A stretch of DNA of 64,000 bases from a virus. The notes under the pieces are model-generated. The model made no database searches. It had not been told where the DNA came from and saw nothing but the letters and a program-made list of their open reading frames with translations. The stretch lies in the IMG/VR virus record IMGVR_UViG_3300022743_000002, positions 23,751 through 87,750 of that record; one strand, written 5' to 3'. The first letter of the stretch is position 1; the number at the start of each line of letters is the position of its first letter. Positions 1 through 64,000 of the stretch are shown one piece after another. Made by a program: the position numbers and the translations under genes.

Positions 1-3000
1 ACAGGTAGGTGTGGATGCGGACGGCTTCCTTGTTGTTGCCCTGGCGCAGGCCGCGGCCGTTGCGCTGCTGCAGCGTCGCCGGATCCCATGGCACGTCCAT
101 GTGGTGAATGTCCGTCGTGGTCTTTTGCATATTCAGGCCTTCGGCCATGGTGCAGTTGCCAATCACCACCTTAAATATGCCCGCATTCAGCTTGTCTGCA
201 ATGTTTTGCCGCTTGACTGACGACTTGGCCACATCGGCGTTGATGATGCCAATTTCCGACTTCTTGAAGCCAGCATCCACCAGTGCCGCGACGATCTTGT
301 CATGGCTCTCAATCAGTTCACTGAAAACGATCTGACCGCCTTCTTTTGCGCCTTCCAGGCACTGCTTTGCCAGTTCTTTGTACTTGGGGCTTTCCGCACC
401 AGCGTACCGCACCGGGTCCAAAATCGACAGGTCAAGCGCAGCCTTGTGCATCTTGTCCATGATCGAAAAAATATGGGAGTCGCCGGTGGCGTCCTTCTTG
501 CCAGATGACTCCTCGGCGAGCTCGCGCAGTTCAGCGTATGCGTCTTGCTGGGCGCGGGTCATATCGACCAGGTGCATGCGATCGTCGCGACTCGGGAGTT
601 TCAGCCCAACCTCGGCTGCAGTGCGCCGATCGATGTAGCGCGACATGATTTCGCGCAGCTCGTCCATGTTCTTGAACCCAGCCACCACAGTGGCGTCCTC
701 AATGTCACCCTTCGTTGATAGCACCTTGTCGGGCACAAATTCACAGAATCGGTCAAGGAATTCCTCGCTATTGCGGATGCCAATGCGCTCGAACGCCTCG
801 GGTGCGATGTGCGACAACATCGAATAGACCTCAAGCGGACTATTCTTTGTCGGCGTTGCCGTCAGTCCGTGGACGTTCTTTCCGCCATTGGTCTCGCGGA
901 TCCAACGTGCTTTCATGTTGAAGTCCAAGGCTCGGTTACTCAGACCCTGGCCACCCAAGAACTTCGGCTGGTCGCCAAATCGTGCGCGCGCCGAATACAG
1001 GTTCTTTTGGTGGTGCATCTCGTCGGCAATGAGCATGTCAATACCAAGGTCTTCAAAATACACGGCGTTGGTGCGCTCACTGAATTCCCGCTGCGCTACG
1101 GACTGCTCAAAATTTTCTTTGATGGCCTTGCGCCGTTTGTCTCCGACGTTGTCCAGTTTGTCGCCGCGCTGTACCCAGAAGTCCTCGGAGTAGTATTGTT
1201 CCTTGCGCTCGGGCGTGATATCGATTTCCTCGAATGACGGCTCGCTGATGATGACGAAGTCGTAATCGTTCTGCGTCATGTCGTGGTACTTGCGCTTGCG
1301 CTCGTCGGCGGTGTCATCGACGCCAACCAGCATGCCGTCCTTGTCCTTCGCGAAGTTTGCGCCGATCGTAAGGACCTTGGATCCTGGGAACCAATCCTGA
1401 GTTTCGCTATACCAGTTGGCCAGCACAGACTTTGGCGCGACGATGACCGGTCGCTTTGTAGTGCCCTGCACCTTGGCCATGCGAGCCAACAACAACCCGC
1501 CAAGGGTTTTACCCAGTCCAACGTCGTCAGCGATGATACCTTTGCCGGTCGCCAGGGAGCGGCGCAGGCTCGACCAGCGCCAGTCGCGCACGGACTTGTT
1601 GGGGTTCAGTCCTGGCACCTCGATGGGCTCATTTGAATACTCGGGCGCCACAAAGCCGCGGAATGACCGATTGTATTTTTCCTCAATCGCGTCCCGGTGG
1701 GCGCTGGCGCACAGCCAGTCCTTGAATTCTACGTTCAGCGCATCGATGACAGGACGGTACTCCTTCATCATCTTCGCGTCTTTGGTACCTCGATTCAGGT
1801 AGGCGTTGAGCGCCTTGTACTCCGTGCTGTACGAGTTTCCGCCAGTAATGAAGTACACACCGGAGTCAAATTTGACATCAATCGCTCGCTCCTTCTTGGT
1901 CCAGTCGTTTGCGTCTGGTCCATCGTGCAGCTTCCAGGTCATGAACTCCGACAGGATGTGAGTCGGTATGAATGCAGAATTCACCTGAATGTCGACGTCA
2001 TCGAGCGACTTCGGGTCAATCGTCTTTTCCAGCCGCTCAATCTGCAGGCGCAGTTTGTCGGCGAGCTCAGGGTGAGCGTTTGTTTCCAGTTCCTTCTTTG
2101 CTGCATCCAAGCGTAGCCACAGGTCGCCGGTGAGGTAAGCGTCCATGGTGGTCCATCCGCCAACGGCAAAGGCGTAACGTTGGTCGGCTGCCAGCTGGTC
2201 CTCGACCTCGTCCACGGTCTTACCAAGGCGATCGGCTAGCTCAGCGGCATCGAATGTGTCGCCGTTGTGCTGGAGCGCCAGGGCCTGAGCGGTGGCATCG
2301 AATCCGCTTTCTGTCTTGCGCACGGTGCCGGTCACCAGGTCCGACAATTCACCCTTGCGGTTCACCGCGCCCAGCAGGTTGAATATGATCTTGTTGACGT
2401 TGGCAGCCGTTTTCACGTCCACACTGTCATTTGGGTTGCCGTGCTTTTCCACGTATGCGCGCACACGGTCCGCCAGGCCGTCACGCACGACGCCGCGCTT
2501 TGCCATCTCTATTTCAACGCCCAAAGCCTCGGCGTCGCTAATAGCTGCGGTTTGCATATACTCATCGACGCTATGCCAGCGCGGCGGGTCGCCCTGCAGC
2601 ACGTAGGTGACGCCGTCCACGACCTTGGTGTCGCCCACCTTGGCGATGTTGGCGTATGGGCGCCGGAATGCCGCGGACAACGCGCGATCCTTGGCTTTCT
2701 GGTCGTCACCCAGGGCTCCGAGAATATGGTGCATGGTCACGCTGATGGCCGGTGCGCTCTCGCTTTCTGGCGTGAAATCGGCAATGGCGTCGGCGACCCC
2801 ATCCATGGAGCCCTCGACAGTAATGTCGTTGCCCATACCAGCCTTCGCGCGCCAGCCTTCGGTCATGGTGCCGAGAACGTTGCTGGCGCCGCGCCCGGTG
2901 AAATACTCACCGGAAATGAACTCAGCATCCCAGACGCCCAGCTTTTGCAGTGTGGCTTGGTCGACCGTGCCAAGAGCTCCAGCGACGTCGTCGGGGCGCT

Positions 3001-4798
3001 TGCGCAGGTAAATGACGTCGGTAGTCACCTCGGTATGGCTGTGCTCGAATGCCGTGTTTGGCATGCGTTGCGCGCCAAGGAATTCCCCCTTGGTTAGCAG
3101 ACGCTCACGCAGGCTACGATTGGTCTTGCTGTCCATGATGCCGGTTGGCACCACCAGGGCGACAATGCCGCCGGGCTTGCACTTATCCAGCGCGGTATCG
3201 GTGAAGTAGGCCTCAGCCGTGCTGATATCTTTCTTGTCGTCCTTAGCCAGGAAGCCGCGCGGACCATAGGGCGGGTTTCCAATGACAACGTCGAACTGGC
3301 GATCGTCGGACGTTGCGAAGCGCTCCAGGCTGGCTGTATGGATTTCGTGGCGGTCGCCGTGCAGGGCCGTGGCTGCGGCCGCGCTGGTGGGATCGAGCTC
3401 CACGCCGGTGACCTTGAAGCCAGCCGGCGCAGTGTGCAGGAAAACGCCGGTAGCGCAGCTCGGCTCCAGGGCGGTACCGCCGGTGACGCCCAGAGCGGCG
3501 ATTGCCGTCCACATGCCGCGCGCCACTTCGGGATCCGTGTAGAACTCATTCAAGCTGTCGCCGCAGCCACCATTGCCGCTGTACTGGCGGAACAGAGCGC
3601 GGTCGGCGTCGCTGTACGGGCCACCGTCGGCCAAGCGCTTCACCACATCGGAATTGATGGCGAGGCGCTTTTTCTTGCTGGTGCCGGCCGGTACGCCGAA
3701 TGGCGCTGTGGGGTCGTGGGGCACTACGAGGACGGGCGCGGGCTTATTTTCGACTTCGGCAGGTTTTGCCGGCTGTGTTTGCACTTTTTCTGCAGAAACA
3801 GTCTTTATTTTCCCCGCCTTCGCATCACGCTTATCTCGCCGGCGCTTGAGCTCAGCGTCGATTGCGTCGACGTCAACTTGCATTGAGTTGATCAGCGCAG
3901 TATTGACGGATCCGCCATCCCAGCCCTTGCGTTTTTCGGCTGCGATCTTTTGCGCGCCATAGTTGGATGCGCGCTCCAGGTCTTTGGTGCCTTCGCGCAC
4001 CAGATCGGCAGCCGACAGATTGACAATGCGGTCGTAGTGTTCCCGCCACTCGCGGTGCGACCTATCCTGATCGGACTCATCAACCTCGCGGGCTGGCTTG
4101 ACCTCAGCCTTTGGCGGCTTGACCGGCTCGGGCTTTGCCGGCGCGCGATGCTTCAGCGTCATATCAGACGCCATGCGCCTCACCGTTGCGCCAACCTTGA
4201 AAGCCGTGCGAGGTGGAACCTCAAGCACTGAAGTGGTCACAAGGTCGTCGTATCTGTGCTCGCTCACGAGCGCCGTGATTTCTTTCCCGACCCTGTCCTT
4301 GAAGGTAACCACATCGCCAGGCTGGAACTTCGCCCTGGACGGTTTCGACTCCTGCACTGGCGCCTTGTCCGCAAACAGATCCGGCGTCTCGCCCTTCTCC
4401 GGCTCCTTTTCCGCCACGGCATCGAACATGGCCGACACTTCAGCGGGAGTTTTTCCGGCCAGCTTCGCCATTTCAGCGAATAGAGCCTGCTGCTGTCCTT
4501 CGGAAAGACCGGCGATTGTGGAACCAAGCAAGCGCAGGCCGCCATGGCGGGCGATGAATGCGTCCAGCTTGGAGCGCTTTACTGCCGGCGCTGGAGCATT
4601 GTGCTCGGCAAACATATCCAGCGTAGCGTGGTGCGCCGGCGCCGGTGCGCGCTTTACCGACACTTTCTGGATGCGCACATGGGCATCGACTAACGCGCCA
4701 TCTTTGCGGACATGGGCCGCAACGTGGACGGGCGCGTCAAACAGATTGAATTGGGATTTGGTAAAAAAGATGAGCATGTGACAGCCTTCTGGGAGCAT
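1..4798 (-). CDS. Giant DarB-like protein: N6-adenine methyltransferase plus SNF2/SF2 helicase (3' end beyond the left edge)
   Basis: Manual translation (absent from the ORF track because it has no stop in the window): MLIFFTKS at 4777, with an in-frame ATG at 4798. MTase motifs EFYT, LEPSCATGVF, FDVVIGNPPY. Helicase motifs IIADDVGLGKT, VIVAPKS, GIDMLIADEMH, LTATP. Confidence 0.88.
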   Translation of the reverse strand, partial: MLPEGCHMLIFFTKSQFNLFDAPVHVAAHVRKDGALVDAHVRIQKVSVKRAPAPAHHATLDMFAEHNAPAPAVKRSKLDAFIARHGGLRLLGSTIAGLSEGQQQALFAEMAKLAGKTPAEVSAMFDAVAEKEPEKGETPDLFADKAPVQESKPSRAKFQPGDVVTFKDRVGKEITALVSEHRYDDLVTTSVLEVPPRTAFKVGATVRRMASDMTLKHRAPAKPEPVKPPKAEVKPAREVDESDQDRSHREWREHYDRIVNLSAADLVREGTKDLERASNYGAQKIAAEKRKGWDGGSVNTALINSMQVDVDAIDAELKRRRDKRDAKAGKIKTVSAEKVQTQPAKPAEVENKPAPVLVVPHDPTAPFGVPAGTSKKKRLAINSDVVKRLADGGPYSDADRALFRQYSGNGGCGDSLNEFYTDPEVARGMWTAIAALGVTGGTALEPSCATGVFLHTAPAGFKVTGVELDPTSAAAATALHGDRHEIHTASLERFATSDDRQFDVVIGNPPYGPRGFLAKDDKKDISTAEAYFTDTALDKCKPGGIVALVVPTGIMDSKTNRSLRERLLTKGEFLGAQRMPNTAFEHSHTEVTTDVIYLRKRPDDVAGALGTVDQATLQKLGVWDAEFISGEYFTGRGASNVLGTMTEGWRAKAGMGNDITVEGSMDGVADAIADFTPESESAPAISVTMHHILGALGDDQKAKDRALSAAFRRPYANIAKVGDTKVVDGVTYVLQGDPPRWHSVDEYMQTAAISDAEALGVEIEMAKRGVVRDGLADRVRAYVEKHGNPNDSVDVKTAANVNKIIFNLLGAVNRKGELSDLVTGTVRKTESGFDATAQALALQHNGDTFDAAELADRLGKTVDEVEDQLAADQRYAFAVGGWTTMDAYLTGDLWLRLDAAKKELETNAHPELADKLRLQIERLEKTIDPKSLDDVDIQVNSAFIPTHILSEFMTWKLHDGPDANDWTKKERAIDVKFDSGVYFITGGNSYSTEYKALNAYLNRGTKDAKMMKEYRPVIDALNVEFKDWLCASAHRDAIEEKYNRSFRGFVAPEYSNEPIEVPGLNPNKSVRDWRWSSLRRSLATGKGIIADDVGLGKTLGGLLLARMAKVQGTTKRPVIVAPKSVLANWYSETQDWFPGSKVLTIGANFAKDKDGMLVGVDDTADERKRKYHDMTQNDYDFVIISEPSFEEIDITPERKEQYYSEDFWVQRGDKLDNVGDKRRKAIKENFEQSVAQREFSERTNAVYFEDLGIDMLIADEMHHQKNLYSARARFGDQPKFLGGQGLSNRALDFNMKARWIRETNGGKNVHGLTATPTKNSPLEVYSMLSHIAPEAFERIGIRNSEEFLDRFCEFVPDKVLSTKGDIEDATVVAGFKNMDELREIMSRYIDRRTAAEVGLKLPSRDDRMHLVDMTRAQQDAYAELRELAEESSGKKDATGDSHIFSIMDKMHKAALDLSILDPVRYAGAESPKYKELAKQCLEGAKEGGQIVFSELIESHDKIVAALVDAGFKKSEIGIINADVAKSSVKRQNIADKLNAGIFKVVIGNCTMAEGLNMQKTTTDIHHMDVPWDPATLQQRNGRGLRQGNNKEAVRIHTYL

Positions 4799-4804
4799 CC
4801 CCAG

Positions 4805-4820
4805 AGGGTAGCGTCACGAT
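4805..4820 (-). promoter_or_regulatory. Putative late promoter ATCGTGA-CGC-TACCCT
   Basis: Copy of the 11-member motif; ATG at 4798 follows 6 nt after the hexamer. Confidence 0.75.
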
Positions 4821-4822
4821 GC

Positions 4823-7153
4823 TCAGCGCGGCGCCAGGAATACTACAGGCATAGACTTTGTAATGTCTGGATTAGAGCCATCGAACTCGCCATTGTTGCC
4901 GATAGCCGATTTGATCTGCGTCGGATCAAAAACGACGTACTCAGCGGGGTAGTCACCGTTCTGGATGTGCCCGTAGCTCAAAATTACACCGTCGTGGCCC
5001 TTGGCGGCCAGTTCCTGCGTCCACTTCGCGGCAGCTTCATTGTCACCGCGGCGCTCGGCGAGCATCAGCCGCTGCTTGTCTTCCAGTGTGGCCTGATACG
5101 GGTTCTTTAGGCTCAGGTAGACAGGCATCACGTTGGGTGACGCGCCAGCCTTGAGGTTGGTGTAGCTGTTGGAGATTTCGGTGTCGTTGGTGAAGTAGAA
5201 GCCCTGACCGAGCCAGCCGTTGTCTTTTTTGTTGGCGTGGCCGTGCTTGAACTCAGCGAAGTCATCAGCGGTTCCGTGATAAACGATCAACGGCTTACCA
5301 TTCCCGTCAACCACTTTACTGCCTCGAAACCAGGTCTTGAACTTCGCGGTTTCGGTTGGATGCTGGAGCGCGGCCGGCTTCGGGGCCAGTCCAGCAGCCA
5401 CAGCCTGCAACGCCTTCCTGGGGTCTACAAACTCCAATTTGGTGCCCATGTCGGTGTGACCGACGCGGATCAGGCTCTTGATGTGCGGGCGCACGGCGTG
5501 TGACGTGATGCCGAACACCTCGGCGGCCGCTGGAATGAACCACTTGAGCCCAGATGAGCCAGCTTTCAGGCCTAGCCGATTTAGGTCCATATCCGTGACT
5601 TCGCCGCCGGCCATCAACCGATCGCGCATGGCGGCCAGCGCGGTGGCGCGATCGGCCTTGTTTTTGGCGGAACTCTCGCGGTTCGATAGCCACTGCTTGC
5701 CCTGCGCCGCAGCATCCTCCGGCTTCGCGTGGTACGCGCTCAAAATATCTTTGCCCGGGAGCTCGACCGCGTAGTGGCCAGCGATTAGCCCTTTGCCGCG
5801 CGACCAGGTTGTGCCCTCGGGGAAATCGGACAGCAGGTGGTCGTGCTCGTGCTCGCCCGCGGGCTCGGTGTGCTGGAGCTCGTCGGCGAACATATCTGGC
5901 GTGTGAGTTACCGCGTCCTTGCCGTTCAGCGGGCTCGGCCCCATCGGTTTGCCGCTCATGGGGCCGCCAAATAGGCTCATTTGCCCGGGCGTAGCATGCG
6001 GGCGCGCAGATCGACCCTGATACCCAGCGACGTTCACCAGACGACCGCCACGCAGGTACGGGCCAACATGGGATTTGAAGAACAAGACCATGCTCTTGGC
6101 GATGGTGGCGCCGCCGGCCGTACCTCGGCTTTCCACGCCGTTGTCGTCGTTGAACTTCTTGGCGACCTTGATCAACTCCATCGCCGGCATGCCGATCTTG
6201 ATGATGGGTAGCTGCTTGCCTTCGAGCGCAGCGACGGCCCAGCGGTGGTGACCGTCGAGCACGCGATTGTCGGACGACACCAGAATGCGGGTTTTGGCGT
6301 CGTACCGGCCCGCCCGCGTCTCGTCCGTCAGGTAGTCCATATTGGCGGCGTTGTAGGTGCCCTGGGTCGGCTTCAGTTCGGACGGGTTCACCGTGGCCTC
6401 GGTCACGGAAACACCTGACTCACGCAGCCCGTTCAAGAACTTTTCTTTCACGCCGCTCGGAACCTGGGGCATGTCATCCCGGCGGATGCCAAGCGACGGC
6501 TTGAACATTTCCGCGTACTGCTGGTGCCGCTGGCGCTTGTCTTCGTGGGCCTGCACCACAGTTCCATCGGAGCGGGTGTAGGTATCGACGTGGGCCTTCA
6601 GCAGCAGCGCCTTGATCATGGCAGGCTTGTCGATCGTGGCGCGCACCTTGGAAACGAACTCGGCCACCGGCATGGCGGTGATGGGGCCCAGGAAACGCGG
6701 GTCGGTGTAGTTGGCCAGAAATGCCTGCTTGGCGTCTTCCTCGCTATCGAACCCGGCCATGGCCTTGTCTTCATCGTAGCGGGTCCAGTCGCCATAGGTG
6801 TTCTGGTGCACCACGTAGACCATGGGCGCGTCCGGGTTCGGGCCCATGTAGATATCGACCGGGTCACCATCCACGCCCATGGATCCGACCACCTCGCCGT
6901 AGTCGTAGGACATGCGGATTTCCCAGGCCTCGCCGGACCGGTTCACGCCGCGGCGCACGGATCCCGCCGGATTCTCAATTGCCAGCGTCAGTCCCTGCCA
7001 TTCGATGCGTGGCTTCTTGTAGGCGCCCTCGCCGGCCTGGGCGGCACTGGGCTCGCCGGGGTTTCGGCGAACTTCGCCTTCCCCCAGGTCGGCAGGCTTG
7101 GCGGCGCCGCTCATTGCCTGTGTGACGGGGTGGGATTTGAGGAAAACGATCAC
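4823..7153 (-). CDS. Polyvalent protein: inorganic-pyrophosphatase-like + ParB-like + ADP-ribosyltransferase (ART-PolyVal-like) domains
   Basis: YG...GVDGDPVDIY...YDEDKAMAGFDS (PPase-like); LKPTQ...ILVSSDNRVLDGHHRW (ParB/Srx); WFRGSKVVDGNGKPLIVYHGT...GFYFT...VYLSLKNP...GHDGV...EYVVFDPTQIKS (ART). Confidence 0.82.
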   Translation of the reverse strand: MIVFLKSHPVTQAMSGAAKPADLGEGEVRRNPGEPSAAQAGEGAYKKPRIEWQGLTLAIENPAGSVRRGVNRSGEAWEIRMSYDYGEVVGSMGVDGDPVDIYMGPNPDAPMVYVVHQNTYGDWTRYDEDKAMAGFDSEEDAKQAFLANYTDPRFLGPITAMPVAEFVSKVRATIDKPAMIKALLLKAHVDTYTRSDGTVVQAHEDKRQRHQQYAEMFKPSLGIRRDDMPQVPSGVKEKFLNGLRESGVSVTEATVNPSELKPTQGTYNAANMDYLTDETRAGRYDAKTRILVSSDNRVLDGHHRWAVAALEGKQLPIIKIGMPAMELIKVAKKFNDDNGVESRGTAGGATIAKSMVLFFKSHVGPYLRGGRLVNVAGYQGRSARPHATPGQMSLFGGPMSGKPMGPSPLNGKDAVTHTPDMFADELQHTEPAGEHEHDHLLSDFPEGTTWSRGKGLIAGHYAVELPGKDILSAYHAKPEDAAAQGKQWLSNRESSAKNKADRATALAAMRDRLMAGGEVTDMDLNRLGLKAGSSGLKWFIPAAAEVFGITSHAVRPHIKSLIRVGHTDMGTKLEFVDPRKALQAVAAGLAPKPAALQHPTETAKFKTWFRGSKVVDGNGKPLIVYHGTADDFAEFKHGHANKKDNGWLGQGFYFTNDTEISNSYTNLKAGASPNVMPVYLSLKNPYQATLEDKQRLMLAERRGDNEAAAKWTQELAAKGHDGVILSYGHIQNGDYPAEYVVFDPTQIKSAIGNNGEFDGSNPDITKSMPVVFLAPR

Positions 7154-8310
7154 TTTGGTTCCTTGCGCGGCATGGCCGCCAGCTTGTCACGCATCCATTG
7201 CCCGAACTCCACATCGTCACCTGGCCGGTCCTGAATCGTCGGAACCCAGCGCCCACGGCAATGCGGGTGCACCAGGCCGACTGGCACCTGCCACATCTCC
7301 TCGGGCTCGCGCTCCTTGAACACGGACCCCACGCGCTTGCGTGGGCTGGCGCTTCGCCCAACGTTGGTTTTGCCCGGCCAAATCATGGTCTCCGGGTCCT
7401 TGTCCTCGCGGGCGGCGTCCACGACTTCCATGACGCGGCCGTCGATTTTGCGACAGAACGCACAGGCGTTTTTGTACTGCTCGACACGCTTGACCTTGGT
7501 GCCCATGGGTAGAGACGACACGTAGCCGGCGGTCTGTGCTTCGCCGGCCTCGGTCACGGCGATCCGCCGCCAGTCGCGGTTCAGCGTGCCGAACTGGTCG
7601 AGGAGCTTGGTCTCCAGACTCGACGACGGTGCCGGCAGTCCGAGCTCGCGCTCCGTGACGTGCTCGGCAATGACGCCACGCATGCGGTGCCGGACGTCAT
7701 TGGCGATGTTGCGGACATTCTCGGCACAGCGGGTTTCAGCGTGAGCCATGGTAGCGCGCTGTGCGACGGTGCCGCCAAACGCCGCAATGGCCTCAGCGGC
7801 CGTGCTCGGCATGGCCGCCAGCAGCACGTCGGCCTGCTTGGCGTCGGCGGCCTCCATGTTGGCCTGCACGCGCCCCATGAGGCTGGCACGTGTCGACAAC
7901 CAGTCGGCCTCGGTGCGCATGTCGTCTGCAGGCAGGTAGCGCTGCACCGTCGCGTCGACGGCAAGCATGTGGTCTTCCAGCGTCCAATCGGACGGCGGGA
8001 GGTGTTCGAGGTAGATATGGACCAGAGAGAGCTCGCTTTGCGTCCATCGCTCCATCATGCCGCCAGGGCGAATGATGCGCTCGCCGGGCTTGTGTCGGAC
8101 GCCGGCGGTCCAGGCCTGAATCTCGGTGCGCACGGCGTCAAGGCGATCGAGACCGCGCTGCGTGAAAAGCTCGACCAGGCGACGCAGCAACGGGCTATCC
8201 ATTGGCGCCCAGATGCCGTCGTCGTGGTCATGCGTGGACTTGCACAGGAACTCCAGAGCGTCGTTTGTGACGCGCTCACCAAGTTCAATTAAATCGACGA
8301 ACAAAGACAT
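7150..8310 (-). CDS. MuF/SPP1 gp7-like head morphogenesis protein
   Basis: RDWRRIAVTE, CAFC and HPHCRG motifs; lies downstream of the portal. Confidence 0.75.
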   Translation of the reverse strand: MSLFVDLIELGERVTNDALEFLCKSTHDHDDGIWAPMDSPLLRRLVELFTQRGLDRLDAVRTEIQAWTAGVRHKPGERIIRPGGMMERWTQSELSLVHIYLEHLPPSDWTLEDHMLAVDATVQRYLPADDMRTEADWLSTRASLMGRVQANMEAADAKQADVLLAAMPSTAAEAIAAFGGTVAQRATMAHAETRCAENVRNIANDVRHRMRGVIAEHVTERELGLPAPSSSLETKLLDQFGTLNRDWRRIAVTEAGEAQTAGYVSSLPMGTKVKRVEQYKNACAFCRKIDGRVMEVVDAAREDKDPETMIWPGKTNVGRSASPRKRVGSVFKEREPEEMWQVPVGLVHPHCRGRWVPTIQDRPGDDVEFGQWMRDKLAAMPRKEPK

Positions 8311-8316
8311 GCTGGC

Positions 8317-8332
8317 AGTATGCGATCACGAC
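8317..8332 (-). promoter_or_regulatory. Putative late promoter GTCGTGA-TCG-CATACT
   Basis: Motif copy; ATG at 8310 follows after 6 nt. Confidence 0.75.
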
Positions 8333-8333
8333 G

Positions 8334-8502
8334 AAAAGCCGGAGCGGTTTCCAGCCCCGGCGATCCGGCGCGACCCTGGCACGGCGCGTAAACGCCGGAA
8401 AGGAACCGACCTCCAACCCTCAATGGACGTCGGCGCCATGTCGCGCTGCGGCCTTTATATCCCGAATGAACCGCAAACGGTCACGCTCAAGCCAACACTA
8501 AC
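8334..8502 (-). ncRNA. Candidate late non-coding RNA (about 170 nt)
   Basis: Own motif promoter at 8509-8524, no credible ORF, ends in a GC hairpin followed by TTTT. Confidence 0.45.
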
Positions 8503-8508
8503 AATGGC

Positions 8509-8524
8509 AGTGTGCAGTCACGAC
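8509..8524 (-). promoter_or_regulatory. Putative late promoter GTCGTGA-CTG-CACACT
   Basis: Motif copy directly after a terminator; no start codon at +1. Confidence 0.7.
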
Positions 8525-8550
8525 AAAAAAACCCGGCACAAGGCCGGGTT
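8525..8550 (-). terminator. Intrinsic terminator of the portal-SAS-SAH operon
   Basis: AACCCGGC-cttgt-GCCGGGTT-TTTTT on the minus strand. Confidence 0.85.
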
Positions 8551-8842
8551 AAAAGCTCCGACCCAGGGAGGAAAGGCCGGCCACTTGCGTGGGGGTTGAT
8601 GGCGGCCGAAGGTGATCACCCTGCTATCGACCGGGAACCCCCAGCCGTTCGGCATCTTCGCCATCAAGAATGAGACCTTACCACTGGCTGCATCCGCGTT
8701 TAAGTAGATACACCATAATCTCATACTTGATGACCCTGCAAGCAGGCATCAAGGGCACCTAACGGGTACCAGTCGACGTGATTAAGTGCCGTCGCACGGA
8801 GTTGTCTACTCAGGTCCGAAAACTAATTCTAATCACAAATAA
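8551..8842 (-). ncRNA. Structured long 3' UTR or candidate ncRNA
   Basis: Consecutive stems: TTGATGGCG/CGCCATCAA, ATGAGA/TCTCAT, CTTGATG/CATCAAG. Confidence 0.4.
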
Positions 8843-9439
8843 CTATATTTGTGCAATGCCGCGCAAATATATTTCATCAAAAATAGCATCGAGTACGGGG
8901 TGACGCTGGCTCATGGCCGTTACCACCTGGCGCGCATCGCTGTAATACTTGCGCTTTCTGTCTGCGCCCCAAGCCGGTGGCATAACCAGCAGGTCCCGCA
9001 AGTTAGCAGTCTTGTCTGCCACCTTCACGGCGGCCGCCCTGGGGCTCATGGTTTGCGCGTGGGCTACCTGCATCGCCAGCTTGTCTTCGGGCTTCACGTC
9101 TTCGTTCGTGAGCTCCGCCACGGCGTCGGCAACGTCATGACCAAATTCAGCCACCAGGTTTTCGTGGCTGACGCCGCAGTCCTCAATGGTGTCGTGCAGC
9201 AGAGCCGTGATCAGCGTGGCGTCATCGGTGACGCCAGCCTCATCGTGCAGGATTCGGGCGACTGCGCGCGGGTGTTCGATGTAGGGAACCTTGGGCGCGC
9301 CAGGCTGGCCCTTGCGGTACTGGCCGGTGTGGGCCCGCTCCGCGAACTTGTCGGCGCGCCTGACGTGAGGGGAAACGTAAACGCCATTGCGGCGGGTATG
9401 GCCCGCCACATGAACCGTTGATTTGAACAAGAGGATCAC
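8843..9439 (-). CDS. HD-domain small alarmone hydrolase (Mesh1/SpoT-HD family) with an N-terminal KS tag
   Basis: AHTGQYRK...PYIEHP...ALLHDTIED...FG..VA..V.ELT...VKVADKTANLRD. Confidence 0.88.
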   Translation of the reverse strand: MILLFKSTVHVAGHTRRNGVYVSPHVRRADKFAERAHTGQYRKGQPGAPKVPYIEHPRAVARILHDEAGVTDDATLITALLHDTIEDCGVSHENLVAEFGHDVADAVAELTNEDVKPEDKLAMQVAHAQTMSPRAAAVKVADKTANLRDLLVMPPAWGADRKRKYYSDARQVVTAMSQRHPVLDAIFDEIYLRGIAQI

Positions 9440-9648
9440 GCCTGATCCCTGGTCTCGGCCTTTTGTTCACCCATGTAGGGCTTCACTTCGTCGAGGGTCA
9501 TGGGGTTGCTCAGCCTACGTACCCTGTCGACGTCGCCTTCGTAGGGCTTCCATTGGCCGGTCCGCTCTAGGTAGACCTCCATCTTGCCGCCGGCATCCCG
9601 GAAAACAGCCCCCTCGACCTCAAAATACTGCTCAGTTCCCATTTTCAC
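9436..9648 (-). CDS. 70-aa hypothetical protein, candidate antitoxin or regulator of the synthetase
   Basis: Overlaps both neighbouring genes; the function is inferred from position only. Confidence 0.7.
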   Translation of the reverse strand: MKMGTEQYFEVEGAVFRDAGGKMEVYLERTGQWKPYEGDVDRVRRLSNPMTLDEVKPYMGEQKAETRDQA

Positions 9649-11230
9649 GCCCCTTCAAATTCCACAAGATCATTCTAGGCGTTGGCATAGATTTAGTCAA
9701 ATTTGATGATTCATTCTGTTGTTGTTTCTCACCAGCCTTAGCTTTCTCCCAGGCATCACCGTAGAGAGACTCCTGCTCTTTCATGGCGGCGGCGTGCGTC
9801 TCACGGTCCTTGGCGTCCCATTTGCTTGTATCTGAGCCAACGCCATTCTCGCGATATTTACCTTCTATTGATCGCGTTGTCTCGTATGGCTTGTGGCCTT
9901 TTTCCTTGGCCAGCGTCATTGGCTTCACGTGCACCTGCATCTCGGCGAGCATGCCGTTGGGTAGCCGCATGATCATGTTGATATCGCGGTAGCCGCCCGG
10001 CAATGGCTTGACCAGGTTGTTCTTGGGCTTCTGCGCCAGCTCGATGCCGGCCGCCTTGAGCTCGGCGAGCACCTTCGGGATTTGGGTGACGCCAGGCACT
10101 GCGATTGTGGCGCGCACCATGTCGCGCAGCTGCGACCAGTCGCCGTCGTAGTCCTGGGCGACCTTCTCCTTGGCGCGCTTCTCGCCCTTGAGCGGGCCCA
10201 TGAACAGGTAGCCGCGATCGTCGTCCCAGTGCTCGGGCAGCATGTAGTCGGTGTCGGACAGGTCGGCCGGATTGCGGCCTTCCTTCTCGGCGTTGATCTT
10301 CTCCTCGTGCTGGGCGTGGTCCAGCGACTGCGGGCGCTTGCCGGTCACCAGACCAAGATTCTGCGCGACCTTGCTGAGCATATCGCTGTACTGCTTCAGG
10401 CCTTCCTCGCCCTTGGACTTCAGTTCATCCCATGACTGGACAGGCTGATTGACCTTGGTCGGCAGCTTATCGAGCTCTGAGGTATCGAATAGCGCGCGAG
10501 CGATCCCCTCGGCGCCGTCGGGGGCCGGCTTTGGCGTTCCCGGCGCGTCTACCTGGTTGGGTTGCGTCTCCTGGTGCGGACTCGCGTCCGGCTTACCTTC
10601 GCCGCCCCAGTGGTGGGTAATTTTGTCATGCGTTACAAGGTGTTGGCCACCGGCGCTGTCCCGGACACGCACGCCGTCCTTGCCGGATGCCGTTACCTCG
10701 CCGTGCCCCTTGTGCTCGCCATTGGCAAAGCCGACGTGCTGGCCGCGCTGGGCCGGCGGGCTACCCTGGTCAGTGCTGACCCACTTGGTAGTTTGAACGC
10801 CATTCTTATCAGTGATTACCTTCTTTTGCAGACCGGGTGCACCAGCGTAGGTTCCCGGCGCTGACGCCTTCATAAATAGCATGACGGGCCGCGTGTGCCC
10901 CATTGATTTAGCGACCATTGGGTCTTCCTTGGATTCGTTTGGTATTGCCACAAATCGACGCCGGCCGGACTTGTCCTCGACCAGCATGCCATCCTCTCCT
11001 TGATCGACGACGGCGTATTTTTGCAGGGCCCGGGTCTTGTGACCAAGGACCTTGTCCCATCGGACCGGGTGATGGCCGCCGTCAATCTCGACGGTTACGC
11101 CGTGCTTTCCGTGCGCCTTGACCAAGCCGGTGCGCGGTTGTCCGCGGTGGTGCACATACAGATGGTCGCCCACCTCGACGTCGTGGCGCGGCTCCGGCTC
11201 CGGGCGCGGCTTAGGCTTCTGGTAGGTCAT
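9632..11230 (-). CDS. Multidomain protein with a C-terminal RelA/SpoT-type small alarmone synthetase (nucleotidyltransferase) domain
   Basis: GPLKGEKRAKEK, QLRDMVRATI, GGYRDIN and AEMQVH match the four RSH synthetase motifs; ATGA-coupled to the portal stop. Confidence 0.82.
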   Translation of the reverse strand: MTYQKPKPRPEPEPRHDVEVGDHLYVHHRGQPRTGLVKAHGKHGVTVEIDGGHHPVRWDKVLGHKTRALQKYAVVDQGEDGMLVEDKSGRRRFVAIPNESKEDPMVAKSMGHTRPVMLFMKASAPGTYAGAPGLQKKVITDKNGVQTTKWVSTDQGSPPAQRGQHVGFANGEHKGHGEVTASGKDGVRVRDSAGGQHLVTHDKITHHWGGEGKPDASPHQETQPNQVDAPGTPKPAPDGAEGIARALFDTSELDKLPTKVNQPVQSWDELKSKGEEGLKQYSDMLSKVAQNLGLVTGKRPQSLDHAQHEEKINAEKEGRNPADLSDTDYMLPEHWDDDRGYLFMGPLKGEKRAKEKVAQDYDGDWSQLRDMVRATIAVPGVTQIPKVLAELKAAGIELAQKPKNNLVKPLPGGYRDINMIMRLPNGMLAEMQVHVKPMTLAKEKGHKPYETTRSIEGKYRENGVGSDTSKWDAKDRETHAAAMKEQESLYGDAWEKAKAGEKQQQNESSNLTKSMPTPRMILWNLKGRENGN

Positions 11231-12972
11231 GATTGAATTCTGAACACCGGCAGGCCAAACGACTTGGCTATGTCCTGCTGATCATCTCCGGGCCTCTCCG
11301 TAGCCCCAGCATCATCGGGCGCCCCGAAGTCTTGCCCGCCCTGATCGTCACCAAAATCCTGATCGCCGCCGCCGTCATCGCCGTCATCGGTCGACTGCCC
11401 AGGCTCAGCGCCAGGCTGGCCGTAGTCCTCTTGCTGCGGCATTGCCTCTTGTTGCCAGGCGCCAACCAGCGAGGGATTCAATGGAGCGTCACCCCACTTA
11501 CCGTCGGCCTTGTCGACGCCGTCCTCGGCTCGGATCTCGTTGACGGTGCGCGTCATTTTTTTGCGCTCCCAGATCGTCTTTTCGTCTTCCTCGTCCAGGC
11601 CGGTGAACTGGAATTCGTACTTGTCACTGAACTCGCCAATGACGTACTCGCTCAGCGTGGACTCGAAATAGCTCAGCAGGGGGCGCAGGCCCTTGTCTTT
11701 GCTGTTGACGATCTTCTCCTCGGTGTCGTCTCCGCTCAGCGATGACGTTCCGGACGTGAAGCTCTCAAAATTGATTTCCTCGGGCGCAATGCCGTAGATC
11801 GCGCAGATGATGGATGACAAGAACGTCATCCACTTGGCGAACATGATTTCGTTGGCGGCGTTACCGAATTCCGTGAAGTCGGCTTTCGACTCCTGATCCT
11901 TGGACACCATGACGGGCAGCGTCCAGGCGTTATTGACGCCCTTGACCATGCCGTTCCAGTAGCGCTTAAAGGCGGCAACATCCTCGTCGCTGTAGTTTCC
12001 GTACAGGTTCAGCATGCCCTTGGGTATGGCGTTGCTGTCGAAAAATTTGGTGTTGTAGGTGAAGGCGTTCAGAAAGCCCGTCACCACGCGGATAAGCAGT
12101 TCCGTCTCGGACAGTCCGTAGCCGCCAGCAAGCACGTCGGTGCGTGGGTTGCGCGGCACATACACCAGGTCGTCATAGGTGTAGGCGCTGCGGATCTGGC
12201 CTTGCACGACCTGGAGGGCGAAAATCTCGTCTTCGCCTTGGTAGCCGTCTTCGCTGCACAACCGAATGGTGGCTCCGTCGACGGCGTACATGCCGTCCAG
12301 GCCGAGCGACTTGTCGCGCTTCCACTCGGTCTCAATCGGTGCGCTGTCCATGGTGAGGCTGTCGCGCACCAGCTTCATCATGAAGTTTTGGAAGTTGTCG
12401 CGCTTCAGGCGCAGGCGCTGGCGGGGCTTGGTCTCCCAGCCGCTGTTGGTCACGAATGACTCCAGCAGCTTAATGGTGGCCTTTTCGTTTTCGTCGATGT
12501 TCTCCAGCTTTTCCTTGCTGGCGATCCTGAAACCCGACCCCTTGCCACCCTTCTGCGGCCGGCAAAACCTGGCCACCTGGCGCTGGCGCGTCATTATGAC
12601 GGCGTTCAAAATCGGCGTTTGGTCCACCATGGCGCGCATGGCATCAAACGTGAATTGGCCGGGTCGCTCGAACCAGTCGCCGTTGATGTTGATCTGCAGG
12701 TCGTCCAGCCAGACCGACTGCATGCCGGGCTTCTTGTCTTTGATGGCATTCGACGGGAACGGGATGACGTTCTGCTTTTGCAGCGACTTCGCCATGGCCT
12801 GATCGTCCAGGTCACGGTTGATGTAGTCAATGATGGGCTGAATGTTCGCCGCCGGTATCAGGTCCGACAACGCCTTGGGCATGCTGGATTTTTGAAGCTC
12901 CGCCATGGCTTCAGTCCGCTCGTCGGCGGGCGCACGTGGATCAGCGAGTATGGCGCGGGCAGCATCAGTCAT
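11227..12972 (-). CDS. Portal protein
   Basis: 581 aa; AVDGATIR, RNPRTD...YGLS..E, FFDSNAIPKGML, ICAIYGIAPEEI, GLRPLL, TVNEIR; acidic C-terminal tail. Confidence 0.9.
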   Translation of the reverse strand: MTDAARAILADPRAPADERTEAMAELQKSSMPKALSDLIPAANIQPIIDYINRDLDDQAMAKSLQKQNVIPFPSNAIKDKKPGMQSVWLDDLQININGDWFERPGQFTFDAMRAMVDQTPILNAVIMTRQRQVARFCRPQKGGKGSGFRIASKEKLENIDENEKATIKLLESFVTNSGWETKPRQRLRLKRDNFQNFMMKLVRDSLTMDSAPIETEWKRDKSLGLDGMYAVDGATIRLCSEDGYQGEDEIFALQVVQGQIRSAYTYDDLVYVPRNPRTDVLAGGYGLSETELLIRVVTGFLNAFTYNTKFFDSNAIPKGMLNLYGNYSDEDVAAFKRYWNGMVKGVNNAWTLPVMVSKDQESKADFTEFGNAANEIMFAKWMTFLSSIICAIYGIAPEEINFESFTSGTSSLSGDDTEEKIVNSKDKGLRPLLSYFESTLSEYVIGEFSDKYEFQFTGLDEEDEKTIWERKKMTRTVNEIRAEDGVDKADGKWGDAPLNPSLVGAWQQEAMPQQEDYGQPGAEPGQSTDDGDDGGGDQDFGDDQGGQDFGAPDDAGATERPGDDQQDIAKSFGLPVFRIQS

Positions 12973-12978
12973 GCCTGA

Positions 12979-12994
12979 AGGGTAACGTCACGAC
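12979..12994 (-). promoter_or_regulatory. Putative late promoter GTCGTGA-CGT-TACCCT
   Basis: Motif copy; portal ATG follows after 6 nt. Confidence 0.75.
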
Positions 12995-13012
12995 ATTTTT
13001 TATCCCGGAGTG

Positions 13013-13042
13013 TTGCTTATTTTTGAGTAATGGCATTAGAAT
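13013..13042 (+). promoter_or_regulatory. Sigma70-like promoter TTGCTT-18-TAGAAT
   Basis: Precedes AAGGAG and the ATG at 13067. Confidence 0.55.
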
Positions 13043-13066
13043 TCGTCAACATTCACAAGGAGTTTT

Positions 13067-13309
13067 ATGCACACACCCGAACAAGCCAAAGGCCTTTGGT
13101 GCCCAATGGTGCGTATTGCGCGCCGCGAAGACCCGGACCCGAATGCCCGCACCACCGTCGTCGCAGGCTGCAACACCGACGCCCTTGGCAAGGTCCGCGT
13201 ACCCGCGTCCTGCCGCTGCATCGCCAACGAGTGCGCGATGTGGCGCTGGGCGGATGGTCCGGACGGCCTGGGGTACTGCGGGCTGGCTCCGCTACCCAAA
13301 ACTGATTAG
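13067..13309 (+). CDS. Cys-rich hypothetical phage protein
   Basis: Good SD; WCPM...CIANECAMWRW...GYCGLA. Confidence 0.75.
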   Translation: MHTPEQAKGLWCPMVRIARREDPDPNARTTVVAGCNTDALGKVRVPASCRCIANECAMWRWADGPDGLGYCGLAPLPKTD

Positions 13310-13396
13310 CAAGCTGTTTTTATTTTGTATTTCCCCAGTGAAACTCTGGAGACGCCAATATCCCGGGCGCGAGTCGGGCGCAAATTACCTACCATC

Positions 13397-14308
13397 ATGT
13401 TTAAGAACGCAAGTGTTTTCAAAATCAAACTAACCCAGCACGCGCTGACGCAGACACTGAACGACGCCGCTGGCCGCGCACTTTTCCTGCCATGCTACCC
13501 AACTCAGGAGCGCTCAGTCGGCTGGGTTTCACCACGCGGCCATGAGCACGGCCCGCTGGTGGAGAACATTGGCGGGCACCTGATCATGCGCTTGATGATC
13601 GAAACCAAGACGGTGCCAACCCAGGCCATCGATGACGCCGTGGCTGCCAAGGTCAAGAAGATCGAGGAGACCACCGGACGCAAGCCCGGCAAGAAGGAAA
13701 TGAGCGAGCTCAAGTCAGACGCGCGCCTGGCTTTGCTGCCAAACGCATTCGCGCAGCGCGCTGCCGTCTTTGTTTGGATTGACCGGGAAAACGGTCGGCT
13801 GGTGCTGGACGCCGCCGGCCAGAACCGCGTCGACGAGGTCGCCACGCAGCTAATCAAGCTGGTGGACGGCGTCGTCATCGGGTTCCTGACTACCCAGACG
13901 TCGCCGGCTGCCGCCATGACGATGTGGCTCAATGACCACGACGCACTCGCCAGAGACTTCAGCATTGGCCGGTCCGCCACGCTCAAGGCTACCGACGAGA
14001 GCAAGGCGGTCGTGCGTTACACACGCCACGGGCTGGACACCGACGAGGTCCGCCAGCATATCGCCCAGGGCAAGATAGCGACCAAGCTGGCGCTGACGTA
14101 TCGCGATCGCGTGGCTTTCACGCTGACTGACGGCGGAGTGCTGACTGGGCTCGAATTCCTTGACTCCGTATTCGAGGAGCGCGCCGACACGGCCGCCGAC
14201 AGCTTTGACGCCGACGTCGCCATTCTCACCGGGGAGTTGTCCAGGCTGATCCCTGACCTGGTCGAGGAAATGGGCGGGGAGTTCGATGAAGAAGGCGGCG
14301 CAGCATGA
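13397..14308 (+). CDS. rdgC: Recombination-associated protein RdgC
   Basis: MFKNA start; GWVSP, ETKTVP, LLPNAF, FDADVAILTGEL, EMGGE; about 303 aa. Confidence 0.93.
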   Translation: MFKNASVFKIKLTQHALTQTLNDAAGRALFLPCYPTQERSVGWVSPRGHEHGPLVENIGGHLIMRLMIETKTVPTQAIDDAVAAKVKKIEETTGRKPGKKEMSELKSDARLALLPNAFAQRAAVFVWIDRENGRLVLDAAGQNRVDEVATQLIKLVDGVVIGFLTTQTSPAAAMTMWLNDHDALARDFSIGRSATLKATDESKAVVRYTRHGLDTDEVRQHIAQGKIATKLALTYRDRVAFTLTDGGVLTGLEFLDSVFEERADTAADSFDADVAILTGELSRLIPDLVEEMGGEFDEEGGAA

Positions 14309-14520
14309 GTGAATCGGAGATTGAATCGCTTCGCTCTCGCGTGAGGGAATTATGCAACCTCGTCCGAAAGGTGCACAAAGCCAAGGGCCGATACCACACC
14401 CAGCTGGCGATGTGCGACCTGTTTGACTCCGTGGGTCTGCCTAGTGAGCGCCCAGAGAAGGATGGCGCGAGCGCGCGCGAACACAATCGCCCCGACGACA
14501 CTGAGGGCGGGAAAATATGA
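14305..14520 (+). CDS. Hypothetical protein
   Basis: ATGA coupling on both sides. Confidence 0.7.
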   Translation: MSESEIESLRSRVRELCNLVRKVHKAKGRYHTQLAMCDLFDSVGLPSERPEKDGASAREHNRPDDTEGGKI

Positions 14521-15041
14521 TCACCTACAAGACCCAACCAGGAACCATACCCCATCGAGCGGTCGCGTATCTGCGAACTTTGCCACCGGGAACGCAAAAA
14601 AGTACCGCAGAGCTGGCGCACGCCATTGACGCGGACCCGGAAACCATTGTGTTCACCATGCGCCCAGCGCGAGATGCCGGGATGGTCAATGCCGAATACG
14701 TGCCTGGCGACAAACGACGACTGTACTGGAGTCTTGGCAATGGATTGCAGCAGCCAACACCGGCCGAACAACCCGATAAGCAGCCCGCGCCTACACGCGA
14801 GGCGGCCAAACCAAAAGCGAAAAAAGAACCAAAAGCCGCGCCACCGGAAAGCTCCGAATTAGACGCCAACCCGCCGACGGCAGTAAAAACAAAGAGGACG
14901 CGAACCCCGAGGCTTCGCCGCAATTTCCGCGTTGGGTGGTTCACCGATGGCACGGCACATATTGAGATAGGGCAACATAAATTCGTCCTGGACAGCGTCG
15001 AGACGGCGGCCATCGCGGACATTTTCAAGAGGTTGAAATGA
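14517..15041 (+). CDS. Hypothetical protein with an N-terminal winged-HTH-like region
   Basis: STAELAHAID...; translationally coupled. Confidence 0.65.
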   Translation: MITYKTQPGTIPHRAVAYLRTLPPGTQKSTAELAHAIDADPETIVFTMRPARDAGMVNAEYVPGDKRRLYWSLGNGLQQPTPAEQPDKQPAPTREAAKPKAKKEPKAAPPESSELDANPPTAVKTKRTRTPRLRRNFRVGWFTDGTAHIEIGQHKFVLDSVETAAIADIFKRLK

Positions 15042-15322
15042 TTGAACCAATCAAGGCCGGCGACATGGCCGAAGTCGTTGGTGGCCTGGGCAGGGCCAAA
15101 AGCCCGAACCTTGGGCTGATCGTTACCGTCGTGTCATTCCAGGGCGAGCATAGCCAGCATGGCCGGATATGGCGCTGCAAGTCGCCGCACCTTCAGCAAC
15201 TTGGCGATGCCGGGCAGTATGTAATCGCCGGATGGGCTGACCTGGCTCAATCATGGCTTCGCAAGATTGAGCCGCCAAAGTTCAAAACCGCCACGTCGGC
15301 GAAGCTCGAAGCCAGTCATTAA
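15038..15322 (+). CDS. Hypothetical protein
   Basis: ATGA coupling; IKAGDMAEVV...LRKI pattern. Confidence 0.7.
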   Translation: MIEPIKAGDMAEVVGGLGRAKSPNLGLIVTVVSFQGEHSQHGRIWRCKSPHLQQLGDAGQYVIAGWADLAQSWLRKIEPPKFKTATSAKLEASH

Positions 15323-15366
15323 ATTACGCCGCCGGGTGCGTTACCCGGATTTTCTAGGAGACTCCA

Positions 15367-15642
15367 ATGAATAAGACACAACTGATTGCAGCCGTCGCAT
15401 CAGACACAAACCTGAGCACCGAAGATGCTCGCAAAGCCGTCGATGCTGTAATTTCCAACCTATCGTCCGGCATGAGGAACGGGGACACCGTTACCATTCA
15501 TGGCTTTGGCTCGTTCAGCGCAGCAGACAAAGCCGCACGCATGGGTCGCAACCCAAACACCGGACAGGCGACAGAGATTGCCGCCCGCAAGGCGCCGCGA
15601 TTCAAACCAAGCGCAGCGCTCAAGGCTGCTCTAAACGCCTGA
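15367..15642 (+). CDS. hup: HU-family histone-like DNA-binding protein
   Basis: MNKTQLI...GFGSF...GRNPNTG...PRFKPSAALK. Confidence 0.95.
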   Translation: MNKTQLIAAVASDTNLSTEDARKAVDAVISNLSSGMRNGDTVTIHGFGSFSAADKAARMGRNPNTGQATEIAARKAPRFKPSAALKAALNA

Positions 15643-15736
15643 TTTCGCACCCTCCCACATCAAATTTACATGCCTGGCTTGCAAAAAGCTCAAGACCGGT
15701 ATATTCGCCCTCCCCGAAGCGACGCGGGGAGGGGAA

Positions 15737-16582
15737 ATGGGCTCGTCAATTCAATACAAACCAGGCACAAAGAGACGCGACGCCAGGCTTGGTGATGTTC
15801 ATGTGCACGTATTTGAAGACGCCATCGGAATAGATTCAATCGTCGTACCAGAGCACTCCATTTTTATTCTGGCTCGCGGCGTTTCGATGGTCGACATTTT
15901 AGAATCCGGTGAGCTACCAAGGCACACATACGGAGCTGGGTCCATCAGGTTTCTCCCGGCTGGCACACACCTATCGTCGGTCGATGTTTCTGCGCCCTAC
16001 ACAGAGACGATGATCCGCGTTCCGGAAAGCGCGTTCCGCCAGGCCGCCCGCGACAAAATTTGCTACAACTCACTGCAGTGGAGCTTTGTGAGGGCGCCAG
16101 CTGAGAAGACGTTCGGCGTCGCCCAAACGCTAGCCAATGTAGCCATGGCTGAGAATCCATCCCCGCTGTTTGTAGACGCCGTAATCAATGCGCTTTGCAT
16201 TGGCGTCATGTGCACCAACATGGACCGGACCTATGAGGCCACGCGCCAAGTTCCGGGCGGGCTGTCGCCAGAGCGGCAGCGTCGCGTCGTCGAATTCATT
16301 GAGAAAAACCTATCGGAGACAATCACGCTATCCGACGTGGCTCATGTCGCCGCGCTGAGCCCGTTCCATTTCAACCGGGCATTCCGCGCATCGATGGGCA
16401 CAACGCCATCGAGGTATGTCATGTCCATGCGGGCGTTAAGAGCCAAGCGGATGCTGTGCGACCGCACAATGCAAATCGCCTGCGTAGCGATGGAGTGCGG
16501 ATTCAGCAACCAAAGCCATTTCACCACGGCCTTTAAGAAGGCAACCGGGATGACGCCGGCAGAGTGGCGCCGCAATAACTGA
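15737..16582 (+). CDS. AraC-family transcriptional regulator
   Basis: LSDVAHVAALSPFHFNRAFR...VAMECGFSNQSHFTTAFKKATGMTPAEWR. Confidence 0.92.
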   Translation: MGSSIQYKPGTKRRDARLGDVHVHVFEDAIGIDSIVVPEHSIFILARGVSMVDILESGELPRHTYGAGSIRFLPAGTHLSSVDVSAPYTETMIRVPESAFRQAARDKICYNSLQWSFVRAPAEKTFGVAQTLANVAMAENPSPLFVDAVINALCIGVMCTNMDRTYEATRQVPGGLSPERQRRVVEFIEKNLSETITLSDVAHVAALSPFHFNRAFRASMGTTPSRYVMSMRALRAKRMLCDRTMQIACVAMECGFSNQSHFTTAFKKATGMTPAEWRRNN

Positions 16583-16670
16583 GTCACAAGCTGTTTTATA
16601 TGTGACGCCAAGTTCGCGCCACCATTAGCTTTTCGCGTGTTTTCCGTTTTCTCGTGTGATAGCCGGGCGC

Positions 16671-17039
16671 TTATCGGGCGCCAGTTACGCGCTTTTCACC
16701 GTCGTATTTTGCCTTTGCGTCCTTCAGCGGCTGCTGGCGCTTCTTTAGCTCCATGTGCGCATAGTGCACCTCGTCGATGTACTGTCCGCCCTTTTTGTCG
16801 TTGCCCATTGCGTAGGCGTGCTTGGCCGCCTCTTTGGCATCCTTGATCACGTAATGGAGCTGGTCTTCGCTGTAGGTCGCAAATTTGCCCTGGGTCCGGC
16901 TGTGCCAGTTTTCCTCGTCGCGCCAGTCTTTTTTTGGTTTGGCGGCCTGCCGCTTGTCGTCATGCGCACCCACAACGGAGCCGTCCTTGCGCGTGAACGT
17001 ATCAATGTGCGACTTGAAAAATAGGGCGAGTGCTTTCAT
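16671..17039 (-). CDS. Small KS-tagged protein, candidate internal head protein
   Basis: MKALALFFKSHIDTFTRKDGSVVGAHDDKR closely matches an internal segment of 4823..7153; has its own late promoter. Confidence 0.8.
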   Translation of the reverse strand: MKALALFFKSHIDTFTRKDGSVVGAHDDKRQAAKPKKDWRDEENWHSRTQGKFATYSEDQLHYVIKDAKEAAKHAYAMGNDKKGGQYIDEVHYAHMELKKRQQPLKDAKAKYDGEKRVTGAR

Positions 17040-17045
17040 TCCCGC

Positions 17046-17061
17046 ATTTTGCGATCACGAC
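17046..17061 (-). promoter_or_regulatory. Putative late promoter GTCGTGA-TCG-CAAAAT
   Basis: Motif copy whose TGA is the terL stop codon; ATG follows after 6 nt. Confidence 0.75.
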
Positions 17062-19175
17062 CTACGCGCCACAAAAAGCACGCAGCTGACGTCGCGCACG
17101 CCCACCTGAAGCTGGCGGTCCTCGCACATGCCGGTATCAGCATTGCGTGCCGTGCACCGCCCGCATACGCCATCCGGCAGGGTTTCCAGCATGGTTGTGA
17201 CCGCCGTCGGCAGTCCGTGCATGTTCATGCTGGCCGCTTTGTCTTTGAGCTCTTGCTGCGCGCTACCCCCGTCCGGAATAATGAAGGTCGCGGTTCCGTG
17301 CGACCGGGACCAGGCGACGTCGCAAAGCATGTTGGCATAGCTAAAGTGCGGGTCGATCCCGACCTTCTTCACGCTGCGCTTGTACTGGTTCGTCTCGTCG
17401 TCCTTCTCAGCCACCAACGCCGTTTTGGTGAAGTGGTGAAATGCCCGCGGCAACACCGCCATGGTCTGGGTCTTGCCCTTCTCGATCACGTCCTGCACCA
17501 GGCCTTGCGGATCCGGGAACAGGCACAGCTGGCCAGTCAGGCGCGCCATACTGACCTGCATGCACTTGTACTGGTCCATGCGCAGCGTGTAGCGGTCGCG
17601 CTCATTTTCATCGGTCCGGCGATCGCTTACGTCTAACCTGGGTGCGTCGCCCCACAGGACCATACCCTCCTTGACCTGACCGAAGCTGTCGCAAATAAAC
17701 ACCCGACCCTTGTGGCGATTTGCGAAGCGCTTGGCGTCGTTGTAGTTCGGGTTGATTTCGACAACGCACACCGCGACGCCAAAAGCGTCCATGAGCTCGT
17801 CGCAGCGTCCAAACGGGTCAGCGTCGTAGATTTCCTCTACGTGCACCACAGCCTGGCGCCCGTCCGGCAGTCGCTCCTTGATAACGGCGACGTTGAAGTT
17901 GCCCATTTGGTCGATACCCATGAAGCAACTGCGACCGCGGGTCTTCCACTGCACCCCGGCGGCCTTGCCGGCCTCCACGCACGCCGCCAAGTGCTCCAGG
18001 GTGACTGGCACCTGACTGGGGTCGACATAGGGCTTGCCGCGCTTGCGATTGAAAAAGTTCTTCATATCGCTGGCGGTCTGGTACGCCGTGATGATTTCAT
18101 CGGCGCTGATCGTTGGGCTCAGGTACTGCGGGAAGTGGATCGACCGGATCCGCAGCCGGCGCTCCTTGAGTGGCACGCCCACCTCGGGCCCGCGATCACG
18201 TTCCGGGTGCTCGGCTCGCCACTCGCCGGCCTGGGTGTCGTCAATCCAGTGACCGTTGGGGCAGACGTAGCGGTATATTTCCCGCTGCTTGTCCCACTTA
18301 ATGCAGTCCGGGAAATAGTCGTCCAGGGGCTTGCTGGTGCCGCACGTCGGGCATGTCGTGTGAAACTGGTGCTTGGTGCCCTTCTTGTACCAAAAGTCGA
18401 TATCGGCGTCGGGCCAGTTTGCGGTAGACCCCATGAGCATGAAGCGGACCGTGCTGGCGCTGACGCGCTCGTAGGTCTTCTCGATTTGCTCCAGCGTCAT
18501 CTCCTGCACCTCGTCGAAGCTCAGGACGTCCATGGGAATGGACTCCGTCGTCGCGCGGCCGCTGGTCCAGCTGAAGATGAAAAGCGCCTGGTCGATGCGG
18601 CGCCGGTTGACGTTGCCCTCGCCCTGCTTGCGGCCGCTGCCGTCTGGTGCGTCCTGGGTCATGAGCTCGTGCACGCTGGGCACGCTGCGCACGATCGGCA
18701 TGAAGCGCTCGCTCGATTTCAGGCCGGCCAGATTCATGTCGGGCAGGAACATGCCGACGATGCAGGGACCGAACTTTATGCCGAGGTAGATCGTCGCCAG
18801 CATCTCCATGACGGTGAAGCCAACCTGGGCGCACTTCATGAGCACCAGGACGTACCGGTAGGCTTCCTCGCGCGTGCTTGGTATCTGGTCGTAGATCCAC
18901 GCCATAGCCGGGCGGTCGTCGAGGGTGAAGCGCTTGCCGTCCACCTTGAGGCCGTCGCTGCCGTCGGGCTTTGTGCCGCGGCCCAAGTGCTCGCACCACT
19001 CGCGGAATGACTGGCCGTCCGGGATGACTTCCTTTTCGTTGATGCGAAACCCGGTCTTGGCTTCCAGCTGGGCAATCGCTTGCGCCAGCCCACCATTGAA
19101 GTCGGGCATGCGGCGACGGTTGCCGCTCCCGGCGCCGGTAGGCTTGTAGGCGCGGCCGTTAGCTGCGAAGGCCAT
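17055..19175 (-). CDS. terL: Terminase large subunit (lambda GpA-like)
   Basis: MKCAQVGFT (Walker A variant), LSFDEV (Walker B), GSTAN, CPTC, MGIDQ nuclease motif, DPHF. Confidence 0.88.
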   Translation of the reverse strand: MAFAANGRAYKPTGAGSGNRRRMPDFNGGLAQAIAQLEAKTGFRINEKEVIPDGQSFREWCEHLGRGTKPDGSDGLKVDGKRFTLDDRPAMAWIYDQIPSTREEAYRYVLVLMKCAQVGFTVMEMLATIYLGIKFGPCIVGMFLPDMNLAGLKSSERFMPIVRSVPSVHELMTQDAPDGSGRKQGEGNVNRRRIDQALFIFSWTSGRATTESIPMDVLSFDEVQEMTLEQIEKTYERVSASTVRFMLMGSTANWPDADIDFWYKKGTKHQFHTTCPTCGTSKPLDDYFPDCIKWDKQREIYRYVCPNGHWIDDTQAGEWRAEHPERDRGPEVGVPLKERRLRIRSIHFPQYLSPTISADEIITAYQTASDMKNFFNRKRGKPYVDPSQVPVTLEHLAACVEAGKAAGVQWKTRGRSCFMGIDQMGNFNVAVIKERLPDGRQAVVHVEEIYDADPFGRCDELMDAFGVAVCVVEINPNYNDAKRFANRHKGRVFICDSFGQVKEGMVLWGDAPRLDVSDRRTDENERDRYTLRMDQYKCMQVSMARLTGQLCLFPDPQGLVQDVIEKGKTQTMAVLPRAFHHFTKTALVAEKDDETNQYKRSVKKVGIDPHFSYANMLCDVAWSRSHGTATFIIPDGGSAQQELKDKAASMNMHGLPTAVTTMLETLPDGVCGRCTARNADTGMCEDRQLQVGVRDVSCVLFVARRS

Positions 19176-19178
19176 GCG

Positions 19179-19856
19179 TTAGAGCCTCATGGACATGGTC
19201 ATGCCGGTGCGACTGTTGAGCTCAGCCAGGCGCGTCATGATGCGCCGCTGGCACTCCGGCGACTCCTGGCCAATCTCCTCGATGATGGTCTCGTAGAAGT
19301 TTTGCATGGTGCGCAGGTCCCACACCTCCTGAACAGCCTTGATGGCGGTCTCCAGCAGGTCGGCGCGCCGCACGATCGACTTGTCGAAGGCGGCCGGGTT
19401 TTTGATCCGCTCGCCAGTGATCACGCCGTCGCTGTCCGTCACCTGGGTAATAGCGAAGGCTCGCAGCATACTTGCGTCGCGGTACAGGCTGTGAATTTCG
19501 GCCACAAAGTCCAGCGTTGCCAAGCCGGTCTCTCCGTTTTTGGCAATGTAGGCCGGACTGGGTGCCGCCGGCAGGTGTTTGGTAATGCTCTCGGTGCCGT
19601 TCTCCTCGGACTCCAGCGCGCGATCGTCCTTGCGGATTTTCTTGACCTTTTGCACCAGCTTCGCCTTGGCGTTGATCAGCTGTGGCTTGGGTACGTCGGC
19701 GGCTTTGGCCTCACGGATTAGGCGCCACTTGGTGGCAATGCCAATCTCCGGATGCGTTTCCAGGATCGGCGTCCAATTGGTGGATCCGACGGTAGCCAGG
19801 TGCCTTGCCACGGCTTCCGTGAACGATGCTTTGATGCGGGGGTCGAGTGCAGCCAT
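19179..19856 (-). CDS. Probable terminase small subunit
   Basis: Immediately upstream of terL; helical; has a late promoter. Confidence 0.6.
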   Translation of the reverse strand: MAALDPRIKASFTEAVARHLATVGSTNWTPILETHPEIGIATKWRLIREAKAADVPKPQLINAKAKLVQKVKKIRKDDRALESEENGTESITKHLPAAPSPAYIAKNGETGLATLDFVAEIHSLYRDASMLRAFAITQVTDSDGVITGERIKNPAAFDKSIVRRADLLETAIKAVQEVWDLRTMQNFYETIIEEIGQESPECQRRIMTRLAELNSRTGMTMSMRL

Positions 19857-19862
19857 GATCGA

Positions 19863-19878
19863 ATGATAGCGTCACGAT
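19863..19878 (-). promoter_or_regulatory. Putative late promoter ATCGTGA-CGC-TATCAT
   Basis: Motif copy; ATG follows after 6 nt. Confidence 0.75.
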
Positions 19879-19950
19879 GATAGTGTGATAGCGCGCCACG
19901 CGATCCAGACTAACCGACGCGAGCCGCGCCCGAGCCGCGCCCGACAGGGC

Positions 19951-19985
19951 AAAAAAATACCCGCAACCCAATGTGGGCGCGGGTC
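19951..19985 (-). terminator. Intrinsic terminator
   Basis: ACCCGC...GCGGGT-ATTTTTTT on the minus strand. Confidence 0.7.
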
Positions 19986-20012
19986 TCAGGCCGGGAGGAA
20001 ACAGCTTACAGA

Positions 20013-20261
20013 TCAGTTTTCACGCGCCAGGCGCCACCTACGCCAGACCCAGCTCACGCCGTTGATGGCGAAGTCCAAAGCAATGATGGTGGCGATGGCC
20101 GCGGAAATGATGACAGGACTCAGCACCAGGAACCTGAAGACAGATCCGCCGACGATCAACACATAAGCAAACGCCGACAGCCAGATAGTTGCAGCATACA
20201 GCCCGGCAATCAATACGTGCATGAAGTTCTCCCGGTCAAATCCAACCGGGTCAAAGTACAC
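20013..20261 (-). CDS. Small membrane protein (start uncertain)
   Basis: Two hydrophobic segments; last gene of the minus-strand run. Confidence 0.5.
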   Translation of the reverse strand: MYFDPVGFDRENFMHVLIAGLYAATIWLSAFAYVLIVGGSVFRFLVLSPVIISAAIATIIALDFAINGVSWVWRRWRLAREN

Positions 20262-20307
20262 GCGGCGCCAGGGATGCGCGCCATGGCAAGGCGTGAATTG
20301 CGGTGAA

Positions 20308-20559
20308 CTACTCAGAACAACCCTGATCCGAGTAGCAGGACGACCGTAGCATCATGGGGCGATTCAGAGCCGGAACGTCTTGGTATCGGGGTTTCGTCAA
20401 AACATTGGAAAGCTCACGCTGCGCCGGATCGGTCACCGGCGGCGTTTGGTTGTACTCAGGGTACATGGTGACGGTCTCCCGAACATCCCCCTTTGTGGCA
20501 ACGTATGGGATAGCGAACGCCAGGGCAGCGGCGGCTACAAGAATTTCGGTTTTGGTCAT
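20308..20559 (-). CDS. Hypothetical protein with a signal/anchor sequence
   Basis: ATGA coupling; hydrophobic N-terminus. Confidence 0.65.
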   Translation of the reverse strand: MTKTEILVAAAALAFAIPYVATKGDVRETVTMYPEYNQTPPVTDPAQRELSNVLTKPRYQDVPALNRPMMLRSSCYSDQGCSE

Positions 20560-20996
20560 GGAACCCCCACCATTTTGTTGATTGTCACGGCGGCGTGAAC
20601 GATGGCGTTGACGCTAGCGGACTCAATAATCGAGGTCGCACGCTGGGACGCTGCGCCGAACGCCCGGGCGTCGGCAATACTAACCCGGGATCCGGCCGCC
20701 TTGCATTGCTCGGCCGCGCTTATGGCACCGCGAATGATGCGCAGGTCAGGCGAGTCGGACCGCATCGTGTCGTACACGTGAGCGAATCCGGCGATTGCCA
20801 GCATGGTGACAATGCCGTCAATCACACCGGTGTCCGCCTCGCCTATCTCCATCCACGCGCGCGTCTGGTCGACCATTAGGGCATTGAGCCACTTCTTGCG
20901 GGTTACCTCAGCGGCTTCATTGATGCGGGCCTGGGCGCGATCGTTGTCGCTTGGCGCATGCGTTGAACCACGACGAAGGAACGCGAGCAGATTCAT
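20556..20996 (-). CDS. Hypothetical protein
   Basis: GGAGGGAG SD; ATGA-coupled start MNLLAF. Confidence 0.7.
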   Translation of the reverse strand: MNLLAFLRRGSTHAPSDNDRAQARINEAAEVTRKKWLNALMVDQTRAWMEIGEADTGVIDGIVTMLAIAGFAHVYDTMRSDSPDLRIIRGAISAAEQCKAAGSRVSIADARAFGAASQRATSIIESASVNAIVHAAVTINKMVGVP

Positions 20997-21175
20997 TGCG
21001 CTCCCTCCGCTGGGCAGCCAGGGCGATCGTCCATGCAGGTGCGCGGCGGTACGCCTCGAACCGTGATGCCGCATGTCGGGCAGGTCCAGCACGTGACGAT
21101 CAGCGGCTCACCAGCTGGCAGGACCTTGGCCAAGAGCTCGGGCTCCTGGGCTTGGGGGCGGTCGGGGTCGATCAT
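20993..21175 (-). CDS. Small Cys-rich protein
   Basis: ATGA coupled; WTCPTCG. Confidence 0.55.
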   Translation of the reverse strand: MIDPDRPQAQEPELLAKVLPAGEPLIVTCWTCPTCGITVRGVPPRTCMDDRPGCPAEGAQ

Positions 21176-21483
21176 GGGGTGATGGGGGTCATGGCTGCGA
21201 GAGCGGGGTGAACGTCTGCAGTCTTGGCGGCCTGGCCAATCTGGTATGGCGTCCACTCAGCGTATGGTGCGAACGGCTTATAGCCCTCGTCACCCTGCAG
21301 CAGCGTGATATTGCTCAGGCTGATCTGCTTGCCGATGTGGTCGACGATAGATAGGTTGACGCAGTGGTCATTGTGGACATAGGCGATGGTCGCCGCCATG
21401 GGCTGGGTGTCGTCGTCGCTATAAACACCTTTGTAGCCGTTGGACCAGAACCACACCACGCGCCCGACTGTTGGTTTGATCAT
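21172..21483 (-). CDS. Conserved phage hypothetical protein
   Basis: MIKPTVGRVVWF...PMAATIAYVH...VNL...WTPYQIGQ; ATGA coupled. Confidence 0.75.
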   Translation of the reverse strand: MIKPTVGRVVWFWSNGYKGVYSDDDTQPMAATIAYVHNDHCVNLSIVDHIGKQISLSNITLLQGDEGYKPFAPYAEWTPYQIGQAAKTADVHPALAAMTPITP

Positions 21484-22121
21484 GCTGCACCGCCTTCCTT
21501 CGCCAGGCGCTCGCGCAGCGCGTAGCCCATCAGCGGCCAGACCTTTTGCACGGCATTGGCGCGCGCGATTTTGCGGCCCAGCTCGGCATCGAAGTTCTCG
21601 GGGCTGGCGCAGGCCGACTCGCCGGTGACGGTGAAGCCGTTGCGCAGTACCAGGACGCAAAAAGTCAACAGAGAGAGCGGGTGATCGACTTCGCGGATTG
21701 GGTTGTAACTGATGCAGTCAACACCGTTTTGGGCGGTGAAGTAGTATTCACTGGCGATGTTCGCCTCAATATCCGCAGGCGTCACACGCGGCGCCGTCAG
21801 GCCCTTGGCTTTGATTTCGGCTTCGATGGGGTCTGCACTCAGATGCTCAGTCTGTGCGTCTGGCTTTGTTTCCACTGGGGCGGACGTGTCAGCGACGGTC
21901 GTCGGGCGCGTATCGGGCGCGGTGCCACCCAGCACGTGCTCCAGCATGGCGCGAGCTTGGACGGCATTTAGCAGATTGGTGCCGATTGGCACGGCGTTGT
22001 TTTTCGCAGCGCTGATACGGTCGAACGTGATGTAGCAGTCAGGCGCGAAGTCCGCCGGCAGATTCCAACTCAAAAAGCGGGACACCATGTCGTCGGTGAC
22101 GACGGTGGCGGGGTTGGTCAT
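21480..22121 (-). CDS. Gp49/Gp66-family phage protein with an N-terminal extension
   Basis: APRVTPADIE...LTFCVLVLRNGFTVTGESACASPENFDAELGRKIA...WPLMGY. Confidence 0.82.
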   Translation of the reverse strand: MTNPATVVTDDMVSRFLSWNLPADFAPDCYITFDRISAAKNNAVPIGTNLLNAVQARAMLEHVLGGTAPDTRPTTVADTSAPVETKPDAQTEHLSADPIEAEIKAKGLTAPRVTPADIEANIASEYYFTAQNGVDCISYNPIREVDHPLSLLTFCVLVLRNGFTVTGESACASPENFDAELGRKIARANAVQKVWPLMGYALRERLAKEGGAA

Positions 22122-22265
22122 AGGGTCTCCAGTAGTCGCCGGGATCCGCCCGGCTCGGTTTCTGAATTGTACTCTTTTTTGATCATTCCGAATCGTCGGG
22201 CAGTTCGGGCCAGCTGGCGCGCCACATCACGGCACAAAACATCCACAGGGCGAGCGGTGGCCACA

Positions 22266-22790
22266 TTAGGCGGCCCTCCCGGCAGCAAGGAATGAGGCGA
22301 TGGTGTTGTCCCATGCGCCGTAGCGCTGCACCTCGGCATTGAACGCGGCGACGTCGTGCTCCACCAGGCGCCATACCGGGTAGCCGTCCTTGTCGAACTT
22401 CATCGCCCCGTACTCGTCGGTGGCTTGCCGGACGTGACAGAGCTCGTGATAGACCAGCGCCTCGCGCTCGATCGCCGACGCTTCCGCCCACCATGTCGCA
22501 TCGATTACGATGACGTAGTCAGGCAGCCCGCGGAGTAGCCGCGTCAGCATCATCGCGAACAGGTCTTTGAACGCTCCCTGGCACATGGTCTTGACGGCGT
22601 GCACGGATCCAAGCTCGACCTTGCCACCCTTCTCTTTGGGTGTCGCCCGCATGAGGTAGCCAAAGCGCACCTCATGCTCTGCAAGCGGGAAATGCTCGGG
22701 CAGCCGCATCAGGCGCTCGGCAATGGTCGCCGGGTGCGTAGCCTCGTCTGGCAGCATGAATGGGTCGAATTCGTCGTTGGTGTCGTTCAT
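22266..22790 (-). CDS. Putative phage metallopeptidase (HExxH)
   Basis: PDYVIVID..WW...REALVYHELCH...HDV..F..EVQRYGAW. Confidence 0.8.
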   Translation of the reverse strand: MNDTNDEFDPFMLPDEATHPATIAERLMRLPEHFPLAEHEVRFGYLMRATPKEKGGKVELGSVHAVKTMCQGAFKDLFAMMLTRLLRGLPDYVIVIDATWWAEASAIEREALVYHELCHVRQATDEYGAMKFDKDGYPVWRLVEHDVAAFNAEVQRYGAWDNTIASFLAAGRAA

Positions 22791-22796
22791 GGCTGT

Positions 22797-22812
22797 AGTG
22801 TGGTGTCACGCC
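22797..22812 (-). promoter_or_regulatory. Putative late promoter variant GGCGTGA-CAC-CACACT
   Basis: One mismatch to the motif; ATG follows after 6 nt; no SD. Confidence 0.6.
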
Positions 22813-23198
22813 GCCCCAAACAGAGCAGCCGTCAGCGGGTCTCGCCTGGGCGCCTTATCTCGCCAGTAGGCCGCGCGCCGCCTCGCCAGGACGTCGTCCC
22901 AGTCGCCATTTTTTCGGCGCGTCTCGCGGCTTCGTCGGTCTCGATCCTTTTGTGTGGACCGCTTGAGCCGGCACCGGACGTCGGCACCGGGCCCCGGGTG
23001 ATAGATGGCTACGGAAATGCCGGGGCACTTCTCCGAGCGCTTCCAGTCTCCGATGTGGGCTTGCCGGTTGTCGCGCAGATACGCCAGCCAGCGGGTGACG
23101 GCCGCAAGGCTAACACCAGTGGCTGCGTGGATTTCGGCATGCGTGCCTGGCAGCGCCGCCAGCACAGCCTCACGGGCGGGGCTTTTGCGTTGCTTCAT
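22806..23198 (-). CDS. HTH-containing hypothetical protein
   Basis: THAEIHAATGVSLAAVTRWL; C-terminal RRDPLTAALFG. Confidence 0.7.
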   Translation of the reverse strand: MKQRKSPAREAVLAALPGTHAEIHAATGVSLAAVTRWLAYLRDNRQAHIGDWKRSEKCPGISVAIYHPGPGADVRCRLKRSTQKDRDRRSRETRRKNGDWDDVLARRRAAYWRDKAPRRDPLTAALFGAA

Positions 23199-23389
23199 GT
23201 GAACAGATCAATGGTCAAATGGTCCCGCGTCACAGCTTCAGCCGCCAGGCTCCTTGGCGCCAGCAGGCCGGCCTTGAGAGCGCACACCGGCCCGACCGGG
23301 TAGCCACCCTGCAGCGCAGCAGCTTTCAGCATAGGGCGATGGCACAAGGCGCAAACCATACGGACGCGCGGATAAGGTTTTTTGGTCAT
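23195..23389 (-). CDS. Small zinc-finger protein
   Basis: CALCHRPM...GPVC. Confidence 0.65.
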   Translation of the reverse strand: MTKKPYPRVRMVCALCHRPMLKAAALQGGYPVGPVCALKAGLLAPRSLAAEAVTRDHLTIDLFT

Positions 23390-23493
23390 TTTCGATTACT
23401 TTGCAGCGCCCGACCTGCGCCCGAAAAGCGGAGCCAAACGGCTGAAAGCTAGTATCCATGCGGGTTTTCTGGGTTTCATAAACAGCTTGCGAG

Positions 23494-23787
23494 TCAGTTA
23501 TGCGTCGGCGCGCTTACCTGGACAGCGGTAACCCGTGCCGGGAATTCAGGCGTCGGACTGTCCTCGCGCTGGCAGCGTATGCCGGCGTCGACGCCAGTCT
23601 TGAGTTTGATGCCGCAGCAGCACACCGCGGCCTCGCTGGATCCTTGCGCCTCGGCTTCACACCCAGAGCAGCGGTACGTCCGCCGCCGATCGAAGGCCTC
23701 GTGCATCAGCACGCGCGAAAAGCACACTCTGCAAATGTGGTCAGTGATGACCCAGCCCTGCACCGGCTCGCGCATTGACTTCACCAC
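23494..23787 (-). CDS. Cys-rich hypothetical protein
   Basis: CRVC, CSGC, CCCG. Confidence 0.65.
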   Translation of the reverse strand: MVKSMREPVQGWVITDHICRVCFSRVLMHEAFDRRRTYRCSGCEAEAQGSSEAAVCCCGIKLKTGVDAGIRCQREDSPTPEFPARVTAVQVSAPTHN

Positions 23788-24317
23788 AGCCGCGCCTGCC
23801 TGATTGCCGCCGGCGGCGTTGAGTTGAACGCGAACACCACGGACTGTTTGGAGTCGCGCAGCACGGCCACCACCAACTCATCGGTGTCCACGCTGTGCCG
23901 CAGCTTGAGCGTGCACAGCTCGGAGCCATGCCGGTACCGGATCCGCCTGGCATCTAGCGCGCACAGCTTGACGGGCGCCGTGCCCTTGGCATTGCGGCCC
24001 TTGACCAGCTCATATTCGCGATTTTTGCACGACACACACACCATGCCGCCAATCAGCCGGCCAGCAGAGCGGTGGCACCTGGCGCACGTCAGCGTGCCCT
24101 TGAGCGGCGACATTGAGGCCGCAACCTCACCAGCATGGACGGCGCCAATCGGGCACAGCCTGCAGTTGGAGTGACTCCCGTCGTTGAGCTCATCGGCGCG
24201 CCGCCACGAATCCCGGCATGCCGCAGTGGACAGCGTCGCCCGCATGCGTTCACAGCGGAAATACAGCTTCCCAGGTACGTTTTCGTAGGTGAAATAATCA
24301 ACCATGCGCGGCCCCAT
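23781..24317 (-). CDS. Cys-rich (zinc-binding) hypothetical protein
   Basis: CRLC, CARC, CVSC. Confidence 0.7.
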   Translation of the reverse strand: MGPRMVDYFTYENVPGKLYFRCERMRATLSTAACRDSWRRADELNDGSHSNCRLCPIGAVHAGEVAASMSPLKGTLTCARCHRSAGRLIGGMVCVSCKNREYELVKGRNAKGTAPVKLCALDARRIRYRHGSELCTLKLRHSVDTDELVVAVLRDSKQSVVFAFNSTPPAAIRQARLW

Positions 24318-24461
24318 TTAATCGTATTTGTGCAATTCTACACCTTGAATTCCAAATTTGAGCAAGTGTTTTACAGTGATTTTGCGTGAAGCCCAAGCAT
24401 TTATGTATTGCTTTATCAATTTATTATTATAATTTCCCCGCCCACAACCAAGGAGTGAACG

Positions 24462-24722
24462 ATGACTGATTCCACACAGGCAAAGCGCCCATTGATCGAC
24501 ATGAGCGCATTCAAGGCAAAGCTGATCCAGAAGAACGGCAGAGGCCGACGCGGTAAGTACCCCTGGGATTCGATGAAGATCGACGACTGCTTTTTTGTCG
24601 ACAACGATCAATCCCGAATTTCCAGCGTGCGCAGCATGGCCAGCGCAAAGGGGCGCGATCTGGGTAAGAAGTTCTCAGTGACCATCGGGGCCGGTGGAAG
24701 CTGGGTTACAAGGGAGAAGTAA
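24462..24722 (+). CDS. Small putative DNA-binding protein
   Basis: AAGGAG SD; KYPWDSMKIDDCFFV...KKFSV...VTR. Confidence 0.75.
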   Translation: MTDSTQAKRPLIDMSAFKAKLIQKNGRGRRGKYPWDSMKIDDCFFVDNDQSRISSVRSMASAKGRDLGKKFSVTIGAGGSWVTREK

Positions 24723-24724
24723 CT

Positions 24725-24990
24725 AGGTATCAGGTCGGTATCGGCCGAAGGGCTTTGACTTTCAAGGCTTTTTCGGCGAAATACCGCCTATAAATAAATA
24801 AAATTCTTTTTAGAGATAGTAGAGTAGAGAGAGGTATGGGAATGAATGAAATTTTTTGTTTCTCTTTATATTTCTTCTTCTGTCTTTGTGTCTGGGTGAT
24901 CCGGCGGTAGGTGCGGTAGCAAATCTCCGAAAAACCGATAATTTTCTTATAAATCAACCACTTGCGCGTAACCGCGCGATACCGAGGAAG
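24725..24990. other. Candidate replication origin
   Basis: Non-coding, AT-rich, purine/pyrimidine-skewed tracts with repeated CGGTA/TACCG. Confidence 0.4.
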
Positions 24991-24992
24991 CC

Positions 24993-25631
24993 ATGAAAAT
25001 CGATAATGTGCTCAAAATCCGCCGATCCATCTTGGCATTGGAGCCCGGTGCGTCGGCGACGATCAATCTACAAGGCGAGGACTTGAACGACGTTCTTGCC
25101 GAAGCAAAGAACTTTGTTAAAAGCCGAAAACTGCTGTGCGCCTTTGAAATGGACGGTCGCGGATTGCGCGTCACCCGCGTCGCCGGCGGGTCAGGCTCAA
25201 ACCTTTACCCTGAAATAGATGCCCTAGAAGTTGGGGGGTCGAAGCTCTTTGAGCTGCCGCCAGCCCTTCACCAGCGGATACGGCTGGCCGCCAGCAACAG
25301 ATCAAGGTCGACGGGGGTACGATTGTCCTGCACCCGCGACGGCGACTTCATTCGTGTCACCCGACTGCCTGTAACGGACGACGACGAGGCGGCATGTGGG
25401 GCAATCCAGCTCCCTGCCAGGGCTACGAAATACGACATGGAGCGCCTTGCAAATGGCGAGCGCCTGACGTTCAGCTTGGAGCGACGTGACCACCACAAGC
25501 TGCGCCTGGCCGCCCACCGCCACGCCGTCAAAACCGGCTGGACTATCAGGTGCAGGATCCAGGACGACGGAACTATGCTGGTTTATCGCGCTGATCTGCC
25601 GACGACCGTGATAGCGACCCCAAACCCCTAG
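24993..25631 (+). CDS. Protein with three tandem copies of a small domain similar to 24462..24722
   Basis: Repeats ALEPGAS...LRVTR, YPEIDALEVGGS...IRVTR, KYDMERLANGE...MLVYR. Confidence 0.72.
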   Translation: MKIDNVLKIRRSILALEPGASATINLQGEDLNDVLAEAKNFVKSRKLLCAFEMDGRGLRVTRVAGGSGSNLYPEIDALEVGGSKLFELPPALHQRIRLAASNRSRSTGVRLSCTRDGDFIRVTRLPVTDDDEAACGAIQLPARATKYDMERLANGERLTFSLERRDHHKLRLAAHRHAVKTGWTIRCRIQDDGTMLVYRADLPTTVIATPNP

Positions 25632-25762
25632 TCAAATCAATGGTATTTCACGATAGTGCTATCACAACTATCAGAGTGACGCCGTGATAGCGCTACGTAA
25701 TAACTAATCAAATTTGCGTAAATACAACACACGACTTACTCAAAATTGATTACACTGATGGC

Positions 25763-26011
25763 ATGGAATTAAACAAAAAGGAGTTTGAGATGACAGCTAT
25801 CAGCATCGCAGGAGCCGCAGTAATCGTGCCCGCCGCCAGCCTGGTGGCCTACAAGCAGCTCGATGACGAGACCATCGCAACTGTGTCCGGCAACCGCGTG
25901 GCGATCTGGAACATTGAAGGCGATGACGCAATCCAGCTCGGCAACCTGGCCGCTGGCACCTCTGGGCTGTCGATCGACCAGATGATCAGCAAACTCTGGG
26001 CCAAGGCCTGA
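25763..26011 (+). CDS. Hypothetical protein (start may be MTAIS at 25789)
   Basis: AAGGAG SD precedes the second ATG. Confidence 0.7.
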   Translation: MELNKKEFEMTAISIAGAAVIVPAASLVAYKQLDDETIATVSGNRVAIWNIEGDDAIQLGNLAAGTSGLSIDQMISKLWAKA

Positions 26012-26049
26012 TTCCACCGCCCCCTGATTTTCTTTACTGCCTAACTACC

Positions 26050-26250
26050 ATGTTCAAATCCCTCAAAAACCTTTTCTTCCCGCCATTGCCAACCGCCATG
26101 GAGCTGGCCGTCCGTGAACTCGCTGCCGCAGAGCGCGAAAAGCTGATCGCCGAGACTGATCGCGAACGCGCCACCGCATGCGTGACCTTCCGCGACGCCC
26201 AGATCAAGCGCCTGCGCGCCTACCTGGCGGCCAATGGGGCGCAGTCGTGA
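26050..26250 (+). CDS. Hypothetical protein
   Basis: Operon context; helical sequence. Confidence 0.7.
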   Translation: MFKSLKNLFFPPLPTAMELAVRELAAAEREKLIAETDRERATACVTFRDAQIKRLRAYLAANGAQS

Positions 26251-26522
26251 AGTCGCAGGAAAAGCGCGCCGACTGCTGCGACGACTCGGGTCAATGCACT
26301 CATGGTTACGGGTGCCCGCTGCGCGTGACCATGCAGCCGGATCACTGCGAAACGACCATCAATGCGGCGTGGTTTCTCATTGACCTGGCCTGGGGCTTTT
26401 TGGCCGCCCTGGGCCTCGTATCCGTCGCCGCGCTCGTCGGGCTTTACCTGGCTGGGTTCTTTCACTGGCTGTCCACCAAATACCCCGGCAACGCGGTCCT
26501 GCAATTATTGTTCGGGACCTGA
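26247..26522 (+). CDS. Hypothetical membrane protein
   Basis: GTGA coupling; CCD..GQC.HG..CP followed by a transmembrane segment. Confidence 0.65.
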   Translation: MKSQEKRADCCDDSGQCTHGYGCPLRVTMQPDHCETTINAAWFLIDLAWGFLAALGLVSVAALVGLYLAGFFHWLSTKYPGNAVLQLLFGT

Positions 26523-26523
26523 T

Positions 26524-26811
26524 ATGACAACCAACTACGCCAACATCATTAAAAACCTTGAGGCAACGTGCAGCTGCACGATGGCAGGCCGCGAGGGTGC
26601 GGCCGCAATGCGCCAGCTGTTGGAGCGCGTGGCCGAGTTGGAGTCGCGGCAAATTGTTGGCAACCCGGACGCCTACACCGTTGGCCTGCAGCATCCGCAC
26701 TGGCATGAGGTGCAACTGACAATGGGCGATCTGAGCAAGCACTGGGGGCGTCATATCGACGGCGGCGACGTCAGGGTGTACGCCATCTACGCGATCGTGG
26801 TGAAGCCATGA
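26524..26811 (+). CDS. Hypothetical protein
   Basis: ATG 1 nt after the previous stop; followed by a terminator. Confidence 0.65.
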   Translation: MTTNYANIIKNLEATCSCTMAGREGAAAMRQLLERVAELESRQIVGNPDAYTVGLQHPHWHEVQLTMGDLSKHWGRHIDGGDVRVYAIYAIVVKP

Positions 26812-26832
26812 CAGGCGCCGCCAAGACAAACC

Positions 26833-26855
26833 AGCCCGCCTAGTGCGGGCTTTTT
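26833..26855 (+). terminator. Intrinsic terminator
   Basis: AGCCCGC-ctagt-GCGGGCT-TTTT. Confidence 0.85.
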
Positions 26856-26940
26856 GCTATGCTCGGGGCTTCGACACGGACGAGCATTTTGTGCAAGTTC
26901 ACTCAGGGGGTCGCCTTCACAGGTTGACCCCTTGTTTTAT

Positions 26941-29724
26941 TTAGAACGCTGGCTCTGTACGGTCGGCTGACACGATGGGCCCCAGCGGGATCCGGATGCA
27001 CTTGTTCTGCATGCCGTTGAACCGCTCTGGCTTGTTGTCGTTCTTGTCGGCACCCTCAACCCGAAGCAGGACGCCGCGCAGGTCCGCCTCGAACGTGGTG
27101 CCCTGCATGAGCCGCTTGAGCTCATTGGAGTTATTTGACAACACCAACCACCCGCCCTTCACCTTCATGCCATGGCGCTGCAGCAGAGCATCGGCTGTGA
27201 CGTCGTTAATTTCAGTCATGCCGGTGGAGTCGCTGCTTGCGGCCTTCAGCAGCTCGTAGACCGTTAGTTCCGTCCCGCTCTTTACCCGGATGTGAGCCTC
27301 CATCAACGATGACAGGGCGCGGTGAGACTCGTCGCTGTCGGCGTTGTCTCTCAGCTCTTGCCAATTGTGGCTATCGAATATCACCCTGGCTTGATCTGTT
27401 GTGGCGACCGACGACGATATAAGCGACCATGCGCCAGCCAGGAGCGCGCCATACTGATCGCCATCGCGCTGACTTCCAAACACGTCGGCACCAACGGAAC
27501 TAAAGACCTCGATATTCTTCAACGTGACTGGAAGTAGCTCAATGCTACGACGCAGTAGGCGACCGCGCATCGGAGAGTCCTCGCGCCCGCAAAACTCGTA
27601 CATGGCGTCTCGCATGCGCGACCAATCGCGGCCGGAGTTACTGTCGGACTCTTTGCCTGACTTGAGGGTAAGCACAGTAAGGCGGTCAATGTCGGCTTTG
27701 TGCTTGAGCGCGACCTGGATCGACGCCAGGCAGAACATTGAGCGGATGTGATAGGTCATGCCGCTACCGTCAGTCGTACCCTTGAGCGTTTCCGCGTCGG
27801 ACTCGGTGGACGCCTGGCGTATCAGGCCAAGGATGGACTGCACGCGCCTTGCGTCGCCCTCCTCGTTAGACTCAGACTCGTCCATGATCACCGGCCTGGC
27901 GTCGGCGCGCAGCCGCTGGCGGATACCCGCCTCGGAGCTATTGCCCTGCGCAAACACGTCGGTGCCCTTGAGTAGACTGTGACCGAACTTAGCTAGGCTG
28001 GACTTGCCGGATCCGGCGCCACCGGTCATCCAAATGTGCGGGCGCCACGGAATGGCACCACAGATAGGCGCCAGCGCGATCCAGCCGGCGAAAAGCAGAG
28101 CGCTGCCGTCCACCGTCCACCGAAACATTTTGATTATGTCGACCAGCTTCTGCCCGTCCTCGTCGGTCATCATCTCGTCGGCCGGTAACTGCATGGACTT
28201 CGCCATTTCGTACACGAACTTCGATGTGATCTGGGTGACGTCCATAGGCTCACCGTCGACCGACAGGTGGCTACCGTGGTGATAGACCACGCGGCCATCA
28301 TCCAGCCAGGCGCCGCGGCCACGGATCTTCTCGGTGTCGAATATCCCGCGTTGCTCTGCGGTCCGGATGATGAATTGCGCGGCCGCCTTGGTATCGATCG
28401 CCGATCGCGCGCCGGGAAAGTGCATCTCCCACCAGTTGATATCGGCGAGCTCGATCAATCCGACTTCGCTGAAATCGCCCTTGCTTCGCTCGGTGATCTG
28501 CCGCTTGCCGTGCTGGAAAATGTAGTACGTCTCGCGGTTGTAGCCCAGGATCGTGAAGTGACCATTGCGAGCAGGCACATCGCCACCGACGTCGGCAGTA
28601 GGTAGGACGGTCACGGAACCATCGAACGGCGCAGGCTCTGGTGGGCCGTCCTCCCAGGGCTGAGGGTCATGGACGTCGTCCTCGGGAAGCGACTCTGGCG
28701 GGTTGATAGCCTCGGCAATGGCATCGCGCACCGCGTCGGCACCGCATGCCACGAACAGGTCATTGAAGTCGGTCGGCTTGCCGTCGGCATCCTCGGGGAA
28801 GTGGGGAATGGCAACGACGCCACCAACGGCCGCCGCAGCTTTGCTGGCATGGTGCACGCCGGGGTTTTCGATCGGCTGGAGCGTGAACCGGTCATTGTCG
28901 GCGAGGAACACCAGCAGGGCCTCGGGGAAGCGCTTGCGCAGCACCTGGCCCACTGCCAGCAGGTTGCCGGCGTCGAATGCCACAATCGCCGCGTGGCCCG
29001 TGACCTCGTGAGCCGTCGCCATGGTGGCATAGCCTTCGCCGATTGCGATCACCTGGCGCTGGACGCCTGCGACCTCCATCGTCACCGGCTTGCCGAAGCT
29101 GTAGAACAGACCGGACTTGGCGCCCCCAGACAGGAAATCCTTGTCGCGGTCGCCGACCTTGCCCGTGAATATGGCCTGCAGGCTGTGAATCTTCTTGCCG
29201 GCATCGCGAATTGGGATCAGCAGCGCCTGCTTGCTGATGACGCGCACCTCGCCGGTTTCCGGGTCCTTCTTCTCCCATGCGCCAACCCGTAGGCCGTGGG
29301 ATTTGACTTGCTTGCGAGTCAGGTACGGGTGATCGGTGCACTCGGCGGCCGCATCCCAGCAGGACACAGCACGCGCCGCGGCCTCGGCCCTGGTGGCGGC
29401 CTCAGCGGCCTCGCGCTCGACCTTCTGGCGCTCGATGCGCTCGCGATAGGCGCGGCGCTCCTCGGGCGTCAGTGGTTTGGTCTTTTCCTTGCTGGTCCAG
29501 GTGAATTTGGCTGTGTTGCCGTAGCGCTTATTACAACCAAAGGCTCCCGAAGGCTTGCCGTCTAAATGTAGAACGTACCACCCAGTGCGGGTTAGCTTGC
29601 GGTCGCCGTCGACGTGGATACGATGAAATTTGCCATCAGCAATGATTTCGTCGCTGACTGGAATGTCTTGCTCGCGCATTGCGGCGCGGAACTGGTCAAT
29701 TATTTGAGATTCATTCATACGCAC
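26941..29724 (-). CDS. TOPRIM primase fused to a P-loop helicase
   Basis: HPYLTRK, SLQAI, IGEGYAT, AFDAGNL, ADND, TDFNDL; GGAGSGKS, IMDESE. Confidence 0.9.
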   Translation of the reverse strand: MRMNESQIIDQFRAAMREQDIPVSDEIIADGKFHRIHVDGDRKLTRTGWYVLHLDGKPSGAFGCNKRYGNTAKFTWTSKEKTKPLTPEERRAYRERIERQKVEREAAEAATRAEAAARAVSCWDAAAECTDHPYLTRKQVKSHGLRVGAWEKKDPETGEVRVISKQALLIPIRDAGKKIHSLQAIFTGKVGDRDKDFLSGGAKSGLFYSFGKPVTMEVAGVQRQVIAIGEGYATMATAHEVTGHAAIVAFDAGNLLAVGQVLRKRFPEALLVFLADNDRFTLQPIENPGVHHASKAAAAVGGVVAIPHFPEDADGKPTDFNDLFVACGADAVRDAIAEAINPPESLPEDDVHDPQPWEDGPPEPAPFDGSVTVLPTADVGGDVPARNGHFTILGYNRETYYIFQHGKRQITERSKGDFSEVGLIELADINWWEMHFPGARSAIDTKAAAQFIIRTAEQRGIFDTEKIRGRGAWLDDGRVVYHHGSHLSVDGEPMDVTQITSKFVYEMAKSMQLPADEMMTDEDGQKLVDIIKMFRWTVDGSALLFAGWIALAPICGAIPWRPHIWMTGGAGSGKSSLAKFGHSLLKGTDVFAQGNSSEAGIRQRLRADARPVIMDESESNEEGDARRVQSILGLIRQASTESDAETLKGTTDGSGMTYHIRSMFCLASIQVALKHKADIDRLTVLTLKSGKESDSNSGRDWSRMRDAMYEFCGREDSPMRGRLLRRSIELLPVTLKNIEVFSSVGADVFGSQRDGDQYGALLAGAWSLISSSVATTDQARVIFDSHNWQELRDNADSDESHRALSSLMEAHIRVKSGTELTVYELLKAASSDSTGMTEINDVTADALLQRHGMKVKGGWLVLSNNSNELKRLMQGTTFEADLRGVLLRVEGADKNDNKPERFNGMQNKCIRIPLGPIVSADRTEPAF

Positions 29725-29924
29725 TCCATGATGCGCATGTATTATTTTTACTCATTCCGGCTGCTATCCAGAGTTGTCGCTGAGGGTAAATGCTCGGGCC
29801 AGGCGCCAGCAGTAGCGCTTTTCGGTAGCTAACCTATGCCTTCGCAAAACATGTTGTCTCACGCCGCCATGATTCAGCCCCAAAGGCTTCGCGTGACGAC
29901 GCATGAAAGCTGGTGATTATGCCT

Positions 29925-30374
29925 CTATTTTGATGCGCTCCGAGGAACCGGTCGCCATTCTTGAATAATCTTTTTTGCGGCATCCGGACTATTGGCGACG
30001 CCAGCTATGCCGCCGGCCTTGTGCACCTGGGCGATAAAGTTGAACTGGTCGTCGCTGGTGCGGCCGCCTTTGGACTTCTTGGTCTCAATAGCCGTGAACA
30101 CAGCGCAGGTTGCGCCAACCATGTCCTCGGTAATCAACACCGGCGTCCACCCAATAAGGTCGCTGGTACCATTCACTGGATCGCCATTCGTGCGGGAGAA
30201 CCCAAGCGCGATAGGTCTGGCCGCCAGCAGGTGAGCGCTACCGTCAGTGAGTTTGCGCACGCCAGCCGGGCCCATGCCAGACAACCAGGCGCGCCCGGTG
30301 TTCACACGGAACAGGATCGTGGTCGACGCCACGGCCGCCCACACCAATCGCTGGACGCTGGACTCAGCCGCCAT
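29925..30374 (-). CDS. VRR-NUC domain nuclease
   Basis: LFRVNTG...GTSDLIG...AIETK...Q.NF...GGIAGVA. Confidence 0.85.
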   Translation of the reverse strand: MAAESSVQRLVWAAVASTTILFRVNTGRAWLSGMGPAGVRKLTDGSAHLLAARPIALGFSRTNGDPVNGTSDLIGWTPVLITEDMVGATCAVFTAIETKKSKGGRTSDDQFNFIAQVHKAGGIAGVANSPDAAKKIIQEWRPVPRSASK

Positions 30375-30870
30375 GCTGAGTCCCATCAAGCGGGCTAAAT
30401 GTCTCGTCGTTGGAGTCAATGCTGAGCCCGGCTCTCGCCTGCAGCATCGACACCTCGGTATAGTGCCGTGGCGCCTTATCAGCGTGACGATCAAGTATCT
30501 CGCCAGCCTTCGCATTCAGATGGGCATAAAACTCCCGTGAGCGCGGAGGCCGGTCGTCGGTGATCATGCCCTGGATCATTGCGTCACGCAGTACCACCAA
30601 AGACGCGATGGCCTTGGTGATGTGGTGCAAGCCAGAATCAGGATCAATGTCGACCCCCTCCCACCAGTCCATGAGGTGGCGCATGGTGGCGTCGTAGTAG
30701 ACGGACGATTGGACGCCCACAACTCGGTAGTTGTGGCGACCGTATTTTGCCGCTCCCTCCAACATCGCCACACCGACCTCCGCAAGTACAGCGGCCGACA
30801 CGGTAGACATAGGGGCTTTGCGGATACCTATGGAATCCTTTGGGTTTGATGGCTTAATCATTTCAATCAA
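30364..30870 (-). CDS. dATP/dGTP diphosphohydrolase-like protein (DUF5664)
   Basis: GAAKYGRHNY...YYDATMRHL..W..G.DIDPDSGLHH. Confidence 0.82.
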   Translation of the reverse strand: MIEMIKPSNPKDSIGIRKAPMSTVSAAVLAEVGVAMLEGAAKYGRHNYRVVGVQSSVYYDATMRHLMDWWEGVDIDPDSGLHHITKAIASLVVLRDAMIQGMITDDRPPRSREFYAHLNAKAGEILDRHADKAPRHYTEVSMLQARAGLSIDSNDETFSPLDGTQHGG

Positions 30871-31326
30871 TCAGAACGGTATCTCGTCGTCTTCGGGTAC
30901 ATTGCGCTGTGCGGGTGCCTGGCGCTGTGCCGGCGCCTGTTGGCGTTGCTGTGCCGGTGCCCCCGCCTGCCGCTGGGCTTGCCCATCCCCGGCGCTGCCA
31001 AGCAGCTGCATGCGGTCGCCCTTGATTTCTGTGATTTGCTTCTCGTTGCCGTCCTTGTCGGTGTACTTGCGAACCGAAAATTCGCCGGTAATCTGCAGCT
31101 GGCTTCCCTTTCGGCAATACTCGCCGACGATTTCAGCGGTCTTCCCAAAGAACGACACCGGCACCCAGGTAGTCACTTCTTTTTTCTCGCCGCTGTTCTT
31201 GTCCTTCCAGCTTTTTCCGACGGCGATGCTGATGTTCACGGCGGCGTCACCGTTGGGCAGGTAACGCAACTCGGGGTCCCGCCCCAGGCGCCCAATGAAG
31301 ACGCACATATTCAAATCATTTGCCAC
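30871..31326 (-). CDS. ssb: Single-stranded DNA-binding protein
   Basis: IGRLGRDPELRY; C-terminal DDEIPF. Confidence 0.95.
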   Translation of the reverse strand: MANDLNMCVFIGRLGRDPELRYLPNGDAAVNISIAVGKSWKDKNSGEKKEVTTWVPVSFFGKTAEIVGEYCRKGSQLQITGEFSVRKYTDKDGNEKQITEIKGDRMQLLGSAGDGQAQRQAGAPAQQRQQAPAQRQAPAQRNVPEDDEIPF

Positions 31327-31338
31327 GATGGGCCTTTC

Positions 31339-33012
31339 TTAAAACGCGGCCTCTTGGCCGCCGGTTGGTGGAAATAGATCACCGCGCATAGGTTCGATGC
31401 GGCCATCGGTGTATGCCTGGCGGTGCTGGTCGAACCGCTCTCGCAGCTCCTTCAGCGCCTTTGGCTTGTATTGCTTGAGGTCGCTCAGGTAGACGCCGAA
31501 CGTCACCACGGGATCCTGGCCGGTCTTCCGTCGCCAGTCCTGCAGGTCGAATATCAGGCTGGTGCGAAGCTCTGCCTTTTCCTCGCGCGCCCTTACGATC
31601 GCCTCAGCACGGGTGCGGCTGTAGCCAAGCTGGCGCATCATGTCGTCGACGGACTTTGCTGCCGACTGGGCGCTGCGCTGCTGCTGACGCAGTTTGGCTT
31701 GCATGTCCTCGGTGACCTGGTGGAGCTCGCCGTCGATGTGCTCGATGCTGCGGGCGCCAGTTATCGGGTACTCAAACCCGCAGGACGGGCACACCGGCGC
31801 CGGCATGTGGGCGACGAAGCACTGCGGGCACTGCTTAATTTCAATCGTCTCCTCGTCGACCTCCTTGGGCCCCTTCTTCTTCTTTTTGCGGCCGTCGAGC
31901 GTCCACTCGCGGACCTCGTTGGGTAGCCCATGCTTGCGCTTGAAGCCGCCGTCTATCAGTGCGCCCACGTTGCCAACATGGTCCAGCAGATAACAGGTGG
32001 TCTTGCCCTGACTGGGCCGCATGACGCGCCCGGCCTGCTGCAGGAATAGTGCCTCGCTGGCCGTTGGCCGCAGCATGATGCAGCACTCCAGATCAGGCAG
32101 GTCGTAGCCCTCGCTGACCAGATCGACCGTGCAGGCGCCATGCAGCAGGCCATTGCGCAGCTTTTTGTTGACCGCCGTGCGCTCGGCATCGCTCATCTCT
32201 GGCGCGCCCACCAGCAGATCGAACAGGTACCCGGCAGCATTGAATTCTGCGCACACGTGGCGAGCGTGTTCGATGCTGGAGCAGAACACGATGGCGCGAA
32301 CGCCAGGGCATATCTTGGTGTACTGAGCCACCGCGGATCCAGTGATCTTGGGCTTGTCGACGGCGGCCGCCAACTGCTTTGCGTTGTAGTCGCCGGCGGC
32401 GTCGCGCTTGACGCCCTTGAGATCCGGCACCTCCAGGCTGGTGTAGACAATCGGGTTGAGTAGCATTCCGCGCTCGATGAGCTCAGCCACGGATGGGCCC
32501 AGCACCATCGCCTTGAACACGCCGCCGGCATGCTCACCCAGGCCTTTGCCGTCGGTGCGCACCGGTGTTGCGGTGACGCCAAGCATGGGCGGCTTGCCGA
32601 GTAGATCGTAGGCGCGGCCCCACTTGTTGCCGTCGACCACGTGGTGGGCCTCGTCAAAGATGAGTAGGTCAAACTCATAGCTTCGGGTCTTCAGACGAGA
32701 CAGCAGCGTGTCCACGCTTGCGACCTGCACCAGGGCGCGCGGGTTCGGTGTGAAGTGCGGGCTAATGAGGCCATGTTCGATGCCAAGTGCCTGCAACGAG
32801 GCGGATGCCTGCAGTAGCAACTCCTTGCGGTGCACGATGATGCACACCGAGCGGCCCTTGTCGGCCGCATTGGACGCGATGTAGCTGAAGGTGTAGGTCT
32901 TTCCGCCGCCAGTCGGGAGCACAAAAAGCACTGGGCTATTCTTGGCGCGGAATTCGGCACGGACCTCGGTGACGGCGACCTGCTGGTAGTCGCGAAGACT
33001 GATTTTGCTCAC
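31339..33012 (-). CDS. SF2 DEAH helicase with a zinc finger (RadD/UvsW-like)
   Basis: LRDYQ, PTGGGKT, DEAHH, TATP, SEGYD, QQAGR, CPQC/CPSC. Confidence 0.92.
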   Translation of the reverse strand: MSKISLRDYQQVAVTEVRAEFRAKNSPVLFVLPTGGGKTYTFSYIASNAADKGRSVCIIVHRKELLLQASASLQALGIEHGLISPHFTPNPRALVQVASVDTLLSRLKTRSYEFDLLIFDEAHHVVDGNKWGRAYDLLGKPPMLGVTATPVRTDGKGLGEHAGGVFKAMVLGPSVAELIERGMLLNPIVYTSLEVPDLKGVKRDAAGDYNAKQLAAAVDKPKITGSAVAQYTKICPGVRAIVFCSSIEHARHVCAEFNAAGYLFDLLVGAPEMSDAERTAVNKKLRNGLLHGACTVDLVSEGYDLPDLECCIMLRPTASEALFLQQAGRVMRPSQGKTTCYLLDHVGNVGALIDGGFKRKHGLPNEVREWTLDGRKKKKKGPKEVDEETIEIKQCPQCFVAHMPAPVCPSCGFEYPITGARSIEHIDGELHQVTEDMQAKLRQQQRSAQSAAKSVDDMMRQLGYSRTRAEAIVRAREEKAELRTSLIFDLQDWRRKTGQDPVVTFGVYLSDLKQYKPKALKELRERFDQHRQAYTDGRIEPMRGDLFPPTGGQEAAF

Positions 33013-34802
33013 AGTGCCGCCAGTCTACGCAGCTCGGCGTCAATACGGCAGCCAATCCAGCGCACGTTTGGCACGGCCCAGCTGTTGCCCAAGGCCTTGT
33101 AGCGGGGACCGTCCGGGCAATCCTGTGTGGTTGGTTCGCGCAAACCCCGACCGGTGGTTTCAATCAACCACTCCTCAAAGCTTTTGCCGCCGCTCATGGC
33201 GCCTTTGCGCTTTGCGTAGACTTGGTACGCTTTCCACGGGATAGCTGTGTAGTTGTCAGGAAACCCCTGCAGTCGCTCGCACTCGACGGGCGTGAGGCGG
33301 CGGACTTGCATGCCCACCAGTGCACCGTTGTGCCGTCGCGGCCCGTTGTTGGCATCGAGCGTCGCGTGGGTGTCACCAACGCGGACGCCCGACTGGCTGG
33401 ACTGAAACGCAACCGCCGTCGGGTTCTTCGCCCCCATGCTCGGAGCAATATCCTCCGCGCTGGCGCATTGAGTGCCGGAGAGGTTTGCCGGGAATGCAAT
33501 CGCAGGCGAATGCGCCCCAGCCGCAAGCGGGTGGCATGGGTCACCGGGTTGTGGGTTGCTGCGATTTTGTGGGCTTGTCACCTGCGTAGTGTCGAAGACG
33601 ATAGCTGGTGGCGGGCTGTTTGCATCCAGACTGGCGGTGTAGTTTTCGTAGAACTTCCCGGCTTGGTTGCTCTGGGTGTTGTGCAGTTTAGTGGAATAGG
33701 CCACCGGCACCGCAATCGCATGAACGTCATGGCCGTGCATCGCGTTCAAAGTGAAGGACGGGCCATCAGCCTGGGCGACGGCGTTGCCTTTGCTGCCCTG
33801 CATGTTGACCATGGCCACCGGCACCAGCGGCGTCCCCCGCCCCGTGCCGTCCTCGCTGACGTCAAAGCCTTCGCCGCGCAAGGAGTGACTCACCGGCTGC
33901 ACCAGGAAGGTCTCACTCTCAAAGTCCATCCTGCCGCTGGCGCTGGCGCATGCGTTTCTGGCAGTCGCTACGTCGATGGGGCCGGCTGTGTTGTTGCCGC
34001 CGTAGGCCATCACCGCTACCGCAAGTTGGTTTCTGATCGGCCCATCCTTGGCTCGCGTGTCCAGTGTCGGGCTTAGATCTGTGAAGCGACCGCCTCCAGG
34101 GCCAATTTCAACGCCTCCGGCAACGCCTTGCCGCGCTTGTCGGCTCGGCGCAGTATCCCGGCGCACGCCGTCGAACTCAAAAAGAACCTTGACGGGATCG
34201 AACCCGTCTCTAGCACTTGCGACAACGAACACACGGCGGCGTCGTTGGGCCACTCCGAAGTATTGGGCGTCGAGTACCCGCCACGCGACTGTTCGCGCGG
34301 GTCCATGCACAGTACCCGCGTTTGTCCACCTGCCCCCTGGCGGGACCAGCGGATCATCTTCGCCGGCAAGTCCTGCCAGAAAGCATCCAAAGGCGTTGTC
34401 TTTAGTGCTGAGGACTCCGGGTACGTTTTCCCAGAAGATGGTGGCGGGCTGCTCTCCGCGAACAAGTCGTGCTGCATCAATTTCATTGGCAATCTCGCAA
34501 AAAATGAGTGAAAGATTTCCGCGCGCGTCATCCAGGGACTTGCGCAGACCCGCTACCGAAAACGCTTGGCACGGCGTGCCACCGCAAAACACATCAGGCG
34601 CCACGACTTCGCCGGAGCGAATACGCTCTGGCAGCTTGGTCATATCGCCCAGGTTAGGAACGTCAGGGTAGTGGTGCGCCAGGACGGCGCAGGGAAACGG
34701 CTCAATCTCAGAAAGCCAAGCTGCGCGCCATCCCAAAGGATGCCAAGCAACCGATGCGGCCTCAATGCCACTACATACAGACCCGAAGGTAATTTGGTTC
34801 AT
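33009..34802 (-). CDS. DNA cytosine-5 methyltransferase with a long variable region
   Basis: FGSVCSGIEA, GGTPCQAFS, WENVPG, QRRRRVF, RRLTPVECERLQGFP, YKALGNS. Confidence 0.93.
   Translation of the reverse strand: MNQITFGSVCSGIEAASVAWHPLGWRAAWLSEIEPFPCAVLAHHYPDVPNLGDMTKLPERIRSGEVVAPDVFCGGTPCQAFSVAGLRKSLDDARGNLSLIFCEIANEIDAARLVRGEQPATIFWENVPGVLSTKDNAFGCFLAGLAGEDDPLVPPGGRWTNAGTVHGPARTVAWRVLDAQYFGVAQRRRRVFVVASARDGFDPVKVLFEFDGVRRDTAPSRQARQGVAGGVEIGPGGGRFTDLSPTLDTRAKDGPIRNQLAVAVMAYGGNNTAGPIDVATARNACASASGRMDFESETFLVQPVSHSLRGEGFDVSEDGTGRGTPLVPVAMVNMQGSKGNAVAQADGPSFTLNAMHGHDVHAIAVPVAYSTKLHNTQSNQAGKFYENYTASLDANSPPPAIVFDTTQVTSPQNRSNPQPGDPCHPLAAGAHSPAIAFPANLSGTQCASAEDIAPSMGAKNPTAVAFQSSQSGVRVGDTHATLDANNGPRRHNGALVGMQVRRLTPVECERLQGFPDNYTAIPWKAYQVYAKRKGAMSGGKSFEEWLIETTGRGLREPTTQDCPDGPRYKALGNSWAVPNVRWIGCRIDAELRRLAAL
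34073..34531 (-). CDS. Overprinted alternative-frame ORF within the MTase (candidate small subunit)
   Basis: SEWPNDAAVCSLSQVLE...FFLS..ACAGILRRADKRGKALPEALKLAL; same strand, shifted frame. Confidence 0.6.
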   Translation of the reverse strand: MTRAEIFHSFFARLPMKLMQHDLFAESSPPPSSGKTYPESSALKTTPLDAFWQDLPAKMIRWSRQGAGGQTRVLCMDPREQSRGGYSTPNTSEWPNDAAVCSLSQVLETGSIPSRFFLSSTACAGILRRADKRGKALPEALKLALEAVASQI

Positions 34803-34847
34803 AAAAAACACGCCTCAAGTAATCACGGCGCGCCTCAAAAATTAGAT

Positions 34848-35069
34848 TCAACGTGTGACGGGCGGCTGCGCTTCACGCTGCGCAACGATTTCCTCCATCC
34901 TGGTGACGATGGCGATCGTCTTGGGTGTGCTCTTTTTCCAGCGGTCTGGAGTTGCGCGCGAAATGCCAGCTTCCTTGCAGATGCTGGTGAAATTCAACCC
35001 GGCGGCCTTAGCGCGCGCCTCAATGTCGGCGATCCGGCGCTTAAAGGTGTCGGTGAAAGTTGTGATCAT
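34848..35069 (-). CDS. Cro-like HTH regulator
   Basis: First gene of the leftward operon; FTSICKEAGISRATPDRWK. Confidence 0.75.
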   Translation of the reverse strand: MITTFTDTFKRRIADIEARAKAAGLNFTSICKEAGISRATPDRWKKSTPKTIAIVTRMEEIVAQREAQPPVTR

Positions 35070-35221
35070 GATGGCCCTAATCAAAAAAGTAATTTCGCGA
35101 AGTGTACCGTATTTAATCAATGTCGCCAACGTTTTGTGATGACTTGCGGAGACGATCCGTGACTTCTTGCGCCAAAACCATGAACAACGCAGTATTGCAG
35201 GGACTTTTTGTGCTCATGTTG

Positions 35222-35250
35222 TTGTCGATTGATCAAATTTGATTCATAAT
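35222..35250 (+). promoter_or_regulatory. Sigma70-like promoter TTGTCG-17-CATAAT with operator-like palindrome ATCAAATTTGAT in the spacer
   Basis: Read directly from the sequence in the divergent intergenic region. Confidence 0.6.
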
Positions 35251-35286
35251 TCGACTGCGTAATCATTTTTAACCACGAAAGACCCT

Positions 35287-36162
35287 ATGAACTCAGCTGC
35301 TCACTTATTGACGCCCGACGCAGACGGCGTACTGGCGCCGCCACACCCCCTGGGGCTGGTGGAATGCACCAATGCCCAGTACCACAGCGGCCCAGGCGTA
35401 TCTAAATCGCACCTTGATGCCATCGCGAACGTCAGTCCGCTGCACTACTACGCCAAGTATCTGGATCCAAACCGCGTGCGTGCCGAGCCCACGGCCGCCA
35501 TGATCATGGGTAGCGCCGTGCATAGCGCCGTGCTGGAGCCCGACTTGTTTCCATCCGAATACGTCATGGCGCCCCAAGGCATCAATCGCCGAACTAACGC
35601 CGGCAAGGAGGAGTACGCGGCTTTCGAGAAGGCCAACGCCAACAAGACCGTGCTGGACCCGGAAGACTTCGCAACTTGCTTGGCCATCCGCGACGCCGTG
35701 TATCGCCACCCCGTTGCAGGCGGCCTGCTAACTGGCGGCCGGGCCGAGCAGTCGTTCTATGCGATCGACAAGGAAACAGGCGAGCTCATGAAGTGCCGAA
35801 CCGACTACATGCACGACAGTGGCGCAATGATTGTGGACTTGAAGACAACGGACGACGCCAGCCCGGACGGATTCGGCAAGTCGGCCGCCAATTTCCGCTA
35901 CCCAGTTCAAACTGCCTGGTACAACGGCGTGCTGGACGCAGCTTTCGGCGAGCATCCTGCTGACTGGGTTTTCCTGGCTGTTGAGAAGAAGCCGCCCTAC
36001 GCCGTCGGGATTTACTTCATGGAGCCTGACGTCGTGGCTCGCGCAAATATCGCGGCGCGCCGCGACTTCATGCGGATCGTTGAGGCCAAGCGCAGCGGGC
36101 ATTGGCCGGACTACGGCGTTACCCCCCTGCCGCTGGCCTTGCCGGCCTGGAGCAAGCTGTGA
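35287..36162 (+). CDS. RecE/Exo VIII-like PD-(D/E)XK exonuclease
   Basis: YH...VSKSHL, GSAVH..VLEP, EQS, KCRTD, IVDLKT, Y..Q.AWY. Confidence 0.88.
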   Translation: MNSAAHLLTPDADGVLAPPHPLGLVECTNAQYHSGPGVSKSHLDAIANVSPLHYYAKYLDPNRVRAEPTAAMIMGSAVHSAVLEPDLFPSEYVMAPQGINRRTNAGKEEYAAFEKANANKTVLDPEDFATCLAIRDAVYRHPVAGGLLTGGRAEQSFYAIDKETGELMKCRTDYMHDSGAMIVDLKTTDDASPDGFGKSAANFRYPVQTAWYNGVLDAAFGEHPADWVFLAVEKKPPYAVGIYFMEPDVVARANIAARRDFMRIVEAKRSGHWPDYGVTPLPLALPAWSKL

Positions 36163-36797
36163 GCGCCGTCGTGTCCATGATGGTGGGCGGCCACGAGCGC
36201 GTCGCCTACACCGTCGAGCATCGTGGTAACTGCGTGCTGATCCACGGCGACGTGCCGGCAAGCGCGTTTGCTGTCCTGTCGCAACTTGCCTCACCGGAGG
36301 CAGTGATGGACCCTGACGTCGCCCGTATGTACGGCGTTACATTTGCAATGGGGATGCCGGACGACCTCGAAGCACTGCGATCTGCCGGCGTGCCTGCTGC
36401 AGAGCAACACATACGCGCCAGCGCTCCAGGCCTGAGCGAGGATGCCGTGCACTGGCTTGCCGGTGGCGAGCGCGGCATGAGCAGCGAGGCCATATTCACC
36501 TTCCTGACGGGCATCGACTGCACCGGCAGGATCCGCCTTCACGATCTTCCGCGCAGCTACGACCACCCTTACGACCCCGGGGATTTCAGGCGCTGCCGAC
36601 TGCTGCTTGAGCAGGTTCCTGAACTGGTACCGCTATTCCCAAGGATGGCCGGTGCGTCACCCCAGTGGTCTGCGCTGGTGCACGCATGGCCCGCGATTTG
36701 CGCCACCATGGATGCCGAGTGTCCAAGCTGGCGCGGCGCCAGCGAACAGTACGCACACCAAACATACGAACTCATCAAGAAGGCCATTGGCCGCTAA
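36159..36797 (+). CDS. Hypothetical protein
   Basis: GTGA coupling; W...GERGMSS...PYDPGDFRRC..LL. Confidence 0.72.
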   Translation: MSAVVSMMVGGHERVAYTVEHRGNCVLIHGDVPASAFAVLSQLASPEAVMDPDVARMYGVTFAMGMPDDLEALRSAGVPAAEQHIRASAPGLSEDAVHWLAGGERGMSSEAIFTFLTGIDCTGRIRLHDLPRSYDHPYDPGDFRRCRLLLEQVPELVPLFPRMAGASPQWSALVHAWPAICATMDAECPSWRGASEQYAHQTYELIKKAIGR

Positions 36798-36800
36798 GTC

Positions 36801-38093
36801 ATGAAAATCAACCATATTTCCATTTCCAACATCCTCGGCATCACTGAGCTGGAATTCAGCCCCGAAGGTTTCACCCAGATCAGCGGCCCCAACGGCACCG
36901 GCAAGACGTCCGTTCTGGAGGCTATCAAGTCCGTCCTGCAGTCCGGCCACGACGCCACCTTGCTGCGCAAAGGCGCCGAAAAGGGCGAAGTTGTGCTGGT
37001 CCTGGACGACGGCATGGAGCTCTCAAAGTCCGTGACGGGCTCCGGCAGCACCACCAGTGTGCGCCGCGACGGCAAGAAGCTGACGCGCCCCGCTGAAGCC
37101 ATCAAGGCGCTGACAGATAGCCTCAGCGTCAACCCGGTGGACTTCCTGCTGGCGCCCAAAAAAGACCGCGTGAAGGCCTTGCTGGAAGCAATGCCGCTGG
37201 AAGCCGACACCGCGCACCTGGCCGAGATTGCCGGGTTCCCGGTGAAGGCTCAGCCCGGCCTGCACGCCCTGCACGTAATCAGCATGGTGCACCAGCAGGT
37301 GTACGACGAGCGCACCGGAACCAACCGTGCCGTGAAGGAGAAGACCGCCACCATCAACCAGCTGGAGGCAGCGGTACCGCCGGCGCCCCAGGGCGTGGAG
37401 GGAAGCGAGTCCGATCTGATGGCAGCAGTCACCGCCGCCGAGACAGCGCGCACCACCACACTAACCAAGATCCAGACCAAGTTGGACGGCCTGCGCACCG
37501 ACGCACAGGCCAAGATCGATGCCATCAAGGCCCAAGCCCAAGCGGATATTGATGCCGTGCGCGCCGAGTTGTCGGAGAGCGAGGGCAAAGCCCAGGCCGC
37601 ACGCGACAAAGCTGTCACCGCATGCACCAGCGCCACTCAGCCACTGCACTCCCAGCTCCAGGTCATCCGCAACGACCGCGAGGCCAGCGGCCGGCGCCAG
37701 CAGACGTTGGACACCATCGCCACGCTGCGCACCGAGCTGGAGACACTGACGGCGGACGCGGCCGCGCAGACCCAGGCACTCGACGCCATCGATGCCTACA
37801 AGTCCGAACTACTGTCGAGCCTGCCAATTCCTGGCCTGGAGGTGCGCGACGGCGAGATATTCCGCAACGACGTGCCGTTCGATCGCCTAAATACAAGCCA
37901 GCAGGTCGAGGTAGCCGTGGAGATAGCTAAACTTCGCGCCGCGGATCTGGGAGTGATTTGCGTCGATCGGATCGAGTGTCTCGACAGCGCAAGCCTTGAA
38001 GCCTTCAAAGCCGCTGCGATCGCAAGCGACCTGCAGTTGTTTGTAACCCGCGTCGCCGACGACGGATTCTCAATCGAAACAACAAATAAATAG
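36801..38093 (+). CDS. SMC/Rad50-like coiled-coil ATPase
   Basis: GPNGTGKTS, long coiled coil, LNTSQQ, ICVDRIECLD. Confidence 0.85.
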   Translation: MKINHISISNILGITELEFSPEGFTQISGPNGTGKTSVLEAIKSVLQSGHDATLLRKGAEKGEVVLVLDDGMELSKSVTGSGSTTSVRRDGKKLTRPAEAIKALTDSLSVNPVDFLLAPKKDRVKALLEAMPLEADTAHLAEIAGFPVKAQPGLHALHVISMVHQQVYDERTGTNRAVKEKTATINQLEAAVPPAPQGVEGSESDLMAAVTAAETARTTTLTKIQTKLDGLRTDAQAKIDAIKAQAQADIDAVRAELSESEGKAQAARDKAVTACTSATQPLHSQLQVIRNDREASGRRQQTLDTIATLRTELETLTADAAAQTQALDAIDAYKSELLSSLPIPGLEVRDGEIFRNDVPFDRLNTSQQVEVAVEIAKLRAADLGVICVDRIECLDSASLEAFKAAAIASDLQLFVTRVADDGFSIETTNK

Positions 38094-38153
38094 CCAAATT
38101 TGAGCACGGTCAACAAATACTCAAATATAATCAAGTCTCATTTTGGAGAACCC

Positions 38154-38696
38154 ATGAAAACCTTCATTCAAATCGCGATACCGTCCGGGCACGTCTACGA
38201 AATCCCGGTGGCGGCGGTCGCAAACAACCGTGCCGCGTACTACCACGCATCTCACTCCGACGAGTTCCCGACGCTGGAGTCTGCAATGGAGGACACCATC
38301 GAGGTATTCAAAGATGACCTCTACAACATCAAAGACTGGGCATCAGGCAATATGAATTGGGAGGACCTGGAGCCCCACGCCCGCCTGATCCGCTTCACGC
38401 CAGCCGATACGCCATGGCACGAAGGCGAGTGGACCTATCACGACCACCGGGCGATGGTCGGAGAGCTGGATGGCGCGATGATCATGCAGTCGCCCGTGGA
38501 ATTCGTCGCGCAAACGATGATGGAGTCGCACCAGCTCTGCAACGTTACCGTACTGAATACCCAAGACGGTAGTCCGTTTGGCGCGGTGGTTGTGATCATG
38601 GGGACCTCACAGGTTGTCGACGCCTTCATTGCCACAATCAAATACACCGCCGAGCAGATCACCGGAGGATATTTGCCTCCAGAAGCAACTCACTAA
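38154..38696 (+). CDS. Hypothetical protein
   Basis: GGAG SD before MKTF; DWASGNMNWED. Confidence 0.75.
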   Translation: MKTFIQIAIPSGHVYEIPVAAVANNRAAYYHASHSDEFPTLESAMEDTIEVFKDDLYNIKDWASGNMNWEDLEPHARLIRFTPADTPWHEGEWTYHDHRAMVGELDGAMIMQSPVEFVAQTMMESHQLCNVTVLNTQDGSPFGAVVVIMGTSQVVDAFIATIKYTAEQITGGYLPPEATH

Positions 38697-38972
38697 CCCT
38701 CAACTCTGAAAGTAACTATGCAACGATCACAACCATTCGCCCGTGCTAGCGCAATGATGACACTTGTCGCAGCATCTATGTCGCTGAGCAGCGAGGGCCT
38801 GCGACAGGCCGCGCTGGCTGAAATCCCGCCCTACGAGTCCCGCGGCAAGGGCAAGGCGGAAACCGTAGTGCAGCCGGTGCGCAGATGGCTGGAATCCGTG
38901 CGGCTCGCAAGTCCCGCAACGTGCGTCGCCACCGCGCGGCATGCCGCGGCTAATAACCCTCAACTCTGAAAG
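38694..38972 (+). repeat. 19-bp direct repeat TAACCCTCAACTCTGAAAG (38694-38712 and 38954-38972)
   Basis: Exact match; each copy is 5-6 nt upstream of an ATG. Confidence 0.9.
38718..38969 (+). CDS. Small hypothetical protein, possibly frameshifted near 38853
   Basis: YESRGKGK; an alternative frame gives a basic tail ending at TAA 38951-38953. Confidence 0.55.
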   Translation: MQRSQPFARASAMMTLVAASMSLSSEGLRQAALAEIPPYESRGKGKAETVVQPVRRWLESVRLASPATCVATARHAAANNPQL

Positions 38973-38978
38973 ACTGAC

Positions 38979-40040
38979 ATGAGTGAAAACCTACCCGCAA
39001 CCCAAGAGCAGCAACACCAACCCGCGCCGTTCCAACGACATAGCCTGCCAGGTCACGGCATGAACGCCGGCGCCGTTGCGATTGAGTCCGAACGCGCCAT
39101 TGCTGAAGCCCAAGGCCAGCTCACGCTCGCCAAGCGCTTCCCGCGCAGCGTGACGGCATCAATCAGCGACTTCCTGGAGGCCTGCAACAGCCCGGCATTT
39201 GCGCAGACCGCCTTCTATAGCGTGCCCAACCGCGGCAGCGGACCCAGCATCCGCCTAGCTGAGGAGGCGGCGCGTTGCTACGGCAATTTTGTGTACGGCC
39301 ACCGAGAGCTGTCGCGAAGCGAAGGCAAGTCCGAGATTGAGGTCTATGCCTGGGATATGGAGAAAAACAACCGCTCCAGCCGCCAAATCACGGTTATGCA
39401 CGTCGTGGACACGAAGAACGGCCCCAAGAAGCTGGTCGACCAATCCGACATTGACAACAAGATCGCAAACGTCGCCAGCAAGCAGATGCGCGGCCGCATC
39501 CTGGCTCTTATGCCAAAACACATGATTGCCGCCGGCATTGAGGCTTGCAAACTGACGATTGCCGGAGGTGGCGAAAAGCCGATCAGCGAGCGCATCCTGG
39601 CAATGTCAAAGGCGTTCAGCAAGTTTGGCGTCAACTCGGCGCACCTCACTGCGCATCTCGGTCACGATCTTGACGACACTACCGTCGATGAGCTGGCCGA
39701 CCTGATGGGTATTTACAACGCCATCAAGGAAGGCGCCAAGGCGAGCGAGTATTTCAAACCGAATACCGACGGCGATGACGCCACAGCCAACACAGCGGCG
39801 TCCATATTGCAGCGCTCAAAGGTTTCAGCCGCGGCACGCATAAAGTCGCCGGATCAAACCACGACCACGACGCCTAAAAAAGAGACGGCGGCCGCCTTAC
39901 AAAAAAGCAATCCACCGGAACCCGATCGCAAGGCGGAGAAAGAGGAGGTTACCGAATCTCAACATAAGCAGCCCCCGAAAGATGCGACTCCACAGCGCGA
40001 GCAGGCATCAAGCGCAGCCGATGAAGACGACGTATTTTGA
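38979..40040 (+). CDS. Putative ssDNA-annealing/recombination protein
   Basis: AVAIESERAIAEAQ..AKRFPR, GPSIRLAE, AWDMEKN; acidic tail DEDDVF; same operon as the exonuclease. Confidence 0.6.
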   Translation: MSENLPATQEQQHQPAPFQRHSLPGHGMNAGAVAIESERAIAEAQGQLTLAKRFPRSVTASISDFLEACNSPAFAQTAFYSVPNRGSGPSIRLAEEAARCYGNFVYGHRELSRSEGKSEIEVYAWDMEKNNRSSRQITVMHVVDTKNGPKKLVDQSDIDNKIANVASKQMRGRILALMPKHMIAAGIEACKLTIAGGGEKPISERILAMSKAFSKFGVNSAHLTAHLGHDLDDTTVDELADLMGIYNAIKEGAKASEYFKPNTDGDDATANTAASILQRSKVSAAARIKSPDQTTTTTPKKETAAALQKSNPPEPDRKAEKEEVTESQHKQPPKDATPQREQASSAADEDDVF

Positions 40041-40061
40041 TGACAGATATAGGAGAGGGCG

Positions 40062-40265
40062 CTGACTAGGAAATATCTGACGCCAGCCGAGGTATCGGAC
40101 AGGTATAGCGGATCGGTATCCGTGCGCACTTTAGCCAATTGGCGTTGGGCTGGGAACGGACCGAAATTTACAAGAGTCGGCGGACGAATACTCTACGACT
40201 TGAATGAGTTGGTTAAGTGGGAAGACAAGCGCACTGTCGAGCACACCAGTGAGTACAGAAAATGA
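40062..40265 (+). CDS. Excisionase/AlpA-like HTH protein with a CTG start
   Basis: Manual translation: (M)TRKYLTPAEVSDRYSGSVSVRTLANWRWAGNGPKFTRVGGRILYDLNELVKWE; SD AGGAGAG; in-frame TAG at 40050-40052. Confidence 0.8.
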   Translation: MTRKYLTPAEVSDRYSGSVSVRTLANWRWAGNGPKFTRVGGRILYDLNELVKWEDKRTVEHTSEYRK

Positions 40266-40313
40266 AACATGGGCGGCGGGTTTACTCGCCGCCTAATTCT
40301 CAAGGGGATTATT

Positions 40314-40571
40314 TTGGGGCAGACTAAATTGGGCTCACTCATTGAGACCTGTATCGGCACAGCAATTGGATTTGTGCTTTCTATCGTCGCCAGCATTATT
40401 GTTTACCCGTTGTTCGGCGCCTACTTTACGATGGCGCAGAACTTCTGGATTACTGTCATTTTTACCATACTGAGCATTGCCAGAGGTTACGCGGTCCGGC
40501 GCTGGTTCAATGCTCGCATCCATGCCGCCGCAGAGCGAATCGCAGAGGCCGCACTCGATGCGCGCCAGTGA
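40314..40571 (+). CDS. Small conserved phage membrane protein
   Basis: QTKLGSLIE...GTAIGF...FT..S..R.Y..RRWFN. Confidence 0.75.
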   Translation: MGQTKLGSLIETCIGTAIGFVLSIVASIIVYPLFGAYFTMAQNFWITVIFTILSIARGYAVRRWFNARIHAAAERIAEAALDARQ

Positions 40572-41725
40572 CTCCAGCCAAGCGTGACAACAAGAAAGAT
40601 TTTATGGAATGGTCACCACAGCAAGCAGACGCACTGCTGAGAATTAAGCGCTGGGCACGCAATAAGAGCGCCCCACAGGTCATGCGGGTATTCGGGTTCG
40701 CCGGATCCGGCAAGACAACCATGGCCAAGGAAGTCGCCAACGACGTGACCGGCCAGGTGCTCTACATGACCTTCACAGGCAAGGCCGCGCTGGTGCTGCG
40801 CAAGAAGGGCTGCATCGGCGCCAGCACGATCCACAGCGCGATCTACAAGCCGGCAGAGGATCCAATCACCGGCCTGACGGAGTTCAAACTGAACCCCGAC
40901 AGCGACGTCCGAAACGCCGCACTTGTCATCGTCGACGAGGTGTCGATGGTTGGCGAAGATATCGGCATGGACCTGCTGAGCTACGGCACCAAGGTGCTGG
41001 TGCTTGGCGATCCGTTCCAGTTGCCACCCATCAAGGGCGAGGGATTTTTCACCGACGTTCAACCTGACGTCATGCTGACGGAAATTCACCGGCAGGCGGC
41101 AGACAACCCAATAATTCGCCTTTCGATGGACGTGCGCGAAGGCCGCGGACTGGTGCCGGGCGTGTATGGCGAAAGCGAGGTCTTGCGTCGTGGCGAAGTC
41201 GATAGGGAAGTCATGGCGGAAATGGTCATGGCTGCGGACCAGCTTCTGTGCGGCATGAACAAAACCCGCCAGACGTTCAATAAGCGGGCGCGTGAAATCA
41301 AGGGCATATCGGGTGGCCCTGGATTCGAGTGGCTGCCAGTCGCTGGCGATCGCCTGGTTTGCCTCAAGAACAACCGCATTAAGGGTCTGCTGAATGGCGG
41401 ACTCTGGGAGGCGCAGGAGGTGCGTAGCACCAGCAAGAAGATCGAAATGCGCGTCAAGTCACTAGACGAGGATGGCGCCGCCCAAGTGCTGGTGGAAACG
41501 CCGTTCGAGTTCTTTCTTGGGACAGAAAAGGACATGGATTGGCGCGAGCGCAAGAAGGCCGACGAGTTCCAGTTTGGCTACGCGCTGACGGTTCACAAGT
41601 CGCAAGGCAGTCAGTGGGACGACGTCCTGCTGTTCGATGAATCTCACGTGTTCCGCGAGACCGCCGCCCGCCACCTCTACACCGGCATCACCCGTGCCGC
41701 CGAGACTGTGACGGTGGTCGTATGA
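40568..41725 (+). CDS. RecD/Dda-like SF1B helicase
   Basis: GFAGSGKT, STIHS, IVDEVSMV, GDPFQLPP, YALTVHKSQGSQW, YTGITRA. Confidence 0.92.
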   Translation: MTPAKRDNKKDFMEWSPQQADALLRIKRWARNKSAPQVMRVFGFAGSGKTTMAKEVANDVTGQVLYMTFTGKAALVLRKKGCIGASTIHSAIYKPAEDPITGLTEFKLNPDSDVRNAALVIVDEVSMVGEDIGMDLLSYGTKVLVLGDPFQLPPIKGEGFFTDVQPDVMLTEIHRQAADNPIIRLSMDVREGRGLVPGVYGESEVLRRGEVDREVMAEMVMAADQLLCGMNKTRQTFNKRAREIKGISGGPGFEWLPVAGDRLVCLKNNRIKGLLNGGLWEAQEVRSTSKKIEMRVKSLDEDGAAQVLVETPFEFFLGTEKDMDWRERKKADEFQFGYALTVHKSQGSQWDDVLLFDESHVFRETAARHLYTGITRAAETVTVVV

Positions 41726-41910
41726 GCCAGCAAGTCTATGAGCTCGATTACGACTTTGGCGACCTGCTGGACGAAGCCAAAGACAACGCCAGCGGGAGCT
41801 GGGAAGAAAACTTTGTCGACGACCTTCGCGACAAGTTCGAAGCGTACGGCGACCGCATGTACCTGTCCGAGAAGCAGGAGGAAATACTCCAGAGGATTGC
41901 GAAATGGTGA
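41722..41910 (+). CDS. Hypothetical protein
   Basis: Coupled; WEENFV..L...LSEKQ..IL.RI. Confidence 0.72.
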   Translation: MSQQVYELDYDFGDLLDEAKDNASGSWEENFVDDLRDKFEAYGDRMYLSEKQEEILQRIAKW

Positions 41911-42131
41911 CCGGCGTGCATATCCACGCGCCAGCCGGCTACTACCTGGGGCAGGTCCGTCGCCGTGGCGCGCAGCGCTGGCGCACCGTTACCGGCAAAT
42001 GCAAGACCGATACCGCAGCAATGGCTCGCGCCGTTCTTGCAATGAACTCAGACGACAAGCGAGCCCGCGTTATCTGGTGCACTTACGACGGCTGGTACGG
42101 GCCAAGCCTGTCCATGCAGTGTGCGCGCTGA
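41904..42131 (+). CDS. Hypothetical protein
   Basis: Overlap coupling within the operon. Confidence 0.6.
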   Translation: MVTGVHIHAPAGYYLGQVRRRGAQRWRTVTGKCKTDTAAMARAVLAMNSDDKRARVIWCTYDGWYGPSLSMQCAR

Positions 42132-42442
42132 TGCCAACAGCCTACAGTCACTTGGCTGGCGCCGACGTCGACACCGCCGGCGAAGCGTGGCGACACGAGT
42201 GCGAATGCCGCTGGCTACTCGCCGAGAAGCCAACACGCAGCATGAAGCATCTGCACCTATATGGCGTGGTGGACCGCCAGCAGTTGATGGAGTTCAACCC
42301 GAAGACCGGTCGCCAGACGCTGGCATCCGACCACGCCAACCGGTGGACTGCAAAAAACCCTATGATGAAATATCGCGGCCTGGCTGGCGCCGATCACGTG
42401 CTGGCAGAGGCCAAGCGCCTGCACGACCTAACGACAAAATGA
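42131..42442 (+). CDS. Hypothetical protein
   Basis: TGATG coupling; EAWRHECECRWL. Confidence 0.7.
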   Translation: MPTAYSHLAGADVDTAGEAWRHECECRWLLAEKPTRSMKHLHLYGVVDRQQLMEFNPKTGRQTLASDHANRWTAKNPMMKYRGLAGADHVLAEAKRLHDLTTK

Positions 42443-42669
42443 CCAACGACAAACCAACTACAGTCTACGCGACCGAGCTGTACGACCCCATGATCAAGCC
42501 GCCCCCCAGGGGAGAGCCACTGCTGGTCATTCAGGAAGGCGGATGCCTGATCAAGTCGCACTGGTACGACGGCGCCCTTGCATGGGGCTACCTGCCCAAG
42601 ATCCCTCAGTCGGTCAAAGACCGAATGTCACCAACGCGCGCGAGCGCACAACCACAAAGGAAACCATGA
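42439..42669 (+). CDS. Hypothetical protein
   Basis: ATGA coupling; PPPRG...AWGYLPK. Confidence 0.65.
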   Translation: MTNDKPTTVYATELYDPMIKPPPRGEPLLVIQEGGCLIKSHWYDGALAWGYLPKIPQSVKDRMSPTRASAQPQRKP

Positions 42670-43118
42670 AACTCAAAGTCAAAAAGCTGCACACTGCAGC
42701 CGTTATCCCCCGCTACGCCACGACTGGCGCCGCGTGCTTCGACCTTCATGCTGTGCTGGAGGATGACGTCCACCTGCAGCATGGCCTTGTCGTCTACCCG
42801 GGCACACGCGAGGTGATCCGCACCGGTCTTAGCTTCGAGGTGCCGGAAGGCCACGTCATGCTGATCTATAGCCGCAGCGGCCACGGCTTCAAAAGCGGCG
42901 TGCGCCTGAGCAATGCCACTGGCGTGCTGGACTCAGACTACCGCGGCGAGTGCCAGGTGGCCCTGCACAACGACGGCAAAGCTAAATTCGTGATCAAAGA
43001 CGGCGACCGCATCGCCCAGGCCATGCTGCTGCCCGTGCCTGCGGTCGAACTGATGGAGGTCGGCGAGCTCAGCGCCACCGAGCGCGGCACCGGCGGATTT
43101 GGGAGCACTGGCAAGTGA
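42666..43118 (+). CDS. dut: dUTPase (trimeric)
   Basis: AACFDL, SRSG, GVLDSDYRG, GDRIAQ, RGTGGFGSTG. Confidence 0.95.
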   Translation: MKLKVKKLHTAAVIPRYATTGAACFDLHAVLEDDVHLQHGLVVYPGTREVIRTGLSFEVPEGHVMLIYSRSGHGFKSGVRLSNATGVLDSDYRGECQVALHNDGKAKFVIKDGDRIAQAMLLPVPAVELMEVGELSATERGTGGFGSTGK

Positions 43119-43243
43119 GACTATTCCACATCCACCGCTGGGCGGAGTGGTCCAGCGTCCAGGTCCACCCTGGTAACGGTCGCTTTTACCAAATGCGCTG
43201 GTGCGACAAGTGCGGCGCCGCCGATACGAGGTGGGTGTCATGA
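43115..43243 (+). CDS. 42-aa hypothetical protein
   Basis: GTGA/ATGA coupled on both sides; HRW..W...CDKCG. Confidence 0.55.
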   Translation: MRLFHIHRWAEWSSVQVHPGNGRFYQMRWCDKCGAADTRWVS

Positions 43244-43425
43244 CCCACCCCGCCGACGTTACCGACATACTCCGACAGGCCGCAATCCTGGTCGGAAAAG
43301 CGGAAGCGCTGGGGGTCACCCTGCGCATCACCGTGGAGCCGCTGCAGCCGCTCGCCATGGGCCACCATCACCACGTTATCGAAGCGTGGCCGGCGCGGCG
43401 TCCGGCGCAAAAATCACCCCAGTAG
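43240..43425 (+). CDS. Hypothetical protein
   Basis: ATGA coupling; LQPLAMGH. Confidence 0.65.
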   Translation: MTHPADVTDILRQAAILVGKAEALGVTLRITVEPLQPLAMGHHHHVIEAWPARRPAQKSPQ

Positions 43426-43466
43426 CCGCCAAAATCCCCCAATGTTCACAAGGCATCACTGGTGCC

Positions 43467-43763
43467 TTGCGCCCGACCTGCGCCCGGGCTAAAAATCCCG
43501 GGCGCGGCGTTCGGGCTTGACCCTCCCGAGCGATCTATGTAAGCCTCTGAGTTGCAAGTGAAATTCAGGAGTTTGGTTCAAAGCGCGCGGGCGTAGTTCA
43601 GTGGTAGAACGACAGCTTCCCAAGCTGGTCAGTCAGTATTCACTGGACTTCACACATGATCATTTTTGATCATATAATCAGTGTGTTAGCTGCCTAAACT
43701 GTTTTGAACACAACACTTAATTTCACTGCCCGTCACGATACGTTGCGCCCTAAATGCGCCCGG
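43467..43763 (+). other. attP region: tRNA-homologous core flanked by paired TGCGCCC arm-type repeats
   Basis: TTGCGCCCGACCTGCGCCCGG (43467-43487), TTGCGCCCTAAATGCGCCCGG (43743-43763), IHF-like AATCAGTGTGTTA; adjacent to the integrase. Confidence 0.8.
43587..43627 (+). pseudogene. 5' fragment of tRNA-Gly(CCC) (attP core)
   Basis: GCGGGCG-TA-GTTC AGTGGTA GAAC-GA-CAGC TTCCCAA GCTG; no T-arm and no 3' acceptor strand. Confidence 0.85.
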
Positions 43764-43801
43764 ATTGTTGGCGGTCACCAGTGCCATATTGCGAGACCAC
43801 C

Positions 43802-45070
43802 ATGCCAAAACTGACCAAGACAATCATTGACAACGCGCCAACCCCGGTCAGCGGTGATGCCTGGATCTGGGATGCCGATTTGGAGGGTTTTGGCATCCGA
43901 ATACAGGCCAGCGGACGCAAGACCTACGTGGTGCGCTACAGGACCAAAGACGCATCAAGGACGCAGCGCAAACTGACGCTCTGCCGGTGCGGCGACGCGC
44001 CGCCAGACAAGGCTCGCCAGATGGCGCGTGACGTTTTCATGCAGGTCGCCACGGGCACCGACGTCGTCGCCGAGCGCAAGCCCAACCGAGACAGCGCCAT
44101 TACTGTCCAGGCCATGTTCGAGGCCCGCATCGCCGCCATGCGGACCCGAGAACGTGCCAACGCCGACGAGGTCGAGCGCGTGCTGCTCAAGGCCAAGAAC
44201 AACGCCGCCGACTCGCTGGGGCGCGCCACGCCACCCGGACAAGTCACACCAGCCGACGTCGTCAAGTTTGTGTCTACGTTCTACGCCAAGGGTCACCGTG
44301 GCGCCGCAGACAAGGCAAGGGGTTACCTGGCGGCCGCCTTCGCCTGGGCTATCACATCGGCCAACGATTACACCGTGCAGGGTCGCCAGGACTGGGGCGT
44401 CACAATCAACCCAGCCGCCGCAGTAGCGAAGGACCAGGGCGCCATCAAGGTGCGCGACCGTAACCTGGATGGCGCCGAGCTGCGCGTCGTCTGGGAGGCA
44501 TGCAGCGATGGAAACGCTGGATTCACGGAGGGCGTCGAAGCCTGCCTAAAGGTCATGATTGCCTGTGGCCAGCGCGTGCAAGAGACGCTGCGCATGGACG
44601 GCAACGAGGTGGACCTGGACGCGATGGTTTGGCGCATGCCAGCCCACAAGACCAAAGGACGCAAGCGCCCCCACACTATCCCCCTGCCTCGCATCATCTT
44701 GCCGACGCTGATCGCCCTCAAAGACCAGTACGGCGACGGGCCCCTGTTCCCGGCTCGCAGCGGAACCAATGAACGACTTGGGATACTGAGCATCAGTCAG
44801 GCGGTGCGCCGGTGGCTGGATACCGATGGCAACACCATGGAGGCATTCCAGCCGCGTGACCTGCGCAGGACGTGGAAGTCGCGGACGCATGATGCCGGCG
44901 TTGACCGGTTCACGCGGGACCTGATCCAGCAACACGCCAAGTCCGACACCGGATCAAAAAACTACGACCGCGCAGACTATTTTGCGCAGATGCGCGACGC
45001 CATGGACAATTGGAACACGTGGCTCAACAGCGCGCTGTTTGATCGGCCCGAGCTGGTGCTGGTGGCGTAG
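43802..45070 (+). CDS. int: Tyrosine integrase with an arm-binding domain
   Basis: WDADLEGFGIRI..SGRKTY; GQRVQE, KTK, RDLRRT, QQH, NYDR. Confidence 0.92.
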   Translation: MPKLTKTIIDNAPTPVSGDAWIWDADLEGFGIRIQASGRKTYVVRYRTKDASRTQRKLTLCRCGDAPPDKARQMARDVFMQVATGTDVVAERKPNRDSAITVQAMFEARIAAMRTRERANADEVERVLLKAKNNAADSLGRATPPGQVTPADVVKFVSTFYAKGHRGAADKARGYLAAAFAWAITSANDYTVQGRQDWGVTINPAAAVAKDQGAIKVRDRNLDGAELRVVWEACSDGNAGFTEGVEACLKVMIACGQRVQETLRMDGNEVDLDAMVWRMPAHKTKGRKRPHTIPLPRIILPTLIALKDQYGDGPLFPARSGTNERLGILSISQAVRRWLDTDGNTMEAFQPRDLRRTWKSRTHDAGVDRFTRDLIQQHAKSDTGSKNYDRADYFAQMRDAMDNWNTWLNSALFDRPELVLVA

Positions 45071-45091
45071 TCGGGACGCGAGAATTCAAAC

Positions 45092-45122
45092 ACCGGGCCA
45101 AATCAGGCCCGGTTCATTTTTT
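45092..45122 (+). terminator. Probable terminator after int
   Basis: ACCGGGCC-aaatca-GGCCCGGT-tcatttttt. Confidence 0.6.
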
Positions 45123-45134
45123 CCAGAGGACACC

Positions 45135-45359
45135 GTGTCATTAGAAGATGTAGCGCAAGACCACGAAATTCGCATGTGGGAACAAGTGAACGCACCACGA
45201 CCAGATCGCCCAGTGTATGAGCCAGGCAAGCCCGGCTACGGCCCTGAATGCTGCGTAGAGTGTGATGACGGTATGCCAGAACTCCGGCGCCGAGACGGTC
45301 GCCAGCTGTGCACGGCCTGCCAGTCAGCGGTTGAGCTCGCCGCTACCAGGAGGCGGTGA
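45135..45359 (+). CDS. TraR/DksA C4 zinc-finger protein
   Basis: GAGGA SD with GTG start; EDVAQ...CVECDDGMPELRR....LCTACQ. Confidence 0.82.
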   Translation: MSLEDVAQDHEIRMWEQVNAPRPDRPVYEPGKPGYGPECCVECDDGMPELRRRDGRQLCTACQSAVELAATRRR

Positions 45360-45833
45360 TTTTGGCCATGCGTCAATCAAGGTTTTGACGTCGCTGGCAT
45401 GCCGCTCAGCTTTTTCCGCCATGCCTTGATATCGTCTTGAGCAGTCAGCGAGTACGGCTGAGACGGCATCGCTTCGCTCAACGATGGCATCTCTGGATAA
45501 CTGATCGATATGTTGGCGAGCGGCGGACAAGTCGTCCCGCAAGCCGTCAGACTCAGTAGCAGCGGCAGCAGCAGCGCTGCGGAGTATTGCTTCGCGGTTT
45601 TTTGCTTCATTTTGGGCCTTTACAACGGCTTGAGATAATGTTGCCGCCTGGGTGGCTGCCTTTGCATTCGCGTCAGAAATCTCGACGCGCAGACTGGCGA
45701 CCTCAGACTGCGCATTGGCGGCATCGAGCTTTGCGATAAGGAGACCAGAAGTCAGGTACCCGCAAAGCACAGACATGGCGACGAGGGCGGCAACCAGGAC
45801 CCATCGCGGCACCAGATCCAGTAGCGCGATCAC
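45324..45833 (-). CDS. Rz: i-spanin (Rz-like)
   Basis: N-terminal transmembrane segment, Ala-rich coiled coil, downstream of the endolysin. Confidence 0.82.
   Translation of the reverse strand: MIALLDLVPRWVLVAALVAMSVLCGYLTSGLLIAKLDAANAQSEVASLRVEISDANAKAATQAATLSQAVVKAQNEAKNREAILRSAAAAAATESDGLRDDLSAARQHIDQLSRDAIVERSDAVSAVLADCSRRYQGMAEKAERHASDVKTLIDAWPKSPPPGSGELNR
45377..45610 (-). CDS. Rz1: o-spanin lipoprotein (Rz1-like), embedded in Rz
   Basis: Signal peptide with lipobox LTAC; Pro-rich; alternative frame. Confidence 0.8.
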   Translation of the reverse strand: MKQKTAKQYSAALLLPLLLSLTACGTTCPPLANISISYPEMPSLSEAMPSQPYSLTAQDDIKAWRKKLSGMPATSKP

Positions 45834-46447
45834 CCCAGCACCTCGCGAGCCGCATCGGTGATGGCCTGTCGATCGTCTAGCCCAATAGAGCCACCATTCA
45901 CGCGCCTGGTGACCTTTGCGACGTCACCAAGAATGCCGTCGGGTATGTGCCCTTCCCACCAAGCAACGCAGACACGCAAGGCATCGGCCGTTGGTCGGCG
46001 TAGTAGGTCCGGGTTGTCGTAGACGGGTATCCCGGTTACGGCCTGGACGGCACGCAGGTTATCGGCTCCAGTGATCTGGATGAGGCCGGATCCACGGTTG
46101 CGCCAGCCGTCGCCCGGCTTTGTGTTGCCCATACGGCCGCCATAAACCTTATTGGCCAATGCCTCTGGGTTGCGAGCGTATGGCGCCGCAGCGGACACTG
46201 ACGGGAACCTGGATGGCCACACCTGGCATAATCGCTCGGCACTGTAGCTTAGACTCTCCTCAAGGTGTTCCAGGTGCCCACTTTCGTGCAGCACCTGCCC
46301 AAGGAAGTCCTCCAGGTCTTTGTCGCCAGCACTGAACACGCCATCGACAATCACCTCAGAAAACGCCGGCGCCCAGGCTGTTGCTGTGGCGGGTTTCACG
46401 CCAAGCTGAATCAGAATCTCGAACCATTCGTCAAAAGTGCGCGTCAT
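45830..46447 (-). CDS. GH19-family endolysin
   Basis: FLGQVLHESG, EESLSYS, ALANKVY..RMGN, GDGW..RG.GLIQITG, TRRVNGG. Confidence 0.9.
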   Translation of the reverse strand: MTRTFDEWFEILIQLGVKPATATAWAPAFSEVIVDGVFSAGDKDLEDFLGQVLHESGHLEHLEESLSYSAERLCQVWPSRFPSVSAAAPYARNPEALANKVYGGRMGNTKPGDGWRNRGSGLIQITGADNLRAVQAVTGIPVYDNPDLLRRPTADALRVCVAWWEGHIPDGILGDVAKVTRRVNGGSIGLDDRQAITDAAREVLG

Positions 46448-46457
46448 AGGAAATCCT

Positions 46458-46793
46458 CTATTGAGGCGGAGGAACAATTTTCACGTCTTTGATCACACTC
46501 AGGCCGCTGCTAACAGCTCGACCAAGAACAAAAAGGCCACCAAATAGACCCGCATACCATTCAGTGATTTTGTCGTGAAGTACAAGCGTAACAAATCCCC
46601 ACGACATTAAAGATAGCGCCGTCATGTACCCAATTTTCTCGACGCTTATTTTTCCGGTGACGCTATCCAGCAGGCACTGCTGCAGGTTAAATGAGTTATC
46701 TGACAGGTGCCAGTACCAGACGACCGCAATCACCAAGATGACCAGCACAAGTAGCGAAATTGACGATGGGTCGATTGACTTTAGTAATTCCAT
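46458..46793 (-). CDS. Probable holin (3 TM)
   Basis: Three hydrophobic segments; directly upstream of the endolysin. Confidence 0.6.
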   Translation of the reverse strand: MELLKSIDPSSISLLVLVILVIAVVWYWHLSDNSFNLQQCLLDSVTGKISVEKIGYMTALSLMSWGFVTLVLHDKITEWYAGLFGGLFVLGRAVSSGLSVIKDVKIVPPPQ

Positions 46794-46796
46794 AAA

Positions 46797-47102
46797 TCAG
46801 GTCTGTGACTTTAACGGGCAGTCATTACACTGGCCGGGCTTGGCTCTTAAAGCATCCATCTGGTCATAAGTCGCAGCCATCTTATCTCTGAGACTTGATA
46901 GGTCATCGGCAAGCTGCTTATTCTGGCCCATCAAACTTTTGAGGTGGTCCTGCTGAAGACGGCTCATTGAGGTCGTTGATTCAACATCGACCTTTTTCCA
47001 ATGGATATAGATGGCAAAAACAACCGATAACCCACCCAAAACACTTGCAATGCCAGCGGATCCGTTGTTGGAGAGTAATTTGAGTAAATCAATCACCTCC
47101 AT
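46797..47102 (-). CDS. 1-TM plus coiled-coil protein (holin/antiholin candidate)
   Basis: Hydrophobic N-terminus, heptad C-terminus. Confidence 0.6.
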   Translation of the reverse strand: MEVIDLLKLLSNNGSAGIASVLGGLSVVFAIYIHWKKVDVESTTSMSRLQQDHLKSLMGQNKQLADDLSSLRDKMAATYDQMDALRAKPGQCNDCPLKSQT

Positions 47103-47470
47103 ATCGGTTCCCGGCGAAGCATATTGATGTTGATGACAAACCCGTACAGGTTCCCGATACCCAATGTGAAGGTGGCAAAATCAGATGGCGACGGGCTGCC
47201 GTCAGCGCATGATAGCCAGACCCAAAAAATCCCGGAAACCCAGGCGAGAATACACCTCAAAACCTCAGCGGAGGGATGGATAACCAGGCTCCAGAATTGC
47301 AGCATCCCGATCAGCGCCAGACACGTCACCCAGAACGGGAGATTGTGGGCGGTCATTAGGGTGTCGACGTTGACAATATGGCCGCCGATACCCGCGCTCA
47401 TCATCATCATCGCCCAGGCTGAGGCTATCTCAACCGTTCGCGAATCCTGGGGGAGCATGTTGCTGATCAT
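47093..47470 (-). CDS. Multi-TM membrane protein
   Basis: About four hydrophobic segments; coupled. Confidence 0.65.
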   Translation of the reverse strand: MISNMLPQDSRTVEIASAWAMMMMSAGIGGHIVNVDTLMTAHNLPFWVTCLALIGMLQFWSLVIHPSAEVLRCILAWVSGIFWVWLSCADGSPSPSDFATFTLGIGNLYGFVININMLRREPIWR

Positions 47471-47742
47471 TTGCGGCCAATCGCATGAATCAGGAAAGCG
47501 CCCATCACAGTCGCGTTAAACGCAGTCCATAGATTATTGACCCATTCCGGATCATCCGTGCCGCCGCCGGTCAGCGTCGAATACCAGCTCGTCTGAGCAA
47601 CGATCAGCATGATCGCCGACAACGTTGCCAGCACAAGCAAGATCCGGTCGTGAAGTCTGCGGGCTTTGGTGTACGCGGTCGACGAAAATATGGCGACCGC
47701 AAAGGCCATCGCAACCGGTAATAGCTCAAAAAGTGTTTTCAT
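47467..47742 (-). CDS. 3-TM membrane protein
   Basis: First gene after the late promoter. Confidence 0.65.
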   Translation of the reverse strand: MKTLFELLPVAMAFAVAIFSSTAYTKARRLHDRILLVLATLSAIMLIVAQTSWYSTLTGGGTDDPEWVNNLWTAFNATVMGAFLIHAIGRK

Positions 47743-47774
47743 TTGGGTTGTAACTCTAGCCGCGAAGCTGACTC

Positions 47775-47790
47775 ATTATTCCGTCACGAC
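47775..47790 (-). promoter_or_regulatory. Putative late promoter GTCGTGA-CGG-AATAAT (lysis operon)
   Basis: Motif copy in an intergenic gap. Confidence 0.75.
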
Positions 47791-47798
47791 AACCAAGA

Positions 47799-48356
47799 TC
47801 ATGTCTTGATAATGTGGTTGAGAACCAGCGTCGGCTGGGTGATCGGGTGCGCCGACCCTCCGCCAGTGTTGGCGTTGGTGTTCATTGTTACGCCACCCGA
47901 TGAGTCGGCAATCGTCTCGCTGCCGCCTGCCGTTGTGTTTCGGCTACCAAGGGCAACGATTGAGTGCGTGTGCGCCGGTATCTGCGCCGACGTGAGTGTG
48001 TGCGTCTGAGAACCACCAGCTGCACCAAGCGTCGCGCCGTCCACCCCTGAGCCTGCCGTGGTAAGCCGGCTAGCTGCCGTCCCGCCCATATCATCCTTGC
48101 CGCCAGGTACGCGGCCACGCATGTCCGGGAGGTTAAACGTCGTGCTGCCGTCTCCAGCGCCAAACGCGACCCCGATCGCGGTAAAAAGGTCGACATACGT
48201 GGTGCGACTTACCGCCTGCCCGTAGCACAGCAGCCACCCGCTTGGCGCGGTGGATCCAGCAAAAGGAAGGACGACACCGGCTGGTGCGCCGCCGAGAGAC
48301 GGGTCAACGGTAACGCCAGCCCCGAACAAAGATGAAATTTTTGAAGCAAGACTCAT
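47799..48356 (-). CDS. Tail collar domain protein
   Basis: PAGVVLPFAGSTAPSGWLLCYGQAVSRTTY..LF.AIG...GDGSTTFNLPDMRGR. Confidence 0.9.
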   Translation of the reverse strand: MSLASKISSLFGAGVTVDPSLGGAPAGVVLPFAGSTAPSGWLLCYGQAVSRTTYVDLFTAIGVAFGAGDGSTTFNLPDMRGRVPGGKDDMGGTAASRLTTAGSGVDGATLGAAGGSQTHTLTSAQIPAHTHSIVALGSRNTTAGGSETIADSSGGVTMNTNANTGGGSAHPITQPTLVLNHIIKT

Positions 48357-48367
48357 ACAACTCCAAT

Positions 48368-48721
48368 TTACTGGCAGTGACTGCCAAGAGGATCAAAAAC
48401 GTCGAGAAGATTGTTGCAGACGGCCCGGGCGAGCGATCGGCGCCAGCCATGACCATCTTTGATGTGGCGTGAGAGTCGGTGGGTCACCAGCTCAAGTGGC
48501 GCGCGCGGGATCTCCAGGAAAAACAGGCTTGCCAGCGTCCAATTCGACACAAGGTCGACAGCGTAACCGGTCACCAGCGCCGGCCCGGCAAGACACAGCG
48601 GGATACCCTTGAGGCGGCCCTGCAGGAAAGCGCGGTATAGCCCCATGACAAGAATGTATAGGTACCAAAAAACCAGCAGCCAAATGCACACCCAACCAAC
48701 AGAGACGAGCAAGGCGTCCAC
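48368..48721 (-). CDS. Hypothetical membrane protein
   Basis: D...NWT...F.E.P...LVT.RL.R...LLD.FDP.G.HC pattern. Confidence 0.7.
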   Translation of the reverse strand: MDALLVSVGWVCIWLLVFWYLYILVMGLYRAFLQGRLKGIPLCLAGPALVTGYAVDLVSNWTLASLFFLEIPRAPLELVTHRLSRHIKDGHGWRRSLARAVCNNLLDVFDPLGSHCQ

Positions 48722-48722
48722 C

Positions 48723-49289
48723 TCACATCCCCAACTCAGCACGCAAATCAGGCACGCTGTGCGGGATTGGGCCGAGACCAGCGAAGTCGTGGTCATCGAC
48801 GCTAGTGGCCGTCACCAAGGCCTTGCGCTGGTAGTAGGCGTCCCATACCGACGACGACCAGGCCGTCACGGCAAGCGCCTTGGGTTTACCCTGGATCACG
48901 CCAATGGTTAGCAGACCAACGGCAACTCCAGAAATAAATCCCGATGTATAGGCATCAGCGGCCCGCCAAAGAGCGTCCTGCTTTGCGGCCACGGCAGCGG
49001 CATCAGCGGCCAACCTGGTGGCACGCTGATCTGCCGTCAGCGCCACGATAGACCACTGCTGCTCCCATTGTTGCTTGGCTGCGTTGTACGCCGGCTGGGC
49101 CTCGATTACAGACTGCGTTAGCGGGTCATAAGCTGGCTGCCCTTTGACAACAACTATTGCCACGCCATAGGCGGCTAGGTCGCTTGGCGATAGTTGCGCC
49201 GGGAAGCTCGTATTGGGGTTCGCTTCTTTCAGGTCATTGATGGCATACGGGTACTGCTCCACCGCGCCGTTCTTGATAAGTGCGTACAT
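48723..49289 (-). CDS. Tail fibre assembly/chaperone-like protein
   Basis: YPY...L...NPNTSFP...PAYDPLTQ...W.Q.W. Confidence 0.7.
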   Translation of the reverse strand: MYALIKNGAVEQYPYAINDLKEANPNTSFPAQLSPSDLAAYGVAIVVVKGQPAYDPLTQSVIEAQPAYNAAKQQWEQQWSIVALTADQRATRLAADAAAVAAKQDALWRAADAYTSGFISGVAVGLLTIGVIQGKPKALAVTAWSSSVWDAYYQRKALVTATSVDDHDFAGLGPIPHSVPDLRAELGM

Positions 49290-49298
49290 ATTGAGTCC

Positions 49299-49952
49299 TT
49301 ATGCGGGTTTGATGGTGAGCATGATGGCTGCGGTGTTGGCTGTACCGGCGGCGGTCCCACCCTTCGTGAACGACCTTGTTCCAGTCGCTCCAGATCCGAC
49401 GGTTTCATCAAAAATGGCGTATGACGGTGATGTACCATCGTTATCGGTGACTCGGTTTGTCATTGATCCTGGTGCTGTGTAGTTGGCGTTCGCTGATGCC
49501 ATCGCCGCAATGCCAATCAACTTTGAATTATTTGCTGACGCCGCCGGGCCGGTCGGCACTAGAGGATCTGCGGTGAGTGCAAATGCACCAATAGTGTCGT
49601 AAGCGGCGCCGCGATAAGTGAGGATCGATCCTGATAAACCGCCGCTGTTGGCGTTGGTGAATGTATAAGATGCGCCCTCTGATGAGCCGGCAACTTTATA
49701 GGCGATGCGCGTGCTCGGGCTATTGCTGCCCTGGTCGGCAATTTCAGTCCATCCTGTGTCACCCGTCCAGGTGGTGGCGCTATTGCCCGCCATAAACGCT
49801 ATCATCAAGTCGCCATTGATCGTCCCGGCGGGCTTATTGATGACAAGCGTGGTTCCGTTGGTCCCATTCTGAGTGCTTGCTGCGGCAATGAATTGAGGCG
49901 GCGCGACACTTCCGCCAGCTGCAGCTATCAACGACTGCATCAACGCACTCAT
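49299..49952 (-). CDS. Tail fibre-associated/receptor-binding protein
   Basis: Ala/Gly/Thr-rich beta composition; P.GT..GDL.IA motif. Confidence 0.65.
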   Translation of the reverse strand: MSALMQSLIAAAGGSVAPPQFIAAASTQNGTNGTTLVINKPAGTINGDLMIAFMAGNSATTWTGDTGWTEIADQGSNSPSTRIAYKVAGSSEGASYTFTNANSGGLSGSILTYRGAAYDTIGAFALTADPLVPTGPAASANNSKLIGIAAMASANANYTAPGSMTNRVTDNDGTSPSYAIFDETVGSGATGTRSFTKGGTAAGTANTAAIMLTIKPA

Positions 49953-51418
49953 ACCAATTTCCCGTACAGAGTTGTGCCACCGTCGTCAGACCAGAAGACG
50001 CCAAAGTCAGTGCCGCTGACCTGGAGCGAAGACCGGCCGATCGCGGTTAGGTAAGTGGCGAACGTCGTTGTGAATCCACCAGCGGGCAGCTGCCAATTGA
50101 TCGTTGGCAGCGTCACGGTAGCGGCGCCCCAGTTGACCATCTTAATCATGACGGTTTCGACGCTCCCGGTCGCCGGCCAGTTACTGAAGGCTATCGTTAG
50201 CGCCCCAGACACCTGCAGCCGCTGGAACCCGCCAGATGAAGCGTCGAAGGTTACGGTTCCTGTTCCGACCGTGCCCTTGTCGATCATCGGCATTGCGGCG
50301 GCCGGAATGATTTGACGCGCAGCAGCTCGGGAGTAGGACACAAGCCGCACCACGCCGGCTGCGTATCCACGGAACACAGCGAAGTCGCCCGCGGCGGTCA
50401 CGATATTTCCGCCGCCAAGAAGCACCAGTGATGCGCCGTTTGTGAGTGTCAGAGCCCCCGTGAATCGCACGGTTCGCTCAGCACCATCAGCCAGCGTAAT
50501 TGCCGTAATCGCCGTTGAACCGGTGACGTCCACCAGGTTTCCTGTGGCCGTCGTCAGGTTGATTGTTCCGGCGCTGGCAATGTCGGTTCCGTGCGCTTCA
50601 TTCAGGGCGCCGGTCAGCGTGTCGCCGGACTTCTGCACCATGCCGGAGTTTGCCAACACAGCCCACTTGCGCAGCAGGATGGTGTCGGTGGTCTGGCACG
50701 GCGAAGTGGTGGTAAATGTTGTGCCGTTGGTGGCCGTGTAATCGTCACCGGCGCCATATAGCAGGACGCCGTTTTTATATATCTCGATCTGGTTTACCGT
50801 GTAACCGCCGGCGGGCGTGAATACAGTCTGGTTTGCCGTTGGCGTGATGGATAGCTCGGTAAAGCTGTTTGTGACACCGGACCCGGTTGCAGACAGCACG
50901 CCGGCGCCATCAATAGACAGGCCGGATCCTACCTTGACCTTGCCGGCCGTGCCGGCCGAAGCAGCCGGAATGGCATTCTGCGCACGTGTGTTCGTGAAAT
51001 ACAGATTGACCGACCCTTCCGTCAGGGAGTCGGTGGTGCCTGGCGATGGGCTGATTTCAACGTATGCGGAACCCGACCAGCGGTATGTTTTATTTGTGTC
51101 CAGGGCGACGTAGATGATGCCAGCCGAACCAGTGCCAGGGAATGCAGCAAGATTGGCGGCCTCGATGACGTCGTCAACGTAGGCTGGCAGCTGGGCTGAT
51201 GGGACCTTGCCACCTGAGTCGAGGCTAGCATATCCATTTGCGGCACCCCTTCCGGCTGCGTTTTCCGGCGTAAAACCCAACGTGGACTGCTTGCCAGCCA
51301 CGGCGGTATCAATAACCGTAAGTGCTGAGCGGAGACGGCTCACGTCGTCCGATAGCGCGTTATTTACGTTGGGCAGCGCCAGGCTTAGGTTCGACGTGCG
51401 GTCATCAATAATTGGCAT
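49949..51418 (-). CDS. Tail fibre protein
   Basis: GAANGYASLDSGGKVPSAQLPAYVDDV, YRWSGSAYV, TDSLTEGSVNLYFT. Confidence 0.85.
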   Translation of the reverse strand: MPIIDDRTSNLSLALPNVNNALSDDVSRLRSALTVIDTAVAGKQSTLGFTPENAAGRGAANGYASLDSGGKVPSAQLPAYVDDVIEAANLAAFPGTGSAGIIYVALDTNKTYRWSGSAYVEISPSPGTTDSLTEGSVNLYFTNTRAQNAIPAASAGTAGKVKVGSGLSIDGAGVLSATGSGVTNSFTELSITPTANQTVFTPAGGYTVNQIEIYKNGVLLYGAGDDYTATNGTTFTTTSPCQTTDTILLRKWAVLANSGMVQKSGDTLTGALNEAHGTDIASAGTINLTTATGNLVDVTGSTAITAITLADGAERTVRFTGALTLTNGASLVLLGGGNIVTAAGDFAVFRGYAAGVVRLVSYSRAAARQIIPAAAMPMIDKGTVGTGTVTFDASSGGFQRLQVSGALTIAFSNWPATGSVETVMIKMVNWGAATVTLPTINWQLPAGGFTTTFATYLTAIGRSSLQVSGTDFGVFWSDDGGTTLYGKLV

Positions 51419-51429
51419 GGTTTATGGCC

Positions 51430-54400
51430 TTACAAAACAATAACGCGCAGATCGCGCACACGCGGACGCGCAGCAGTAGTGCCGTTCAGCACCAGCTTAA
51501 TCTGGACGGTCAATTCGTTGATACCGGTCGCGGTGTGCTTGAACTCGGTAAATCCGTCGTCTGCAGGCGTGGTTACCGGCGATGTTATTGCGATCCAGGT
51601 GTCGCCTACGTCGGGACCCTTGTAATACACACCCACAGTTGCGCCACTCGGTACTACAGCCTCATAAATCACCTTGATCGTCACCGCGGACCCAGCCGGA
51701 ATAGCTCGACTCACGTAGTCGCCGCTCGTAGCAACCACGCCAGCCACAAGCTGTGACCCAGGGTGCAAGATTGGCGAAAAATCATTGGTGCCGTGCAGGT
51801 TAGCCGTCACCCCCACGTTTCCTGTAATGGCGGCGGCAAGCTGTACCGGCTGGCCGTCCGAAACCGTCACCACGGATGCGTCGGGAAGCGTAAGCGTGTA
51901 GTCAACACTGGTATCGCTCGCCGGGCGATCCGCGTATGACATTAGCAACAAATCAGTTACCCCGGTAACCGCCACGTTACCGAGATTAACCGCGTGACTT
52001 GTTTCCGTGTAGCTCGCGCTGAGTAAGCGGAAGGCCAGGTCCCGATCCTGGTGAGCCGTCCATGTACTTGCGTTGCTGCTGCTAAGGAGCACGCCGACCG
52101 TGTAGGGCTGGCTGGTGATCCATCGCTGAGCCACTGCATCGTACTTGCCAAGCTCAGCGACGGCCAGCGCTCCATCGGCGTCTAGGCAGAGCACAACGAT
52201 GGCGTACTCAACGCCACCAAGAAGCAGTACGGGCGCGCCAAATTGGACGCGGGTGTGGGTCCCGCCAACCAAGGCGGAGTTTGCGGCAATATGCGCCTCA
52301 GCAACAATTGTCTGATTTGGGATGCCGGCCGTGGTTTCGCGAATTTGAACGCTGGCCATGGTCGTTGGTGCCGTCGTAAACCACAAATCTACTGCCGATA
52401 TTTGAACATTTTGCTGAATTGAGAATGTCTGGGCAATAGGGTCGACCCTAACGTAAGGGTTAGTTGGCGGCGGCGGCGGCGGCGGCGAATTCCAGCGCGT
52501 TTCAGTGACAATGGTCTCTCGTTGCCATGTCTGGCGCTCCAGTGTCCCCTGGCCAGAGAATGTTGCCTCGCCTCGCCTCTGAAAGAGGACGTCTCTCGCA
52601 ATAACAGTTTTGGACCCGGATGGGATGCCCGCAGGGATCGTGAAGGATCCTGTGACGATGCCGCCAGCGGAAGCAACGGGCGCGGTTGGCGATATTGGCA
52701 CAACAATGCCATCGAACATTATGCTGTCCAATGTCTCGCCAGGCGCGAACCCGGAAATGGAGAAGTTGACTGCTATTGGACGCAATGTCTCAATTGCAGA
52801 AAAACTCGTCGATAGCAGAGCCTTTCGCTTTGCCAAGGATACTGACGATTGATTTCCGGATCCAACAATACGGAATCGACGTGTAATGGCGCTGGACCAG
52901 TTGGTCTCGACAACCGTCCAGCGGTCCACGGCTGGGGATAGCTTTATGTTCGCCGGGAGCGGAATAAACGCCATGTATGGGTTTATCTTCATGTTTCCCG
53001 TGCGCAGGCTTTGCTCCAGCGTGATTACGCCAGAGTAGCTGCACGACGTTGGCCCGGTGACGTCTGACGTCATCTGTTTGATGGTGGCCGAAATTGGCAG
53101 CAACAACTCACCAAGCACTATGGCTGCAGTCTGACTTGTGCCCGCATCCCGCTGAGTGTCGTCTAAGAATGGGTCGGTAAATAGCCCCTTTTTTGTCCCA
53201 CCTTCGCGGGTATGAATGTCTGACTCCAGTCGCTGCTGTGCAATCAGCTGCATAACCAGGTCAAACCGTCCATCGATACTAGCCAAAACAGGCATTGGAA
53301 CAACACGGACGCCGTCGTTTACAACCGAGCGGTTGGCGTCCCATGTTTGGTAGACGCTGGCGAGCGGCAACAGGTCGCCAGGTACGCTTGGTGACTGAGG
53401 ATTGAACTCGGAAGCCACACCAATCAGCCAAACAGTATCTCCGTCGGAGTCCAGGCACAGCCGATCGATGCGCGGCAGCATCTGGCTGTAGCTCGCCAAT
53501 ATCAGGGTTCCAACAACAGCCCCGGTCACAGTGAAACCACCGGAATCTACGGCGGTCGGAGTTACGGTAGTGATGTACTGGTACTTGACGGTGTAAGTAG
53601 ATCCCGGGGCGGGCTCAGCGCCAGCTGGGGACCAATTCACCTTACTTGAAGTCAGCAGGTAGTCGGTTGTTGCCGCATAGGTTGTTGCGCCCTGCTTGAC
53701 CTCCAGGATGGTCAAAACCGATGTGTCGGGAAGCGGGTCCTGTGCTCCGGTGGTAACTCCGTGGGTGAGCGTTACCGTCTTTTCCGCCGTAATAGTCACC
53801 GACGTGATGTTTGTTCCTGGCGCGCGATCAAAGTCAAATCGCTGCGCAGCGGTCGTGGCGCTCAGCTGAGGCTCGCTGGTGATCGCCTTCAGGTCAGGCG
53901 TCGCCGATAGAAATACTCGCCGCGAAGTTCGCAGCTCGATGCCATTACCATAAACGCGGGCACGCCCCTCAGAGATGGAGTAAACCTGGTCGCCGGTGTC
54001 ATCCGGCATCTGCTTCACATTCAGCCCCGACACCACATACGTGCCGCCAGCGCTATCTCGATCGTATCGCGCCAAGGCCTGAGACACGGCGTCCAGATTT
54101 GGCGGCGCCTCCTTGGCGCCAAGCACAGCATTGGTCACCGAATAGACGGGGAAAAACTCGCCTGCGCCGCCGTCGCCGCTCCAGCCCCACTGGGAATGAG
54201 TCTTCAACCGCTCGGCGCCGGTCTCGTTGTAATTCCTGGTGCCGGTTGCGGGGTCGCGCAACGCAGGATCCTCCACCGCAGTAACGACGCTATCAATCAA
54301 GCGCACACCGATCGAAACAACGCCCGTCGTTGGAATTGTGAACGCGGAAGGCTGCACGCCGCGCACAGCCCCGCGCAGATAGATCGCGCCGGACGCGCAC

Positions 54401-54621
54401 CGCACAGCACCGGACGCCTCGTCCACAATTACCGAGCAGTCGCGAATAATGTCGCCATCCTTGAACAGAGAGTCGGCGATACCCCGCAATCGATTTGCTG
54501 AGGTCTTCTGAATCTCGTTCAACTCGGAGGACTGAAGTCCGCGACCGGCAATGAATAGATGCTCCTCGTACTCTTTTGTGGAATCCGAGCGGTCGAAATA
54601 GTTTGCTGGCAATGCTGTCAT
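51430..54621 (-). CDS. Large baseplate/tail structural protein (DUF4815-like)
   Basis: YFDR...GRGLQSSELNEIQ, FTDPF.D, DPIAQTF, GVLLSSSNASTWT. Confidence 0.8.
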   Translation of the reverse strand: MTALPANYFDRSDSTKEYEEHLFIAGRGLQSSELNEIQKTSANRLRGIADSLFKDGDIIRDCSVIVDEASGAVRCASGAIYLRGAVRGVQPSAFTIPTTGVVSIGVRLIDSVVTAVEDPALRDPATGTRNYNETGAERLKTHSQWGWSGDGGAGEFFPVYSVTNAVLGAKEAPPNLDAVSQALARYDRDSAGGTYVVSGLNVKQMPDDTGDQVYSISEGRARVYGNGIELRTSRRVFLSATPDLKAITSEPQLSATTAAQRFDFDRAPGTNITSVTITAEKTVTLTHGVTTGAQDPLPDTSVLTILEVKQGATTYAATTDYLLTSSKVNWSPAGAEPAPGSTYTVKYQYITTVTPTAVDSGGFTVTGAVVGTLILASYSQMLPRIDRLCLDSDGDTVWLIGVASEFNPQSPSVPGDLLPLASVYQTWDANRSVVNDGVRVVPMPVLASIDGRFDLVMQLIAQQRLESDIHTREGGTKKGLFTDPFLDDTQRDAGTSQTAAIVLGELLLPISATIKQMTSDVTGPTSCSYSGVITLEQSLRTGNMKINPYMAFIPLPANIKLSPAVDRWTVVETNWSSAITRRFRIVGSGNQSSVSLAKRKALLSTSFSAIETLRPIAVNFSISGFAPGETLDSIMFDGIVVPISPTAPVASAGGIVTGSFTIPAGIPSGSKTVIARDVLFQRRGEATFSGQGTLERQTWQRETIVTETRWNSPPPPPPPTNPYVRVDPIAQTFSIQQNVQISAVDLWFTTAPTTMASVQIRETTAGIPNQTIVAEAHIAANSALVGGTHTRVQFGAPVLLLGGVEYAIVVLCLDADGALAVAELGKYDAVAQRWITSQPYTVGVLLSSSNASTWTAHQDRDLAFRLLSASYTETSHAVNLGNVAVTGVTDLLLMSYADRPASDTSVDYTLTLPDASVVTVSDGQPVQLAAAITGNVGVTANLHGTNDFSPILHPGSQLVAGVVATSGDYVSRAIPAGSAVTIKVIYEAVVPSGATVGVYYKGPDVGDTWIAITSPVTTPADDGFTEFKHTATGINELTVQIKLVLNGTTAARPRVRDLRVIVL

Positions 54622-54628
54622 TGTGGCC

Positions 54629-55114
54629 TCAGAATGTGATCACGACTTCAAAGCTCTCGCGAATGGCTGGGGAGCGATAAATCGGAGCAAGGTGTTCAAG
54701 GTGTAGTAGGCGACCCTGAGTAAGGACGTTACCCGGGACGAAATACTGCTGCCCACCTGGAAGTCCGGCGTTCATCGTGGAATTGGAAAAAATGGCAATC
54801 TCACGAATAACGGAACTACTGGCGTCAGCGAAGTCGAACGACGTGCGGACGTACAAATTGCTGGTTGGTGAAACCGAGCGCGAAAATGTTCCGGTCGGAA
54901 GGACAATGTCGCCGGATACGTTAGGGGTCACAAACGCCACCTCTGTGGCAGTGCGGCGCCCAATCTCAGCCAGCAGAGCCGTGGCGTTGACGTCTTCAGG
55001 GACTTCGGTGGGCGTCATCCAAGCGCCGTTGCCGGTACCCCACGCCAGATGCAGCGGGCGCGCTGCCACTGACTCAGCGATAACTACGCGGCCAGATTTT
55101 GTGAGGATGGGCAT
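54629..55114 (-). CDS. Baseplate/tail fibre attachment protein
   Basis: HLAWGTG...LLAEIGRR...IREIAIF. Confidence 0.75.
   Translation of the reverse strand: MPILTKSGRVVIAESVAARPLHLAWGTGNGAWMTPTEVPEDVNATALLAEIGRRTATEVAFVTPNVSGDIVLPTGTFSRSVSPTSNLYVRTSFDFADASSSVIREIAIFSNSTMNAGLPGGQQYFVPGNVLTQGRLLHLEHLAPIYRSPAIRESFEVVITF
54631..54646 (-). promoter_or_regulatory. Putative late promoter GTCGTGA-TCA-CATTCT inside the 3' end of the upstream gene
   Basis: Motif copy; ATG at 54621 follows after 9 nt. Confidence 0.55.
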
Positions 55115-55135
55115 GCTCTAACTCCTTATGAGTGG

Positions 55136-55151
55136 ATTGTTGCATCACGAC
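55136..55151 (-). promoter_or_regulatory. Putative late promoter GTCGTGA-TGC-AACAAT
   Basis: Motif copy; leader carries an AAGGAG SD. Confidence 0.75.
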
Positions 55152-55162
55152 ACGCCTGGATT

Positions 55163-56347
55163 TCAGGTGCGGCTATGCAGGGAATGAATACCGGGATTGA
55201 AGTCGGCCCAGGTTGAATCGGATGTGGCCCAGGTTCTTGTGCTTGACCAATCGCCGCCATATTTCAATGCGGTGTAGTAAACGCGGTAGTCACGGATATG
55301 GGAGCTGGAGACCAAATACTTTGCGTCCCAAGCGGCGCTAGACCAAGGCACGCCGACCCAGGTCTGCGACGGGACCTCCACATAACTAGAACGCAGGAAC
55401 TCGCGACGAAGACCGGCCGCGTAGTTCATGATCGAGACCTCCTCGATCGCGCTGTAGTCAAGCAGCGCTCGGTCCTCGTAGCGCAAGTGCGCGTAGTGCT
55501 GAACGTTGGTTCCGCCAGAAATTGACGGAGTGCCGGGATCAATGACTGCCCAATGGCGGACAATCGGCGGCAGCACCAGGACGCCGGCGGCGCGATTGCG
55601 CTCAATCACCGGCAGCACAGACGGCCAGTCGACGCTGCTGCGCGACCATGGCTGGATAAGGTGATAACCCGCCCGAGCACCATCATAGAACCTGTCTGGC
55701 CCTGAAAGACGGGACTGATCAAGGACGAATAGCTCCTTCCACGGCTCCTCGATGCGGACGTCCGCACCCGTGGCGTCGAGTATGGCTTGTTCGATACCGT
55801 GGGCGTTGACTCGGATCCGGAATGCCTCGACCGGCAGACGCGCCGCATAACTGGCGTCGGACTCGCCGTCGTAGCGCAGGAACCCGTAGATCGTGCCCCA
55901 GACGTCAACCCACTGACCGCTGGCCTGGGTCATGACCATCTGGCGCAGGGCTTCCTCTATCTGGCCGCGGGCCTCTCGGAGCTCGCTGGAGTAAGTTGTC
56001 AGCAACGCCCATAGAAGCGATGTGAAACCGAAAACATGGTCGCCATTGGATTCGTTTTGATCGCCACGCTCCTCGACAAGCACCAGGGCAGACAGCCCGG
56101 CAAGCGCCGGCGACAACGACGTCACCTCGAAGCCGTAGACGGTGAGCTGATCGGCGAGCTGAGCGACAGTCAGGCCGGCAAGGTCAAACGGGTACTCTGA
56201 GGAACCGTCACCGGCCGTTAGCACGCCTTCAGCAATCGACCATGTTGCGCCGTTGGGGTGGCGCAGCCGAAACGCCAACTCCGGCACCGGCGACTTGTCG
56301 AAGACAGCCGCGTGCGGATGACGTAGAAGGCGCTTGAGTGTCGTCAT
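55163..56347 (-). CDS. Baseplate wedge-like protein
   Basis: ASGQWVDVWG...R..GESDASY..R; follows baseplate J. Confidence 0.7.
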   Translation of the reverse strand: MTTLKRLLRHPHAAVFDKSPVPELAFRLRHPNGATWSIAEGVLTAGDGSSEYPFDLAGLTVAQLADQLTVYGFEVTSLSPALAGLSALVLVEERGDQNESNGDHVFGFTSLLWALLTTYSSELREARGQIEEALRQMVMTQASGQWVDVWGTIYGFLRYDGESDASYAARLPVEAFRIRVNAHGIEQAILDATGADVRIEEPWKELFVLDQSRLSGPDRFYDGARAGYHLIQPWSRSSVDWPSVLPVIERNRAAGVLVLPPIVRHWAVIDPGTPSISGGTNVQHYAHLRYEDRALLDYSAIEEVSIMNYAAGLRREFLRSSYVEVPSQTWVGVPWSSAAWDAKYLVSSSHIRDYRVYYTALKYGGDWSSTRTWATSDSTWADFNPGIHSLHSRT

Positions 56348-57438
56348 AGCGGAGTGACAGTGAGTGCGCCCGGGATAAGTGCCTCACCGACACCGCAGAC
56401 GATGTTGCTGCTGGTGACGGGCACGATGGCAGCAACACCGGGTACAGCCAGCAGGGCCTCGACAAGCGAACCGAGGTAGAGTGTTGTGTTTGGCTGCACA
56501 GCGACTATCTCTCCGGCGAATATGTCCCCCATCGCTTGTGTGACGCCGGCGCCTAGCGCGTACCCCGGAGCCATGGAAACCCGGATTGATAGCGGGACCG
56601 AGCGCTCAGACATTGCCAGCACATCCACCCGAACGCCGGCGGCTCGAAAGCCCGGTGTGATCGTCTGTGTGTTTTCGGCGTGACTGCCGTCAATCCTGGA
56701 CTGACCATCGGAAAGCAGACCCGCCGACGGCACACCCAGGTTTGAATAGAGGTAAATGCGGACGTGGCCGGCATCCTCGAAAATACTGGAGCGCGTCACG
56801 TACTCGGTAACGCCAGCAGACCCGCTCGAAACGATCGACTGCTTGGCCGCATACAGGCACGCCGCCACGGTGCCGCGGCTCAACGACTGGACAAATTCAG
56901 CGAAGCGTGCCTCTCGCTCTGCGGACGTCTCCGTATCCCTCCCGTTGGTTATGGCGGAATTTGAGACGGTGTATCCAGAACCAAAGGATGTTGAGTTGAC
57001 AACAACGCCGGCGGCGGCGTTTCCAATCAAGCCAGCGACGGTCGATCGGACTGGAATCTGAACAATGGATGTTCCAGTGTGCCAGACGACCGCCAATGTG
57101 GATGTGTATGTCCGGCCGTCGTTGGTTGTGAAGGCTGTGCCAAGTGGAATGGTTGTATCTGCCGTCCTGGCTGACGCAGCGGATATGCTGACGTAGCCAT
57201 TTGCGAATGTTGGCTGGAGAAGGTCAAAACCAAAGGACAGGAAAGTTGCCACCGGAATTGCATCGCGCAAGCCTAGAAACATTTGCATGTAGAGTTCTTC
57301 AATCTCTACAGCTGGAGCCTCCATGAGCGTGCGCGCAACGGAGCCAGGCGCAAAGTCGGTAATCTTCTCGGTGACGGAGCGGGCGTGATTGATTTCGCCG
57401 GCGACGATCGAAGCGAAGTCCTTGATCTGGAAACTCAT
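56344..57438 (-). CDS. Baseplate J-like protein
   Basis: TDFAPGSVARTLMEA, G.IGN, NGRDTET...R..RF. Confidence 0.88.
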   Translation of the reverse strand: MSFQIKDFASIVAGEINHARSVTEKITDFAPGSVARTLMEAPAVEIEELYMQMFLGLRDAIPVATFLSFGFDLLQPTFANGYVSISAASARTADTTIPLGTAFTTNDGRTYTSTLAVVWHTGTSIVQIPVRSTVAGLIGNAAAGVVVNSTSFGSGYTVSNSAITNGRDTETSAEREARFAEFVQSLSRGTVAACLYAAKQSIVSSGSAGVTEYVTRSSIFEDAGHVRIYLYSNLGVPSAGLLSDGQSRIDGSHAENTQTITPGFRAAGVRVDVLAMSERSVPLSIRVSMAPGYALGAGVTQAMGDIFAGEIVAVQPNTTLYLGSLVEALLAVPGVAAIVPVTSSNIVCGVGEALIPGALTVTPL

Positions 57439-58059
57439 TTAGCCGCCCTGAATAATGTCAACCACGTCACCCTCAATTGCGGTGGCGGTGGCTTGGATTC
57501 TAACGCTGTCACCCGTTACCTCGGCGACAGACCCGTCGACCGCCTTCACCCGGTAATCGGCTTTTAGTGCCGCCTTGATGTAGTCGGCCCCCAGGCGCGC
57601 GGCGGTCGGACCATTGACGCGGCCAAGCAGTCGATGGTGCATGCTGCCGTACTCCGGGTGACGCATGAGCTGGCCGCGAGGTGTCGATACGCGGTGGCTC
57701 AGCTGCTGGCGGAGATTGTCGGCGCCAGTGAGCACGTCGAAGTCACCACCTTCGGTGGCTTGCAGCTGCTTACCGACCAGATTGCAGTCGCGCTCATAGG
57801 CGTGCCCGCGGCCCGATGCGCCGTTTCCCTGCCATCCGCCAGGCGCAGGAACCTTGAGAAAGTCGCCGGACAGGACGACTCCGGCCGCAATGAGGCGCGG
57901 ATCGTCAGTGATGTACGGCGCCACCAAGCCGTTGACCCATACCAACTCAGGCCAGCGATTTGCGTCCCCGAGCTCGCGATCGGCGACCATCGCCAGCGTA
58001 TCGCCGCGATGTGTTGCCGCCAGGCGGAACGATGGCAGTTTGCGCTCGAACTGACTCAT
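57439..58059 (-). CDS. LysM plus gp25-like baseplate protein
   Basis: GDTL..VA..ELGDA.RW (LysM); NLRQ.L...TPRG.L..HPEYGS (gp25). Confidence 0.8.
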   Translation of the reverse strand: MSQFERKLPSFRLAATHRGDTLAMVADRELGDANRWPELVWVNGLVAPYITDDPRLIAAGVVLSGDFLKVPAPGGWQGNGASGRGHAYERDCNLVGKQLQATEGGDFDVLTGADNLRQQLSHRVSTPRGQLMRHPEYGSMHHRLLGRVNGPTAARLGADYIKAALKADYRVKAVDGSVAEVTGDSVRIQATATAIEGDVVDIIQGG

Positions 58060-59228
58060 ATCGTGACCACCATTCCGCCCATGATGTTGTTGAGATGGCG
58101 GCCTATTTCAGCCGCCGGCATCGGGTTTAGGACGGAGTCCGATTTGATGATCGTCTCCGCGCTTCTTATGGCGGCCCCGCTCAAAGTGACGGGCTGGCTG
58201 TCCTGCGGGTTGATAAGAGCGAAGACGTTTTGATCACTGAAAGCGCTAGGCATGCGCCCGCCGGTCGTGCTGGAACAATTCGATGCGCCGTACAGCCCGG
58301 TGTAATCCTCGTAGATTGCACTCGGACGCAAAGCGTTGGAAAAGATGCAGACAACCTCATTGAACGCGGCACCAACGCTAACAAAGGCTGCTTTGGCAGC
58401 GGTCGCAATACCAACAATCGACGCAAACGTCCGGAACACCTCGCGCCCAACCTGCGCGATCGTCTTGGCGATGCCAACGACGTACCCAACAGCGCCGCCA
58501 ATGAACCCAGTGACGCCGTTCGCTACAGACTGAATCTGCCGTAGAAACTTGACCGCCATGTTCACGTAGCCCGTCACAACTCCAGCGATTGATCGCAGCG
58601 CAGACAAAATTCCGCCCTGAAGACCAACACTCACCACCTCCAGTCTACCCAGGGCCCTATCCAGGGCGTTTAGTCCGGCCGTCGCATTCCCCGTGTCCGG
58701 GAAAAACTGAGATAGGCCGCCATCAACAGACGTACTCACGGCCTGCATGACAATGTTGTAGCGAAACAGTAACGGGCTACTCTTGGATCGCCTTAGATTG
58801 AATTGCATAGGCACAACTTGCCACGCGATGCTGTCAAGCAAATCAACAAAAAGCAACTTCACGCCAGCCGGATCGTGTCCGTAGTCAATGGCTTGTTGAA
58901 TTTTTGCTGGGTAGTCGTGGACTACCAGCTGATTCAGAGCCTCAAACGACTGGAATCCATCAAGACCAAGTCCTGGCTTGTATCCCCAGCCGGTGTGCCC
59001 ACTGATTGTTACGGATGGCAACCCTTCGCCGAAGTGATCGACCCATCCCTGCGCATCGCGGCCGAGCGTTTGGTGCACAGCCGCCCGCTGAGGCTCTCCG
59101 CGCGTCAAATCTTCTGGCCGAATTGGAAGGTAAACCGGGGAGCTGAGCGCTCCACGATTGTCCAGCACAAAGCTGATCGGCCGAATATCCGCCTTTTGAC
59201 TTATGTGAGGTCCGTATCGGTCGTCCAT
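58056..59228 (-). CDS. Tail/baseplate protein (tube initiator-like)
   Basis: Position in the baseplate module; RPEDLT, HQTLG, ISGHTG. Confidence 0.65.
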   Translation of the reverse strand: MDDRYGPHISQKADIRPISFVLDNRGALSSPVYLPIRPEDLTRGEPQRAAVHQTLGRDAQGWVDHFGEGLPSVTISGHTGWGYKPGLGLDGFQSFEALNQLVVHDYPAKIQQAIDYGHDPAGVKLLFVDLLDSIAWQVVPMQFNLRRSKSSPLLFRYNIVMQAVSTSVDGGLSQFFPDTGNATAGLNALDRALGRLEVVSVGLQGGILSALRSIAGVVTGYVNMAVKFLRQIQSVANGVTGFIGGAVGYVVGIAKTIAQVGREVFRTFASIVGIATAAKAAFVSVGAAFNEVVCIFSNALRPSAIYEDYTGLYGASNCSSTTGGRMPSAFSDQNVFALINPQDSQPVTLSGAAIRSAETIIKSDSVLNPMPAAEIGRHLNNIMGGMVVTI

Positions 59229-59234
59229 GCCGCC

Positions 59235-59250
59235 ATTCTGGCATCACGAC
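59235..59250 (-). promoter_or_regulatory. Putative late promoter GTCGTGA-TGC-CAGAAT
   Basis: Motif copy; ATG follows after 6 nt. Confidence 0.75.
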
Positions 59251-59251
59251 A

Positions 59252-60007
59252 TTAAACCGGTGGGCCGCCGACGGATGGGCCGCCAGAGTCGGCGTGGACG
59301 TGCGTGCTGCTGATATTCTTACCGTTCGACGTGATTGCCTTCACCGTCGTGGATCCCTCAACGTGAAGGTCTCCTGTCAGCGTCGTCGTCGGCGTGTCCA
59401 GGGTTACGCTCGGAGCCTTCACCGTCACAGCCATGCCGGCATCGATCGATAGCCCCTGGTTCATGCGCAGGCTAACCGCTCCGTCCGGAGTCATAGTCAA
59501 CTCCAGTGCGCCGCCGGCCATGCCAATGTGGATATTCACCCGCTTTGACTGATTGCGGTCAGTGGCGCTGGTGTCGGCATGCTTCCCAGTCAGCGTGTCG
59601 GCGTCGATGGCTTCACCGATCCGTATGTAGGTGCCGCTTGGGTGCGTGACCTGCATATTACCGTCACCGTCGATCAGTGTTTCAGCGTCGGACTGGTGCC
59701 GGTACCGGCGCGCCCTGGGGTCAGTCAGCAGCATTTGATTGACCTGCGGGTACAACATGCCCACCACCACCGGGCTGCGGCCCACAAACGCCACAAGGGC
59801 CTGCATGTCCTGGCCATTGCGCTTGGTGATATCCCACTTGTCGCCGGAATTTGGTACGGCCGGCAGGTCCACCATACCGCTACGCGCGCTGCCGTTTGGC
59901 GTGCTGACCTGGACGCCGATATGGCGGGTGCCGTCGTCCAGCATCACTAGGTCGACGGAGTGGTCCTGGGGGTGGACTTCGACCACGATGGCTTGGCGGA
60001 GATTCAT
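59252..60007 (-). CDS. Baseplate spike (gpV-like)
   Basis: OB-fold-like N-terminus, beta repeats, C-terminal HxH (THVH). Confidence 0.82.
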   Translation of the reverse strand: MNLRQAIVVEVHPQDHSVDLVMLDDGTRHIGVQVSTPNGSARSGMVDLPAVPNSGDKWDITKRNGQDMQALVAFVGRSPVVVGMLYPQVNQMLLTDPRARRYRHQSDAETLIDGDGNMQVTHPSGTYIRIGEAIDADTLTGKHADTSATDRNQSKRVNIHIGMAGGALELTMTPDGAVSLRMNQGLSIDAGMAVTVKAPSVTLDTPTTTLTGDLHVEGSTTVKAITSNGKNISSTHVHADSGGPSVGGPPV

Positions 60008-61512
60008 AGTCGGGTGGCCTGTTCAGTGAGCCACGGCGACTGGCTGTTTTCGTCCGTGGTGCGTTTTGCAAAACCCTCGCCGCGTTCAAACGACAGCGTG
60101 GTGGTGTAGCCCTGGTATGGCACGAATTCGTGGTCGATCTGCGTGACGTAGGCGTCCCAGGTGAAGCGGCCAACCTTGAAGCGAGCATAGTCGCCGGCCT
60201 TCATCAGCTCCACGCCGTCGCCCCGCATGGGGCCGCCCTTCACCCGGGCGCTCCCCTGCTCCAGCACGACGTTGTCGCGGTTGGTTTCAATCAGCTGCTT
60301 GCGGCGCTTTTCAACCCATGAGAGCTGCTTCTTGTCGCGGGCATCATTGGCGTCAGCCGGGGCGCCGGCGTTGTCGTTCGTGATCGTGTCCTCGCTGAGC
60401 TGGGTGTCGGCATACATAGGCCGCACGCCGTAATACTTGACGGCGGTGTTGGCGTAGTCCTGCGTGGATACGGTGTCGTCGCCCTGCTGCAGCGAGAACA
60501 AGCGGCGCGTCATGTCGTCAATTAGGTCGTAGCGCTGATTGTTCACCCAGAACCAGTTTGCGAGCCCAGAGTCAGATCGGCCAACACTGATGCTTTCAAT
60601 GTCGATATCCTGCACTTCGATGTAGACCGGGTCCGGCGCGTCATCGAACACCTTGCGCTCTTTGATATCCTTGCCGCTGAGCTTGAGCACAGGCCGCGCC
60701 CGGTAGACACAGTGCACGCCGTCCTCTCGGTCCTCGGTGTAGAGCTCGTTCCAGTGGCCGACGTCGGCATGCTGGCGCAGGATATCGTAGACGCTACCCT
60801 GCATGCCCTGGAAGTGAATACCCACGGTGCCGTGCTTGACCGAAATGGAATCACCGGTCTGAATCTTCTTGGGCACCGGCTTTGCCACCTCGGTGTCCGG
60901 CAGGAAGCCGGAAATGTAGGGGTTGATGATCTTCTCGACCATGGTGCGCACAAACTCACCGGCGGGCATGGCAGCAACGGCTTTGAAGTCGTAGAGCTCA
61001 GACAGCGCAAAGCTGGTCAGCAGCGACTTTCCCGCCGTGTAGGCAGGGAAGTGCAGCACCTGGAATGTCTGCCATGCCTTGCCATAATCCTGCCCCGACA
61101 CCACCACAGATCGGATGGGGCGGCCATCGCCAGACATACCCTGTGGCCGCTGCACCGAAGACACGAAGCCGCGCATGACGATTGGCCAATTGCCGGAAGC
61201 ACGGACGCCGACGCCTCCCCACATGCGTATCTCGATCACGTCCATGGGCTCCACAAGGCCATAGACAGTCTCCAGGCTGATGGAGCCCTGAGCCTTATCC
61301 ATGAAATTGATGGTAAAGCCGCCAGCGGGCTCCCGCACTGACTTGCTGGTGCGAACGCTGCCGCCGTCGCCAAGGAATGGCGTCAGGTCGATGTATTCCG
61401 ACTTCCCGGCGTATCGCGTAGAAACCGATGTGCTGCCATCAATCGTCTTGCGACTGATGGTTTTGTAGAGGTGCACCGACAGCTGCGGGCTGGCGACTTT
61501 GAATTGCGGCAT
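60004..61512 (-). CDS. Baseplate hub protein
   Basis: Lies between tape measure and spike; MRGFV, GQDYGK, YV..IDH.F. Confidence 0.75.
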   Translation of the reverse strand: MPQFKVASPQLSVHLYKTISRKTIDGSTSVSTRYAGKSEYIDLTPFLGDGGSVRTSKSVREPAGGFTINFMDKAQGSISLETVYGLVEPMDVIEIRMWGGVGVRASGNWPIVMRGFVSSVQRPQGMSGDGRPIRSVVVSGQDYGKAWQTFQVLHFPAYTAGKSLLTSFALSELYDFKAVAAMPAGEFVRTMVEKIINPYISGFLPDTEVAKPVPKKIQTGDSISVKHGTVGIHFQGMQGSVYDILRQHADVGHWNELYTEDREDGVHCVYRARPVLKLSGKDIKERKVFDDAPDPVYIEVQDIDIESISVGRSDSGLANWFWVNNQRYDLIDDMTRRLFSLQQGDDTVSTQDYANTAVKYYGVRPMYADTQLSEDTITNDNAGAPADANDARDKKQLSWVEKRRKQLIETNRDNVVLEQGSARVKGGPMRGDGVELMKAGDYARFKVGRFTWDAYVTQIDHEFVPYQGYTTTLSFERGEGFAKRTTDENSQSPWLTEQATRL

Positions 61513-61515
61513 ATA

Positions 61516-64000
61516 TCAATACCCTTGCGACGAGCGCCAGTTGTTTTGTATGCGTGTCGTGGCGATCTGACGCGGCGCTATTTCCTGGCCCTTTTCATTT
61601 TTAATGACCACTTCGACCCGACCGATTTGCTCGGCAAGAGCTCCGCGGCTTGCTGCCTCGCTCTCCGTCGCGCCCGGTCGCTCGTAGTATCGGCTGACGA
61701 TATCCCCAGCCTCGCGACTTGTTTTGGCTCTGCGAAGCCGGTCGCCGGCACCGGACTCCTTCCCCTCTGTCAACTCGTACTGAGCGAACTGCAGCTGCTC
61801 CTGAAAGCTGGCGTCGCCGAGCCTCTTGCCGAACTGCTTCTGGAATGCGGCCTGGCGATCGGGGTGCCACTGTCCAATGCCAACGGCCTGGCCCCCGTCC
61901 CCGACCGCTTTCTCCCGCATCTTGCTTTCAGCCCAGAAATTGGCCACCAGCCCGGCGGCTTGCTCCTTGGTCCACCCCTGCTCCATGAAATAGCGCATGG
62001 CCTCATCTTTTTTCCCGGGATCCACCGGGCCGTAGTCCATGCGACGAAGATCAGCACCACTGCCTCGGCCGGGACCATATCCGCCGGCTCCAATGGGATG
62101 AAACCCGGGCGAAGAAACGCTACCCGTAGTCTCAATTTCACCCATGGCGCGCTTGGACGCCTCCTTTTCAATCTCGTCAAGCTCTCGCTTGCGTGCGGCA
62201 TTTTCTTTTTCCAGAAGCTCTGCCTTTTCCTTCTGGATATCCGTCAAGCGCTTCTCAATCTCATAAAGCTCGCCGCCTATTTCGGTCTGCTCTTTTTCTC
62301 GTCGCACGGCCTCGGCCGGGTTTTTCTCCCAAAGCCTGTAGTTCCCGGCCTTGATCTTGGCCTTTTTGGCATTCAGTTCAGACTCCTCGGTGGCAAACTG
62401 GCCAACGATCGCATCCTGGCGCCCCTTGGAATTGGCCTCGATGACGCTACGCATAATGTCATCGGTTGTTTTACCCTTTCCGACGCCAGCCAGGCTCATG
62501 ATGCCCATGCGAGCCTCATTCATGTACGGCACCAGCTTGTCGGCAATTGAAGTCTTGATGTTGTCCAGTGCGTTTTTACTGTCTCGAATGTCCTTGCCCT
62601 GCGTCTGCTCTTGATCGCGAGTCGCGACAATCTCTGCCAGGACACGCTTTTGCGCCTCGACGTCGCCGGAATCCATGGCCGACTTGACGCGGTTCTTCTC
62701 GTCAGACGTTACATCCGTGCGGCGCATGATGCTGTCAGCGACACCATGGCGGTCAGCGTCGCTACCATAGAGGACCTTGGACAGATTTCCGATGCCTGAT
62801 CCACTGAGAGAGGTCAGGTTGGCATACTTCGACATGCCCCCCATCTGGTTTGGCTTGACCGATAGGAGCGCCATAGCCTGGTTGATGCCGATGCCGAGAT
62901 GGTTTGCCGTGGCGTCGGCGAGCTCGTCCGTGCCGTCGCCGTATTGCTTGCGAAGGAGATCGATGGACTTCTCCATGAATGTCGCACTACCCTTGGGGCC
63001 TGCATGCCCCTTGTAGCGTGAGTACGCACTCCCATCCCCAAACATGCTGTCATTGGTGGCGAAGGCGCCGCCCTCTCGTAGCATTTTGGTCTGATAAGGG
63101 TTCAGACCCATACCCATGCCAACCATTCCGGTGAAATACTGACTTGCCTCACCCTTGGCGCCGCCAGCCGACAAGCTGGCGTTGATGCGGCCCAGCAGAG
63201 CGCCGGCGCCCGACGGGTCCAAACCCGGTATGCCGGAACCGACCAGCGCGGAGAATGCACCGGCATAGCCCGACACGTTGGCCGCACCCATATTGTTTCT
63301 GGTCTGACTTGTCGCGAAAGATCCGATGGCGCCAATCACCTCATCGGCTTTTGCGAAGGCGTCCGACTTCGCGATGGTCTCGCCAATCAGCAACGCGAAC
63401 CGCTTGCTGTCCTGAGTGTCTTTGGTGACGCCAACGCCACGCATTTGACCCATAACACCTATACCCTCGGAAGGGTCGAGGCCAAAAGACCGGGACAGGC
63501 CAACGCCAACCCCTAGCTCATCGTTGAGGCTGGTGTACTGGTCGGCCTTGAGGTTACCCAACTTCGCAAACTGTGTCGCCAGCTTGCCCGCCTCAGCGTA
63601 AGTAATTTTCAGGTTTTCGGCACCGCCCTGGACGACCGACTTCAGGCCCTCGAACGACACATTAACGTCGCCCAGCGTGCGCTTTAGCCTATCCAGTGCA
63701 ACGCTGTTGTCTTCGGCTTGCCCAACTTTCTCCATGGCGCCAGACACAATCTTTCCGACGCCAAGCGCCAGCATGCCACCAAGCAACCCCATGAGCCCGG
63801 CGCCAAAACCGGCCGACATTCCAGTGTTAAGCGAGCTAGCCGCAACGCCGCCCGCTGGACCCAGTGCACGTAGACCGGCTTGCGCTGCCGGCATGATGAT
63901 GCCTGGGCCGCCTCCACCGCCTCCTCCACCACCGCCGCCGGGGCGGGCTGGGTGGGGTTGAATTCCGGGTCCCGTCGGTACAGGTGTCGGTGCGGGCTGG
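61516..64000 (-). CDS. Tape-measure-like protein with a C-terminal phage tail lysozyme domain (5' end beyond the right edge)
   Basis: The frame stays open to the window edge; GWTKEQAAGLVANFWAES...GIGQW..DR...QLQF..YEL...YYERP. Confidence 0.85.
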   Translation of the reverse strand, partial: QPAPTPVPTGPGIQPHPARPGGGGGGGGGGGPGIIMPAAQAGLRALGPAGGVAASSLNTGMSAGFGAGLMGLLGGMLALGVGKIVSGAMEKVGQAEDNSVALDRLKRTLGDVNVSFEGLKSVVQGGAENLKITYAEAGKLATQFAKLGNLKADQYTSLNDELGVGVGLSRSFGLDPSEGIGVMGQMRGVGVTKDTQDSKRFALLIGETIAKSDAFAKADEVIGAIGSFATSQTRNNMGAANVSGYAGAFSALVGSGIPGLDPSGAGALLGRINASLSAGGAKGEASQYFTGMVGMGMGLNPYQTKMLREGGAFATNDSMFGDGSAYSRYKGHAGPKGSATFMEKSIDLLRKQYGDGTDELADATANHLGIGINQAMALLSVKPNQMGGMSKYANLTSLSGSGIGNLSKVLYGSDADRHGVADSIMRRTDVTSDEKNRVKSAMDSGDVEAQKRVLAEIVATRDQEQTQGKDIRDSKNALDNIKTSIADKLVPYMNEARMGIMSLAGVGKGKTTDDIMRSVIEANSKGRQDAIVGQFATEESELNAKKAKIKAGNYRLWEKNPAEAVRREKEQTEIGGELYEIEKRLTDIQKEKAELLEKENAARKRELDEIEKEASKRAMGEIETTGSVSSPGFHPIGAGGYGPGRGSGADLRRMDYGPVDPGKKDEAMRYFMEQGWTKEQAAGLVANFWAESKMREKAVGDGGQAVGIGQWHPDRQAAFQKQFGKRLGDASFQEQLQFAQYELTEGKESGAGDRLRRAKTSREAGDIVSRYYERPGATESEAASRGALAEQIGRVEVVIKNEKGQEIAPRQIATTRIQNNWRSSQGY

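Follow-up and report, generated by a model that had tools for sequence, protein, structure and literature searches.

The window, a 64,000-nt stretch (record positions 23,751-87,750), belongs to an 87,750-bp phage genome (IMG/VR IMGVR_UViG_3300022743_000002). It encodes a set of head-assembly and cargo-type proteins bearing short K-[S/A] peptides, whose positions were checked by translation of the window:

2..4777, minus strand: DarB-like N6-methylase/SNF2 helicase (Pfam N6_Mtase, Eco57I, SNF2-rel_dom, Helicase_C)
4754..4777, minus strand: DarB-like N-terminal tag MLIFFTKS (MLILFVKS, MLVFFTKS, MIILLTKA in relatives)
4823..7153, minus strand: polyvalent protein, 776 aa, with InPase, a DGHHR (ParB-like) segment, a folded middle domain and ART-PolyVal
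4826..4864, minus strand: polyvalent C-terminal tag ITKSMPVVFLAPR (ITKSSIFLRGPES-stop, MTKSIIFMRRP-stop in relatives)
6071..6103, minus strand: polyvalent internal tag IAKSMVLFFKS, read as cut site, strand, cut site (kept as AMKSMVVFFKA, MIKALPLVLFLKA)
6593..6622, minus strand: polyvalent internal tag AMIKALLLKA at the InPase/ParB-like junction
7133..7153, minus strand: polyvalent N-terminal tag VIVFLKS (MIVFLKS, MRFIFFKA, ILLLKS in orthologues)
7150..8310, minus strand: MuF-like head protein, 386 aa, with EFLCKS at 8236-8253
8843..9439, minus strand: HD_4 (SpoT/Mesh1-like) hydrolase, with tag VILLFKS at 9419-9439
9632..11230, minus strand: Tas1-like RelA/SpoT-type synthetase, 532 aa
9635..9700, minus strand: synthetase C-terminal tag LTKSMPTPRMILW...
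10865..10915, minus strand: synthetase internal tag VAKSMGHTRPVMLFMKA
11227..12972, minus strand: portal protein (Pfam Phage_portal), with N-terminal site MAKS at 12784-12795
11230..11271, minus strand: portal C-terminal peptide IAKSFGLPVFRIQS ([AQ]K[SA]FGLPVF, kept in 26 distinct relatives)
16671..17039, minus strand: 122-aa protein, comprising tag MKALALFFKS (17010-17039), a basic hairpin and a three-helix bundle

The enzyme identities proposed in the initial annotation are supported by Pfam for InPase, ART-PolyVal, N6-MTase, SNF2 helicase, HD_4 and portal, and for the synthetase the match is Tas1, which makes (p)ppApp (PDB 6ox6, E 1e-7). The DarB-like protein measures 2195 aa in the genome, its C-terminal part lying beyond the window; a start at 4798 is possible instead, giving MLPEGCHMLIFFTKS. 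Directly downstream of its gene lies a Ulx-like gene (PHROG 1629, Ulx-like anti-restriction, E 8e-15). In the polyvalent protein, Pfam places InPase at residues 38-169 and ART-PolyVal at residues 616-757, AF2 models 45-176 and 435-592 confidently as domains, although the mean pLDDT of the whole model is 56, and the N-terminus of the PHROG 20105 profile matches residues 354-400, at the internal tag IAKSMVLFFKS. The Pfam scan of the tagged proteins detected no peptidase family, and the single HExxH string of the polyvalent protein (HEHDH, residue 435) is not conserved in relatives. Pfam and PHROG searches gave no match for the MuF-like protein, but its position after the portal gene is conserved in all relatives, and its site is kept as YIYKS, HIFKA or FMHKA. 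One extra tagged protein, a 1518-aa helicase with the N-terminus MLPKDRPILFLKAS, is encoded just beyond the window.

The tag unit follows the consensus h-h-h-F-h-K: five aliphatic or aromatic residues form the strand, and Lys or Arg comes next. Scored as [LIVFMA][LIVFM]3-T?-K[SA] over the 86 genes called on the whole 87,750-bp genome, this strand motif occurs 8 times, against 1.31 +/- 1.23 expected from 500 composition-preserving shuffles (shuffle maximum 7), and all 8 copies are confined to six cargo-type proteins of the terminase-to-capsid block. Five proteins carry it within their first 12 residues (0.07 expected; maximum 2 in 2000 shuffles). Each of the K-[S/A] peptides listed in the initial annotation was found in its place, and the absence it had noted from tail, lysis and replication proteins is borne out both here, with 0 strand motifs in the remaining ~75 proteins (tail, lysis, replication, regulators), and in PHB04. 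The sharing of the strand-K-[S/A] unit among unrelated enzymes is thus real and far above chance. Codons vary among the tag copies, which points to selection on the peptide rather than on the DNA. In AF2 predictions, built on shallow alignments, the tags fall in low-confidence segments outside domains; in the 122-aa protein, residues 1-38 have pLDDT 47-59, while the helices from about residue 50 exceed 90.

A looser cut-site motif, h-x-K-[SA], was scored against 1000 shuffles. It occurs 20 times in five head-assembly proteins (4.6 expected; no shuffle equals it) and 25 times in the cargo (15 expected; 8 shuffles equal it), whereas the count outside these two groups shows no enrichment (38 against 34.6 expected). 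The arrangement of the tags follows a single position rule: strand-K[SA]-enzyme at the N-terminus, enzyme-K[SA]-strand-stop at the C-terminus, or enzyme-K[SA]-strand-K[SA]-enzyme internally. K-[S/A] always lies between strand and enzyme, for N-terminal, internal and C-terminal tags alike, and the strand is therefore found on either side of the presumed cut. Such an order suits a tag that can be detached rather than a protease recognition motif read in one direction only.

The head-assembly proteins suggest which enzyme might cut there. The maturation protease matches PHROG 1028 (E 3e-34), the capsid protein is homologous to Herelleviridae-type capsid proteins (9vel, 5lii, 9row; E 1e-20 to 4e-29), and the portal is Herelleviridae-like, with tblastn matches in Staphylococcus, Bacillus and Listeria phages; all three proteins are homologous to their counterparts in the Herelleviridae-type head module. 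In the capsid-protein alignment, LQK27|A28 falls on VVK24|S25 of the phi812 type and on LNKA of SPO1 Gp6.1. The K24|S25 cut is implied by a deposit sequence boundary: the mature form in 9row (439 aa) starts at S25, and the compared deposit has 463 aa. The 206-aa scaffold alone has seven h-x-K-[S/A] copies, and in ST4, Dolphis, fHe-Yen8-01 and PHB04 the motif is kept in capsid N-arm, scaffold, protease, portal and MuF-like protein. A K|S/A cleavage code for the head protease is accordingly a prediction well supported by homology, and the flanks of the cargo tags match this putative h-x-K|[SA] code of capsid protein, scaffold and protease. To our knowledge, the K|S site of Herelleviridae-type phages is known only for capsid proteins.

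Two of the peptides first proposed as shared tags deserve a narrower description. The MuF-like EFLCKS is present, but is of the cut-site type only and lacks the full hydrophobic strand. The portal C-terminal peptide is likewise present, but its FGLPVF is a portal-specific variant found also in relatives without cargo genes inserted beside the portal. Since the portal bears this related peptide yet needs no cargo address, the strand may have a general assembly role.

PHB04 and 44 metagenomic relatives keep the grammar of the tags. In the deposited annotation of PHB04, the portal-to-scaffold block contains 5 tags, against 1 in the other 107 CDS, and this lone tag is also an N-terminal tag plus hairpin. 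Across the 44 IMG/VR relatives, the portal strand (139.7k aa) has 45 matches and the opposite strand (47k aa) has 2; ∼40 belong to homologues of the same cargo families, and ∼5 portal-strand matches to ORFs without such homology. Both synthetase tags are kept in about 15 relatives, with a variable linker between cut site and strand, and a C-terminal tag of the polyvalent type is found in 31 of 120 wider-family proteins, compared with 2.1% of control windows. The HD hydrolase carries VIVFLKA at its N-terminus in PHB04; its orthologues in L054 and L055 have no tag, which sits less easily with an address. Gene fusions and fissions also coincide exactly with the tags: PHB04 and three metagenomic relatives encode InPase as a gene of its own, ending ...MIKALVLFLAARPAN-stop at the junction tag, and among relatives the ParB-like cassette is present or missing exactly between tags.

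Most N-terminal and internal tags precede a basic hairpin that is conserved even better than the strand. Strand and hairpin adjoin and are conserved together across some 33 residues, and the profile of this combined module retrieves 860 protein clusters, with 1 to 6 modules per protein, attached to InPase, ART, kinase, Acb1 and other domains; toxin-like domains among the tag bearers are Tas1-like, Zeta toxin, ART and PBECR3. A second K-[SA] stands ahead of nearly all internal copies. The N-terminal 33 aa of the 122-aa protein recur with 76-91% identity on proteins with unrelated C-terminal parts, and such near-identical modules on unrelated domains support a natural portability of the tags, as the initial annotation had proposed. 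The better-conserved hairpin could itself be the real docking element.

We consider that the tags are, on balance, probably removable address peptides for capsid-carried proteins. Late in infection, the cargo (DarB-like methylase/helicase, 1518-aa helicase, InPase/ParB-like/ART polyprotein, Tas1-like synthetase, HD hydrolase and 122-aa protein) would be synthesized as tagged precursors, in which each enzyme is joined to the strand by h-x-K|(S/A), the putative site of the clade's prohead protease. The strand would bind some component inside the procapsid, for which scaffold and capsid-protein N-arm are the likeliest candidates, and the proposed consequence of this docking is that cargo co-assembles into the prohead. 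The protease that would remove the 27-residue capsid N-arm and shred the scaffold may also cut after the tag lysines, stripping the strands and splitting the polyproteins into single enzymes, which would remain in the head and enter the next host alongside the DNA. The initial annotation had proposed a packaging-plus-cleavage address: its cleavage half is backed by the capsid homology (K27|A28 versus K24|S25), whereas the capsid-addressing role of the strand is something we infer. We likewise infer that the cargo tags are cut and that the cargo docks, is packaged and is injected. The broader proposition, that hydrophobic strand and K|S/A site form a position-independent, portable loading code by which this clade loads, separates and injects interchangeable enzymes, is tenable but falls a little short of probable.

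Phage-injected protein sets are known for few model phages only, and a readable code would allow injected effectors to be predicted from sequence, including anti-defence Acb1 and alarmone-manipulating enzymes. It would also explain how giant polyvalent proteins without a peptidase are cut into working enzymes, and why domain cassettes shuffle exactly at conserved junctions. If the code holds, the roughly 860 tag-bearing clusters already list injected effectors (ART, kinases, Acb1, Tas1-like synthetases, nucleases), and laboratory work on phages and hosts gains in the tag a simple, minimal handle for packaging foreign proteins in the heads of this clade.

The proposed address has partial counterparts in known systems. 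The T4 protease family, which includes the prohead protease gp21 and the P1 and phiKZ/SPN3US enzymes, cuts after Glu, and the T4 capsid targeting sequence (CTS) is known only at the N-terminus; here, by contrast, the putative cut is after Lys and before Ser/Ala, the tag has a five-residue hydrophobic strand, its positions are N-terminal, internal and C-terminal, and it has no sequence similarity to the T4 CTS. PMC9024508 describes the CTS as a short, transferable terminal peptide on injected head-internal proteins (IPI-III, Alt), which the maturation protease of the head removes at a consensus site of its own. A short peptide common to several proteins is seen here too, and gene context together with DarB/MuF/Ulx homology suggests that these proteins may be located in the head. 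For P1, the capsid maturation cut is E120|S121, the N-terminal 30 aa of DarB are a capsid targeting sequence sufficient for targeting, and the Dar proteins share no consensus N-terminal sequence (PMC9024508). The present locus resembles P1 in having a giant DarB-type N6-methylase plus SF2 helicase protein, then a Ulx-like gene, among head genes, but differs in that a single consensus tag recurs on at least six unrelated proteins. The Pfam and PHROG matches of the proteins scanned included no DarA, Hdf, DdrA or DdrB.

Polyvalent proteins (Iyer, Burroughs, Anand, de Souza, Aravind 2017, PMC5512222) are multi-enzyme proteins combining InPase, ART-PolyVal, methylase-helicase and RelA/SpoT domains, encoded beside portal and MuF genes, with predicted packaging and injection and proposed processing by embedded zincin-like metallopeptidase domains; a text search of PMC5512222 turned up neither a prohead-protease site nor a junction tag. 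The 776-aa protein agrees in uniting InPase with ART-PolyVal next to MuF-like and portal genes, but the zincin-like metallopeptidase was not found in it by Pfam or as a conserved HEHDH. We found no description in the literature of K|S/A reuse as a junction code on cargo enzymes, nor of the tag grammar. Encapsulin cargo-loading peptides are short, portable terminal peptides that dock enzymes inside an HK97-fold shell and are not known to be removed by a protease; having no sequence relationship to the present tags, they offer an analogy only.

The K-[S/A] peptides could instead be true protease sites with the strand as a mere spacer or handle presenting them, loading being left to the basic hairpin or to MuF-like or Ulx-like partners, as for P1 Dar. 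P1 DarB packaging requires other Dar proteins, a Ulx-like gene is present here, and the hairpin is conserved as much as the strand (T16, K18, G20, V23 and H26 are invariant in 23 homologues). The P1 Dar proteins, moreover, do without a consensus tag (PMC9024508). We nevertheless judge this unlikely: the C-terminal tags and several N-terminal ones (InPase, helicase) have a strand with no such hairpin next to it, N-terminal tags have their strand on the P side of the cut and C-terminal tags have theirs on the P' side, which is not how a simple handle would behave, and the hairpin also occurs, strand-less and tandemly repeated, in unrelated bacterial-looking proteins.

There is only a slim chance that strand, K-S and hairpin form a three-stranded beta module retained on the mature protein, with K-S as an uncut turn and with a role that follows injection, such as binding of DNA or of a host factor. 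The contiguity and co-conservation of strand and hairpin across the 860 clusters would suit such a module, but AF2 leaves it unfolded, h-x-K-[SA] is by homology also where the capsid protein matures and it saturates the scaffold, internal copies nearly always follow a second K-[SA], and the C-terminal strands have no hairpin. It also seems highly doubtful that the tags are propeptides whose main task is to silence toxic enzymes (ART, Tas1-like synthetase, kinase, nuclease) as long as these are in the producing cell and still uncut by the head protease: several cargo domains are indeed toxin-like and the cut sites agree with the head protease code, but a five-residue strand of one consensus is an improbable inhibitor of a dozen unrelated folds, and the tag also occurs on the non-toxic InPase, the 122-aa helical protein and, as a variant, the portal. 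Such zymogen control would be compatible with an address function without replacing it.

Gene calls made in this analysis on the whole phage genome (87,750 bp, the window being its bases 23751-87750) give the following order of late genes, in window coordinates:

17055-19175, minus strand: terminase (Pfam GpA terminase)
after the terminase in late-gene order, minus strand: 122-aa ORF (own gene call)
11227-12972, minus strand: portal (Pfam Phage_portal)
after the portal, minus strand: 532-aa synthetase (match to the (p)ppApp synthetase Tas1, 6ox6, E 1e-7)
between synthetase and HD hydrolase, minus strand: 70-aa ORF (own gene call)
after the 70-aa ORF, minus strand: HD hydrolase (Pfam HD_4)
after the HD hydrolase, minus strand: MuF-like protein (own gene call)
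after the MuF-like protein, minus strand: 776-aa polyvalent protein (Pfam InPase and ART-PolyVal)
after the polyvalent protein, minus strand: DarB-like protein (Pfam N6-MTase and SNF2 helicase)
past the window start and outside it, in order: Ulx-like protein, 1518-aa helicase, maturation protease, scaffold, major capsid protein

The scaffold and the 122-aa protein matched nothing in Pfam or PHROGs, while the MuF-like protein and the synthetase gave only non-significant Pfam matches (E 0.18 and 0.25, respectively) and no PHROG match. The closest cultured relatives are Bordetella phage PHB04, Aeromonas ST4, Pseudomonas Dolphis and Yersinia fHe-Yen8-01; sequence comparison shows a more distant likeness to Herelleviridae portal and capsid proteins. 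The terminase and portal operons are separated by a plus-strand insert (window 13397-16582) with genes for RdgC (Pfam E 1e-87), an HU-like protein and a regulator of AraC type; AraC-family genes also lie near this position in PHB04 and ST4.

Translation of the window recovered, each in the place given for it, every peptide that the initial annotation had listed as a K-[S/A] signal shared by unrelated proteins. The tag joins a cut-site-like motif, h-x-K-[S/A], to a second element, a hydrophobic strand of five residues with Lys or Arg after it. The proteome contains eight copies of the strand motif [LIVFMA][LIVFM]3-T?-K[SA], where shuffles predict 1.3, with all copies confined to six proteins of the head/cargo block, and five proteins begin with it (0.07 expected). 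The eight copies differ in codon usage, which indicates selection on the peptide and rules out a DNA-level repeat, recombination linker or promoter. Chance or composition is ruled out by the shuffles, and a signal peptide or membrane anchor by the strand's length of only five residues and its additional internal and C-terminal positions.

The arrangement follows a strict rule, K-[S/A] always lying between strand and enzyme. N-terminal tags read M-(0-12 residues)-strand-K[SA]-enzyme, internal tags enzyme-K[SA]-linker-strand-K[SA]-enzyme, and C-terminal tags enzyme-h-x-K[SA]-(0-9 residues)-strand-basic residue-(2-5 residues)-stop. Such a layout is what would be expected of a detachable peptide. 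Since the strand is found on either side of the putative scissile bond, it is more than an extension of the protease recognition sequence.

The initial annotation had proposed a proteome-wide check, expecting enrichment only in head-module proteins and capsid/scaffold. The motif h-x-K-[S/A] is enriched in the five head-assembly proteins (20 copies against 4.6 expected, a count reached by 0 of 1000 shuffles) and moderately in the cargo (25 against 15); the remaining 75 proteins show no enrichment (38 against 34.6). The 206-aa scaffold alone carries seven copies; the capsid N-arm site is LQK27-A28, and further sites lie in the protease, at both portal ends and at the MuF-like N-terminus. All head-protein sites are kept in PHB04, ST4, Dolphis and fHe-Yen8-01. 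A PDB sequence search retrieved phi812-type capsid protein deposits in two forms, a full-length one of 463 aa (...VVK24-S25FQTGYG...) and one of 439 aa starting at S25, and K24|S25 aligns exactly with K27|A28 of the phage capsid protein. By this alignment, the deposits tie h-x-K-[S/A] to a probable maturation boundary. SPO1 Gp6.1 has LNKA at the equivalent capsid position; literature searches on the A511/Twort cleavage site returned nothing useful. Homology and distribution thus make a K|S/A cleavage code well supported, and from it we infer, by a short step, that the cargo tags would be cut as well.

The maturation protease (L005, a genome stretch outside the window, 3546-4457, minus strand; genome 15546-16457) carries in its C-terminal half a copy of the capsid N-arm just past a cut site, FAKA|LEAGYGTDSAALAGGSAMRVQSLD matching capsid LQKA|LTAGYGTDVSGFAGGSALRIQSLD. 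This segment aligns weakly with the SPO1 Gp6.1 N-arm (E 0.06) and is kept in relatives; it may be a route for the protease's own incorporation into the prohead.

Among 44 IMG/VR relatives gathered by portal search, the portal strand (139.7k aa) carries 45 strand tags and the opposite strand (47k aa) only 2. About 40 belong to homologues of the synthetase, HD, polyvalent, DarB-like, helicase or 122-aa proteins and about 5 to ORFs without homology to the cargo families. Tagged homologues keep the strand and both lysine sites, while the intervening linker varies. The deposited PHB04 annotation holds five tags in the portal-to-scaffold block and one among 107 other CDS, on the 251-aa hypothetical protein ATI15667.1 (L001, the PHB04 locus, 9859-10614, plus strand), which begins MSTVILFLKSHVAGYMRAGRYVKP, an N-terminal tag plus hairpin; with the sole strand tag outside that block, this protein adds one more candidate for cargo from a cultured phage. 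ST4 has tagged ART and NUDIX genes away from its head genes, so the tag moves with the cargo rather than with the locus. Genes split and fuse at the tags. In PHB04 the InPase has a gene of its own, which ends MIKALVLFLAARPAN-stop exactly at the MIKALLLKA position of the polyvalent protein, and the presence or absence of the ParB-like cassette in relatives is bounded precisely by two tags.

Most N-terminal and internal tags are directly followed by a basic segment:

4670-4753, 6509-6592, 9335-9418 and 16926-17009, minus strand: basic hairpin, h-V-x-x-Y-T-R-x-D-G-x-x-V-x-x-H-x-R

No matching Pfam family was found for the hairpin. It also occurs without any hydrophobic strand, with 3 to 6 units in tandem, in metagenome proteins rich in Ser and Gly (P0125, P0140, P0173, P0174 and P0196), and is thus a small repeat module in its own right. 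In homologues of the 122-aa protein a shared N-terminal module of 33 residues (76-91% identical) precedes unrelated C-terminal parts, and longer proteins place the same tag grammar around Zeta-toxin/AAA_33, ART and GNAT domains. A profile of 40 positions covering tag and hairpin retrieved, from 1.84 billion representatives, 860 clusters at E up to 1e-3, each protein having 1 to 6 module copies. In the best 150 of these, 72 modules are N-terminal and 58 internal; 41 of the 58 have h-x-K-[SA] at most 14 residues upstream, and most others have a lysine abutting the strand. Pfam domains on tag-bearing proteins include InPase (29/83), ART-PolyVal (13), protein kinase, Acb1, PBECR3, PolyA_pol and GNAT. 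C-terminal tags occur on 31 of 120 tag-plus-hairpin proteins against 2.1% of control windows. All three genomic contexts fetched contain the same MuF-like/protease/scaffold/capsid head module, with the portal where the stretch reached that far. Tagged proteins of the P0064 type were absent from the cultured phage records searched.

Given the position rule and the precedents of T4 CTS and P1 DarB, the strand is best read as a putative capsid address. The N-terminal 30 residues of P1 DarB are a capsid address, and the Dar proteins have no known consensus (PMC9024508). The portal's C-terminal K[SA]-FGLPVF-R is kept even in relatives lacking the inserted cargo block, which suggests that the strand's partner is a general interior assembly component, for example the scaffold; cargo proteins may imitate the portal peptide's contact with such a partner. 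The principal rival assigns loading to the conserved hairpin or to partner proteins. A second holds tag plus hairpin to be a stable functional module that stays uncleaved. In the AF2 model of the 122-aa protein (shallow alignment), residues 1-38, tag and hairpin, remain unfolded (pLDDT 47-59), and residues 39-120 form a bundle of three helices with pLDDT >90 from about residue 50. The polyvalent protein's AF2 model, poor overall (mean pLDDT 56, shallow alignment) and informative only on tag placement, has all four tags in segments of pLDDT <50, outside two confident domains. A third rival takes the tags for zymogen-type propeptides. Metallopeptidase self-processing was rejected, as Pfam showed no peptidase domain and the single HExxH string is not conserved.

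In the searched text of Iyer et al. 2017, polyvalent proteins are predicted to be packaged and processed by embedded metallopeptidases, whereas the proteins of this phage lack a peptidase domain; text searches of that paper found no mention of a junction tag or prohead-protease site. Literature searches found no paper describing the tag grammar, which is apparently unpublished, and the one paper found to mention PHB04 contains no proteomics.

Residues 1-105 of the synthetase (window 10916-11230, minus strand), ahead of its internal tag, form a stand-alone small gene directly after the portal in relatives without the synthetase (loci L027, L028, L030, L035 and L037). This N-terminal domain of ~105 residues is probably a head-module protein that gained a toxin-like enzyme by fusion at a tag.

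Right behind the DarB-like tag (window 4730-4753, minus strand) stands Q-[FL]-x-L-F-D-x-P, QFNLFDAP in the phage and QLALFDAP in relatives (loci L010, L013, L014, L046 and L059). The peptide is similar to the motif by which bacterial proteins bind the sliding clamp, QL[SD]LF, and would lie at the new N-terminus if K|S were cut.

Acb1 (PF23474), an anti-CBASS nuclease domain, is present on P0072 and three other tag-plus-hairpin proteins, a hint that in some phages Acb1 may be delivered ready-made inside the capsid.

Follow-up and report, generated by a model that had tools for sequence, protein, structure and literature searches.

A probable alarmone toxin–immunity module in the head-cargo gene block of a temperate PHB04-like phage

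A temperate PHB04-like phage appears to carry, within the gene block that encodes its head cargo, a toxin–immunity module of the adenosine/alarmone 3'-pyrophosphokinase type, and this is on balance the likely reading of the locus. The window analysed here is a stretch of 64,000 nucleotides of the virus record IMGVR_UViG_3300022743_000002 (positions 23,751 to 87,750 of that record), in which a gene for a Tas1-like synthetase is followed by a gene for a small protein, predicted to be its inhibitor, and by a gene for a Mesh1-like hydrolase. The identities of these proteins, their synteny, the tags that they carry, the conservation of a promoter and the co-variation of the small protein with the catalytic domain are observations made on the sequences themselves. 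The triad design is already known from the published modules Apk2–IapK–Aph1 and FaRel–ATfaRel–AT2faRel; thus, what is gained here is a new variant of delivery and regulation and not a new kind of system.

The phage is an 88-kb myophage, and it is considered temperate because it encodes an integrase with an Arm DNA-binding domain. The portal protein (11227..12972, minus strand; 581 aa; PF04860, phrog_12) bears IAKSFGLPVFRIQS at its C-terminal end, and its gene is followed by those of the 532-aa synthetase protein (9632..11230), the small ORF (9436..9648; 70 aa from GTG 9648 or 68 aa from ATG 9642) and the HD hydrolase (8843..9439; 198 aa). The ORF list has all four on the minus strand at the coordinates given in a sequence-only reading of this DNA, which also described the three downstream genes as overlapping each other and the portal stop. 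They do so: neighbouring genes from portal to hydrolase overlap by 4–17 nt, with ATGA at 11227–11230 combining the portal stop and the start of the 532-aa protein, the synthetase stop (9632) overlapping the small-ORF start at GTG 9648 or ATG 9642, and GTGA at 9436–9439 combining the small-ORF stop and the hydrolase start. The 68-aa form of the small ORF (P0121) has an AAGGGG Shine–Dalgarno sequence before ATG 9642. A frameshift fusion of the synthetase and the small ORF was dropped as a candidate, since relatives show ordinary coupling overlaps of 1–4 nt. Downstream of the triad, a separate gene with conserved synteny encodes a MuF-like minor head protein (7150..8310, minus strand; 386 aa; weak match to phrog_115). 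The full gene order is portal, triad, MuF, InPase–ParB–ART polyprotein, DarB-like methylase/helicase, helicase, head protease, scaffold and capsid, so that the module adjoins the portal on one side and MuF, polyvalent proteins and the prohead protease on the other; PF18823 InPase and PF18760 ART-PolyVal domains are encoded by neighbours of the triad. Pfam gave no family for the head protease of the phage, and searches of the window with Rfam (gathering threshold) and ARAGORN found nothing.

The C-terminal end of the 532-aa protein is a RelA/SpoT-fold synthetase. Among solved structures, the (p)ppApp toxin Tas1 is its nearest relative in both sequence and fold. In a phmmer search, the protein matched Tas1 (6ox6) at E=1e-7 and 25% identity, and the profile of the synthetase family matched Tas1 at E=2e-10; with the model of the synthetase domain, Foldseek ranked Tas1 first (E=5e-8), followed by RelP, RelQ and Rel at a probability of 1.00. 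The 532-aa protein has no family in Pfam or PHROGs, and neither collection detects MuF similarity in it. Classification by HMM supports the RelA/SpoT assignment for the relatives but not for the window's own protein: PF04607 is matched by 15 of 17 synthetase relatives at 47–77% identity (best E=1.4e-8), whereas the window's own protein has no PF04607 match at E<=1. Most of the longer synthetase relatives score 17–26 bits against this family, under its 27-bit cut-off. The motifs from which the sequence-only reading had recognized a RelA/SpoT-type synthetase are present (PLKGEKRAKEK, residues 346–356; RDMVR, 369–373; GYRD, 413–416; EMQVH, 430–434), as is HKPYE (446–450), and within them K348/K356, D370/R373, G413-Y-R-D416, E430/Q432 and H446/Y449 show no variation across 17 sequences. 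The syn2, syn3 and syn4 motifs read VRAT, GYRDIN and QVH. Published signatures are RYT, GxN and YH for Apk enzymes and AVR, SxH and IR for RSH enzymes (PMC12226406), and the R-x-T of syn2, the ..N of syn3 and the.H of syn4 fit the adenosine type, not RSH. Swaps of the syn motifs do not switch specificity, and the signatures alone are not determinants of the nucleotide (PMC12226406). The most likely product of the synthetase is (p)ppApp made from ATP.

The remainder of the 532-aa protein is modular. A first small beta-barrel carrier domain of KOW/SH3-like type (residues 18–100; 10931..11179, minus strand), suggested by the strands of the AF2 model and by Spt5 KOW matches, is followed by an internal junction tag, VAKSMGHTRPVMLFMKA (residues 106–122; 10865..10915, minus strand), in which K108, R114 and K121 are invariant or nearly so and which is part of a region modelled by AF2 as disordered except for one short strand. 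A second beta-barrel domain is predicted by AF2 at residues 133–210 (10601..10834, minus strand), and the Tas1/Apk-like pyrophosphokinase domain of RelA/SpoT fold (toxSYNTH; residues 245–500; 9731..10498, minus strand) contains all five syn motifs and is modelled with a pLDDT of about 90.

The small ORF itself has no family in Pfam or PHROGs. It follows the synthetase in every one of about 20 related loci, and its profile matches 246 cluster representatives. The sequence-only reading had cast it as a small neutralizer of the synthetase, an idea that now draws on synteny, co-variation, fold and a controlled complex prediction. In the predicted complex, the small protein docks over the active site of the synthetase, contacting residues 359–370, 408–412 and 449–463, which flank D370, GYRD and H446/Y449. 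The ipSAE is 0.85 as compared with 0.01 for the best control, a score that may partly reflect the model's memory of, or likeness to, 6OX6; in calibration, 58 of 80 solved complexes came up to the ipSAE mark, as did 2 of 110 mismatched pairs. At least 82% of the contacts recur between runs, and the pLDDT of the partner is at least 79. The fold of the modelled small protein resembles Tis1 weakly, with 6ox6_B ranked first by Foldseek (E 0.64, probability 0.82, TM 0.5) and Tis1 top in VIA (Z 4.4, rmsd 4.5 over 62 residues; next Z 3.3). PDB searches with family profiles, one built from 23 sequences and one from 68, gave neither Tis1 nor any other credible match, only EF-hand-like noise at E>0.01. 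Among 13 related loci, the pairwise identity of the small protein correlates with that of the catalytic domain (rho 0.55, given without a P-value) and not with that of the N-terminal part of the synthetase, the hydrolase, MuF or the portal (-0.08 to -0.19). Tis1-like domains act on synthetases of the (pp)pApp toxSAS type by blocking the acceptor site (PMC11782079), and protein inhibitors of such toxins are cognate, whereas hydrolase immunities are interchangeable (PMC12226406). The small ORF is thus predicted, from the modelled complex, to encode a cognate Tis1-like inhibitor that lies over the acceptor side of the synthetase active site.

The third gene encodes what its sequence identifies as a Mesh1-like small alarmone hydrolase with intact catalytic residues, in agreement with its original description as a Mesh1-like HD enzyme. 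It matches PF13328 at 49.8 bits (cut-off 27.2) and Mesh1 (3nr1) at E=1e-26, and the catalytic H, HD, ED and D residues align with those of Mesh1 (HP..., LLHDT.ED, ADK..NLRD). Aph1 (7smg) matches at E=2.8e-6 over residues 26–121 only, and Mesh1, Rel and PaSAH-type enzymes match far better. The alignment with Mesh1 begins at residue 28; the leader before it (residues 1–27; 9359–9439, minus strand) consists of the tag MILLFKS, conserved in relatives, and a hairpin, TVHVAGHTRRNGVYVSPHVR. Unlike the small ORF, which is still present there, the hydrolase is absent from three related loci (L020, L026 and L027). Identity correlations over the 13 related loci show that the hydrolase goes with the phage backbone rather than with the synthetase cassette, and 155 phage records contain a Mesh1-like hydrolase, for the most part with no synthetase.

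Transcription of the triad can be read from three kinds of signal. A late-promoter motif, RTCGTGA-N4-A-N3-T, has 11 copies in the window as compared with 0.66 expected by chance, and one of these (12979..12994, minus strand) lies 6 nt before the portal ATG. No copy was found between 12979 and 8524, which leaves the copy at 12979 as the only one upstream of the triad. An intrinsic-terminator-like hairpin followed by T7 (8530..8550, minus strand) is the likely 3' end of a portal-to-hydrolase transcript, and the MuF gene has a motif copy of its own (8317–8332). The sequence-only reading had described one late operon wired between portal and MuF. This holds from the portal to the hydrolase, which share the single late-promoter copy, but the strong terminator and two further promoter copies separate the hydrolase from MuF, and a promoter of sigma-70 type lies internally, ahead of the small ORF. 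This embedded promoter (9672..9700, minus strand; TTGACT, 17 nt, TAGAAT; 10 of 12 consensus matches) lies in the last codons of the synthetase and is oriented towards the small ORF and the hydrolase gene, into which it reads. Its hexamers are kept at exactly 17-nt spacing in all 19 of 19 family genes while the encoded residues vary; the Leu codon at the promoter is TTG in 17 of 18 genes, as compared with 14% overall and with 5 of 16 in the next-best conserved Leu column. The same bases also encode a C-terminal LTKS...MILW tag of the synthetase, and because of this overlap part of the conservation of that tag is at the DNA level. Since they have their own host-type promoter, the small ORF and the hydrolase can be expressed from an incoming or a resident genome.

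Hydrophobic K-S/A tags are found on both enzymes of the triad and also on the neighbouring polyvalent cargo proteins. The form M-hhhh-K-[S/A] starts 5 genuine ORFs among the 469 of the genome, as compared with 0 of 395 when the genome is reversed, and it is conserved in Bordetella phage PHB04 and in more than 20 metagenomic relatives. In the synthetase the N-terminus is untagged and the K-S/A tag is internal. The small protein never has such a tag, so that the distribution noticed at the outset (both enzymes tagged, 70-aa protein untagged) is a conserved one. A tblastn search of phages with the 45-aa tag region found PHB04 only, and the tag is therefore so far limited to the PHB04-like family. 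The possibility that the tag is an RNA-level feature of leaderless late mRNAs was rejected, as the tag of the hydrolase is internal to the operon; in addition, the portal and MuF genes are leaderless yet untagged, and the tag residues vary conservatively. Short N-terminal signals shared by unrelated proteins within a head module are thus present here, as in phage T4, by analogy with whose capsid-targeting sequence (PMC3012670) the tagged proteins may be packaged, cleaved at K|S/A and injected. That RelA/SpoT domains fused to MuF or located in polyvalent proteins are injected has already been hypothesized (PMC5512222; PMC10083569). The position of the module, the conserved tags and the MuF and ART fusions of relatives are consistent with head cargo, and by this analogy delivery of the synthetase and the hydrolase in the virion, as the sequence-only reading proposed, is plausible.

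Some of these parts are arranged differently in relatives. In one related locus (L018), the first domain of the synthetase is fused to the N-terminus of MuF in an ORF (875–2386) that comprises this domain, an LAKA junction and MuF, and the junction tag is N-terminal on a separate synthetase gene. In another relative (P0059), an ART-PolyVal module precedes the junction tag in the same polyprotein as the synthetase. Along the related loci the small ORF follows the synthetase throughout and the hydrolase is sometimes missing. The catalytic domain and the predicted inhibitor swap in a cassette-like way, which shows the dynamics of polymorphic toxins inside a phage head operon. Searches with tblastn found the synthetase in PHB04 only among isolated phages, and partial, distant matches only among plasmids.

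The known system most like the one described here is Apk2–IapK (BcTis1)–Aph1, a group of MuF polymorphic toxins found in temperate phages of Bacteroides caccae, S. pneumoniae, M. haemolytica and P. multocida (PMC10083569; PMC12226406). Both have the same order of Tas1-like synthetase, small protein inhibitor and alarmone hydrolase, in both the inhibitor, here a predicted one, is never missing and is taken to be cognate, whereas the hydrolase is a generic antidote that some loci lack, and both are encoded among the head genes of temperate phages, with injection together with the DNA suspected. What is new here relative to the published modules is the lack of a MuF fusion, MuF being a separate gene 1.3 kb downstream of the synthetase; a KOW-like carrier, in the form of two KOW/SH3-like barrels with a tag of cleavage or loading type; and a hydrolase that is cargo-tagged and of Mesh1/SpoT type, not of Aph1 type (7SMG, the short 149-aa form). 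The antidote promoter is also embedded in the toxin coding sequence, unlike that of Apk2. The type VI effector–immunity pair Tas1 (Apk1)–Tis1 of Pseudomonas aeruginosa (PDB 6OX6) provides the closest solved catalytic domain, and the model of the small partner ranks Tis1 first and is predicted to dock at the corresponding face, although it has no detectable sequence similarity to Tis1, the proposed delivery is by the phage head and not by PAAR/T6SS, and a hydrolase is added. In the FaRel tricistron (ATfaRel SAH–FaRel–AT2faRel), a (pp)pApp-type synthetase is likewise neutralized by a SpoT/Mesh1-type SAH and a Tis1-like binder (PMC7229694; PMC11782079), but FaRel is a chromosomal toxin–antitoxin operon with no delivery context and another gene order, and its AT2faRel contains a pZFD domain in addition. 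Polyvalent proteins (PMC5512222) similarly place unrelated enzymes, in some phages RelA/SpoT, between portal/MuF and protease, and the InPase, ParB-like, ART-PolyVal and methylase/helicase enzymes of this phage resemble such cargo; no zincin MPTase is seen here, and processing would be by the head protease. The internal proteins and Alt of T4 share short N-terminal signals among unrelated cargo, but the tag here (M-hhhh-K-S/A and then a basic hairpin) is unrelated to the T4 capsid-targeting sequence. The PHB04-like family offers a tractable case for the question of virion carriage raised in the Apk2 papers: it has a cultured member (Bordetella phage PHB04), its toxin is a separate tagged gene and simpler than a fusion to an essential head protein, and the tagged hydrolase and untagged inhibitor make a clear proteomic prediction.

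From these data we infer the product of the synthetase, its inhibition, the packaging, cleavage and injection of the enzymes and the benefit to the phage, as follows. The modular 532-aa polyprotein (KOW-like carrier, junction tag, second barrel and Tas1-like synthetase) would be made late from the portal promoter, and its synthetase would convert ATP to (p)ppApp unless the 68/70-aa cognate inhibitor blocked the active site; the Mesh1-like hydrolase, by degrading this product, would act as a second, generic antidote. Both antidotes would be translationally coupled to the toxin and also served by the embedded host-type promoter, which would allow their synthesis in lysogens as well as soon after the DNA enters a cell. 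Loading of the synthetase and the hydrolase into the prohead, along with the polyvalent enzymes encoded nearby, is probable; trimming by the head protease would come next, and then injection. The inhibitor, which has no tag, would not be loaded, and thus the toxin would act briefly in the newly infected cell. In its fullest form, this scheme has a trans-acting tag that replaces the MuF fusion and loads both enzymes, an excluded inhibitor that is re-expressed by host RNA polymerase from the promoter in the last toxin codons, a self-limited and genetically timed (p)ppApp pulse at the start of infection and immune lysogens, and as a whole we advance it tentatively, as a serious possibility that is still less probable than its opposite. 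The earlier proposal, in which the inhibitor stays behind in the producing cell and the co-packaged hydrolase times the pulse, needs revising, as the antidotes have a conserved promoter from which they can be made, besides being left behind or co-packaged.

Several other explanations of the locus can be weighed against this evidence. The small protein could be a loading chaperone or adaptor of the synthetase and not its inhibitor, given that T6SS effectors of this class need chaperones (PMC10083569) and that it is strictly co-inherited with the catalytic domain. The predicted interface, however, covers the catalytic cleft and not the carrier domain, its best structural match is the immunity protein Tis1, and it has no head-targeting tag, all of which make this role very improbable. 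The triad could instead be a prophage toxin–antitoxin or superinfection-exclusion module that acts unpackaged inside the lysogen, such as Phrann gp29/gp30 or CapRel-type toxSAS, with tags that have some other purpose. The integrase of the phage, the host-type promoter of the antidotes and the known prophage defence modules of toxSAS–antitoxin type (PMC7229694) would fit such a role, but no promoter is dedicated to the toxin, whose translation is coupled to that of the portal behind a late promoter, and a toxin made late only cannot guard a lysogen. Its carrier domains and junction tags are common to polyvalent head cargo, and its domains are fused to MuF or ART modules in relatives. A module of this kind is thus unlikely, if less so than a chaperone role for the small protein.

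With a head-cargo toxin–immunity module as the preferred reading, the product of the synthetase and the main role of the hydrolase can also be viewed differently. The synthetase might pyrophosphorylate tRNA CCA ends, as translation-targeting toxSAS enzymes do, or make (p)ppGpp and not (p)ppApp: Tas1, FaRel2 and CapRel have toxSYNTH folds that can be closely superimposed (PMC11782079), specificity is not switched by swapping motifs (PMC12226406), and among exported synthetases there are some that make (p)ppGpp and some that make both products (PMC12691689). Conversely, sequence searches find only Tas1 and nucleotide-making SAS/Rel enzymes, with no CapRel or FaRel2 entry matched, and the residues at syn2, syn3 and syn4 fit the adenosine type. 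The tRNA-type toxSAS enzymes use pZFD antitoxins at the donor site, whereas the Tis1-like partner is modelled at the acceptor side, as is reported for the binders of (pp)pApp makers (PMC11782079). A tRNA or (p)ppGpp activity is therefore rather doubtful, slightly less so than the lysogen module. Better placed than either, and possible without being favoured, is the view that the tagged hydrolase serves chiefly as a counter-defence enzyme in its own right, which would be injected to remove host (p)ppGpp/(p)ppApp or to reverse the action of a host toxSAS and would not primarily be the antidote to the phage's own synthetase. Its cargo tag, its association with the backbone, the many phage records in which such enzymes occur mostly without a synthetase and the promiscuity with which SAH enzymes neutralize toxSAS products (PMC11782079) all point this way; its position directly after the toxin–inhibitor pair, its translational coupling and shared embedded promoter, and the use of such hydrolases as second immunity in the published Apk2 and FaRel systems point to an antidote. 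The two roles of the hydrolase, counter-defence and antidote, are not mutually exclusive.

The window comes from an IMG/VR virus record of 87,750 bp whose completeness is estimated at 95%. A late-promoter motif, RTCGTGA-N4-A-N3-T, has 11 copies in the window, where chance would give 0.66, and heads structural genes. One copy (12979-12994, minus) starts the run, also on the minus strand, of the portal (11227-12972; PF04860), a 532-aa ORF (9632-11230), a 70-aa small ORF (9436-9648; 68 aa if started at ATG 9642) and a 198-aa HD protein (8843-9439). Successive ORFs overlap by ATGA, by 17 nt (11 nt from ATG 9642) and by GTGA, respectively. After a strong terminator-like hairpin (8550-8530, minus), two motif copies (8509-8524 and 8317-8332, minus) precede a MuF-like gene (7150-8310, minus) that is separate from the synthetase. 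Downstream lie a 776-aa InPase/ParB-like/ART-PolyVal polyprotein (4823-7153, minus), a 2202-aa DarB-like methylase-SNF2 protein, a 1518-aa helicase, the head maturation protease, a scaffold-like protein and the major capsid protein. Because of this portal-to-capsid gene order, the triad can be assigned to the region of the head module where other phages encode packaged "polyvalent" effectors (PMC5512222). The phage, which resembles the cultured Bordetella phage PHB04, is probably temperate, since it carries a tyrosine integrase with an Arm DNA-binding domain (43754-45070, plus; PF13356, PF00589).

Searched with its own sequence, the 532-aa protein matches nothing in Pfam or PHROGs. Over residues 318-444 it aligns with the (p)ppApp toxin Tas1 (6OX6; E=1e-7); a profile built from 17 family sequences improves this match to 2e-10, with RelQ/YwaC and Rel enzymes next, and 15 of the 17 relatives match PF04607. 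The AlphaFold model (pLDDT about 90 across residues 245-500) retrieves Tas1 as the top Foldseek match (E=5e-8, 25% identity), ahead of RelP, RelQ and Rel. The protein has each of the five syn motifs, with key residues invariant in the 17 sequences. The motifs syn2, syn3 and syn4 (VRAT, GYRDIN and QVH) are like the adenosine-type RYT, GxN and YH and unlike the AVR, SxH and IR of RSH enzymes, signatures taken from Paulet et al. (PMC12226406), who showed that motifs alone do not set specificity. On sequence and model, the protein is firmly assigned as a RelA/SpoT-fold synthetase related to Tas1. The sequence-only reading had called it RelA/SpoT-type and quoted GYRD, which indeed lies within syn3; its call of a Mesh1-like HD hydrolase stands as well. 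The 198-aa protein matches PF13328 above threshold and aligns with human and fly Mesh1 (E=1e-26 to 1e-24), including the H, HD, ED and D residues. Because its match to the (p)ppApp-specific Aph1 (7SMG) reaches only 3e-6, it is classed as a SpoT/Mesh1-type small alarmone hydrolase.

The small ORF, supposed from the first to be the synthetase's inhibitor, is genuine and conserved as a gene: in about 20 related IMG/VR loci and PHB04, each synthetase gene has behind it a 66-86-aa ORF belonging to this family, which has two sequence classes, and the ORF is kept even in three loci that lack the hydrolase. A profile of the small protein matched 246 cluster representatives; one 1353-aa protein (P0145) has eight matches, a tandem array of the domain. 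Across 13 related loci, pairwise identity of the small protein rises with that of the catalytic domain (Spearman 0.55, no P-value attached) and does not track the synthetase N-terminal part, hydrolase, MuF or portal (-0.08 to -0.19); the catalytic domain is likewise uncoupled from these four (about 0). Two related loci keep the window-type N-terminal carrier (68-75% identity) with a far more divergent catalytic domain (40%) and a matching divergent small ORF (L019:6001-7521 and L025:1601-3334). Between L019 and the window, backbone proteins share 75-85% identity, the catalytic domain 40% and the small protein 28%. These sequence comparisons indicate that the toxin-immunity cassette was replaced in both loci, and the co-variation is, at the sequence level, the cassette behavior of a polymorphic toxin domain and its cognate immunity protein.

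Structural models point in the same direction. The small-protein model (pLDDT 81; four strands and two helices) has as its top structural match, weakly, Tis1, the Tas1 immunity protein (Foldseek E 0.64, probability 0.82, TM 0.5). VIA-align gave a Z of 4.4 (rmsd 4.5 over 62 residues), the next match having 3.3; family profile searches detected no sequence similarity to Tis1. Prediction of the complex between the catalytic domain and the small protein scored, with alignments made for this analysis, an ipSAE of 0.85 against 0.01 for the best control, a score to which the predictor's memory of 6OX6 may contribute. The score mark was reached by 58/80 solved complexes and 2/110 mismatched pairs. Runs had at least 82% of contacts in common, with partner pLDDT of at least 79. 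The predicted interface surrounds D370, the GYRD loop and H446/Y449 and involves synthetase residues 359-370, 408-412 and 449-463; this supports, without proving, that the small protein binds across the acceptor side of the active site. Toxic synthetases making (pp)pApp are blocked at the acceptor site by Tis1-like domains, whereas tRNA-modifying ones are met at the donor site by zinc-finger-like antitoxins (PMC11782079); the modeled complex fits the acceptor-site rule.

The best sigma-70-type match of the region (TTGACT, 17 nt, TAGAAT; 9700-9672; 10/12 matches) lies in the last codons of the synthetase gene, about 25-30 nt upstream of the small ORF start and its ribosome-binding site, AAGGGG. 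In 17 of 19 family genes, the -35 at this constant offset is TTGACY, TTGATC or TTGCAR (ATGCAG and CTGAAA in the other two). The spacer is exactly 17 nt in all 19, and the -10 reads xAxxxT in 19/19 and TAxxxT in 16/19, even though very different amino acids are encoded there. In 17/18 genes, the Leu codon forming the -35 box is TTG, while TTG accounts for 14% of their Leu codons overall; among 20 conserved Leu columns, the next highest TTG share is 5/16 and the median 6%. As judged from sequence, this conservation is selection at the DNA level, so that expression of the small ORF and hydrolase is predicted to have two sources, coupled translation from the late transcript and their own host-type promoter. 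Given this promoter and the integrase, both antidotes could be made in lysogens and right after DNA entry.

The short N-terminal "KS tag" noted earlier is real and more widespread than was stated. It consists of the start codon, directly 4 or 5 hydrophobic residues and K-[S/A], usually with a basic hairpin (V.GY.R.DG..V..H.R), and heads five genuine ORFs among the 469 of the genome, versus 0/395 in the reversed genome: the hydrolase, the 776-, 2202- and 1518-aa proteins and a 122-aa ORF. Tags are kept, with conservative substitutions, in PHB04 and metagenomic relatives; the small ORF, described from the start as untagged, never has one among the relatives compared. In the hydrolase, the Mesh1 alignment begins at residue 28, and residues 1-27 form an extension (MILLFKS, then TVHVAGHTRRNGVYVSPHVR). 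Upstream of the synthetase's catalytic domain, the AlphaFold model and Foldseek show two small KOW-like beta-barrels, and the disordered stretch between them bears the tag VAKSMGHTRPVMLFMKA. A doubled tag (AKSM...VLFFKS) occurs at domain junctions inside polyproteins. In a related locus (L018), the first barrel is joined to MuF via LAKA-APLLIDIG, the remaining synthetase being a separate gene that starts with the tag; in a synthetase-family relative (P0059), an ART-PolyVal module is inserted ahead of the tag. By these comparisons, the tag-bearing junctions are true module boundaries. AK[S/A] motifs are frequent in the scaffold-like protein and also occur at the capsid protein N-terminus. Because T4 internal proteins have a capsid-targeting sequence in common (PMC3012670), the tags may by analogy be loading and/or protease-processing signals.

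The 776-aa protein has tags at its N-end, two internal junctions and C-end; in PHB04, its InPase module is a separate gene ending in a remnant of the next tag. The 122-aa ORF (16671-17039, minus; tag and hairpin MKALALFFKSHIDTFTRKDGSVVGAHDDKR) lies outside the head block, with a late-promoter copy at 17046-17061, and L019 has a 134-aa relative in its gap between hydrolase and MuF, on the opposite strand (9082-9486, minus); tagged proteins are therefore not confined to a single operon. Outside the window, the C-terminal part of the protease (L002:15546-16457) repeats the N-terminal segment of the capsid protein (L002:13448-14899) almost word for word (KALEAGYGTDSAALAGGSAMRVQSLD versus KALTAGYGTDVSGFAGGSALRIQSLD), after a K|A site in both, and three MAK[S/A] sites lie in the intervening scaffold-like protein.

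What is observed here is the identity of the components, their synteny, the tags, the conserved promoter and the co-variation; from homology, models and comparative genomics, on which all functional statements are based, we infer a product, inhibition, packaging, cleavage, injection and a benefit to the phage. The synthetase polyprotein would be made late in infection, together with the inhibitor and hydrolase, which would stop it from draining ATP during DNA packaging. Tagged synthetase and hydrolase would enter proheads with other cargo and then be trimmed, the untagged inhibitor being left out or stripped on ejection. In the next cell, the synthetase could act immediately, its product most likely being (p)ppApp, which would deplete ATP and block purine synthesis, as it does for Tas1 (PMC11782079). 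Host RNA polymerase would then transcribe the inhibitor and hydrolase from the embedded promoter and end the pulse, and antidote-expressing lysogens may be immune to sibling virions. Injection was already proposed for RelA/SpoT domains in MuF or polyvalent proteins by Iyer et al. (PMC5512222). Among known systems, the nearest is the Apk2-IapK (BcTis1)-Aph1 cluster found with MuF polymorphic toxins, which has the same toxin-binder-hydrolase order; its binder is cognate and never missing, and its hydrolase is variable and can be exchanged for others (PMC10083569, PMC12226406); the FaRel tricistron also has a SpoT-type hydrolase plus a Tis1-like binder (PMC11782079). Unlike the Apk2 cluster, the window's synthetase showed no MuF fusion and has a KOW-like carrier, its hydrolase is Mesh1-type rather than Aph1-type and bears a cargo tag, and the antidote promoter is embedded in the toxin coding sequence.

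No convincing ORF lies in the 530-nt gap between hydrolase and MuF (8333-8842, minus). The gap sequence gives a better fold than its shuffled versions (z=-3.15) and includes a sub-threshold Rfam match to the Burkholderia anti-hemB sRNA (8523-8583; 40.5 bits versus 49.5; E=6e-8), the late-promoter copy at 8509-8524, with no ORF behind it, and a second terminator (8361-8338). PHB04 has a Ser/Thr phosphatase gene at the equivalent position. Among relatives (L006, L007, L009, L013, L019, L022 and L024), this stretch measures 0.2 to 2.3 kb and holds different accessory genes, and it behaves like a variable cargo or moron slot.
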